Positions 1 to 24,000 of a stretch of DNA of 24,000 nucleotides are shown piece by piece. Source of the DNA: Tenuifilum thalassicum. Its GTDB lineage: Bacteria; Bacteroidota; Bacteroidia; Bacteroidales; Tenuifilaceae. The notes under the pieces were generated by a model that was not told the DNA's origin, did no database searches, and saw only the letters and a list, made by a program, of their open reading frames with translations. The stretch covers positions 766,581 through 790,580 of the forward strand of contig NZ_CP041345.1 of the NCBI RefSeq assembly GCF_013265555.1, read 5' to 3'. A program made the translations under genes and the position numbers. Within the stretch, counting starts at the first letter, position 1. Each line of letters opens with the position of its first letter.

Positions 1-956
1 AGAGTAAGCTTTGCCCCTAGTAACGCAGTAGGAGTAAAATTTATTAGAGGCTCCTTGTGTAATCGCTGGAAAGAGACGAAAGCCGATACACTTGGTAAGA
101 AATTAGATTTGTTCAGCTTGAGCTGTAGCTTGCTTATGTTAACCTGATTATCAAGTATTTTCAGGTCGATATTTTTGCTTGGGTCAAAGGCTATATCATT
201 GGCATTTGGGTTATAGCGCGCTATCATTTCGGTTAGTTTATCGGATAAGATAAGGTTAGCGCTATCGGGCAGCCCTAGCTGAAGCTTCAGAAGTTTTACC
301 GATGAGCTCAGCTGGCGCTTTGTTTCGGCCGAAGAGTTTTCGAGTAACGAAACCGATACCCTAACCTGATCAACGGCTGTTTTGTCGGCAAAACCGGTTC
401 GGTAGAGCTGTTCCGTATCGTGGGCAATTCGCTTCAGGTTGGCCACGCTGGAGTCCATGATTTGCGATGTTTCTTGCAAAAGCAGAACGGTAAGATATCC
501 TGCGGTAACATTGGCTTTTATGTCCTGGTCGGTTTTTACCAAAGCATTTTCCGACAGGTTTTTGTAAGCCTTTGCGGCCTGAAGGCCAACAATGTAGGGG
601 CCGTTAAAAACAAGCTGCGAAATGGTTACGCTGTAGGTGGCGTTGGCCTTTTCCCCAACCTCTATTTGGGTGGGTTGGCCATCGGAACCGGGTAGCGTTA
701 GTTTCGGCAGGTCGTTCAGGATGTACTGGAAATCAACTCCGGCGCTAACCTGTGGCAGGCCTTGGGCCGTTGTCTCCCAAACCTTTTTCTTCGCTATCGT
801 CACATCGATAGCTGCATTCTTACGGGTGAGGTTATTGCTTAGGGCAAAAGCTTTTGCCTCATTCAGGGTAAAGGTGTAGCTGTTCTCCTGTCCAGCTGCA
901 CCGAGTGTAAACCCCACTGAAAACAGTAAGTAGGTTAACCTTTGTAGTGTTCTCAT
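1..956 (-). CDS. TolC-family outer membrane efflux protein, N-terminal ~318 codons (3' end runs off the window start)
   Basis: Absent from the ORF track because it is open to the window edge. My minus-strand translation from ATG 956..954 reads MRTLQRLTYLLFSVGFTLGAAGQENSYTFTLNEAKAFALSNNL...EQLYRTGFADKTAVDQVRVSVSLLENS... with no stop down to position 1. It has a signal peptide and TolC/OEP-like sequence resembling the 441-aa TolC at 16996. It lies 26 nt downstream of the TetR gene on the same strand. Confidence 0.8.
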   Translation of the reverse strand, partial: MRTLQRLTYLLFSVGFTLGAAGQENSYTFTLNEAKAFALSNNLTRKNAAIDVTIAKKKVWETTAQGLPQVSAGVDFQYILNDLPKLTLPGSDGQPTQIEVGEKANATYSVTISQLVFNGPYIVGLQAAKAYKNLSENALVKTDQDIKANVTAGYLTVLLLQETSQIMDSSVANLKRIAHDTEQLYRTGFADKTAVDQVRVSVSLLENSSAETKRQLSSSVKLLKLQLGLPDSANLILSDKLTEMIARYNPNANDIAFDPSKNIDLKILDNQVNISKLQLKLNKSNFLPSVSAFVSFQRLHKEPLINFTPTALLGAKLT

Positions 957-982
957 TCGTATTGGTTTATTTTTATTATTCA

Positions 983-1636
983 TTATATCGACTGGGTGAG
1001 AAATTCGGCATCGAAAAGCTCGTTTATGTCAAAATCTCTCATCTTGTGCTCCAAAAATTCAATCCCTTTCTGGTTGGCTATGCCCCTAATGTGATAGATA
1101 AAAACCTCCTTGAAAAAGTTCTCCGACGACATCTCGTCGAGCGTGAAGATGTCGTTGTCGATAAAGCTTTCGATTCTCGAAATTTGCAACCTTGCAATAA
1201 TGCTTGGGTTTAGGTCTGTCCTGTAAAAACCCTCTTTTTGTCCCTTTTCAATATTCGATATCACGCTTGATATCATCTTCTCGCGCCTGGCTTTGGTTAG
1301 CCTTTCGTATAGCAGCGGGTAATATTTTCTTAGGTCATATATGGTGGAAAGGTTAATTGCCTTCATTTTGTGGTTCAGTATTTTACTAACAATGAGTAGC
1401 TCCTCAATGGCGTTAAACCTATCCTTCTCCACGCAATTCATTCCCTTGTTAAGCTGCTCAATCTCATAATCGATAACCTTATCAACCAGCTCGTTCTTAT
1501 CGGTTACATACCTGTATAATGTTTTTTTTGAGATGCCAAGGTTTCGGGAAACGTCGTCCATGGTAACGCTTTTAATGCCATACTTGGCATACATCTCACG
1601 GACCTTCGCAACTATGTGATCGAACTCCTGATTCAT
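983..1636 (-). CDS. TetR/AcrR family transcriptional regulator
   Basis: 217-aa ORF. The N-terminal HTH (YGIKSVTMDDVSRNLGISKKTLYRYVTDKNELV) is typical of the TetR family. It heads an efflux operon (TolC gene follows). Confidence 0.9.
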   Translation of the reverse strand: MNQEFDHIVAKVREMYAKYGIKSVTMDDVSRNLGISKKTLYRYVTDKNELVDKVIDYEIEQLNKGMNCVEKDRFNAIEELLIVSKILNHKMKAINLSTIYDLRKYYPLLYERLTKARREKMISSVISNIEKGQKEGFYRTDLNPSIIARLQISRIESFIDNDIFTLDEMSSENFFKEVFIYHIRGIANQKGIEFLEHKMRDFDINELFDAEFLTQSI

Positions 1637-1876
1637 GACTGGTAAACTTTGGAAACAAAAGTAACAAAAAATGTTTCCATAGGTTGATGCGGCGATGGTT
1701 AAAAACTGTTATAACAACTGCGATGTTATGATAAGTGGCAGATAATGAGCGGCGAATTGGTGGGGTGAGGCTAAGATGCTCAGATAACACCCTAAAAATT
1801 TGTGGGGATAAAAAAAAGTAGCTAGATTTGAATTGATAAGGTAAAAATTGGTATTGCGTTGAGCCAAAAAATTTTG

Positions 1877-1884
1877 TAACTTTG
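1877..1884 (+). promoter_or_regulatory. Bacteroidetes-type -7 promoter box TAACTTTG
   Basis: Exact match to the Bacteroides primary-sigma -7 consensus TAnnTTTG. TTG-containing sequence sits about 20 nt upstream. It points into the CRISPR-like repeats and the terminator at 2102-2136. Confidence 0.45.
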
Positions 1885-1984
1885 CACCCCAAAAAAATGG
1901 TACCATTCTTTAGTGAAAAAGTGTTAAATTTCTTTAAATTCGGTTTGTATAATTCTGGTTCACAGCGATTTACAGATTTACCTA

Positions 1985-2087
1985 TCAGAGAGTAACGTCC
2001 ACTAAAACAAGGATTACGACTAGTCTTCCGTAGCATGGACATTGGCCCCCGCTTCGTCAGAGAGTAACGTCCACTAAAACAAGGATT
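1985..2087 (+). CRISPR. Orphan CRISPR-like mini-array: two identical 31-nt direct repeats, one spacer
   Basis: TCAGAGAGTAACGTCCACTAAAACAAGGATT occurs at 1985-2015 and 2057-2087, giving a 72-nt period. If the true repeat is 36 nt with a degenerate terminal copy, the spacer is 36 nt (2021-2056). No cas genes are in the window, and there are only two repeats, so confidence is limited. Confidence 0.4.
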
Positions 2088-2101
2088 TGATTAGAAATAG
2101 A

Positions 2102-2136
2102 AAGACGCTTTGCTTCTGAAAGAAGCAAAGCGTCTT
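2102..2136. terminator. Bidirectional rho-independent terminator
   Basis: Perfect 15-16 bp stem AAGACGCTTTGCTTC / GAAGCAAAGCGTCTT with a 3-5 nt loop. It is followed by GTATTTTC on the + strand and TTTCTATTTCT on the - strand. Confidence 0.65.
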
Positions 2137-2149
2137 GTATTTTCAACAC

Positions 2150-2530
2150 ATCGGACTCATCCCGATATTTCCGACTCATTCATCTAACTTCCTCTAACTT
2201 CCTTTAACTCCCTCATATTCCTAAACAAGAGAAGCCTTGACTACGCTCGGCATGACAAAAACTTCCAATTTCTTCCGATTATTTCCGAGTCATTCCGAGT
2301 CATTCTTTTAACTTCATCTAACTTCTTCTAACTCCCTTTAACTTCTTCTAACTCCTTCATATTCCTCAACAAGAGATGCTTCGGCAAGCTCAGCATGACA
2401 AAGGCTTCCGACTACTTCCGAATATTTCAGAATCATTCCGAATTATTCCTCTAACTTCCTCTAACTTCTTTTAACTTCCTCATATTCTTCAACCAGAAAT
2501 GCCTAGATTACGTTCGGCAAGACAAAGGCT
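2150..2530. repeat. Non-coding nested tandem repeat: 3 degenerate units (periods 143 and 124 nt) built from 10-nt and ~11-nt sub-repeats
   Basis: The anchor CATATTC(C/T) recurs at 2214, 2357 and 2481. Each unit carries 3, 5 and 3 copies of YYTAACTYCY, several TTCCGANTNATT copies, and a conserved tail ...AACAAGAGA(A/T)GC...GCATGACAAA. The third unit overlaps the last ~15 codons of the WYL gene. Confidence 0.75.
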
Positions 2531-3517
2531 TTCCTTAAGAGTATTCTGGAATTGTGCTCGAACATCTTCTGGTTCAAGAACCTCAATATCGGGACAAAAG
2601 TTTAGGAGAAGCGCAAAAAGCTCTTTATTAGGAATTACTTTAATACGAACCTCCAACTTATCGCCCACAAAACGGTGTTTTTGAGAGGGGTGTAATGGTT
2701 TTGTAATAACATATGGTGCCCTAGTTTTTGAGAAAAGCAGCTTAATTTCAACGGGTTCGGCATCGGCATAACGGGTCACGCCAACAATATCGTAAAAAAA
2801 CTCCTCCCAATCGGTTTCGGATTGAATATACTTAAGGGATGTCACCTCGATGCTAATAATTCTATCAAGAGCTAGATTCCAGTAAGGGTTATCCTCTTCC
2901 TGGTTGAATCCTAAAACAAACCACCTGTTATTGTACTCTTTTAGGTGGTATGGATGGTAGTGGAAGTATTTTGGTTCCTCGGCAAAATAGCGTTTATAAC
3001 CAATCCTAAGAACCTGCTGGTTAATAATGGCATTAAACAAAACGCCAAAATGCTCAAGTCCCTTCAAATCGCGATTAAAATCGAAGCTAACAACAGGATT
3101 GCCATTGCTTTGTAATCCGCCAAATTTATGTTGAAGCAGCGGTACAACCTCATACACCCAATCAAATTGAGGCATACCCTCAAATCGGGCTAAAACATCA
3201 ATGGCCGCCTTAATCTTTTCTATTTCTTCCTGTTTGATTGGAATATTATTTATGGAAAACTCCGGATTCGAATAGCGATAGAATTTTCTCCTGCCGTCTT
3301 GTATTCGTTCTATGTCGGCACTAAAACCCTCGCTGCTCTCCATGAAGTTTATATCATCTAGAACCTGTCTCTTGCTTACAGATTTAGAGGGATCAATATC
3401 TTGTAATACCTTATTAATCTCCTCAATTAAATCCTCAACGTAATACTTTCTGCCAGTATTCCTGAAGCATCGATCTAATACCTGATATCGAATTAAGGCA
3501 TTCTTGTTAATTGGCAT
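2489..3517 (-). CDS. WYL-domain transcriptional regulator (N-terminal HTH + WYL)
   Basis: The start MPINKNALIRYQVLDRCFRNTGRKYYVEDLIEEI is typical of Bacteroidetes HTH-WYL proteins. A WYL-like core is present (HLKEYNNRWFVLGFNQEEDNPYWNLALDRIISIEV). I prefer the ATG at 3517 over the track start at 3622, which would overlap the divergent gene at 3611. Confidence 0.8.
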   Translation of the reverse strand: MPINKNALIRYQVLDRCFRNTGRKYYVEDLIEEINKVLQDIDPSKSVSKRQVLDDINFMESSEGFSADIERIQDGRRKFYRYSNPEFSINNIPIKQEEIEKIKAAIDVLARFEGMPQFDWVYEVVPLLQHKFGGLQSNGNPVVSFDFNRDLKGLEHFGVLFNAIINQQVLRIGYKRYFAEEPKYFHYHPYHLKEYNNRWFVLGFNQEEDNPYWNLALDRIISIEVTSLKYIQSETDWEEFFYDIVGVTRYADAEPVEIKLLFSKTRAPYVITKPLHPSQKHRFVGDKLEVRIKVIPNKELFALLLNFCPDIEVLEPEDVRAQFQNTLKESLCLAERNLGISG

Positions 3518-3554
3518 AGCTGTATGAATTGATAAATATAAAGGTAATGAATTT

Positions 3555-3590
3555 TGCAGAAAGAGTGCACAGGTTGATATTTTCTTTGTA
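3555..3590 (+). promoter_or_regulatory. Operator/promoter module, degenerate copy (TGCAGAAAGAGTGCA-N8-TATTTTCTTTGTA)
   Basis: Same 15-8-13 nt architecture as the two near-identical copies at 4632-4667 and 15735-15770. It lies in the divergent WYL / paralog-1 intergenic region, 21 nt upstream of ATG 3611. Confidence 0.4.
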
Positions 3591-3610
3591 TCGTTCAGAT
3601 TCAAAATGCC

Positions 3611-4075
3611 ATGAGAAAGCAACTAATACTAATGGTTTTAATAATGGGCGCGGTAGGATGGGAAAGTCATGCTCAGATATTGTTGAACATTGACGAAATT
3701 ATTGAAAAATACGGACACCCTTTCGACAAAGAAAGTATTAACGACTCTATGTATTATATGGTTTATAGTTATGACCAGATTTATAATAAGCAAACCGATA
3801 TTATGCGCCTGAAAAGCGATTACGTAAAGCTGGGTATCATAAACAATCAAACAACCGAAATATGCATTGTGGTACTTCAGGAATACCCCTCTGCGTATTT
3901 ATATAAGGCTATAAATGTATTAAACAGCTATATGTATAAGCCAAAAAAAAACGACTTTATTTGGGTAAATCGTAAAAAGGGTACGGTAAAACGTATACTA
4001 TATGAAAAAGGGATGCAAACTTTTTATGTTGCAGAGTTATACTATGGTAATCACGTGATGGACATGTTGAAATAA
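3611..4075 (+). CDS. Small secreted protein, paralog 1 of 3 (unknown function)
   Basis: 154 aa with an N-terminal signal peptide (MRKQLILMVLIMGAVGWESHAQ). It shares the motif IDEIIEKYGHP and overall layout with the next two ORFs. Confidence 0.7.
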   Translation: MRKQLILMVLIMGAVGWESHAQILLNIDEIIEKYGHPFDKESINDSMYYMVYSYDQIYNKQTDIMRLKSDYVKLGIINNQTTEICIVVLQEYPSAYLYKAINVLNSYMYKPKKNDFIWVNRKKGTVKRILYEKGMQTFYVAELYYGNHVMDMLK

Positions 4076-4134
4076 TAAGAATTCAGGAAGGTAGAAAGGA
4101 TAAATTTTATTTAAATAAAACAACACCATAAACC

Positions 4135-4611
4135 ATGAGAAAGATTACACTAATAATGCTATTTCTCCTATCTGCTAAGGTGGGGCTATCGCAACTCTGG
4201 TTAACAGAAGATGAACTTATTAAAAGGTATGGAAAGCCTATTGAAAAGGGATATTTTGAAAAGATCCCTGATTTAGATTTGTACTACCTGATATTTGATT
4301 CAGAAAACGTAAACAAAACAAGCGAATACAAGTGTGAATACCTGAAAGCCTTCTTGCCAATAGATACTTCCATAGTTAACTATTGCTTTTGGGTTGAAGC
4401 TAAGTATCCTATTAAATACATCTACTCCTTCATTGAAAACTACAATAAAAAATATAGTAGACCTTTAAAGGAAGACTTGAAATGGATTGACTATAACGAA
4501 GCTGTTTGGCACTATTTATACATTACCGCTGAAGAAGACTACTTTTTAGCTGTAGATATGGTTGACTTTGAATTGCTAATAAGGGAAGAAAAAAGTGATT
4601 ATGACTACTAA
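4135..4611 (+). CDS. Small secreted protein, paralog 2 of 3
   Basis: 158 aa with signal peptide MRKITLIMLFLLSAKVGLSQ and the motif EDELIKRYGKP. Confidence 0.7.
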   Translation: MRKITLIMLFLLSAKVGLSQLWLTEDELIKRYGKPIEKGYFEKIPDLDLYYLIFDSENVNKTSEYKCEYLKAFLPIDTSIVNYCFWVEAKYPIKYIYSFIENYNKKYSRPLKEDLKWIDYNEAVWHYLYITAEEDYFLAVDMVDFELLIREEKSDYDY

Positions 4612-4631
4612 AAATAATTTGTATCAAACTA

Positions 4632-4667
4632 TGCAGAAAGGCTGCATCATTCACCCCCAACTTTGCA
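4632..4667 (+). promoter_or_regulatory. Operator/promoter module TGCAGAAAGGCTGCA-N8-CCCCAACTTTGCA
   Basis: The 15-mer palindromic box and the 13-mer containing a -7-like AACTTTG are identical to the minus-strand copy at 15735-15770, with the same 8-nt spacer length. It lies 25 nt upstream of ATG 4692. Confidence 0.6.
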
Positions 4668-4691
4668 ACGTAACAATTAAATCATGAAGCC

Positions 4692-5102
4692 ATGAATAAG
4701 ATACTGATAGCTTTGTTTGTACTGACATGGGCGCTTCCTGGCAAAACACAGCTAGGATATACCCTTGAGGAAATCATACAAAAGTATGGCGATAACTACT
4801 CCGTAGGATATAATTCCGATAGCTTATTCTATGCCATTTTTGAAAATGTGAAAGCAGGTCGTTCCGAAAAGAAAACTGTTATGATAACTTTATTCAATTC
4901 CGATAGAAAAGATGCCATTTGCATTGGCAAATTGATTGTTTATAGTCTTGATGAGATCAATGAAGCAGTCGACAAGTTTAATAAGAAATATGTTAAGAAA
5001 TCGGAGTTGGAGTGGAAGGACTACGAAAATGGTATTTTATACATTATTGATATTGACAGAAACAGAGGCTTATTTACAATAACAAGTTTAATCGATTTAT
5101 AG
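4692..5102 (+). CDS. Small secreted protein, paralog 3 of 3
   Basis: 136 aa with signal peptide MNKILIALFVLTWALPGKTQ and the motif LEEIIQKYGDNY. Confidence 0.7.
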   Translation: MNKILIALFVLTWALPGKTQLGYTLEEIIQKYGDNYSVGYNSDSLFYAIFENVKAGRSEKKTVMITLFNSDRKDAICIGKLIVYSLDEINEAVDKFNKKYVKKSELEWKDYENGILYIIDIDRNRGLFTITSLIDL

Positions 5103-5104
5103 CC

Positions 5105-5434
5105 ATGGGTGTATATGCAGTTAATTTGGATGAGGGCACCTTTACCCAGGACAAGGATACCTACAAGAATAGGTTAATGGACCCCCAATGGAAGACACGC
5201 AAGGAGGAAATACTAAAGCGCGATGGATATCGGTGTGTGGTTTGTGGTAGTACCGAAAACCTTGAGGTGCATCATAGGCAGTATCATTACCTGATTGCAG
5301 CAGGCCGTTACCGCGACCCTTGGGATTACGACGACCACATACTGATTACACTTTGCAAGGAATGCCACTCCGATGGACATACGCATTATAAAGTACCAGT
5401 AATATTTATTGATAAAACTAATAAAATTGTATAG
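5105..5434 (+). CDS. Small HNH (His-Me finger) nuclease-like protein
   Basis: 109 aa. The sequence RDGYRCVVCGSTENLEVHHRQYH...ITLCKECHSDGH gives CxxC...HH...CxxCH zinc/HNH spacing. The start is 2 nt after the preceding stop. Confidence 0.75.
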   Translation: MGVYAVNLDEGTFTQDKDTYKNRLMDPQWKTRKEEILKRDGYRCVVCGSTENLEVHHRQYHYLIAAGRYRDPWDYDDHILITLCKECHSDGHTHYKVPVIFIDKTNKIV

Positions 5435-5436
5435 CT

Positions 5437-6024
5437 ATGGCAATATTCAACCTATTTAGAAGAAAAATAAGCAACGAAGCAGCAAATAGCTCAACTGCGG
5501 CATCTGCCACCTCACCGGTTGCAACTAACCAACCACCAAGGGTTCCTAAAGAGATTTTCATTGAAGAAAATGGCCCAGAAAACAGGTCGTTAACTTTCAA
5601 ATCTAATGGGCAAAAGGTGGGAATTGATCTAATATACGACTACCTACAGGTGGACTTTGAACGTAAAGGCTATGAGGATGCCATCACCCATCCTGATGAA
5701 AGCTACAAAAACGACAATATCAATCTTTTAAAGATGGACCTGGCCATATTAGTTCAAAAAGTTGACAGCTACTACACCGAGCGGCTAAAGGAGCTCGATT
5801 TCCACATCGAATCGCGGAAACGTTCAGGACTGGTTGACCTGGTAATGGAGCTAAACTCGCAAAAAGAAGTTGTTCTAAGCCATATGGAAAGACTAAATGG
5901 CATTAAGAACGACATTGAGACTGGTAACGGAATAACCAAACGGGTTGAGCTATCGTATCAGCGTGGTTTTTCACGTGGTCTTTCGTCCATAACTAAATCA
6001 AAATTTATGAACCAAAAACTTTAG
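5437..6024 (+). CDS. Hypothetical protein (low-complexity N-terminus, predicted coiled-coil)
   Basis: 195-aa ORF starting 2 nt after the HNH stop. I recognise no family motif. Confidence 0.6.
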   Translation: MAIFNLFRRKISNEAANSSTAASATSPVATNQPPRVPKEIFIEENGPENRSLTFKSNGQKVGIDLIYDYLQVDFERKGYEDAITHPDESYKNDNINLLKMDLAILVQKVDSYYTERLKELDFHIESRKRSGLVDLVMELNSQKEVVLSHMERLNGIKNDIETGNGITKRVELSYQRGFSRGLSSITKSKFMNQKL

Positions 6025-6038
6025 CTATGTGTGTCGAT

Positions 6039-6117
6039 TGCAGGGGGCTCCAAACTATTTGGATAGTTTGAGAAATGAAAAGTGTGTATTGTTAAAACTT
6101 GTTCCCCCTGCATTTTT
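6039..6117 (+). terminator. Long structured terminator-like element
   Basis: TGCAGGGGG (6039-6047) pairs with CCCCCTGCA (6104-6112) and is followed by T5. An inner hairpin CAAACTA/TAGTTTG is present. It lies directly after the 195-aa gene. Confidence 0.4.
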
Positions 6118-6159
6118 AAATTATTAAACTATTCACATTAACTTTAATATTATTGTAAA

Positions 6160-7116
6160 ATGAGAGATCTTTGGCTAAAAACAAGCTGCTTTTTCACTGG
6201 ATTCAACTACCAAATAGTAAAAAACTCGAGTGAGGCTGCTGCTAAAATGGTAAAAAAGAACATGTCGGCGCTAATCATTATCAGCATACTTTGGGCATTT
6301 ATTGGATTTAACTTTACTTCGCGCTACTTGCATGGCAATACGCTAACCTCGCTTATTGTAGCATTGGTAATGGTTGTTGTAGTTATTCAAATTGAAAGGC
6401 AGATACTGTTAAATGTAACAAACTCAAAAGGTGCAATTACTTTTCGAACTATTATTGGTGTAATCATGGCCTTTATTGGTTCAATAATTATTGACCAAAT
6501 CATTTTCAAGGACGATATAGAGCAAGGCCAGATGGCAACAGTACAGCAAAGGGTTAACCGGATTTTACCCATGAAGACTACCGAGCTGAAAGAGCAAATA
6601 GCTCAGATAGCCAATGCAATAGAAAGCAAAGAGGCGGAAAGAAATCAGATATTAGTGGAACTGGGCAAGAATCCTACCATCAGCACCCCAACCTCCGTTG
6701 GCAAATACGAAAAGGATAGTACCGGCAAAATGGTTATGGTTGGCCGGGAGGTAACCTACCAGTCGGTACCTAACCCTAAAGCTAGCTTGATCCCCCAGAT
6801 TGATGACCAGCTCGCTCAGCTAAGAACCGATTTGGCAAAAAAGGAGGAGTTGCTGCTAAACATTCGCAGCGAGATTGAAAAGGAGATGCAATCAAAAACA
6901 GGTTTCCTCGACGAGCTAACCGCTCTTTATAAAATTGCTACCTCCTCTTTTGTATCAATTTTTGTTTGGATGCTATTTTTCCTCTTTTTCGCATCAATGG
7001 AGCTGTTCATATTGGTAAATAAAATTAGCGATAACCATACCGATTACGAGGATATTATAATGCACCAAATGAGGGTCAGAATGAAGCAGCTTGAGAAGCT
7101 ATCGGAAACTGTTTAA
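6160..7116 (+). CDS. DUF4407-like membrane protein (N-terminal TM helices, central coiled-coil, C-terminal TM)
   Basis: 318 aa. The start LWLKTSCFFTGFNYQIVKNSSEAAAKM is followed by hydrophobic helices, a long charged coiled-coil and a C-terminal hydrophobic segment (FVSIFVWMLFFLFFASMELFILV). This matches my recollection of the DUF4407 layout; no HMM was run. Confidence 0.55.
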   Translation: MRDLWLKTSCFFTGFNYQIVKNSSEAAAKMVKKNMSALIIISILWAFIGFNFTSRYLHGNTLTSLIVALVMVVVVIQIERQILLNVTNSKGAITFRTIIGVIMAFIGSIIIDQIIFKDDIEQGQMATVQQRVNRILPMKTTELKEQIAQIANAIESKEAERNQILVELGKNPTISTPTSVGKYEKDSTGKMVMVGREVTYQSVPNPKASLIPQIDDQLAQLRTDLAKKEELLLNIRSEIEKEMQSKTGFLDELTALYKIATSSFVSIFVWMLFFLFFASMELFILVNKISDNHTDYEDIIMHQMRVRMKQLEKLSETV

Positions 7117-7121
7117 AAAGT

Positions 7122-7147
7122 TTGCGCAAGGCCTAGGCCTTGCGCAA
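7122..7147. terminator. Bidirectional terminator between convergent genes
   Basis: Perfect 26-nt palindrome TTGCGCAAGGCCTAGGCCTTGCGCAA between the + gene ending at 7116 and the - operon ending at 7297. Confidence 0.6.
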
Positions 7148-7296
7148 CTCTGTATACTTTTCTTTCCCCAATAAGCTTATCCAATTAGTTTATATCATTT
7201 CGATTTCTGTTTGATTGAAAGTTGTAATTTTATTGTATCTAAAAACTTTTTTATTACCAAACTTTTATGTTTGTGGATTATGGGTTATCAAATTTA

Positions 7297-8808
7297 TTAA
7301 ATTACTTTTATTGCTTTCCATCCTAAAGTTTTTTTCTTTTTGTTATAGGATAAAATAGCCATACCCTTTAACAGTTGTCCATCATTTAGATTATTTTTTT
7401 TAATAATTATTGGTTCAACAAAGATGTTTTCAATGAAACCAAAGTTTTGTGATGGGTTTATTTTAAGTTTTCCTTCAAAACTCTTTAATGCATCACATGG
7501 TATATCAGCGTCAACTTTTTTTGCTGACAGAATGTTATAATATCCATCCCTGCCATTTCCATTAAAACGAACCTTTAAAAGGTCCCCAATTTGAGGATTG
7601 GAAATGTAATCTGAATACCTAAAAAAACCATATTTGTTTTTATCCTTCACAAAATTCAGTATTTTCTTGTTTTCATTTACAAACTCGACTACAACCAATT
7701 CTTCAGGTACATCCTGAAACAATATTTCCTCTGCTTTCTTGATGTGAATTGAATACAAATCTTGGTTGTCATTTTTAGCTGAGGCAGATTTATACCACTC
7801 TTGTTCTGTCCATTGCGCTATTTGGTTCGGCAGCTTCCATTCGTGTTTCTCTCTTGCTTCTATAATTTTCTGGATTTCCGTTTTTGCTTCATTGTACATT
7901 TGCTTTTCTATGAGCAATTCGGCAAATGTTTGACGAAGTTTAACCAAAAAGTCTTCAGGCGTTTTCAGACTCAATGCTTTGCAGTAGCAAGCAAATTTGA
8001 TATTTTTGTCATAAGAGAAAATTTCTGCCATCAGTTCCCAAACCCAAAATTCATTTCTTTTTTGTTTCGCAAAAGGCAAAAATGCGGACAAAACATTTTC
8101 ATCGCTACCTAATGATAATAGGAGTTTTGCTTTGAAATATGGGGGATATTGATACTCTGGATGTTTTTCTATCAAAGAATCAAGTTTGGGCAAAAATGAT
8201 TGAATCTTTTCCTTATCAATCACTCTTTCTTGTCCAAAAGGATCCAGGGGTTCCCCCTCTAAAAGTTTCTTTGAGTAGGCGATATACGCCTGTTCAGCAA
8301 TAGACATTATTTTTTTTCTATTGTATTCTTCTTTTAAATAGTCTTCGGAGCGAAGGTTATTTAAATCCCACCAGTCAGCAAACTCTAAATACTTTGACCA
8401 GTTTTGATAGCCTTTGTGAAAAGCTTTATAAATAAATGAATATGCTTCTGATGGCTTGGAGAAATGAAAGTCTCTGATAATTTCAAACAACTCATTGATT
8501 TTGTCATAATCAACATGCTCTGTTTTCTGTAATGCAAAAACCAAACTGCCGATTTGCCATGCACAATTGTCAAACACCATTTTTTCATCTTCCGGCAATT
8601 GCAAATTTTTTAGCTTAATGAGATTATCCTTGAAGACCTCATACGAATCCGGTTGAGCATTTTTTTTGAGATAGTCATAATACACCCATGCAGCTGCCCG
8701 CTTGTTCCAGATGTTTTCGGGTTCTGCTTCCAAAGCTTGATTTGCCATTTGCAAAGCTTCATCAAGCTTTCCCGCTTGTCGTAGTTCTTTGATTTCTCTA
8801 AATGACAT
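7297..8808 (-). CDS. TPR-like repeat protein with two C-terminal cold-shock/S1-like OB-fold modules
   Basis: 503 aa. The N-terminus has helical TPR-like repeats (GKLDEALQMANQALEAEPENIWNKRAAAWVYYDY...). The C-terminus reads ...NKYGFFRYSDYISNPQIGDLLKVRFNGNGRDGYYNILSAKKV and ...FEGKLKINPSQNFGFIENIFVEPIIIKKNNLNDGQLLKGMAILSYNKKKKTLGWKAIKV, which follows the CSD pattern G..k...GFGFI...diFV....l..Gq.v. Its start overlaps the helicase stop by 11 nt. Confidence 0.7.
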   Translation of the reverse strand: MSFREIKELRQAGKLDEALQMANQALEAEPENIWNKRAAAWVYYDYLKKNAQPDSYEVFKDNLIKLKNLQLPEDEKMVFDNCAWQIGSLVFALQKTEHVDYDKINELFEIIRDFHFSKPSEAYSFIYKAFHKGYQNWSKYLEFADWWDLNNLRSEDYLKEEYNRKKIMSIAEQAYIAYSKKLLEGEPLDPFGQERVIDKEKIQSFLPKLDSLIEKHPEYQYPPYFKAKLLLSLGSDENVLSAFLPFAKQKRNEFWVWELMAEIFSYDKNIKFACYCKALSLKTPEDFLVKLRQTFAELLIEKQMYNEAKTEIQKIIEAREKHEWKLPNQIAQWTEQEWYKSASAKNDNQDLYSIHIKKAEEILFQDVPEELVVVEFVNENKKILNFVKDKNKYGFFRYSDYISNPQIGDLLKVRFNGNGRDGYYNILSAKKVDADIPCDALKSFEGKLKINPSQNFGFIENIFVEPIIIKKNNLNDGQLLKGMAILSYNKKKKTLGWKAIKVI

Positions 8809-11005
8809 AGTCAGCTTCTTTTAGGTGGTTTACAATAGATTTGATTTTAGCAAGAAGTTCGGGTGAGTTACATTTCTTTTCTAGTGGAAGCACGCGCCCA
8901 AAAAAACCTGCCTTATCGTATTCAAAGTCAATTACGCAAGACTGTTCATGGTTTTTTATAGTATACCTTTCACGGTATTCGAGATGCTGAATGTTGGAAA
9001 TGACTTCACCGTTTGATAAACCTCGGCTAATAAAATCGAAAAGATTTTTCAAGAATGGCTTTTCTTCTTCAATTGCTATATCAAATTCTATTTGTGTTAA
9101 AATACCCTCGGCATTATTTCTATTTACTAAAATCGGAGTAGCACATTCTAATATTTTGGCGATGGTTTCAAATAATTCATCAGAGTTGGTTTGTGCAGGA
9201 AGCTTTTGAAAATTATTATTAAAAACATTCTGCCCATTAACCCAGTATTTGAAACCCGCTGTTTGTGATTCTCTTTTGAAGATATATCGTACTTCATACC
9301 CAACTTTCTGCCAAAATTTAATATTAATATTTTGCTTTCGCAAATAATACCATCTGTGAATGAAATGGTCTTGAATTGTTATTGGTTCATTTTCTAAACC
9401 AAATTTTTCAAGTTCGGGCAAAACTTCTTTAATATTTATTTCAGTATTAATATTTGTTTGTCCAGTTAAGTCATTATATGCTTGTTGAATTTTTGTATCA
9501 ACAAAACTCATCTCAGAAAAAGAAGAGAAGTATGGTGGATTAATACAGAATAACCTTTTAGAAGCACGTGTTACTGCCGTGTAGGCCCAACGGAAAAATT
9601 CAGGATTTGTCTTTCCAGTTCTATTATGTGGCGATTCATAAAAGTTAAACTTATTGTTGATCCCTTTATCCCAAAAAACAAAAGCATTTGGCCATTCACC
9701 GCCCTGGGCTTTGTGACAGGTTACGGCATAGCCATATTTTAAAAGAATGCAATTGAAATACTCATCTTTGATGATGGCTTCTTTAAATTCTTCAGTACCT
9801 TTTTTGAGGTTGGGGTGCCTTTTTTTGAAATCTACGTAAAGGGCTATTTGTTCATCAGGTGTTAAAGTATTTTCACCGTATAAGTAGTTCTCTAAGATAA
9901 ATCCGTTTATGGTTTTGGGCTGATTTTTTTCATCGGGTAAAATAAGGCCAATTTTTCTCCATGTTAATTTTACGCTTATAGTTTTACCACCTTTTGTGTA
10001 AAAACTTACATCTCTGCTTACAACCGAAGGACTTACTTCTGAAACAATAGCAAACTCACCATTCATGATACCAAGGTAGTAATTGTTTGCGCCAATAACA
10101 ACAGTATCAGATGGTTGTATTGGCAAATCATCCCCAAACTTATCTTTACGGATAACTCGGTTCAAATTAAGAGCTGTTTTGTTTTTATGGCAAATGATTA
10201 TTTTAGGTTCTTGTTGCACATTATAAGTCTCCAAAAATTCCTGATAGGAAGGATTAAAAATATCCTTCTTATTTTCTCTCAAATCAAAGTCATTGAAGTA
10301 GCCCGATGTAAGACACCGTCTTATTTTAGTGGCAGCAATCAAGATGCCATTATTGACCTCTTGACGTTTAACCTCCTTCATTTCCGCTTGAGATACAGAA
10401 ACCTTGTAGGTCTCGCTAATATAATTTGGATCAAGTGCAGGAGAGAAGTTCATTCCAATGGGAGGCAACTGAGATGGGTCTCCTATAAAAATAATTTTGT
10501 TGTTTGTTTCGCATTCTTGAATCCTACTGTAGGAAATAAGATCTCGCAACAAATGACCGCTGCCAAAGCGGAAAAACTCTCCTTGGCTCAAAATATCACT
10601 GACCATTGACGCTTCATCTATTATCAGAACCGAATCATGAACCTCCGGGTTGTTCCTGATTTTATATTGATATAAAAACGAAACATCATTTTCGTTTTCA
10701 CCTTGCTTTATTTCCTGCAACTCTTCAAAGCTGTATATGCCTTTGTGAATGGTGGTAGATTCAAAGCCTGTTTTTTGTTTGATGACTCTTGCTGCTCTGC
10801 CGGTCGGAGCCATTAATTGGTACCTTTTCTCTAAAGATTTAAGATATTCAACCAAGCCTTTGAGTAGGGTTGTTTTACCACTTCCCGCATATCCCTGAAG
10901 GATAAATATTCGCTCATCACTTTCTAAAAAAGCATGAAGCTTTTCCAACGCATTGCGTTGGTCGTTGGTGAGGTTGATATGTTGGAAATGGTTGAAGATT
11001 TTCAT
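8798..11005 (-). CDS. SF1B RecD/Dda-like DNA helicase with ~230-aa C-terminal extension
   Basis: 735 aa. Motifs seen: Walker A GYAGSGKTT, Ia APTGRAA, Walker B IIDEASMV, III IFIGDPSQLPPIG, V TCHKAQGGEW and VI YTAVTRA. There is an ATGA start/stop overlap with the upstream gene. Confidence 0.85.
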   Translation of the reverse strand: MKIFNHFQHINLTNDQRNALEKLHAFLESDERIFILQGYAGSGKTTLLKGLVEYLKSLEKRYQLMAPTGRAARVIKQKTGFESTTIHKGIYSFEELQEIKQGENENDVSFLYQYKIRNNPEVHDSVLIIDEASMVSDILSQGEFFRFGSGHLLRDLISYSRIQECETNNKIIFIGDPSQLPPIGMNFSPALDPNYISETYKVSVSQAEMKEVKRQEVNNGILIAATKIRRCLTSGYFNDFDLRENKKDIFNPSYQEFLETYNVQQEPKIIICHKNKTALNLNRVIRKDKFGDDLPIQPSDTVVIGANNYYLGIMNGEFAIVSEVSPSVVSRDVSFYTKGGKTISVKLTWRKIGLILPDEKNQPKTINGFILENYLYGENTLTPDEQIALYVDFKKRHPNLKKGTEEFKEAIIKDEYFNCILLKYGYAVTCHKAQGGEWPNAFVFWDKGINNKFNFYESPHNRTGKTNPEFFRWAYTAVTRASKRLFCINPPYFSSFSEMSFVDTKIQQAYNDLTGQTNINTEINIKEVLPELEKFGLENEPITIQDHFIHRWYYLRKQNINIKFWQKVGYEVRYIFKRESQTAGFKYWVNGQNVFNNNFQKLPAQTNSDELFETIAKILECATPILVNRNNAEGILTQIEFDIAIEEEKPFLKNLFDFISRGLSNGEVISNIQHLEYRERYTIKNHEQSCVIDFEYDKAGFFGRVLPLEKKCNSPELLAKIKSIVNHLKEADYVI

Positions 11006-12702
11006 GCAAGCAACTTTTGTATGATTTGTGAAACTTGTTCTAATAATATTTTATATCCTTCATAAAAATAAATCTTGTCGCATTCCGTTTTTAAGTTATC
11101 AGTAAGCTTTTTTTCAGAGGGATGAATAAACTCGTTCCTCCTTTTTATAGAATAATAAAGTTGCTGTACATCTTCATCTTTATATTCCAAAAGTTGAAAA
11201 CATAGCCCGGCTACTTTTTCGAATGTTGTGGGTAAATTGTTTTTGAAGTTTGGTGTGTTAGTAAATGTGTATTTATTTTTTTCTTCATCCCATCTATACT
11301 GTTTGAGTTCTTGAGGTCCTTTAATACACCATTTGTTTTCATCATTTTTAAACACGTATTCACCAGCAATTAGTTCTAAACACTTAAATAAGGATATATA
11401 TGCATAGGCAAAATCATCTTTGGAATTTGCTTTTTCATACATATTGTATGAAAGTTGTAAAATCTTAATAAGCTCTTTACCAATGTGCTTATCGAATTTT
11501 TTATTTTTTATGGCTGTTGTTAAAGATTTCGATAATTGATTTATCGATTGGTTTACAGGCTTTAAATAACTTGCCCGGTTAATAGAACCTTCAACAACCT
11601 GTTTAAGGTTCTTAATATCCTCGGCTACATTAGAATCATCTCTTTTAATAATATATCCGTTAGCACCAAGCCCTTGAACCGACTGGTAATTCCAAATCTT
11701 ATTTGAAGCAGTAGTTATAATTACTTGAATTCCCTTGTTGATTTTTTTTATTTCCTCTAATATCTTGTAACCTGTTAGCTCTTTAGGTTCTTTATTTTCT
11801 TTAAAATCTGAATCGCAAAGCCGTAAATCAAGCAGCACTACATCAGCATCTTCGCATTTCTTTATTGCACGATCAATTATTTCATTTTGACTTAAAGATT
11901 TGAACTCTACTTCCAATATATCAAATTTAATTGTATTATTATTAATGTTATTTTGTAAAAAACACCTGTAAAAATCACCCCAGCCTCTTTTGGCTTCATC
12001 GTCTATTAATAAAACTTTTCCTTTACCGTTTATTAAATATGGGGTACCTTGTTTAGTCTCTGCAACAGGATTTAGTGCTTGATAGTATTTAAAATACAGT
12101 CCCTTTTGTAAATTTTCCTTTACTTCAAGGATATTGTTATCACATTTTAAATAGGTGGACCACCTAAGTAATGCAAGCTCATTATCTATGCTATGATGAG
12201 ATTGATAATTGGCAGGAGGAGATAATTGCAGTCTCTTCAAACATTTTTCCCATTCCGTTTCAGAGATTCGGGGTTTATGCTCTTGAATCAAAATATATTC
12301 ATTTTTCAGTGCATCTCTATCTGTTTTTGCAATATGGAACACTCCAGGTGTAAATAGGATATTTCCTAATTCAGAAAGTTTAGCAATTTGATTCGGTGTT
12401 TCAATACCTATAAAGACTATTGGAACAAGATGATGTCTGAATTCTTTTGTTACCCTGATGTGAGCTGCTACTCTTAAACCGGTTAATTCAAAATAGTTTT
12501 GTTGCGAAAGCGTATAAGGGATAAATATTACATCATAAGCTTTATTCTGAAATGCTTTCGACAAAGAATCATGTAAAAATCTATCCAGTACAAAATTTGA
12601 ATTTTGTGAGGCTTGAGAATAGTCTATAGCGGATTTGTCTCCATGAAAATGATCAGTTAAACTTGTTGGTAAATTATCTCCATGGAATAAGATTGCTTTC
12701 AT
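11002..12702 (-). CDS. Pseudo-receiver + canonical receiver (REC) domain protein with C-terminal helical HEPN-like domain
   Basis: 566 aa. The canonical REC is KVLLIDDE...DVVLLDLRL...IQVIITTAS...ANGYIIK, with the D-D, D, T and K residues all present. The N-terminal ~140 aa is receiver-like without the acidic residues. The C-terminal helical region contains KRRNEFIHPS, i.e. R522-N-x3-H527 (nt 11122-11139), followed by one long terminal helix. Confidence 0.7.
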   Translation of the reverse strand: MKAILFHGDNLPTSLTDHFHGDKSAIDYSQASQNSNFVLDRFLHDSLSKAFQNKAYDVIFIPYTLSQQNYFELTGLRVAAHIRVTKEFRHHLVPIVFIGIETPNQIAKLSELGNILFTPGVFHIAKTDRDALKNEYILIQEHKPRISETEWEKCLKRLQLSPPANYQSHHSIDNELALLRWSTYLKCDNNILEVKENLQKGLYFKYYQALNPVAETKQGTPYLINGKGKVLLIDDEAKRGWGDFYRCFLQNNINNNTIKFDILEVEFKSLSQNEIIDRAIKKCEDADVVLLDLRLCDSDFKENKEPKELTGYKILEEIKKINKGIQVIITTASNKIWNYQSVQGLGANGYIIKRDDSNVAEDIKNLKQVVEGSINRASYLKPVNQSINQLSKSLTTAIKNKKFDKHIGKELIKILQLSYNMYEKANSKDDFAYAYISLFKCLELIAGEYVFKNDENKWCIKGPQELKQYRWDEEKNKYTFTNTPNFKNNLPTTFEKVAGLCFQLLEYKDEDVQQLYYSIKRRNEFIHPSEKKLTDNLKTECDKIYFYEGYKILLEQVSQIIQKLLA

Positions 12703-12807
12703 ATTTTAGCTATGATTTTATTTATTTCTTGGTTAAGTTCTTCAATTGTTTTTGAGCCAATAATGGATTCCAAACTTTCCTTAATTGGTTCTATAGCACG
12801 TGTTAAA

Positions 12808-13191
12808 TTATCCTGTAACAAAAGTTTGCCTGTATGTCATCATTATATTTAATTTCCAATTATCTCCATAGATGAGTTCTGAAATGTGTTCTATTTTATC
12901 TTCCACGTACCTGCGCAAAAATTCAGGTAAAGTATTGTTGTAAAAATCTTTTGAGTTGAGTAGGAAATACGGATATGGTTCAAAGTAGAAAAGTGACTGC
13001 CCAACACCTCCACTAAAAAAGACTAATGGCTTTCTCTTACTCTTACAATGTGAAATTACTGTGTTTATTCCACCATTAGATAAAGATGAACGATGGATAA
13101 TAATTAAGTCATAATCATTCAAAGAGGCAAATTCTTTCTTGTTGAGTTCATCGATCAATTTTCTACATTCTTCATGAAGGCATATAAACAT
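12808..13191 (-). CDS. Receiver-like (flavodoxin-fold-like) hypothetical protein; probably the central fragment of a frameshifted ~194-codon gene
   Basis: 127-aa ORF (DYDLIIIHRSSL...KPLVFFSGGVG pattern). Open fragments in the +1 shifted frames flank it at 13172-13282 and 12699-12836. Both fragments are ATGA-coupled to the neighbouring genes (see findings). Confidence 0.55.
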   Translation of the reverse strand: MFICLHEECRKLIDELNKKEFASLNDYDLIIIHRSSLSNGGINTVISHCKSKRKPLVFFSGGVGQSLFYFEPYPYFLLNSKDFYNNTLPEFLRRYVEDKIEHISELIYGDNWKLNIMMTYRQTFVTG

Positions 13192-13278
13192 TTTCTATAC
13201 TATTAATTTTCTCAATACGTTCTTTATTAAGATACTGTTCTTGCCTTCCTGGACGGTCTTCTAATAAAAGTACTTTTT

Positions 13279-15456
13279 TCATGGTAAATAGAATTTTAAT
13301 ATGTAGGTAAAGCCTTTAACTATGCAATCTTCCTTTTTTATTTCGGCAATATGGAATTGGCTGTTTTCATGAGATATTTTAACATTAGGGTATAAATATT
13401 TTAACACAAAATCACCATCAGTAAAATGAGCTGCCACTTCAAAATCACAAATACTTATGAGGGGTTTAATTACCTCTTCCAAATCACCACTAGGCTTCAT
13501 GAATTTAGAGTGCTCTGAATTTTTAAGAGGGTGTGAGCCTATGTGAATTATTTTTAATAAAATCAAATTCTGGTTAGATAATCGATTACATGAAATCTCA
13601 ACTTCACGGTTTTCTGTTCTTGTTTGTATCATTCGGAAAATCCGTCTTATGGCTTTTAATACAGGCACGGTGTAAACTGTAAACGACTCATACTTTAGAG
13701 TTTCAAGACCACTCACCTTGAATTCTCTTAATTCCTGCAATACAAGATTATTTATTTCATAATAAAAATCTCTTGTTTCTTCTCTAAATGCAATTTCTCT
13801 TTTAAACAGATTAATAATATCTCCAAAGAATCTAATTTCCTTGCCATACATTAACCTATATTTTTGATTGGCTTCTGCCGATACTAAATCATCAGAAATA
13901 GACATTTCAAAAGGTGTCTTTTTTAAAGCATGTGGTTTATTGTCATAATTTTCCACTATCCAATTAATAACACTATCTGGGTATTGCCAACCGATTTTTA
14001 TACCATATTTTCCCCATTTAAATGGAATTTCCTTCCCTTCTTTATTTGTTGATATTTTTTTTTGAAATACAAATGGGTAAATTACATTCCACCAAAGATT
14101 GGCATTATATTTCTGAAGAAAGACAAACTCTTCATATCGTGAATTAACAGCTTTAAAATAATTTTCTGTAGATGAATTACTTTCGGAATTGATATCGGGA
14201 GAAGTATCCCAAAAATGTGTAAGCCATTTCATAATTGGATCTGAAGTAAACTGCTCAAGTTTATTGATGACTAATTTTGGGTCGTGAAATATTGCTTTTT
14301 TATCTTCTGACAGCACATTAAGGTGTTCTTGGGTTCTGTTTTGTTCTATTATCTCATTATTTTCAATAGGATTTTCAGATTTAGTCAATCTATCAAACCT
14401 CTTCTTCAGCCCTTGATAGGTTGAATCCTTGAATCCCTTCACCATCTTCAGGAATTCCAATTTCCCGTCCAACACATTCACCAAATGTGCATTCATGTTT
14501 TTCACATGCCCTTTATCGGCAATGTAATCCCGTTTAAAAATCTGTTCCGCTTTTTCATAGCCATACTTTTCCCAATAGTACAGCCACATACGGATTTGCT
14601 TTATATACCTCCTGTGGACATTTACCTTTTCGTTTACAATCAATCCTGTTGCTTCCTGGCGATAACCCGCTTTTTGTAAACGTGTTTTATTAGGGTTGAT
14701 GACAAGTTTTTGATCTTCTTCAATAATTCGCTTTAGCTCCTTGATAAAATCATCATCTTTATAAATATTGTGAAGTGAAGAAAAGGTTATGTCATCTGCA
14801 TATCTAGTATATGTCGCACCAAATCGCTTGGCAAGTCCGGTTAGTCTGCGATCAAGTTTTTTGCAAAGAATATTTGTTAAAGTTGGCGATGTAGGGCTAC
14901 CCTGAGGAAGTACTGTTTTTATTTCTCCATCTACTTCTAATGGATGAGTGCAAAGACATGCTAATAGAAAAGCCAAAGATTCTTTGTCTCCTTTTAGGTT
15001 AAATGGCTCATACATAAAACCTATCTTCACCCTATTTCGGTCAAATGAATGAAAAAAATCTTTTAAATCAATATTATAGACATAATTTTGCCCTAAATGT
15101 TTTTTTGCATTATCGACAATTGATTTATTCAAAACAAATCCTGTAGCGGCTTTATGCGGTTCATAAATACACTGCAGTACAAAATTGAGAACCCGAAGAA
15201 TAGACTTTAACCCACTTACTGGTGAATGAATTATCCTGTCTTCACCAGACTTTTTCTTTATGGTAAAAGTCTGATAACGTTTTTTACACAGGTCAGGATT
15301 CGCATAATAAGTCAAGGACTTTTTTTGAAAAGGCATGCTATTTTCACCATAAAGCATTTTTTTTGCATTGTTAAGCAACTTCAATAAATCGTCTTTGCTT
15401 TGCATTTCTGCAAATTGCTTTCTTAATTGCTCTATGTGAACTTTATCTACTTTCAT
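13279..15456 (-). CDS. Retron-type reverse transcriptase with ~350-aa uncharacterised C-terminal extension
   Basis: 725 aa. RT motifs seen: KKKSGEDRIIHSP, NAKKH (retron NAxxH), NIDLKDFFHS, LPQGSPTSPTLTN, YADD (nt 14791-14802), NPNKTR, and RQEATGLIVNEKVNV (position of the retron VTG motif). I see no maturase/endonuclease or DGR-type motifs. Confidence 0.9.
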   Translation of the reverse strand: MKVDKVHIEQLRKQFAEMQSKDDLLKLLNNAKKMLYGENSMPFQKKSLTYYANPDLCKKRYQTFTIKKKSGEDRIIHSPVSGLKSILRVLNFVLQCIYEPHKAATGFVLNKSIVDNAKKHLGQNYVYNIDLKDFFHSFDRNRVKIGFMYEPFNLKGDKESLAFLLACLCTHPLEVDGEIKTVLPQGSPTSPTLTNILCKKLDRRLTGLAKRFGATYTRYADDITFSSLHNIYKDDDFIKELKRIIEEDQKLVINPNKTRLQKAGYRQEATGLIVNEKVNVHRRYIKQIRMWLYYWEKYGYEKAEQIFKRDYIADKGHVKNMNAHLVNVLDGKLEFLKMVKGFKDSTYQGLKKRFDRLTKSENPIENNEIIEQNRTQEHLNVLSEDKKAIFHDPKLVINKLEQFTSDPIMKWLTHFWDTSPDINSESNSSTENYFKAVNSRYEEFVFLQKYNANLWWNVIYPFVFQKKISTNKEGKEIPFKWGKYGIKIGWQYPDSVINWIVENYDNKPHALKKTPFEMSISDDLVSAEANQKYRLMYGKEIRFFGDIINLFKREIAFREETRDFYYEINNLVLQELREFKVSGLETLKYESFTVYTVPVLKAIRRIFRMIQTRTENREVEISCNRLSNQNLILLKIIHIGSHPLKNSEHSKFMKPSGDLEEVIKPLISICDFEVAAHFTDGDFVLKYLYPNVKISHENSQFHIAEIKKEDCIVKGFTYILKFYLP

Positions 15457-15474
15457 ATCAAATTATTTGAAAGA

Positions 15475-15728
15475 CTTTGAAACACCTGCCCTGATACTCT
15501 ATAAGTATTAAAGACCAAAAAAAAAAAATTTAATTAGGGGTTATTCTTAGTCAGCGTTATTACTGGCGTCAATGTAAATCTCAGTTCTGAAGTTATGCTC
15601 AGAAACTGTGCTCATTAATGCCACTCTGACATTCATTCCAACAAAAGTTGGAATAAGATGCCGATCATTGCCTAAACAAATTTAGGCCAGCACCCACAAA
15701 TCAATATCTTTAGGCAAGTGTTTCAAAG
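15475..15728 (-). ncRNA. Candidate retron-like msr/msd ncRNA (structured RT-associated RNA)
   Basis: A 16-bp long-range inverted repeat with one G-U pair closes the region: minus-strand CUUUGAAACACUUGCC (15728-15713) pairs with GGCAGGUGUUUCAAAG (15490-15475). Internal hairpins lie at 15670-15687, 15635-15654 and 15582-15608. A promoter-like module sits directly upstream, and the RT ATG is 19 nt downstream. Confidence 0.55.
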
Positions 15729-15734
15729 AACTTC

Positions 15735-15770
15735 TGCAAAGTTGGGGATTATTTGTGCAGCCTTTCTGCA
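15735..15770 (-). promoter_or_regulatory. Operator/promoter module TGCAGAAAGGCTGCA-N8-CCCCAACTTTGCA driving the ncRNA/RT operon
   Basis: Minus-strand sequence is identical in both boxes and in spacing to the copy at 4632-4667. The -7-like AACTTTG places a predicted start within a few nt of the a1 arm (15728). Confidence 0.6.
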
Positions 15771-16097
15771 CTATAAAAATATATTTTAATTATTTTTTTA
15801 CAAAATCTACTTATTATGTAAAGTAATTAAATATAAATTTTCCTTGTCAAATTTATCGCCTCAATTTTCTCCCATTGAAATACGTCTAATAGTTCAGGTT
15901 GGTTCATGAATGCGCTTGGTTCAAGGTTCTAAACTTTAAGGTAAAAAATATTTTAGAATCGTAAACTTAAAGTGCATACTAAGTTGATTATCAATAGATG
16001 TAAAAATTGATAATGAGGTTGATGAAATAAATACTTACCACTATTCACAGTTTCAAAATTTTCTTTGATATTCCCTATATATCCGTTCTTTCTACTA

Positions 16098-16203
16098 ATC
16101 GACCCCTCCCAACCTCCCCTCTCAGGGGAGGCTTTTTTTCATGGATAGAAATTGCGTTATTTTTCCCCTCTCCTCACAGGAGAGGGGAAAGGGGTGAGGT
16201 CGC
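16098..16203. repeat. REP-like GC-rich hairpin element (copy 1)
   Basis: Hairpin CCTCCCCT-CTC-AGGGGAGG plus T7 lies at 16113-16139. Hairpin CCCCTCTCC-TCACA-GGAGAGGGG followed by AAAGGGGTGAGGTCG lies at 16165-16203. The second part recurs at 23469-23510. Confidence 0.6.
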
Positions 16204-16348
16204 CAAAACCTGCCCCACAGTCAAAAAAACTTCCGGTTCATTCCGCCTTTTCCCATCCCGTAAACAAATATTAACAAAACTATTTTGGTTTTAAAAGTTT
16301 TCTATCCGAATTTTGTACACAGAAAACTATTTAAGTTTAAAAAGTTTT

Positions 16349-16975
16349 ATGAGCGTAAAAGAGCAAGTTCTCGAGGGTGCGTTGGAGCTATTCAAGAAAA
16401 TGGGTATACGTGCCGTTACAATGGATATGCTGGCCGTGCATTTGGGCATGTCAAAGCGAACCATCTACGAGAACTTTAAAAACAAGGACGAGATTGTTGA
16501 GGCTTGTGTGCGCATTGAGAATGAGAAAATGAAAGCAATGGCACAGGAGATTCTTCAAAGGAGCGAGCATTACATCGAAACCTATATCATGTTTATGTGG
16601 GCCCATATCAATAGGCTTCGAGGTGTAAACCCGCTTTTCATGCACGACCTAAAAAGGATTTATCCCAAAACAATTAGCAGGCAGGCAGGTGAGTTCGACC
16701 ATTATATGCGCGATAAAATGGTTGAATTCATTGAGAAGGGGAAAAAGGATAAGCTCTTTAGGGCGGAGGTAAACCCTCAGATTGTGGCAAATGTGGTATT
16801 TGAATTCTCAAAGCTGCTTCGAAATCGATTTGAAACCGGGAACAATACCCTTAGCAGCTTTCCGTTGGCCGAGGTGTTTGAGCACATGGCAATCAACTTT
16901 ATTCGGGGGCTATCAACCGTTAAGGGAATTGAGCGCGTTGAGTATTACTACAATAAACATAAGTCGTCGATATAA
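16349..16975 (+). CDS. TetR/AcrR family transcriptional regulator
   Basis: The HTH is MGIRAVTMDMLAVHLGMSKRTIYENFKNKDEIV. I prefer ATG 16349 (MSVKEQVLEGALELF...) over the track start at 16313. It heads the TolC-MFP-RND operon. Confidence 0.85.
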   Translation: MSVKEQVLEGALELFKKMGIRAVTMDMLAVHLGMSKRTIYENFKNKDEIVEACVRIENEKMKAMAQEILQRSEHYIETYIMFMWAHINRLRGVNPLFMHDLKRIYPKTISRQAGEFDHYMRDKMVEFIEKGKKDKLFRAEVNPQIVANVVFEFSKLLRNRFETGNNTLSSFPLAEVFEHMAINFIRGLSTVKGIERVEYYYNKHKSSI

Positions 16976-16995
16976 GAAACTAAAACATAACAGGT

Positions 16996-18321
16996 ATGCA
17001 CAGATTATTGCTTTTATTTACTGTTACGGGTGGTATCTTCCTTACGGGGAGTAGGGGATACGCCCAACCCGATACCCTGCGATTATCGGTTGCGCAGGCT
17101 GTTGACCTTGCCGTTCAGCAAAACCTAATGCAAAAGGTTTCAGAGCTTGAGCTACAAAAGAAACAGGAAAAGGTTAAGGAGTACATGGCGGCTCTTTACC
17201 CTACCATTAAGGCCTCGGGTAGCTATACCCGTAACCTTAAGCTCCCTGTTATCTTTATGCCGGCAGGCTCACCTTTTGGTCCTACACTAACTATCGGCTC
17301 CGATAATAGCTACTCGGCTTCGGTTAGCGCTTCGATGCCTCTGTTCGTTTACAACATTTTTGAATCGATAAAGTTAGGGCAAAAGGATGTGGCGATTAGC
17401 CAGGAGAAGCTTCGCGAGAGCAAAATCGACCTCGCTGCTAATATTAAGAAAACCTACTACAACATCCTACTTCTTAAGAATAGCCTAAACGTAATAAACC
17501 AAAGCTATAAAAATGCTCTTGCCAACCTGGAGAATATCAAAAAGCTTAATGAGAGGGGGATGGTTTCCGATTACGACCTGATCCGAATTAAAGTTCAGGT
17601 CGATAATTTATATCCCAACGTTCTACAAGCCGAGAATACCTATAAAAATCTTTTAAATGTACTTAAGGTCCTATTGAACATTGATGTTGAAACTCCTGTT
17701 GTTTTAAACGAGGATGAAATAGGCGAGTATAGTTTCACAAACCTAGTTCTACCTGATAGTAGCTGGGTGAATAATAACACCAGCCTCCGACAGCTCTCAT
17801 TAACTAGCGAGATGCTTAAAATTCAGGAGAAGATGGCAAAGGGTGCAAATTACCCTTCGCTGGTTGCTATAGGAAACTACCAGTATCAAACACAAGCAAA
17901 TGATTTTAAATTTGGCGATTACCGATGGGTTCCTACATCAATGGTTGGACTACAGCTAAACATTCCTATTTTTTCGGGATTTTCGGTACGCCGACAGCTA
18001 AACCAGGTAAGAATTAGCCAAAAACAAATCGAACTACAAAAGGAGTTTACTTTAAACAACCTTACCGCTCAGGTACACAATGCAATTAATGCTGTTAATA
18101 CGGCTGCTAGTAAGGTAATTGCTGCCCAAAGCAATATTGAAATGGCTCAAAAAGGTTACGATATTGCTAAAACAAGGTATAATACGGGACAATCCACTTT
18201 GCTTGAGCTAAACGATGCTGAAAATGCTTTGCTTCAAGCTCGATTAAACCTAATTCAGGCCCAAATGGAATACCTGATTGCTAAAATCGATTACGAGAAG
18301 ATTGTTGGTGAAGTGATATAG
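16996..18321 (+). CDS. TolC-family outer membrane efflux protein
   Basis: 441 aa with a signal peptide and two OEP-type repeats (e.g. YDIAKTRYNTGQSTLLELNDAENALLQARLNLIQAQ). Confidence 0.9.
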   Translation: MHRLLLLFTVTGGIFLTGSRGYAQPDTLRLSVAQAVDLAVQQNLMQKVSELELQKKQEKVKEYMAALYPTIKASGSYTRNLKLPVIFMPAGSPFGPTLTIGSDNSYSASVSASMPLFVYNIFESIKLGQKDVAISQEKLRESKIDLAANIKKTYYNILLLKNSLNVINQSYKNALANLENIKKLNERGMVSDYDLIRIKVQVDNLYPNVLQAENTYKNLLNVLKVLLNIDVETPVVLNEDEIGEYSFTNLVLPDSSWVNNNTSLRQLSLTSEMLKIQEKMAKGANYPSLVAIGNYQYQTQANDFKFGDYRWVPTSMVGLQLNIPIFSGFSVRRQLNQVRISQKQIELQKEFTLNNLTAQVHNAINAVNTAASKVIAAQSNIEMAQKGYDIAKTRYNTGQSTLLELNDAENALLQARLNLIQAQMEYLIAKIDYEKIVGEVI

Positions 18322-18366
18322 AATGAACAGGAATAGCTGAGTAAAATCGTAAAACTTTATAAACCA

Positions 18367-19416
18367 ATGAGAACAGTTCGAAAATTTAAATTGTTAACGC
18401 TGCTAGGCTTAGCGGCTATCCTATGGGCTTGCGGAGGAAATAAAGCTGAAGTAAAGCAGAATTCCGCACCCAATGAGGTAAAAGTAGTAGCACAGGTGGT
18501 AAAGTCTACCCCTATCGTTCGAACCTTGCGTTTGCCCGCCACCATTCAAGCTTACAAGGAAAATCATTTGGCACCGGCCACAGCCGGCAGGGTTGAAAAT
18601 GTTCTTGTTGATGTTGGCGATGCCGTTAAGCGAGGTCAGACAGTGGCAATTCTTGATCGAACTAACTACCAGCAGGCAAAGATTCAGTTCGATAAGCTAA
18701 AAATTGATCTTCTGCGTGCCGACTCGTTGCTAAAAGTTGGTGCAATTCCCCAGCAACAGTACGATGCGGTTAAAATGCAGTACGACATAGCAAAGAATAA
18801 TCTGGAGTTTCTCGACGAGAATACAACCCTAAGATCTCCAATCGATGGGGTTATTACAGGAAAGTACATAAACGATGGCGAGCTTTTTGCCATGTCGCCC
18901 GTACCGGGTGTAGGCAAACCTGCAGTTGTTTCAATCATGCAGCTCAATAAGCTTAAGCTGCTTGTAGGTATATCGTCGAGCTATTTGCCTAAAGTGAAAA
19001 CGGGAATGGAGGTGGCCATTGAAACCGAAGTGTATCCTAACACAAAGTTTAGAGGCGTAATCGAAAAGGTATACCCAACCATCGATAATTTGACCAAGAA
19101 TTTTACCGTTGAGGTGGTTGTATCGAATAGCGATATGAAGCTTCGTCCGGGAATGTTTGCAACGGCAATCATTCGACTGGGTAAAGGAGAAGCTGTGCTC
19201 GTTCCGTCGTTTGCAGTTATGAAACAATCGGGCACAAATGAACGGTATGCCTTTGTTGTGAAAGATGGAAAAGCAGAACGTCGTACTGTTGAGGTTGGCG
19301 AGGTGTTCGACGACCAGATTGAGATTGTAAAGGGTATTGCTCCCGGAGAGGAGATTATAGTTGAAGGCCAAACCAACGTTTCCGATGGTCAGCCCGTAGC
19401 TAATAAGGATAACTAA
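18367..19416 (+). CDS. Efflux RND periplasmic adaptor (membrane fusion protein), lipoprotein
   Basis: 349 aa with lipobox LWAC-G and biotinyl-lipoyl-like and beta-barrel HlyD_D23-type sequence (GRVENVLVDVGDAVKRGQTVAILD...LRSPIDGVITGK). Confidence 0.9.
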   Translation: MRTVRKFKLLTLLGLAAILWACGGNKAEVKQNSAPNEVKVVAQVVKSTPIVRTLRLPATIQAYKENHLAPATAGRVENVLVDVGDAVKRGQTVAILDRTNYQQAKIQFDKLKIDLLRADSLLKVGAIPQQQYDAVKMQYDIAKNNLEFLDENTTLRSPIDGVITGKYINDGELFAMSPVPGVGKPAVVSIMQLNKLKLLVGISSSYLPKVKTGMEVAIETEVYPNTKFRGVIEKVYPTIDNLTKNFTVEVVVSNSDMKLRPGMFATAIIRLGKGEAVLVPSFAVMKQSGTNERYAFVVKDGKAERRTVEVGEVFDDQIEIVKGIAPGEEIIVEGQTNVSDGQPVANKDN

Positions 19417-19429
19417 AAGGTTTTAGAAG

Positions 19430-22400
19430 ATGAGCTTGTATAGTAAAGCGGTTAAGAACCCTATAACAACTCTGATGGTTTTCATCGGAGTTATTGTGAT
19501 GGGGATATACTCGTTATTCTACATCCCTGTTGACCTGATGCCCGACATGGATATACCCAGCATTAGCGTTATAACATACTATCCCGGAGCTAATGCCGAA
19601 GATATTGAGGTGAACGTTACCAAACCTTTGGAGAATCAGCTTAATGCATTGCAGAACCTGAAAAAGGTAACATCGGCAAGTAAGGATAACATTTCGTTCA
19701 TCACGTGTGAGTTTGAGTATGGCACAAACCTCGACGAGGCCAGTAACAACATTCGCGATGCGATTAGCTTAGCCGAAAAGGCTTTGCCCGATGGATGTGA
19801 AAAACCATCAATCTTTAAGTTCAGCTCATCGATGATACCCGTTGTGATTTGGGGTATTCAGGCCAATGAGAGCTACGCTGCTCTCGAAAAGATAGTTGAT
19901 GAGCGTATTGTTGAACGCTTAAGCAGGATCGACGGTGTGGGTGCCGTTAGCATTATCGGAAAGCCAATTCGAATCATAGATGTAAAGGTTGACCCTCGTA
20001 AGCTCGATTCCTATAACCTGACCCTCGAACAGGTGGGAAATGCGATTGGCGCCGAAAACCTGTCGCTTCCCGCAGGTAGAATTGAGGTGGGACGAATGGA
20101 GTTCCCTGTTCGTACCAACGGGGAGTTTAAGAGTAGCGATATTGTGAAAAACCTGGTGGTGGCCAATAATGGGGGCAGGCTGGTTTACCTCCGCGATGTG
20201 GCAACCGTAAAGGATACCCTAAAACATGTTCTTATCGATGAGCGAATCGATGGTAAAAAAGGGGTGAGGCTTATGGTTCAAAAACAGAGCGGTGCCAATA
20301 CCGTTCAGATTGCCAGGGAGGTTACCCAAAGAATGGAGGAGCTCAAAAAAGAGCTTCCCGCCGATGTGAAAGTGGTAAAGATTCTTGACACCTCCGACTT
20401 TATTAAAAGCTCCATAAACAACCTTTCCGAAACCCTTATCTACGCACTGGTTTTTGTTGCTCTTGTGGTTTTCGTATTTTTGGGTCGTTGGCGTTCAACA
20501 TTCATAATTCTGCTCACCATTCCTGTATCGCTGATTGGAGCGTTCATCTATCTTTACATTTCGGGTAACTCTATCAATATTGTTTCCTTATCGGCCCTTG
20601 CCATTGCAATTGGTATGGTAGTTGACGATGCCATTGTTGTGCTCGAAAATATTACAACGCACATTGAGCGGGGTAGTAGCCCTATGGAAGCCGCTGTATT
20701 CGCAACACGCGAGGTGGGTTTAGCGGTAATTGCTACCACGCTGGTAATTGTTGCTGTTTTCTTCCCCCTCACTTTGGTAGGTGGCTTGACAGGCGTATTT
20801 TTCCGACAGCTTGGCTGGATTGTAACCATAACCGTTTCATTATCAACTCTTGCTGCTCTTTCTTTAACACCAATGCTTTCTTCAAAAATACTTAAGGGGA
20901 GATCGTTTTATAAACATCGTCGGAACAGATTTCTTGAGGTTATTAACCGTTTCTGGGGGCGTTTTGATGATATATATGTTAAAGGTTTATCTTGGGTGTT
21001 AAAGCATAAATCATTGACTTTGTTTTTAGCCGCTGCAATTTTTGTTGGAAGCTTAGGTTTGGTTAAATTCATTGGTAAGGAGTTTACACCTGCTCAGGAT
21101 AATAGCCGAATAAGTGTTTACATGGAGATTCCCCAAGGAATGCGTATAGATGAGGCAAAATCGTTGGCCAGGGACTTTGAGCAAAAGGTTTTTGCCAAGT
21201 ACCCTGAGGTCAGACTCATTTCAACCACTATCGGAACCGACGAGGGGGGATCGCTTATAAGCGCATTTCAAAAAGCCGCTTCCTACATCATTAACTATAG
21301 CTTTATGCTCACCAATCCCGATGAGCGTAATCGAAGCATCTTTGAGATCTCCGACAGCTTACGTAAGGATATTGCTAGTTACACCCAGCTCACCTCGTCG
21401 TATGTCGACCCGGGTTCAACGCGAAACGCCATGTCTTCGGCTTTTAGCGGGGGCGGTGGCGCAAACTTTGAGGTTAAGGTTTTTGGGTACGACATAAACC
21501 AGACAAACTATATAGCCGAGCAGATTGTTTCCACGCTTAAAAACGAAAAGGGTTTTAAGGATATAACGGTTAGCCGCGATAAGGAGCGTATGGAGCTGCA
21601 GGTGATACCCGATAGGGAAAAGTTGGCACAGCTTGGTTTAAACACTGCCATGCTTGCTACTGCTGTTCGTAACAGGGTTTACGGCTTAACCGCTACCAAG
21701 TATCGCGAGGAGGGATATGAGTACGATGTAATTCTAAAGTACAACGACAAAAACCTTTCGTCGGTTAGCGATATTGAGAACATAACCTTTAAGGGGCCCA
21801 TGGGCAATATGGTTCGTGTTGGTGATATTGCCCAAATTAAGCAGGTATATAATACGCCTAACATCGAGCATGAGAACAAAATTAGGGTGGTGAAAATCAC
21901 GGCAGGTCTTTCGGGACTTGATCTTGGTTCAGCCTCAAATATTGTGAATGAGAAGCTGGCAACCCTGGATCTTCCAAAGAATGTTATTGTTGAGATTGGC
22001 GGTGCAGCCAAGGATATGGCCGATACTTTTAAAGATATCGCTCTGCTATTTGTGCTAATCCTCATCTTAACCTATATTGTTATGGCTTCGCAGTTTGAAT
22101 CGCTACGTGAGCCTTTCATCATCATGTTCTCAGTTCCCTTTGCTATTACCGGTGTTTTCATTGCCCTATGGGCAACAGGTTCAACCATAAACCTGATTTC
22201 AGGTATAGCCATTGTGATGCTTGTTGGTATCGCTGTAAAGAACTCCATTGTGCTGGTCGATTTCATCAACCTCCTGGTTGATAGAGGGCGTTCGGTTACC
22301 CAGGCAATTCTTGAGGGAGGCAAATCGCGTTTGCGTCCTATACTCATGACTTCGTTCACAACCCTTTTAGGCATGCTACCCATGGCACTTTCAACAGGCG

Positions 22401-22579
22401 AAGGCTCAGAGACCTGGCGCCCGCTTGGCATATCGATAGTTGGCGGATTATTCTTTTCCATGATGATTTCGCTGGTTATTGTACCGGTTATCTATGCTCT
22501 TTTTGCTAATGCTCGCATTAAGCGTGAGCGCAAAAAGCTTCTGGCATCGGGTGGTGGAGAATTATCGTTTGAGGTTTAA
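19430..22579 (+). CDS. RND efflux transporter permease (AcrB/HAE1-type)
   Basis: 1049 aa with a 12-TM AcrB-like layout. Conserved segments include AIGMVVDDAIVVLENI and GIAVKNSIVLVDF. Confidence 0.95.
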   Translation: MSLYSKAVKNPITTLMVFIGVIVMGIYSLFYIPVDLMPDMDIPSISVITYYPGANAEDIEVNVTKPLENQLNALQNLKKVTSASKDNISFITCEFEYGTNLDEASNNIRDAISLAEKALPDGCEKPSIFKFSSSMIPVVIWGIQANESYAALEKIVDERIVERLSRIDGVGAVSIIGKPIRIIDVKVDPRKLDSYNLTLEQVGNAIGAENLSLPAGRIEVGRMEFPVRTNGEFKSSDIVKNLVVANNGGRLVYLRDVATVKDTLKHVLIDERIDGKKGVRLMVQKQSGANTVQIAREVTQRMEELKKELPADVKVVKILDTSDFIKSSINNLSETLIYALVFVALVVFVFLGRWRSTFIILLTIPVSLIGAFIYLYISGNSINIVSLSALAIAIGMVVDDAIVVLENITTHIERGSSPMEAAVFATREVGLAVIATTLVIVAVFFPLTLVGGLTGVFFRQLGWIVTITVSLSTLAALSLTPMLSSKILKGRSFYKHRRNRFLEVINRFWGRFDDIYVKGLSWVLKHKSLTLFLAAAIFVGSLGLVKFIGKEFTPAQDNSRISVYMEIPQGMRIDEAKSLARDFEQKVFAKYPEVRLISTTIGTDEGGSLISAFQKAASYIINYSFMLTNPDERNRSIFEISDSLRKDIASYTQLTSSYVDPGSTRNAMSSAFSGGGGANFEVKVFGYDINQTNYIAEQIVSTLKNEKGFKDITVSRDKERMELQVIPDREKLAQLGLNTAMLATAVRNRVYGLTATKYREEGYEYDVILKYNDKNLSSVSDIENITFKGPMGNMVRVGDIAQIKQVYNTPNIEHENKIRVVKITAGLSGLDLGSASNIVNEKLATLDLPKNVIVEIGGAAKDMADTFKDIALLFVLILILTYIVMASQFESLREPFIIMFSVPFAITGVFIALWATGSTINLISGIAIVMLVGIAVKNSIVLVDFINLLVDRGRSVTQAILEGGKSRLRPILMTSFTTLLGMLPMALSTGEGSETWRPLGISIVGGLFFSMMISLVIVPVIYALFANARIKRERKKLLASGGGELSFEV

Positions 22580-22596
22580 CCTAAAACTTGAATAAA

Positions 22597-22890
22597 ATGA
22601 AAGCAGTTTTTATAGCATACAATCAGGCTTTATCTGAAAAGGTTGATAATGCGCTAAAGGTTTCAGGCATTAAAGGGTATAGCAAATGGGCCGATATGCT
22701 TGGAGCAGGAACCGAAAAGGGAGAGCCTCATTTAGGAACACATACCTGGCCATCAATGAACTCGGGCATACTTACCATCATTGATGATGATAAGGTTGAT
22801 AAGCTTCTGTCAATTATCAACCAAATTAACCAGGTAGCCGAGGAGCAAGGCATTCATGCCTTTGTCTGGAACATTGAGAGGATGGTTTAA
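22597..22890 (+). CDS. Small P-II/GlnB-fold-like protein associated with RND operons
   Basis: 97 aa from ATG 22597 (the track used TTG 22588). The sequence MKAVFIAYNQALSEKVDNALKVSGIKGYSKW...GILTIIDDDKVDKLLSIINQI has a beta-alpha-beta pattern. It is placed immediately after the pump gene. The family assignment is from memory only. Confidence 0.5.
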   Translation: MKAVFIAYNQALSEKVDNALKVSGIKGYSKWADMLGAGTEKGEPHLGTHTWPSMNSGILTIIDDDKVDKLLSIINQINQVAEEQGIHAFVWNIERMV

Positions 22891-22916
22891 AAGATTAATC
22901 GGGCAAATTCCAACTA

Positions 22917-22951
22917 CGAGCCGAACAGTTGAAGTTCGGCTCGTTTTTTTT
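22917..22951 (+). terminator. Rho-independent terminator of the efflux operon
   Basis: CGAGCCGAAC-AGTTGAA-GTTCGGCTCG followed by T8. Confidence 0.8.
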
Positions 22952-23357
22952 GTCTTTGAAACATTCATAAAGGGTTCTTCACTTTTTGCCTACATGAACT
23001 CAAATGTACCTAGCTGGTATAATTCCAGATTAAGCGATAGAAATTTTGAATATGTATTTTGAGAAAGCTTAACTAACATGGGGATTACGCCTCGTGAGAC
23101 CTAGTGATGCTTAGTAAGATGCTTGAGAAGATAGGTTTTTCGCAAGCTGCTGAATCGTGTTGATTTGCCACAAAGCTCATTGTTTCCTCCACCTTCAACC
23201 CATTCAGTCTATGAATAGGTTGCTCTTTTTTCAAAAATCTGCATATATTTTCTCTGTGCTACTCTGTGTTCTCTGTGGTATTTTCATTCACCAAAGAGAG
23301 CTTGTCCCGACCAAAGTCGGGAGCACGTAGGGACACGGAGGTTATGGTTCTTATCCT

Positions 23358-23432
23358 TATCTCCTCCTCCGTCAAATCATACAATTTATAAACAATCTCA
23401 TCTATTTCCCTTTCCCACTTGCTCGTAACTGC
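23358..23432 (-). pseudogene. Relic of the C-terminal tail of a restriction-modification-type enzyme
   Basis: The minus strand translates as AVTSKWEREIDEIVYKLYDLTEEEI with no upstream start (a TGA lies just 5'). The EIDxxVYxLYxLTxEEI tail is characteristic of C-termini of type I/IIG RM methyltransferase-type proteins. The fragment is embedded between REP-like elements. Confidence 0.25.
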
Positions 23433-23442
23433 CTGAGGTTTT

Positions 23443-23510
23443 ACCCCCTCACCCCGCCTTATCGGGCTCCCCTCTCCTTACAAAGGAGAGAGGATGGGGG
23501 TGAGGTCGTT
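23443..23510. repeat. REP-like GC-rich nested hairpin element (copy 2)
   Basis: CCTCACCCC...CCCCTCTCC-TTACAAA-GGAGAGAGG-AT-GGGGGTGAGGTCG. It shares the CCCCTCTCC...GGAGAG.GGA..GGGGTGAGGTCG core with 16165-16203, in the same orientation. Confidence 0.6.
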
Positions 23511-23793
23511 GTTAATCGTTTCTTTGCCAATATAGCATTTAAAAAAGATATTCCCTGCTGTTATATTTTACCGTTTTTGGTGCAATAATGCTTTCGCATT
23601 GGATTGATTAAAAATCATACGCGGTAGTTTTTTGAGGTGCCATTATTGGAATCATAGGAAAAACTCCAAAAAATGGTATGGCCGATGTCGAATAAAACCA
23701 GCTGCTTGTCGAAAATTTTTAGCCTACTGTCTAATAAGTTTTTTTAGAACCATAGGCTACAGCATCTTTGAGTTAAACATTACAGTAATCGTT

Positions 23794-24000
23794 ATGAAAT
23801 ACTTGATTATAGCATGCCTGGTCTTTTGGTCGTTATTGCTTCATGCACAGGTAAAACCGTACACTTTTGAGGAGTGTGTTGAGTATGCTTTAGAGAATGG
23901 AACGGATATTAAGCGTTCACAGAACAACCTTGAGCTCCAGGAGGCATATTTAAACCAGTCCAAAGCTTCACGTCTCCCAAATCTGCAGCTTGGAGTAAAC
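23794..24000 (+). CDS. TolC-family outer membrane protein, N-terminal 69 codons (continues beyond the window)
   Basis: My translation from ATG 23794 is MKYLIIACLVFWSLLLHAQVKPYTFEECVEYALENGTDIKRSQNNLELQEAYLNQSKASRLPNLQLGVN. It has a signal peptide and a typical TolC N-terminal motif, and is open to the window end. Confidence 0.75.
   Translation, partial: MKYLIIACLVFWSLLLHAQVKPYTFEECVEYALENGTDIKRSQNNLELQEAYLNQSKASRLPNLQLGVN

Follow-up and report, generated by a model that had tools for sequence, protein, structure and literature searches.

In Bacteroidota, promoters of the primary sigma factor follow the consensus -33 TTTG / -7 TAnnTTTG. The closest described parallels to the promoters reported here are those controlled by WYL-family transcription factors. 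DriD and PafBC are ssDNA-triggered activators of promoters without a -35 element. The site of DriD from Caulobacter crescentus is CGAC-N7-GTCG, and 68 of 69 driD homologues have a box ~17 nt ahead of the start codon (PMC10853764). The DriD box overlaps the absent -35 element and its distance to the -10 is identical across targets (PMC13004042). By our own arithmetic, based on the didA oligonucleotides and the published 'optimal -35' placement, the gap between GTCG and the -10 is ~11 nt, give or take ~1 nt. The 'sigma adaptation' promoter of PafBC in mycobacteria (tGTCgg-N10-tA-N3-T) similarly pairs its -10 with a WYL-factor element whose distance to it is fixed, and has no -35; the WYL-factor element is non-palindromic and read by one HTH of a heterodimer, which requires RNA polymerase for DNA binding. 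BrxR is a repressor that uses palindromes at two promoters of one island, its sites being 10–11-bp repeats with a 5-bp spacer, located downstream of the -10 (PMC9122601), and CapW is a repressor that is released by ssDNA (PMC11662680).

It is already known that WYL regulators lie beside defence systems, and that they are associated with retrons in Bacteroidota (bioRxiv 10.64898/2026.05.14.725207). The latter work describes 'TXI_C2like', protease-less type XI-like retrons with WYL proteins, and treats the WYL protein as an accessory module; the words promoter, TOTE and histidine kinase are absent from it (bioRxiv 10.64898/2026.05.14.725207). These retrons share with the locus presented here the same kind of RT lineage, WYL neighbours and an ncRNA flanked by a1 and a2. 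Our literature searches, which covered TOTE systems with a reverse transcriptase as well as WYL promoter motifs in Bacteroides, returned no prior description, an absence which is not proof of novelty. In particular, neither the box reported below nor its rigid spacing from the -7 turned up in them, nor did its recurrence at loci of the retron/TOTE, R-M, Druantia-like, DdmD-like and phage kinds.

We analyzed a stretch of 24,000 nt from Tenuifilum thalassicum (the window), which contains a low-GC island at ~2.5–16 kb comprised of a WYL gene, the P1–P3 side and a convergent RT operon (Table 1). P1–P3 are diverged signal-peptide paralogues with pairwise identities of 22–30%. The RT matches the PADLOC retron RT models at 3e-98, and is preceded by a 270-nt ncRNA that lies between module Mc and the RT start codon, is closed by a 16–17-bp a1/a2 stem and folds at -90.9 kcal/mol (z = -7.5). 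Judged by these sequence features, a retron-clade RT and an upstream ncRNA with a1/a2, the system is a retron and is predicted to produce msDNA. The operon also carries the hallmarks of TOTE (for the acronym, see PMC12458937), with Pfam matches to S1CSD-TOTE-1 and -2, DUF7017 and TBP-TOTE, in a TPR and S1/CSD OB-fold protein and a TBP-domain protein. Nothing in the window matched Rfam families or was called as a tRNA. The succession of RT-HisKin and iREC-REC (11002–15456) suggests a phosphorelay within the retron system, while other relatives of the RT have the RT alone (~360–410 aa) plus a 265–335-aa protein instead. A run of 13 T residues in the ncRNA region (15517–15529) falls in a large loop of the predicted fold.

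Table 1 Coordinates of the island's genes, ncRNA and promoter elements, counted from the first letter of the window.
Feature	Position	Strand	Description
WYL regulator gene	2489–3517	-	342 aa, wHTH-WYL-WCX; Pfam WYL and WCX
Candidate -7 box of WYL promoter	3539–3546	-	TACCTTTA on the minus strand, read from sequence
Module Ma	3555–3590	+	box TGCAGAAAGAGTGCA 3555–3569, 15 nt, TTTG 3585–3588
P1 and P2	3611–4611	+	signal-peptide paralogues; P1 3611–4075, P2 4135–4611
Module Mb	4632–4667	+	box 4632–4646, -7 box CAACTTTG 4658–4665
P3 operon	4692–7116	+	P3 4692–5102; HNH-like 109 aa 5105–5434; 195-aa protein (X195) 5437–6024; DUF4407 6160–7116
GC-rich palindrome, terminator-like	7122–7147	.	between the two convergent operons
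RT operon	7297–15456	-	five genes, retron RT-HisKin to TPR-DUF7017-S1CSD
TPR-DUF7017-S1CSD	7297–8808	-	RT operon
SF1 helicase with TBP-TOTE domains	8798–11005	-	RT operon
iREC-REC	11002–12702	-	RT operon
127-aa protein	12808–13191	-	RT operon
Retron-type RT fused to 'conflict' HisKin	13279–15456	-	
Retron ncRNA	15465–15734	-	a1 CTTTGAAACACTTGCC 15728–15713; a2 GGCAGGTGTTTCAAAG 15490–15475
Module Mc	15735–15770	-	box 15770–15756 (flanks G15771, C15755), -7 box CAACTTTG 15744–15737

The preliminary description of this DNA reported a 36-nt module, TGCAGAAAGGCTGCA-N8-CCCCAACTTTGCA, ahead of P3 and ahead of the ncRNA, and both copies (Mb and Mc) are present exactly as described, with boxes identical at 15/15 and 13/13 positions (28/28 together) and spacers of 8 nt. 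The module had zero occurrences in 100 dinucleotide-preserving shuffles of the window. The two spacers differ at 5/8 positions (TCATTCAC vs CAAATAAT) and the flanks beyond the 36 nt are unrelated, thus the two boxes appear to be constrained, rather than parts of a recent copy. The palindrome GTGCAG/CTGCAC noted at the RT copy is borne out by the sequence, and the P3 copy likewise contains a 6-bp palindrome (ATGCAG/CTGCAT), which had been overlooked. A third copy, Ma, consisting of TGCAGAAAGAGTGCA-N15-TTTGTA between the divergent WYL gene and P1, had been called degenerate. Its presence stands; the label does not, since the site fits the family definition TGCA-N7-TGCA-N15-TTTG and is a full member. 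TGCA-N7-TGCA occurs at three sites only in the 24 kb, all of them modules, against a chance expectation of 0.49. Ma lies 22 nt from the ATG of P1 (3611) and 38 nt from that of the WYL gene (3517). We predict that Ma drives P1–P2, Mb drives P3-HNH109-X195-DUF4407, and Mc drives the retron ncRNA and RT operon. The single box of Ma would serve both P1, in the module geometry, and the divergent WYL promoter. A candidate -7 element for the latter is TACCTTTA, which is separated from the box by 8 nt and from the WYL ATG by 21 nt.

Mb and Mc form the longest inverted repeat of the window, with 11,067 nt between the copies. This inverted arrangement speaks for a structural repeat instead of a regulatory site, be it an 11-kb segment that inverts between the two copies, a mobile element that they terminate, a recent duplication or a gene-conversion tract. 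Comparison with sister Tenuifilum sp. contigs, which hold the same WYL<->P1-P2-[module]-P3-HNH-X195-DUF4407 block, bears on this reading. The sister genome has the same three promoters, plus one before the helicase gene. Its P1 module is that of the window (Ma is identical in loci L068–L071), and its P3 and RT modules differ from each other, TGCAGAAAGAGTGCA...TACTTACTTTGCT vs TGCAGAAAGGCTGCA...CACCAAATTTGCA. Thus, the 28/28 identity is specific to T. thalassicum, and some local homogenisation may have occurred there. However, homology of the two window copies ends at the box edges, and the window P3 spacer retains the ancestral TTCA core of the sister P3 spacer, which makes a simple conversion tract unlikely. 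Moreover, no recombinase gene or domain was found in the window, and in other genomes the copies are direct and stand at fixed promoter positions. On these grounds the invertible segment and mobile-element ends were rejected, and we consider a structural-repeat origin extremely improbable.

In the sister loci L068, L069 and L071 the block adjoins a retron/TOTE system without the histidine kinase, whereas in L070 it adjoins type III CRISPR/CARF genes with no retron. The WYL and P1–DUF4407 block is therefore separable from the retron. Window P3 is 100% identical to an NCBI protein of T. thalassicum, and the search for P3 homologues found one, in a sister Tenuifilum, so the paralogue side can be checked in the genus Tenuifilum only, where the module held. 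The set of secreted, HNH, 195-aa and DUF4407 genes (window 3611–7116) looks like a separate, uncharacterised unit; a set of secreted protein(s), HNH-like, 195-aa and DUF4407 genes recurs at L049:5200–9480, beside a distant retron relative.

We fetched 57 loci with relatives of the window RT (853 kb), mostly from Bacteroidota with a few Ignavibacteria. The same module lies ahead of the retron ncRNA and of other operons in dozens of these related genomes, in agreement with the earlier proposal of a common promoter module. Across the 853 kb, TGCA-Nn-TGCA peaks at n = 7 (194 counts on both strands vs ~30), and TTTG follows at exactly 15 nt past the box in 65 cases, with three or fewer at any other spacing. 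With one mismatch allowed to it, the module is found upstream of the retron a1 (GTTCTTTGAAAcAC[CT]TGCC) in 46 loci, where a1 is conserved directly after it, and a second module precedes the helicase-TBP ATG by 51–52 nt in 30 loci. In the window, no module stands before the helicase gene, which overlaps its upstream neighbour, and the closest relatives (L001–L003) share this arrangement; the second window module instead serves the P3 operon on the opposite strand.

The conserved core of these elements is (G)TGCA-N7-TGCA(C)-N11-nAnnTTTG, and 73 unique modules give the logo gTGCAgaTa.AcTGCAcA-(variable)-ttA.cTTTGcA. The -7 TAnnTTTG of the primary-sigma promoter is conserved, as CAACTTTG in Mb and Mc and as ttA.cTTTG in the family logo. 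The -33 TTTG has been replaced: in the logo of 73 unique modules there is none at the expected position, ~19–21 nt upstream of the -7, which is occupied by the CAGA of the box. Thus, the 36-nt element is a composite promoter, in which a GTGCA/TGCAC palindrome sits at the -33 place exactly 11 nt upstream of the -7 (nAnnTTTG). In Mc, a1 begins 7 nt past TTTGCA, hence a transcription start ~5–8 nt past the -7 element, just before a1, would yield exactly the retron transcript. A sigma-70 promoter scan of the window scored below chance, the sigma-70 model not being applicable to Bacteroidota. A sigma-54 promoter (TGGCAC-N5-TTGCA) was considered and rejected, since the GG and GC of the module start 24 nt apart, which is the wrong spacing.

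The distribution of the module separates it from promoters of general use. The system spans (505 kb) contain 64 strict modules and the flanks (348 kb) contain 1, where shuffling expects 0.1, which argues that the motif is not a general promoter. We therefore rejected a general housekeeping promoter, the module being all but missing from unrelated DNA in these flanks. The sole flank module lies ahead of an accessory operon, with a WYL gene at a distance of 2.5 kb. Extra copies are found before accessory genes, namely an AAA-ATPase pair (L054), DUF3127-like genes (L015, L022) and small ORFs (L014, L039, L051). In L054, the RT frame is interrupted by ~1.4 kb (10753–12196), and the module is duplicated together with an N-terminal fragment of an ATPase gene.

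Mb and Mc agree at 19 of the 24 variable positions, which makes them an outlier, since such pairs elsewhere in the family average 11.4 and reach 17 at most. Similarity of the first and second modules within a genome is weakly above that between genomes (11.4 vs 10.7 of 24 positions, p = 0.02), and this weak co-variation provides no strong signal tying box sequence to a particular regulator.

Comparison of gene neighbourhoods couples the box to WYL genes. Of the 57 RT loci, 40 encode a WYL homologue, and the 348 kb of their flanks contain no extra WYL gene. Three WYL homologues that we looked up had an adjacent box in 3/3 cases, including a Balneolaceae locus in which the -7 element ends in TTTT. 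In this locus (L192:5914–6000) the box, GTGCAGGTTGAGTGCAC, lies 14 nt from the WYL ATG, and the TTTT suggests a lineage-specific variant of the -7. Many WYL genes carry the box in their own promoter region: in the window it is 38 nt from the WYL ATG, and in 20 homologues a perfect box directly follows the gene's own TAnnTTTG, typically 17 nt ahead of the ATG. At L007:1154–1283 and similar canonical loci, AAAAGTATCTTTG, between the WYL gene and the retron module, can be read as a -7 element on either strand, so that the box close to the WYL start codon might additionally belong to a second promoter directed at the retron.

The coupling extends beyond retrons. A blind metagenome scan with the pattern GTGCAG-N6-TGCAC-N11-A-NN-TTTGCA returned at least 120 loci. 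Among the 120 listed, 115 were low-GC, 55 had a WYL-family gene and 9 had the RT, so that most were without a retron. In the matches listed, 21 boxes fell at the end of a WYL gene read in the same direction (-29 to +18 nt relative to its stop codon) and 12 were divergent, 29–433 nt from a WYL gene start; 90 modules were followed by an ORF, starting at a median of 27 nt past TTTGCA. A further 24 boxes in the non-retron loci of this set, outside the scan pattern, have the 15-nt spacing, other spacings numbering five or fewer. The genes behind the box encode, among others, an MTase-HATPase protein, a type I HsdR-like enzyme, AAA_15/DUF3696 ATPases, DdmD-like, DruH-like (Druantia-like) and Schlafen/AlbA_2 proteins, and a 91-aa protein (MGLLDFLFGK...) followed by lipoprotein genes. 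Proteins of the last kind, small, acidic and Cys-rich (77–99 aa, MGL[LF]DF...), follow a perfect module in L092, L094, L107, L109, L135 and 12 more loci, again ahead of lipoprotein genes and usually with no WYL gene nearby.

In viral contigs, the motif scan gave 10 matches, ~7 of which resemble real intergenic modules. Three have a WYL homologue nearby, by a phage terminase gene (L059, L061, L066), and in these the gene behind the module encodes either an ASCH-like or a 763-aa protein. L058, L062 and L063, also viral, have a module and no WYL gene in the stretch examined. Thus, the module is not private to the Tenuifilum island but represents a phylum-wide promoter class tied to the WYL family. 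The earlier proposal that the paralogue array and the RT operon form one regulon gains support from these comparative data, and we take the three window promoters, for P1–P2, P3-HNH-X195-DUF4407 and the retron ncRNA with its RT-HisKin/TOTE operon, as one regulon.

Not every box has a WYL gene beside it. In seven or eight RT loci (L003, L041, L042, L044–L046, L048, L053), mostly from Flavobacteriaceae, no WYL gene was found in the sequence examined, which reached up to 10 kb to either side; except for L053, these loci retain modules. Among the metagenome matches listed, ~60% of the well-flanked modules have no WYL gene within ~2.6 kb, so the binder either acts in trans or is something else. Modules also stand without a nearby WYL gene in most of the 17 loci with MGLLDFLFGK genes, and the half-sites are invariant across WYL proteins of 32–55% identity. 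All of these observations are compatible with a reader from outside the WYL family, such as a host factor common to Bacteroidota (an alternative sigma factor or global regulator) or one of the system's core components, with WYL genes as frequent neighbours or targets. We think such a reader improbable, because the box recurs at the 3′ end of WYL genes, or divergent from them, in phage, retron, R-M, Druantia-like and ATPase contexts, while no sigma factor or other DNA-binding gene recurs in the loci examined. The N7-spaced palindrome is suited to a dimeric wHTH, not to a sigma -35 element. The box is also found in RT-only and retron-free loci, thus the RT-HisKin, REC and TBP proteins are not required. 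The adjacent WYL regulator, earlier named as the candidate binder, is supported in this role by gene–box coupling, by the second boxes at WYL promoters and by a full-length wHTH-WYL-WCX fold, and we refer to it as the putative binder.

The WYL protein of the window matches Pfam WYL (9e-11) and WCX (8e-10). A single-sequence search against the PDB found no match, and a profile search matched PafBC, DriD, BrxR and CapW. We used AF2 with database homologues to model the protein, at medium confidence (pLDDT 77.6, pTM 0.41). The model shows a wHTH (helices 5–19, 27–41 and 49–60, wing 69–82) followed by a helical linker and the WYL and WCX domains; residues 5–82, which form the three helices and the β-hairpin, have a pLDDT of ~85–90. 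Alignments reveal that R10, D15, R50, Q51 and D55 are invariant in the N-terminal part, and R50, Q51 and D55 sit in helix 3 of the predicted wHTH. Full-length comparison with Foldseek gave E-values of 7.5e-15 for DriD, 6e-13 for PafBC, 1e-8 for BrxR and 4e-8 for CapW. DriD is thus the best structural match to the modelled protein, a preference over BrxR which depends on a model of medium confidence.

The promoters themselves also resemble those of DriD. Both have 4-bp half-sites with 7 bp between, a box over the missing -35/-33 at an invariant distance from the -10/-7 with a gap of ~11 nt, and a box ~17 nt ahead of the regulator's own start codon; in both, one regulator serves several promoters, as predicted in the window case. 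They differ in the half-site (TGCA in the module, CGAC for DriD), in the partner element, which here is the Bacteroidota -7 TAnnTTTG read by a different primary sigma, and in targets, which are anti-phage systems and phage accessory genes for the module and DNA-repair and division genes for DriD. The two proteins share ~16% sequence identity, and activation is a property of DriD that is only predicted here. The PafBC promoter is likewise bipartite with a WYL-factor element at a fixed distance and no -35/-33, whereas the module is a true palindrome, suited to a homodimer.

We infer WYL binding, the ligand and the sign of regulation as follows. A homodimer of the adjacent wHTH-WYL-WCX protein would bind the box, and its WYL domain would sense a signal, probably ssDNA from phage replication or DNA damage. 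The activated protein, like Caulobacter DriD, would then help RNA polymerase to start at promoters without a -33, such that the defence operons are switched on together. At many WYL genes the box just past the -7 would lead to negative autoregulation. Sharing of the DriD architecture (4-bp half-sites, N7, an 11-nt gap and no -33), together with the boxes past the WYL -7, favours activation of the DriD type at the cargo promoters with autorepression at the regulator's own, and by this analogy we put its chance of being correct at about even. Against activation, the WYL regulators of defence systems that have been characterised (BrxR, CapW) are all repressors.

The same box and the same WYL binder could alternatively be read as a repressor of the BrxR/CapW type, which blocks RNA polymerase at the -33 until ssDNA or an infection signal derepresses the promoter. 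The kinship of setting is clear: BrxR and CapW are likewise wHTH-WYL-WCX proteins encoded beside defence genes, their own promoter regions contain a palindrome, their islands hold more than one box, they are associated with many unrelated defence systems, and both are proven repressors (PMC9122601, PMC11662680). The module box covers the -33 position, a second box just downstream of the -7 of WYL genes stands in the classic position for repression, and the retron/TOTE effectors are probably toxic, making tight repression plausible. However, occlusion needs no exact, invariant spacing, yet this is seen in more than 100 promoters with unrelated cargo, and promoters without a -33 TTTG may be weak unaided. 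BrxR sites (10–11-bp repeats, 5-bp spacer, downstream of the -10) are unlike the module, whose arms are 4–6 bp with N7 core spacing and which lies upstream of the -7 at cargo promoters. In addition, BrxR boxes vary from system to system, whereas the half-site and promoter phasing of the module are invariant across the phylum. The box is kept in loci without a linked WYL gene, and the protein model is nearer to the activators DriD and PafBC than to BrxR and CapW. We regard repression at the cargo promoters as a real, if somewhat doubtful, possibility. The earlier reading of the palindrome as a repressor operator is not the sole one, since the phasing, the missing -33 and the DriD-like fold point at least equally to activation.

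The WYL family is large, with at least 6835 clusters at 90% identity. A bolder proposal, which we consider rather unlikely, takes its cue from the constancy of the half-site (GTGCA) and its phasing over thousands of WYL paralogues: any family member could read all boxes in a cell, which would create a genome-wide, ssDNA-triggered 'immune alarm' regulon of Bacteroidota. Defence islands that are not linked to one another would then be co-induced, along with retrons, accessory genes of prophages and a number of genes for small secreted proteins or lipoproteins. By itself, the motif could become a handle for unknown defence genes, and in retron loci msDNA or its breakdown products could be the WYL ligand, in a feedback loop between retron state and expression.

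Anti-phage regulation is almost unstudied in Bacteroidota, a dominant gut phylum. A short, rigid motif that can be scanned for would allow prediction of the genes that are co-induced with defence systems, and the promoter motif alone could help to find new defence or phage accessory genes; the module might also be used to build inducible Bacteroides promoters. If activation of the DriD type is correct, the use of an activator in place of the -35, described for DNA-damage regulons in Proteobacteria and Actinobacteria, would also reach immune systems and the unusual -33/-7 sigma of Bacteroidota. In the window, the retron-HisKin fusion, the TOTE effectors and the secreted-protein/HNH/DUF4407 operon would be tied into one testable regulon.

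Finally, we observed several repeats around the island. TTCC/CTAAC-rich dispersed and tandem repeats mark its left edge (2169–2531), and related pieces with G-rich hairpin-like sequences lie to its right (16175–16254) and again at 23481–23508; these may represent REP-like elements or mark the boundaries of the island. Inside or beside a 148-aa ORF, 31 nt are repeated exactly and in direct orientation (1985–2015 and 2057–2087, 72 nt apart).

Follow-up and report, generated by a model that had tools for sequence, protein, structure and literature searches.

The TOTE conflict systems are named after their TPR, OB, TBP and Effector components (Aravind, Iyer & Burroughs 2022, as cited in PMC12458937). 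The TALON system, described without a reverse transcriptase (RT), consists of a YprA helicase, a NERD nuclease, a TPR-CSD protein and a TBP component (PMC12458937). Retrons whose RTs carry C-terminal fusions constitute clade 8, which includes type I-C (Ec67, RT-Toprim), type XI (RT-protease) and type XII (RT-TIR) (Mestre et al. 2020). The PDC candidates were defined by their embedding in known defence loci (PMC12881386). No experimental study of any TOTE member was found in the searchable literature.

The locus described here is a group of minus-strand genes in the region 7122–15771 of a 24 000-nt stretch of Tenuifilum thalassicum DNA (the window). It is a real operon, widely conserved in Bacteroidota, and the evidence from sequence indicates that it is probably an anti-phage system that has already been catalogued computationally. 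Our best explanation, held with modest confidence, assigns the locus to the TOTE family, a group defined computationally (PADLOC candidate PDC-M16), as a variant built around a retron-type RT and working as proposed below. On this whole reading the system comprises a repressor of the WYL type and its TGCA-N7-TGCA operator, a retron-like non-coding RNA (ncRNA) of about 255 nt, an RT with a fused histidine-kinase-family domain, a small gene 2 protein (broken here), an iREC-REC-HEPN-like protein, an SF1B helicase bearing TBP-like domains and a TPR protein whose two OB folds are of the S1/cold-shock type. The first-pass annotation had presented the locus as an undescribed system. This does not hold: curated Pfam families bear the TOTE name (TBP-TOTE, S1CSD-TOTE-1/2), and HisKin-conflict, iREC and DUF7017 match as well; the helicase/TPR pair is already in PADLOC-DB as candidate PDC-M16A/B; and the TOTE conflict systems of Aravind, Iyer & Burroughs 2022 are cited in a 2025 preprint. 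Its other statement, that no named retron or DRT subtype fits, is correct. None of the 13 retron types matches, and histidine kinases, TPR proteins and helicases go unmentioned in Mestre et al. 2020.

One of the five minus-strand genes, gene 2, is broken; the intact four lie at 13279–15456 (725 aa), 11002–12702 (566 aa), 8798–11005 (735 aa) and 7297–8808 (503 aa). The genes overlap as originally described, by ATGA at 13279–13282, 12699–12702 and 11002–11005 and by 11 nt at 8798–8808; the picture of five chained ORFs fails for gene 2, which is read in three frames. Pfam matches across the operon are PF22561, PF22563, PF00072, PF22721, PF22860, PF22708 and PF22707. The first-pass annotation had rightly identified receiver domains, a HEPN-like RNase motif, an SF1B helicase and a TPR protein carrying two OB folds. 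The histidine-kinase half of the RT, the two TBP-like domains of the helicase, the WYL regulator (2489–3622) and the broken gene 2 had been missed. The G+C content is 0.30–0.38 over approximately 3–16 kb, with the operon inside, compared with 0.40–0.46 in the flanks of the window. Between convergent operons, the perfect 11-bp palindrome at 7147–7122 noted earlier (7 G–C pairs, 4-nt loop) is followed by the T-rich tail ACTTTTTAAA and forms a bidirectional terminator-like hairpin.

The first gene of the operon (13279–15456) encodes a fusion of a retron-type RT (aa approx. 1–385; Pfam RVT_1, 1.9e-18) and a HisKin-conflict domain (aa 390–723). By its profile matches the RT belongs to the retron clade and is nearest to Ec67: the PDB profile scores are 170 bits for Ec67, 135 for Ec86, 107 for Ec78, 40 for group II RTs and 28 for Drt2, which places it outside group II and, as had been expected, makes it a retron-type rather than a DRT2-like enzyme. 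The top PADLOC models are the retron RT-Protease_XI, RT-TIR_XII and RT-Toprim_I-C (E about 1e-98); the scores are far under the NCBIfam cut-offs for fused-RT retron types (268 versus 600 and 227 versus 450). The motifs NAKKH, QGSPTSP, YADD and ATGLIVN are present, most of their residues being invariant in 27 RT-kinase homologues, as are YADD, NAxxH, H414 and P393. The C-terminal 335 aa match the histidine-kinase-family domain PF22561 end to end (E = 1.6e-84). This half is the more variable, with 25–73% identity across homologues against 62–84% for the RT half. No solved kinase matches it by PDB profile, and the alignment shows no evident N/G1/G2 ATP-binding boxes of the classic kind; its assignment as a kinase follows the curation of the Pfam family. 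In one locus (L003), the kinase domain is a separate gene adjoining the same receiver protein.

The leader of the RT gene had been described as structured, and the data agree: its fold has z = -6.4, and all 200 shuffles fold less well. The RNA, of about 255 nt, covers 15475–15731 on the minus strand. From its 5' end it consists of the a1 arm (15731–15713), the helix strand P1b GAUAU (15708–15704), P2 (15695–15688 paired with 15663–15656) enclosing stem-loop 1 (15687–15670), stem-loop 2 (15654–15635), a variable msd-like part (approx. 15625–15512) containing a T12 run at 15528–15517, GUAUC (15497–15493) and the a2 arm (15490–15475). The inverted repeat 15475–15490/15713–15728 is 94% complementary, and more than 50 loci carry the sequence in their non-coding leader at 70–86% identity. 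Over 41 pairs, paired cells amount to 92%, compared with 84% in shuffles and 38–50% in slid controls; double-change cells number 173 versus 43 in shuffles, a value reached by none of 500. There is no Rfam match. By its arms, conservation and strong covariation, the leader is a conserved ncRNA of the a1/a2 type. The positional analogue of the Ec86 branching G, G15708, is not invariant, being A or C in a Flavobacteriaceae subclade. G15702 is conserved, unpaired and immediately beyond the closing helix, and is a candidate for the branching nucleotide.

Upstream of the RNA, the promoter-like module proposed at 15735–15770 (minus strand) is clearly supported. It contains the palindrome TGCAGAAAGGCTGCA at 15770–15756 followed by CCCCAACTTTGCA with a Bacteroidetes-type -7 box, and both elements, TGCA-N7-TGCA and a TAnnTTTG-like box, stand at a constant distance from the RNA in approximately 43 homologous loci, the palindrome lying 24–26 nt upstream of the first arm. 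The consensus directly upstream of the RNA is TAnnTTTGCA (alignment A3); in the window the -7 box is CAACTTTG, departing from the consensus TAnnTTTG at the first base. The operator is kept in three copies, the same 40-nt module recurring at 4632–4671 and a variant at 3555–3590 adjoining a gene for a WYL-WCX regulator (2489–3622, minus strand; Pfam WYL and WCX), with the operator copy at 3555–3569 in the promoter region of that gene. The regulator is 51–53% identical to its counterparts, which in most homologous loci stand immediately upstream of the RT (a WYL homologue is beside the RT in 47 loci by tblastn). In the window a plus-strand cassette of 3.5 kb has displaced it, and it lies 3.7 kb past the 3' end of the operon; L047 and L049 likewise have the WYL homologue downstream of the system. 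Regulator and operator belong to the system. The WYL protein may bind the operator copies, and the displaced gene could regulate the RT operon in trans.

Gene 2 (12699–13282, minus strand) would encode a protein of about 195 aa. Its 584-nt interval is divided among the frames 13282–13172 (36 aa), 13191–12808 (127 aa) and 12821–12699 (40 aa), and tblastn maps it to frames 1, 2 and 3. Compared with the intact homologues of 194–216 aa found at the same position in nine loci examined, there are two single-base insertions (+1 frameshifts), an extra T in CCTTCA (13180–13175) and an extra A in CAAAC (12828–12824). Both are in short runs of identical bases (TT, AAA) and could thus be sequencing errors; gene 2 is here either a pseudogene or wrongly sequenced, and if it is truly frameshifted twice the window copy may be impaired. 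It matches no Pfam family, and its likeness to REC/iREC is below significance.

ORF3 (11002–12702, minus strand) combines an iREC domain (aa 11–124; 2e-36), a helical linker, a receiver (Response_reg, 5.6e-07) and a HEPN-like C-terminal domain (aa approx. 376–566). The receiver looks active, its acidic pocket (D234, D235, D292, K353) being intact. The C-terminal domain carries the motif RNxxxH (R522, N523, H527) and E443. Among 29 homologues D235, D292, K353, R522, H527 and E443 are invariant, and D234 and N523 nearly so. AF2 models the whole protein with a pLDDT of 90 and this domain with one of 95.9. A few homologues have weak Pfam HEPN matches; the domain has no PDB profile match, and Foldseek returned a list enriched in HEPN proteins with no match at E < 1e-3. 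The HEPN assignment is consequently not statistically secure.

The two remaining minus-strand genes are the PDC-M16 pair. The helicase (8798–11005) is of the SF1B type, RecD/Pif1-like (Pfam AAA_30, AAA_19, UvrD_C_2, PIF1), with two C-terminal TBP-TOTE stretches (1.2e-36); it matches PDC-M16A with E = 0 (1034 bits) and NCBIfam RecD2 with 110 bits, under the cut-off. The TPR-CSD protein (7297–8808) contains TPR, DUF7017, S1CSD-TOTE-1 and S1CSD-TOTE-2 regions, matches PDC-M16B at 1.7e-249 and is 72–81% identical among the homologues listed.

Gene order was compared in 38 non-redundant loci extending at least 9 kb past the RT start, a check the first-pass annotation had called for. It is conserved: the helicase is found in 36 of 38 and the TPR-CSD protein in 35 of 38, all collinear. 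The receiver module is present in 28 loci. The other 10 have a minimal form whose middle protein is free-standing and carries the same RN..H motif (R246, N247, H250 and R251 invariant); as this simpler form lacks the kinase/receiver relay, the relay looks like an added layer of control. The system is flanked by BREX genes in L007, by a restriction–modification (R-M) system in L005 and by recombinase and MobC genes in L003; in L001 the RT-kinase/receiver-HEPN module has as neighbours an RNase H-fold gene and a YprA-like helicase that carries MZB. No relatives were found in viral contigs.

We propose that a sensor based on the RT and its msDNA controls a HEPN RNase by phosphorelay. By copying the variable ncRNA part, the RT would make a retron-type RNA–DNA product, which the highly conserved core (RT/ncRNA, helicase-TBP, TPR-CSD) would hold or survey, the TBP-like domains binding duplex or hybrid and the OB folds single strands. 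Infection would perturb this complex, causing the RT-attached kinase to autophosphorylate on a conserved histidine (candidates H414 and H391). The phosphate could then pass to D292 of the ORF3 receiver, whose dimerisation would assemble a composite HEPN active site, and RNA cleavage at this site would arrest the infected cell. The earlier three-part logic of sensor or guard, product handling and switchable effector had left out the kinase, the obvious link from the RT to the receiver-HEPN protein.

This proposal has to be weighed against several others. There is a considerable possibility, somewhat short of even, that the family is real and the window copy decaying or inactive, with gene 2 a pseudogene, the regulator apart from the operon and the promoter box weakened. 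Two independent insertions in one small gene, when approximately 7 kb of neighbouring genes are intact, point that way, as do the distance of the WYL gene from the RT and the altered -7 box. The insertions may nevertheless be artefacts of the base runs in which they occur; the invariant catalytic residues are kept in all other genes, the three operators are retained, and the downstream position of the WYL gene is shared with L047 and L049. The RT might instead make another cDNA, as DRT/UG systems do, and not a classical 2'-5' branched msDNA, the conserved RNA being scaffold and template and the helicase and OB-fold protein processing the product. The variability of G15708, the T12 run and the repeated TATTGAT-like motifs in the variable region of many loci (neither typical of msd hairpins), and the fact that no characterised retron includes an SF1B helicase are consistent with this. 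We consider it unlikely, because the RT is far nearer to the retron enzymes than to Drt2, the a1/a2 closing helix, a defining element, is directly upstream of it and G15702 stands unpaired just beyond.

We equally doubt a reading in which the C-terminal half of the RT is a degenerate GHKL-like domain, or plays a structural part only, and the ORF3 receiver is controlled by a ligand, a protein contact or a cellular kinase. The missing structural match and ATP-binding boxes, the fast divergence of the domain and the presence of an 'inactive' receiver domain in the system would fit such a reading. Opposed to it are the end-to-end match to a family curated as histidine kinase, the invariance of H414, the complete phospho-acceptor pocket of the co-occurring receiver and the separate kinase gene beside the same receiver protein in L003. 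Finally, the operon might not be anti-phage at all and might act in a stress response or on behalf of a mobile element (competition, addiction, transfer control). DNA-damage regulons, too, can be under WYL regulators, recombinase and mobilisation genes adjoin some loci (L003), and viral contigs gave no relative. All characterised retrons, to our knowledge, act in defence, and this reading seems to us very improbable also in view of the BREX and R-M neighbours, the predicted toxin-like effector and the derivation of the PADLOC candidate from embedding in defence loci (PMC12881386).

Like the TOTE systems, as far as the citing source describes them, the locus unites in one operon a TPR protein whose two OB folds are of the S1/CSD type, a TBP-domain protein (in this case a helicase fusion) and an effector gene. 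Matches to the TOTE-named Pfam families range from 1e-24 to 1e-36, and those to the PDC-M16A/B models run end to end; PADLOC models the two-gene core only. Among models, its RT matches those of the clade 8 fused-RT retrons best, and among structures that of Ec67; the locus also has in common with these retrons the C-terminal fusion, an a1/a2 ncRNA directly upstream and accessory effector genes. It differs in that the fused domain is of the histidine-kinase family and not an effector, the effector being a separate receiver-HEPN protein, and in the helicase-TBP and TPR-CSD pair that always accompanies the RT, partners found in none of the 13 types (Mestre et al. 2020). Type IX retrons (RT + HEPN protein; Mestre Table 1) and the HEPN abortive-infection effectors (Csm6/Csx1, HEPN-MNT toxins) resemble it in the RN...H motif on a helical bundle and in an effector adjoining the RT; type IX RTs belong to a different clade (clade 7 in Mestre), and here the HEPN-like domain, with its weak fold match, is fused to receiver domains. 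TPR-CSD and TBP components are common to TALON and the window, which has an SF1B helicase and neither YprA nor a NERD protein. BrxR-BREX and CapW-CBASS are WYL-regulated defence operons, and the homologous loci are similar to them in having a divergent WYL-WCX regulator and a palindromic operator over the promoter. In the window, by contrast, the regulator is apart from the RT operon, and two transcription units seem to be linked through the three copies of the operator.

The operon reads on the minus strand, from a leader RNA through ORF1 (13279-15456, 725 aa; RVT_1 and PF22561 HisKin-conflict), gene 2 (12699-13282, 584 nt), ORF3 (11002-12702, 566 aa; PF22563 iREC, a receiver and a C-terminal helical domain) and ORF4 (8798-11005, 735 aa; an SF1B helicase and two PF22721 TBP-TOTE domains) to ORF5 (7297-8808, 503 aa; TPR, DUF7017, S1CSD-TOTE-1 and S1CSD-TOTE-2). 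ORF calling in the window gave the same start/stop overlaps between the genes as the first-pass annotation, and the palindromic terminator at 7147-7122 is real. The G+C content is 0.30-0.38 over a stretch of about 3-16 kb that includes the operon, whereas the flanks have 0.40-0.46; on this composition the stretch looks acquired. It is flanked by an ordinary efflux operon on the plus strand (16313-22579), whose TetR regulator and HlyD-type membrane-fusion protein were identified with Pfam; its outer-membrane factor and 1049-aa transporter were read from the translations. Two G+C-rich hairpins (16113-16131, CCTCCCCTCTCAGGGGAGG; 16165-16187, CCCCTCTCCTGTGAGGAGAGGGG) that look like REP elements or terminators occupy part of the 540-nt gap separating the reverse transcriptase (RT) promoter from the TetR gene, close to the upper end of the low-G+C stretch.

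The unit first described is largely real, except that gene 2, previously taken for a single ORF with a REC-like product, is broken in the window copy. It is spread over three frames of 36, 127 and 40 codons. Nine other loci have whole homologues (194-216 aa) in this position, and by tblastn the window gene maps onto frames 1, 2 and 3 successively. Compared with the intact homologues, it has gained one base at each of two sites, a T within CCTTCA (13180-13175) and an A within CAAAC (12828-12824); the neighbouring genes, about 7 kb in all, are unbroken. Gene 2 is here either a pseudogene or the product of two sequencing errors. Its homologues belong to no Pfam family, and hhalign against REC, iREC and linker profiles gave nothing significant for the REC-like label.

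The PADLOC models that match ORF1 best are the retron models RT-Protease_XI, RT-TIR_XII and RT-Toprim_I-C (E from 1e-98 to 1e-85), which correspond to the C-terminally fused clade-8 retron RTs (Mestre et al. 2020). The protein carries NAxxH, YADD and VTG-like motifs, and a profile of 27 homologues compared with the PDB scores best with retron RTs of solved structure (Ec67, 170 bits; Ec86, 135 bits; Ec78, 107 bits), against 40 bits for group II RTs and 28 bits for Drt2. A group II intron origin was rejected (TIGR04416, 58 bits for a cut-off of 300), as was a DRT2 enzyme (NCBIfam Drt2, 43 bits for a cut-off of 390), and assignment to the diversity-generating (DGR) RTs is unlikely because the RT places with retrons. 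The named retron types I-XIII were also rejected: the NCBIfam scores lie below every cut-off (Retron_TIR 268/600, Ec67 family 227/450, St85 184/235) and the partner genes are unlike those of any type. No histidine kinase, TPR or helicase partner is reported for any described type by Mestre et al. (2020). Judged by the retron-first matches, the sub-cut-off scores and the absence of such partners from that classification, the RT is a member of the retron clade yet outside every named type. The earlier label of a retron-like defence system is reasonable as a predicted function; the locus itself corresponds to no named retron type. A search of viral contigs yielded no relative.

The leader upstream of the RT folds much better than shuffled sequences (z = -6.4) and contains a long-range inverted repeat (15475-15490/15713-15728). 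The 300 nt preceding the RT are 70-86 per cent identical at the DNA level across more than 50 loci, and the alignment of these upstream regions shows conserved blocks (15740-15627 and 15511-15451) on either side of a variable A+T-rich middle. Covariation was tested on a structure of 41 pairs, comprising the a1/a2 helix, its 5-bp extension GAUAU/GUAUC, a helix P2 and two stem-loops. Paired cells amount to 92 per cent, compared with 84 per cent in column shuffles and 38-50 per cent when partners are slid; changes on both sides affect 26 pairs and 173 cells, compared with 16 pairs and 43 cells in the shuffles. None of 500 shuffles reached the observed values, and 10 of the 16 a1/a2 pairs have compensatory changes. 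The RNA, whose 3' end lies some 20 nt ahead of the RT start, has the layout of a retron ncRNA: a1/a2 inverted repeats form a closing helix around msr-like hairpins, which are conserved, and an msd-like part, which is variable, all adjacent to the RT. We infer a candidate branching G at 15702, which is at least 90 per cent conserved, unpaired and immediately past the closing helix. The msd-like part of the window RNA includes a T12 run (15517-15528), and in many other loci it includes several TATTGAT-like repeats (alignment columns approximately 340-600) echoing the conserved 5'-part GATATTGA. No match to Rfam 15 was found in the whole window at gathering thresholds, and the permissive mode returned only chance-level matches for the leader. 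This conserved RNA family, absent from Rfam, can now be modelled.

ORF1 residues 390-723 match PF22561 over the full length of the model (E = 1.6e-84), a domain that the first reading had overlooked. The kinase half is 25-73 per cent identical across homologues; in the alignment of RT-kinase homologues H414 is invariant and H391 at least 90 per cent conserved, and no ATP-binding boxes are obvious. A profile search of the PDB with this half matched no solved kinase. In Elizabethkingia miricola (locus L003) the kinase is encoded by a separate gene.

ORF3 matches PF22563 iREC at 2e-36, and its Response_reg score equals the Pfam cut-off exactly (30.2 bits). None of 29 ORF3 homologues departs from D235, D292 or K353, and D234 is nearly invariant; the sequence has the acidic pocket, the phospho-acceptor Asp and the Lys of a receiver, and residues 228-352 adopt a (beta-alpha)5 pattern in the AF2 model. 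In the C-terminal domain E443, R522 and H527 are invariant and N523 nearly invariant in the same homologues. The model is confident (pLDDT 90 for the whole protein, 95.9 for residues 376-566), and the top Foldseek list against the PDB is composed mostly of HEPN proteins (Csm6 5yjc, AF_0298 2hsb and HEPN-MNT toxins), none with E < 1e-3. In Pfam, a few of the homologues match Csm6-HEPN (6e-4) and RiboL-PSP-HEPN (1.4e-4) weakly. The PDB profile search returned nothing for this domain, and the ORF3 C-terminus has no significant match to any HEPN family; the HEPN-like assignment is no more than probable.

The last two genes connect the locus to systems already named. ORF5 matches TPR_19, DUF7017, S1CSD-TOTE-1 (2.4e-24) and S1CSD-TOTE-2 (9.4e-24) in Pfam, i.e. 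TPR repeats followed by two S1/cold-shock OB folds, and the C-terminus of ORF4 matches TBP-TOTE in two stretches (1.2e-36), which places a TBP domain within the operon. In PADLOC-DB, ORF4 is PDC-M16A (PDLC04475, E = 0, residues 1-726 of 735) and ORF5 is PDC-M16B (PDLC04477, 1.7e-249, residues 1-502 of 503), encoded by adjacent genes with an 11-nt overlap. PDC entries are candidates drawn from repeated embedding within known defence loci, and PDC-M16 lies outside the candidates tested in that study (PMC12881386). The name TOTE (TPR, OB, TBP, Effector) is credited to Aravind, Iyer & Burroughs (2022) in PMC12458937. ORF3, with its HEPN-like C-terminus, is the candidate for the effector that such systems include. 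By its domain content the locus belongs to this known, computationally defined kind, and the first-pass description of it as undescribed is not supported: Pfam curates its parts under the name TOTE, and PADLOC lists its core pair as a candidate. If the 2022 description omits the RNA or the relay logic considered below, both would be new. Public annotation calls the products 'reverse transcriptase family protein', 'response regulator transcription factor' and 'DUF7017 protein', and so conceals one coherent system. Among the matches listed in the ORF5 search, there are only close relatives (72-81% identity).

A scan of GTDB species-representative genomes with the RT half, which reaches close relatives only, gave 60 loci, mostly from Flavobacteriales, Bacteroidales, Chitinophagales/Saprospiraceae, Cytophagales and Ignavibacteria; seven more were added by look-ups. 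The family is widespread in Bacteroidota. Five loci (L021, L064, L019, L049 and L030) come from MAGs labelled as archaeon, Methanofastidiosum, Bacillota or Caldisericota, with RTs 65-80 per cent identical. Real cross-domain spread would explain these labels, but mis-binning is more likely, because the sequence is Bacteroidota-like. In 38 non-redundant loci the sequence continues for 9 kb or more past the start of the RT. Their gene order is conserved, as the initial reading required: the helicase is present in 36 and the TPR-CSD gene in 35, always collinear on one strand. The neighbours include BREX (L007), a restriction-modification pair (L005) and recombinase/MobC genes (L003). In L001, the RT-kinase, gene 2 and iREC-REC-HEPN module is followed on the opposite strand (14396-18412 of that locus) by two genes that replace the SF1B-TBP/TPR-CSD pair, one for a YprA-like helicase (DEAD, Helicase_C, WHD_HRQ1, MZB) and one with an RNase H fold; the arrangement is reminiscent of the TALON/ARMADA systems.

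The receiver module is found in 28 of the 38 loci; the other 10 have a minimal form with a single protein of 260-335 aa between the RT and the helicase. This protein has an invariant R-N-x(2-3)-H-R motif and a conserved Q.E helix, and belongs to no Pfam family; homology to the ORF3 C-terminus was considered and is not claimed (profile-profile E = 0.009, probability 4%). The minimal architecture was seen in L008, L009, L012, L015, L017, L024, L026, L032, L047, L063 and L066. It begins with a standalone RT (about 400 aa), to which the genes for the RN..HR protein, helicase-TBP and TPR-CSD are added in that order, with an extra YhcG/DUF1016 PD-(D/E)xK nuclease gene in L026. Across orders, identity is about 60-85 per cent for the RT, the helicase and the TPR-CSD protein, and the conservation of the family's core proteins (70-85 per cent identity) is unusually high. 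As far as identities and gene content indicate, the core is conserved and the relay and effector evolve fast.

A sigma-70 promoter scan (55 hits, 40 expected) carries no information in a Bacteroidota genome, so the promoter was judged by conservation across loci. The alignment shows a consensus TAnnTTTGCA directly upstream of the RNA (CAACTTTGCA in the window); its TAnnTTTG-type core we take to be the Bacteroidetes -7 box. In about 43 loci the first RNA arm is preceded, at a distance of 24-26 nt, by a palindrome TGCA-N7-TGCA. The conservation of box and palindrome supports the promoter-like module proposed in the first pass, which probably includes an operator for a WYL regulator. A WYL-WCX gene adjoins the RT in 47 loci, mostly divergently; its window homologue (2489-3622, minus strand; 51-53% identity to the RT-adjacent regulators) lies past the operon 3' end, beyond a plus-strand cassette. 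The window has three copies of the palindrome TGCAGAAAG(A/G)(G/C)TGCA, in the WYL promoter region (3555-3569), inside the cassette (4632-4646) and before the RNA (15756-15770), and the latter two share a 40-nt operator/promoter module, TGCAGAAAGGCTGCA-N10-CCCCAACTTTGCA. Together with the WYL gene, these copies suggest one regulon over the RT operon and the cassette. The cassette (3611-7116), between the WYL gene and the operon end, has five genes (154, 158, 136, 195 and 318 aa); the last is DUF4407, the other four are without a Pfam or PADLOC family, and none of the five proteins matches PADLOC. The pair formed by the 195-aa and DUF4407 genes also occurs near the RT in L061 (6055-7652). The cassette may be a second, undefined conflict module.

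Receivers commonly dimerise upon phosphorylation, the active site of HEPN RNases is formed only by dimerisation, and the TBP-like domain of RNase HIII binds RNA-DNA hybrids. We propose that the RT/ncRNA product, the helicase-TBP protein and the TPR-OB protein would form a nucleic-acid-based sensor, and that the RT-borne kinase domain would turn its perturbation into phosphorylation of D292. The receiver-HEPN protein would then dimerise and cleave RNA, aborting the infection, and a WYL repressor would add transcriptional control. That a minimal form lacking this His-Asp relay exists speaks for the relay being an additional layer of control.

Retrons serve as genome-editing tools, and how they act in defence is actively studied. 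In this locus a kinase-family domain is fused to a retron-clade RT, and a helicase and an OB-fold protein are encoded alongside. The scheme, if confirmed, would place two-component signalling inside an anti-phage system and give direct access to the way in which a perturbation of msDNA is sensed. To our knowledge, msDNA is coupled directly to a toxin in every solved retron example. It is possible, although we consider it somewhat short of probable, that the locus represents a retron type beyond the 13-type classification, with an RT-fused kinase, a receiver-fused HEPN RNase, a helicase-TBP/TPR-OB core, its own ncRNA family and a WYL operator, in which the RT-msDNA state would be reported by a His-Asp phosphorelay and not by direct toxin release.

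Follow-up and report, generated by a model that had tools for sequence, protein, structure and literature searches.

Organization of the locus

The window (the whole stretch of Tenuifilum thalassicum DNA that we analyzed, 24,000 nucleotides long) carries on its reverse strand a retron-type reverse transcriptase (RT) fused to a histidine-kinase-type domain, a middle gene (MID), an open reading frame at 11002-12702 (-) whose translation is a protein of 566 aa, as an earlier note made from the sequence alone had reported, and two TOTE genes. We list the features below, from the upstream end of the locus, each with the evidence that defines it.

15465..15735 (-): retron-type ncRNA (msr-msd), directly upstream of the RT start; inverted repeat, conservation, covariation
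14302..15456 (-): retron-type RT domain, residues 1-385 of a 725-aa protein; Pfam RVT_1, PADLOC
13282..14289 (-): histidine-kinase-type domain, residues 390-725 of the RT protein; PF22561, AlphaFold2, Foldseek
12699..13282 (-): MID, a receiver-like protein of ~195 aa; tblastn of intact orthologues, synteny
12331..12672 (-): iREC, an inactive receiver, residues 11-124 of the 566-aa protein; Pfam PF22563 (E=2e-36, 124.9 bits)
12028..12300 (-): conserved linker, residues 135-225; homologue alignment
11587..12027 (-): canonical receiver, residues 226-372; Pfam PF00072, invariant residues, PDB receiver matches
11005..11586 (-): HEPN-like helical domain, residues 373-566; invariant residues, AlphaFold2, Foldseek, sub-threshold Pfam
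8798..11005 (-): SF1 helicase with a C-terminal TBP-like domain (TOTE component); AAA_30, UvrD_C_2, TBP-TOTE (E=1.2e-36), PDC-M16A (E=0)
7297..8808 (-): protein with TPR, DUF7017 and two S1/CSD (OB-fold) domains (TOTE component); S1CSD-TOTE-1, S1CSD-TOTE-2, PDC-M16B (E=1.7e-249)

The RT domain matches RVT_1 (E=1.9e-18) and the PADLOC retron RT models XI, XII and I-C (E=1e-85 to 3e-98), carries YADD at residues 219-222, and belongs to an RT half that is 75-84% identical in many homologues. Directly upstream lie repeats a1 (~15713-15733) and a2 (~15470-15490), within which the inverted repeat 15475-15490 / 15713-15728 is 94% complementary. This ncRNA region is 72-84% nucleotide-identical in more than 15 related loci and matches no Rfam family; RNAalifold on 14 loci gave 42 pairs, of which 21 show compensatory changes, the a1/a2 helix included. 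A retron-clade RT next to an ncRNA with a1/a2 inverted repeats and conserved stem-loops is characteristic of retrons, and judged by sequence and covariation the RT of the window is a true retron RT, preceded by an ncRNA that is conserved and covaries.

Across 83 related loci the gene order kinase, MID, iREC-receiver-HEPN is nearly universal, the kinase being present in 80 of 84 sources (the 83 loci and the window) and MID in 78 of 84. Where the RT is missing, ankyrin, TPR or LRR repeats occupy its sensor position. Most occurrences of the three-gene cassette are in Bacteroidota; Campylobacterota and other lineages also have members. Downstream, the helicase start overlaps the stop of the 566-aa protein's gene by 4 nt, and TPR_19, S1CSD-TOTE-1/2 and TBP-TOTE, the domains that define a TOTE system, all score above their Pfam cut-offs. 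About half of the RT-bearing loci lack this TOTE pair, as do the sensor-swapped loci; Echinicola pacifica (locus L001), for example, has the kinase, MID and receiver-HEPN trio without it.

The middle gene

In the window two frameshifts, near 13186 and near 12820, divide MID into three ORFs. Intact orthologues align by tblastn in frames -1, -2 and -3, and one of 194 aa aligns over its full length across 13282-13187, 13185-12811 and 12827-12702 in three successive frames, so the split gene that the earlier note had seen upstream is real. Related loci hold an intact gene of 194-209 aa at this position, with the consensus IxLIDDR...IxxHxS...LVxFSGG, in which the His is invariant. Because MID carries two frameshifts, the copy of the module in the Tenuifilum window may be disabled.

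Domains of the 566-aa protein

From N to C terminus the protein consists of four parts: iREC, the conserved linker, the canonical receiver and the helical HEPN-like domain. The degenerate receiver-like N-domain of the earlier note corresponds to the Pfam family PF22563, 'Inactive Receiver domain', to which it belongs on score (124.9 bits against a cut-off of 27); by inspection, its sequence has neither the DD nor the acceptor Asp at the equivalent strands. The linker carries the motif SHHSIDNE...W, with H170, N174 and W181 invariant in the homologue alignment, and a linker profile search found it in all 84 sources (83 loci and the window).

The second receiver has every element of a CheY-like receiver (DD, phospho-acceptor Asp, Thr/Ser and Lys), namely D234/D235, the acceptor D292, T331/A332 and K353. 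The motifs noted before fall at residues 233-236 (IDDE), 290-295 (LLDLRL), 329-333 (ITTAS) and 350-353 (YIIK). Its PF00072 match, at 30.2 bits, lies exactly at the cut-off, and a PDB profile search with the domain matched solved receivers, among them Spo0F, CheY and NarL, whose acceptor Asp and Lys line up with those of the domain. No variation is seen at D235, D292, A332 or K353 across 103 homologues whose mean column identity is 30%, a conservation far beyond chance; the complete receiver signature described earlier is thereby confirmed.

The key residues of the C-terminal domain are E443, K496 and R522-N523-x3-H527 (nt 11122-11139), the last of these within RRNEFIH at residues 521-527 (nt 11122-11142), as first placed. 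Among 103 aligned homologues R522 and H527 never vary, and N523 and E443 are kept in at least 90%, so the R/H conservation on which the first reading had been made to depend holds. RNx3-5H lies within the last 130 residues in 117 of 120 homologues, the remaining three being truncated, and divergent tails missed by the domain profile still have R[NSHK]x3-5H; the family thus has the conserved Rx4-6H near the C-terminal helices that characterizes HEPN domains.

AlphaFold2 models this domain with high confidence (pLDDT 96.1, pTM 0.91). The C-terminus, described before as all-helical, is mostly so, with a small beta insert, and in place of a single ~39-aa terminal helix the model has a kinked one of ~31 residues (535-545 plus 547-565). 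The best Foldseek matches are Csm6 (5yjc_B), a HEPN protein (2hsb) and the HEPN toxins 5yep, 7ae6 and 6m6u, all of them weak (E=0.08-1, TM=0.3-0.47), with no match at E<=0.001 for the domain model; as to the HEPN fold foreseen in the earlier note, the model is a confident helical one whose top matches are mostly HEPN proteins, at E values no better than 0.08. Family members match the Csm6 HEPN, RiboL-PSP, MAE_28990, LA2681 and AbiU2 families at sub-threshold levels (E=1e-5 to 0.05); for divergent members the values are 6.4e-4 (Csm6 HEPN) and 1.3e-5 (RiboL-PSP), all below the Pfam gathering scores. The window protein itself matches no HEPN Pfam family, and a PDB profile search with the C-terminal domain returned nothing. 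No individual sequence or structure match to HEPN reaches significance.

Because of the invariant phospho-pocket, the RNxxxH motif with its Glu, the helical model and the HEPN matches taken together, a receiver-gated HEPN RNase fits all of the computed evidence, with the RNase activity a prediction, and the 566-aa protein is probably a phospho-receiver fused to a HEPN RNase. This was the core of the earlier note; its premise of an operon lacking a kinase was wrong.

The RT-fused kinase-type domain

The Pfam family PF22561, HisKin-conflict, covers residues 390-723 of the RT protein (E=1.6e-84), and the AlphaFold2 model of the domain (pLDDT 92.6) has a GHKL/Bergerat fold, with CusS, CpxA, an EnvZ chimera, DesK, PhoQ and VraS as the top Foldseek matches (E from 5e-4, prob 1.0) and true histidine-kinase cores ranking ahead of other GHKL ATPases. 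The operon was previously said to have no histidine kinase, a claim that the C-terminal half of the RT protein contradicts, since it is a dedicated kinase-type domain, which occurs together with the receiver protein in 80 of the 84 sources. The related suggestion that the RT or its cDNA supplies the activating signal is likely right, in that the RT occupies the kinase's sensor position; the form differs, since the signal would pass through the fused kinase.

His414 (nt 14215-14217) is invariant in 73 sequences; in the monomer model it adjoins a low-confidence loop, with no obvious long DHp helix around it. Helix 596-611, the first GHKL helix, has no conserved N-box Asn by alignment and model secondary structure. 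The G1/G2 boxes are atypical (position 640 is N, G or D followed by a conserved Ser; G657 is 81% conserved), and the domain has no sequence-level match to solved kinases. For these three reasons ATP-dependent autophosphorylation of the RT-fused domain is not assured.

Proposed mechanism and alternatives

Because the kinase of the operon is fused to a retron RT, the 566-aa protein resembles the lethal component of an as yet uncharacterised defence system that combines a retron with two-component signalling, and on balance we believe that it serves as the output of such a retron-coupled module. In retrons the RT-msDNA complex controls the effectors, which are restrained by it and freed upon its perturbation; receivers often dimerise when phosphorylated, and HEPN RNases require dimerisation to form their active site. 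In the most likely scheme the state of RT-msDNA sets the activity of the kinase, which acts on the receiver and thereby on the RNase. We put forward tentatively the fuller proposal that retron RT-msDNA acts as the sensor of a His-Asp phosphorelay running from the RT-kinase, through or with MID, to a receiver that licenses the HEPN RNase, the same cassette being reused with ankyrin, TPR or LRR repeats as a modular 'immune two-component system' unprecedented among experimentally characterised systems. In the preferred mechanism itself, RT and msDNA would form the sensor part of the kinase, and infection would perturb their complex and alter phosphotransfer. The phosphate would pass from His414 to the receiver Asp292, possibly through or aided by MID, which in the tentative phosphorelay would have a receiver fold and, at the place expected for the acceptor Asp, an invariant His. 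Phosphorylation of the receiver would then cause dimerisation, joining two HEPN domains into a composite R-x4-H RNase site, and RNA cleavage would lead to growth arrest or death of the infected cell.

Phosphorylation could signal either ON or OFF. Should the polarity be the opposite one, the RT-msDNA-bound kinase would, before any infection, keep the receiver phosphorylated (or dephosphorylate it) and the HEPN domain off, and loss or modification of msDNA upon infection would free the RNase; this would resemble the RT-msDNA restraint of other retron toxins, and the RT-kinase fusion and conserved ncRNA are compatible with either polarity. A broken relay part should then be toxic, yet MID is broken here and the HEPN gene is intact, which weakly favours phosphorylation as the ON signal unless MID lies outside the relay, and we think the opposite polarity unlikely. 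A different arrangement, essentially that proposed in the earlier note, would make the kinase-type domain a pseudokinase or scaffold and leave the switching of the receiver to acetyl phosphate, to a host kinase, or to contacts with the RT-kinase protein and MID that need no phosphorylation. The unconserved N-box Asn, the atypical G-boxes and the lack of sequence similarity to solved kinases all speak for it; the invariance of His414 and of the whole receiver phospho-pocket, the linkage of kinase domain and receiver protein (80 of 84 sources), and the lead of true histidine-kinase cores among the structural matches make it improbable.

The remaining alternative concerns the output rather than the signal: the C-terminal domain might be HEPN-like without being a killing RNase, and might bind or process the RNA or msDNA of the retron, or regulate the TOTE proteins, as the real effectors, non-catalytically. 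The weak structural and sequence links to HEPN, the translational coupling of the helicase gene to that of the 566-aa protein, and the nucleic-acid-binding TBP and S1/CSD domains of the TOTE partners would all suit such a role. Against it, the RxxxxH domain is always present, including in the loci that lack the TOTE pair (about half of the RT-bearing and the sensor-swapped ones), and R, H and E are strictly invariant, as catalytic residues typically are; we regard this alternative as very improbable, and retain the receiver-gated RNase driven by the RT-kinase as our preferred reading.

Were this mechanism true, His-Asp phosphotransfer, the main signalling chemistry of bacteria, would act within abortive infection and would link a retron sensor with an RNase effector; this would bear on how the RT-msDNA state reaches effectors, here by a signal directly measurable as phosphorylation. 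It would also define an immune cassette with a swappable sensor (RT, ANK, TPR or LRR), and a phosphomimic receiver controlling an RNase could offer engineers a simple switch. Our literature search found no biochemical or genetic experiments on the system. Its domain families are already catalogued in Pfam from computational surveys of conflict systems, and the novelty is therefore mechanistic and experimental, and not that of a first sighting.

Comparison with known systems

Retrons have been classified into 13 types (Mestre et al., 2020; PMC7736814), in which C-terminal fusions to clade 8 RTs include Toprim (I-C), protease (XI) and TIR (XII), and in which type IX is HEPN-associated. The window locus shares with retrons the RT with YADD, whose best PADLOC models are XI, XII and I-C, the upstream a1/a2 ncRNA and an operon-encoded effector, and with type IX in particular a probable HEPN domain, HEPN being already the predicted effector there (PMC7736814). 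In contrast to these retrons, its RT is fused to a kinase-type signalling domain and not to an effector, and the effector would be reached via a receiver. The words 'kinase', 'receiver' and 'response regulator' are absent from the 2020 classification (PMC7736814), and neither the receiver-HEPN protein nor MID is covered by a PADLOC v2 model.

TOTE conflict systems are named for TPR, OB, TBP and Effector (Aravind, Iyer and Burroughs, 2022, as cited in PMC12458937). The two downstream genes very strongly match TBP-TOTE, S1CSD-TOTE-1/-2, DUF7017 and PDC-M16A/B, the last being the PADLOC candidate PDC-M16, and the iREC and HisKin-conflict Pfam families derive from the same conflict-system work as TOTE. 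Unlike TOTE itself, the trio of kinase, MID and receiver-HEPN is also found without this pair.

Sensor-gated HEPN RNases include Csm6/Csx1 (CARF-HEPN), RNase L and Ire1 (kinase-like plus KEN/HEPN). Like them, the 566-aa protein has, N-terminal to a probable HEPN domain with Rx4-6H, a regulatory domain predicted to dimerise or rearrange in response to a signal, and Csm6 is its best structural match; its predicted gate, however, is a His-Asp phospho-receiver and not a cyclic-oligoadenylate, 2-5A or kinase dimer switch, and its HEPN-like domain has a beta-hairpin insert and falls in no existing Pfam HEPN family at threshold.

Two-component signalling has been placed in phage defence by the Ambrosia system, which combines an HATPase with a REC (bioRxiv 10.1101/2025.09.30.679545). 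With Ambrosia and with classical two-component systems, among which CheB and PleD have enzymatic outputs, the locus shares a kinase-type domain and a canonical receiver in one operon. It differs from them in that the kinase is cytoplasmic, fused to RT or ANK/TPR/LRR and atypical in its ATP-binding motifs, in that MID, an additional receiver-like protein whose His is invariant, is interposed, and in that the output is a predicted RNase domain instead of a wHTH transcription factor.

A phospho-receiver joined to a HEPN-like C-terminal domain

The protein under study and its upstream partners are encoded as follows.

11002-12702, minus strand: target protein, 566 residues (iREC, linker, REC, HEPN-like C-terminal domain)
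12699-13282, minus strand: MID, the middle gene, split by a frameshift near 13186 and another near 12820
13279-15456, minus strand: RT-HK, a 725-aa fusion of a retron RT (RVT_1, YADD at 219-222) and a kinase-type domain

The motifs that an earlier note had read as a complete receiver signature lie at the claimed sites (IDDE at 233-236, LLDLRL at 290-295, ITTAS at 329-333 and YIIK at 350-353), as does RRNEFIH (521-527, with R522, N523 and H527 encoded at nt 11122-11139). Its degenerate receiver-like N-domain also held up; residues 11-124 match PF22563, iREC, 'Inactive Receiver domain' (Pfam, E=2e-36). Residues 284-355 match PF00072 Response_reg at exactly the cut-off (30.2 bits), and Pfam has no family for the C-terminal 190 residues. 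Searching the database gave 716 homologues, almost all of them 540-640 aa long and carrying the same iREC and REC annotation. When 103 full-length homologues were aligned (mean column identity 30%), D235, D292, A332 and K353, which form the receiver phospho-pocket, were among the invariant positions, as were R522 and H527; N523 and E443 were conserved to at least 90%. A profile of the receiver segment matched the solved receivers Spo0F, CheY, NarL and LuxO, and in these matches both the acceptor Asp and the Lys line up. Because of this invariance and these matches, we regard both readings from sequence, of a receiver signature and of an RNxxxH motif, as real and well past chance. The linker that joins the inactive receiver to the active one (residues 135-225; 12028-12300, minus strand) is present in all 84 sources (83 related loci plus the window) and carries the motif SHHSIDNE..LLRW, with H170, N174 and W181 invariant.

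Conservation of the R/H pair had been proposed as a check on the HEPN reading, and we found RNx3-5H within the last 130 residues of 117 of 120 homologues, the other three being truncated. The motif is kept despite divergence of the tail (many homologues align across just 68-80% of the query), and tails missed by a profile of the C-terminal domain still have R[NSHK]x3-5H 30-60 residues before their end. AlphaFold2, given an alignment of 34 C-terminal domains, bore out the predicted helical bundle (pLDDT 96.1, pTM 0.91), with a beta-hairpin insert; a helix ends at R522 and N523, H527 follows right behind, and the terminal helices come next. The expected HEPN match was not obtained at significance, as a Foldseek search of this model against the PDB gave no match at E<=0.001; its best matches were Csm6 (5yjc_B, prob 0.80) and the HEPN protein AF_0298 (2hsb, prob 0.84), with further HEPN toxins, SO_3166 among them, also near the top. 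Divergent members scanned one by one against Pfam matched five HEPN families, all below threshold (Csm6 HEPN, 6.4e-4; RiboL-PSP, 1.3e-5; MAE_28990; LA2681; AbiU2), and the aligned stretches span the helix of the conserved Glu through RNxxxH. Pfam matches to MauJ and DUF2913 were weak, and a profile search of PDB sequences with this domain gave nothing meaningful. Against 1.84 billion representative proteins, the domain profile found 461 proteins, essentially all of the same architecture. By these homology searches, the C-terminal domain is a dedicated, fast-evolving, HEPN-like family; the HEPN assignment is well supported by the convergence of tests, none of them significant singly, and an RNase role is predicted.

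A kinase-type domain fused to the RT

The earlier note had seen no kinase in the operon, a claim that family and fold both refute: residues 390-723 of RT-HK match PF22561 (E=1.6e-84), titled 'Histidine Kinase domain observed in conflict contexts'. Since that label is a curator's inference, we tested the fold independently. Residues 388-725, modelled with AlphaFold2 from an alignment of 22 sequences (pLDDT 92.6, pTM 0.91), had histidine-kinase catalytic cores as their top PDB structural matches, CusS first (7zp0, E=5e-4), followed by CpxA, an EnvZ chimera, DesK, PhoQ, VraS and HprS (all prob ~1.0), and other GHKL ATPases ranked behind them. H414 is the one invariant His among 73 sequences. Despite this confident GHKL/kinase-like fold, the G1/G2 boxes are atypical, no conserved N-box Asn was seen in the first helix of the fold, and a profile search of PDB sequences with the domain matched no kinase. 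These features oppose full canonical status, so that we call the domain a putative kinase, of kinase type by family and modelled fold; that it is a pseudokinase is possible.

Searching for homologues with the kinase sub-sequence returned just 6 proteins. The RT half (14302-15456, minus strand) shows 75-84% identity to scores of homologues and the kinase half (13282-14289, minus strand), whether fused or adjacent, ~25-55%; because the kinase half is far more divergent, the comparison suggests that the two halves are under very different selective regimes.

A broken middle gene

In orthologous loci, the gene that separates RT-HK from the target encodes a MID protein of 194-209 aa, with no match in Pfam or PADLOC. 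Loci with an intact MID include L001 (Echinicola pacifica, BMWX01000006.1) and L004. Intact orthologues align to the window in three successive frames (13282-13187, 13185-12811 and 12827-12702), which therefore places two frameshifts in its copy, each fitting one extra base within a 3-nt run. Random sequencing error is an unlikely source because both fall within the 585-nt MID, while all four neighbouring genes and the other ~7.6 kb of the operon are intact. Either the window MID is a pseudogene, in which case the system may be disabled, or the two frameshifts are a pair of assembly errors.

The MID consensus, IxLIDDR...IxxHxS...LVxFSGG (L001, a related locus, 7420-8004, and 52 orthologues; alignment A6), keeps a receiver-type acidic pair and Ser, a receiver-like start (IxLIDDR) and a strand (LVxFSGG), with an invariant His at the expected site of the acceptor Asp. 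An hhalign comparison with the receiver was weak (prob 24%), and a profile search of PDB sequences gave nothing meaningful. The earlier count of three receiver-like modules is reasonable. MID as an Hpt protein was considered and rejected, its motifs suggesting an alpha/beta receiver-like fold unlike the four-helix Hpt (with weak hhalign support), and, in line with the earlier note, no Hpt protein was found.

The RT occupies a sensor position beside a predicted ncRNA

PADLOC placed the RT nearest to retron RT models XI, XII and I-C (E=1e-85 to 3e-98), which in the 2020 retron classification belong to a clade with C-terminal fusions on the RT. Directly upstream of the RT start lies a 16-nt inverted repeat (15475-15490 / 15713-15728, 94% complementary), and the region between the repeats is 72-84% identical in nucleotides in >15 loci whose proteins are just 40-60% identical. 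RNAalifold (14 loci) recovered a long-range helix between the repeats (a1/a2) and two stem-loops, with compensatory changes backing 21 of 42 pairs; no Rfam family matched the window at gathering thresholds. This region (15465-15735, minus strand) is, in all but experiment, a predicted retron msr-msd ncRNA. The sequence immediately upstream of it, up to ~15800, contains a small hairpin that is conserved (GTGCAG...CTGCAC) and a stretch with TTTG that resembles a Bacteroidota promoter.

We mapped profiles of the parts onto the 83 fetched related loci. Almost all of them share the order kinase, MID, iREC-linker-REC-HEPN, with the kinase domain in 80 and a ~195-aa MID in 78 of the 84 sources. The RT forms one protein with the kinase or has a gene of its own directly upstream. 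In six loci with ample upstream sequence the RT is absent, and the RT-less relatives below keep the MID and REC-HEPN genes.

Repeats fused to the kinase domain in RT-less loci
L044: TPR repeats
L035, L045, L051, L053, L059: ankyrin repeats
L056: BspA-type LRRs

Because TPR, ankyrin or LRR repeats replace it, the RT, in these gene comparisons, takes up the slot of a swappable sensor module.

Downstream of the target, the helicase-TBP and TPR-S1/CSD genes match TBP-TOTE, S1CSD-TOTE-1/2 and DUF7017 (Pfam) and PDC-M16A/B (PADLOC). Where both flanks were long enough (51 loci), one or both TOTE genes were present in 22/44 RT-bearing loci vs 1/7 scored RT-less, an association that is not significant (Fisher p=0.11, small numbers); the one RT-less locus with a TOTE gene is probably a missed split RT. 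In Echinicola pacifica, the trio of kinase, MID and REC-HEPN stands alone, without the TOTE pair.

Neighbouring features

At 2489-7116, a WYL-WCX regulator faces a cluster of six genes, most of them encoding unknown proteins, and together they may form a second defence module beside the retron operon.

2489-3622, minus strand: WYL-WCX regulator
5105-5434: small HNH/ZorE-like protein, in the cluster
6160-7116: DUF4407 protein, in the cluster

The otherwise A+T-rich spacer from the retron to the TetR/efflux genes holds G+C-rich perfect and near-perfect palindromes at 16115-16190 (TTTCCCCTCTCCT/AGGAGAGGGGAAA and TCCCCTCTCAGGGGAGG), which could be terminators or REP-like elements.

Relation to described systems and a proposed mechanism

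The gene neighbourhood is already catalogued by computational work on conflict systems, since Pfam has iREC, HisKin-conflict, TBP-TOTE and S1CSD-TOTE; PMC12458937 defines TOTE and cites Aravind et al. 2022 for it. A HEPN assignment of the target's C-terminal domain, the retron ncRNA, the His-bearing MID and the sensor swapping are all missing from Pfam, PADLOC v2 and the 2020 retron classification, and the last lists no kinase, receiver or response-regulator association. Literature searches on TOTE/iREC, REC-HEPN, inactive receiver with HEPN, and retron with histidine kinase returned no description of the module, and we found no experimental work on it in the searchable literature.

From the computed parts, their order, their conservation and the swappable sensor position, we predict that the module is a retron defence system whose effector would be reached via two-component signalling; the window copy may be inactive. 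The RT-msDNA complex would be the input to the kinase-type domain, and phosphate would move from H414 to receiver D292, with MID as relay or adaptor. The reversed polarity is possible; phosphorylation as the ON state is easier to reconcile with the tolerance of a broken MID, because MID is broken while the HEPN gene is intact. It is also possible that the HEPN domain is not the killer.

Many response regulators dimerise when their receiver is phosphorylated. If phosphorylation is the ON state and the HEPN domain the effector, RNA cleavage and then abortive infection would follow once phosphorylation of the receiver had led to dimerisation, which would build a composite HEPN active site, as dimerisation also does in Csm6, RNase L and Ire1.
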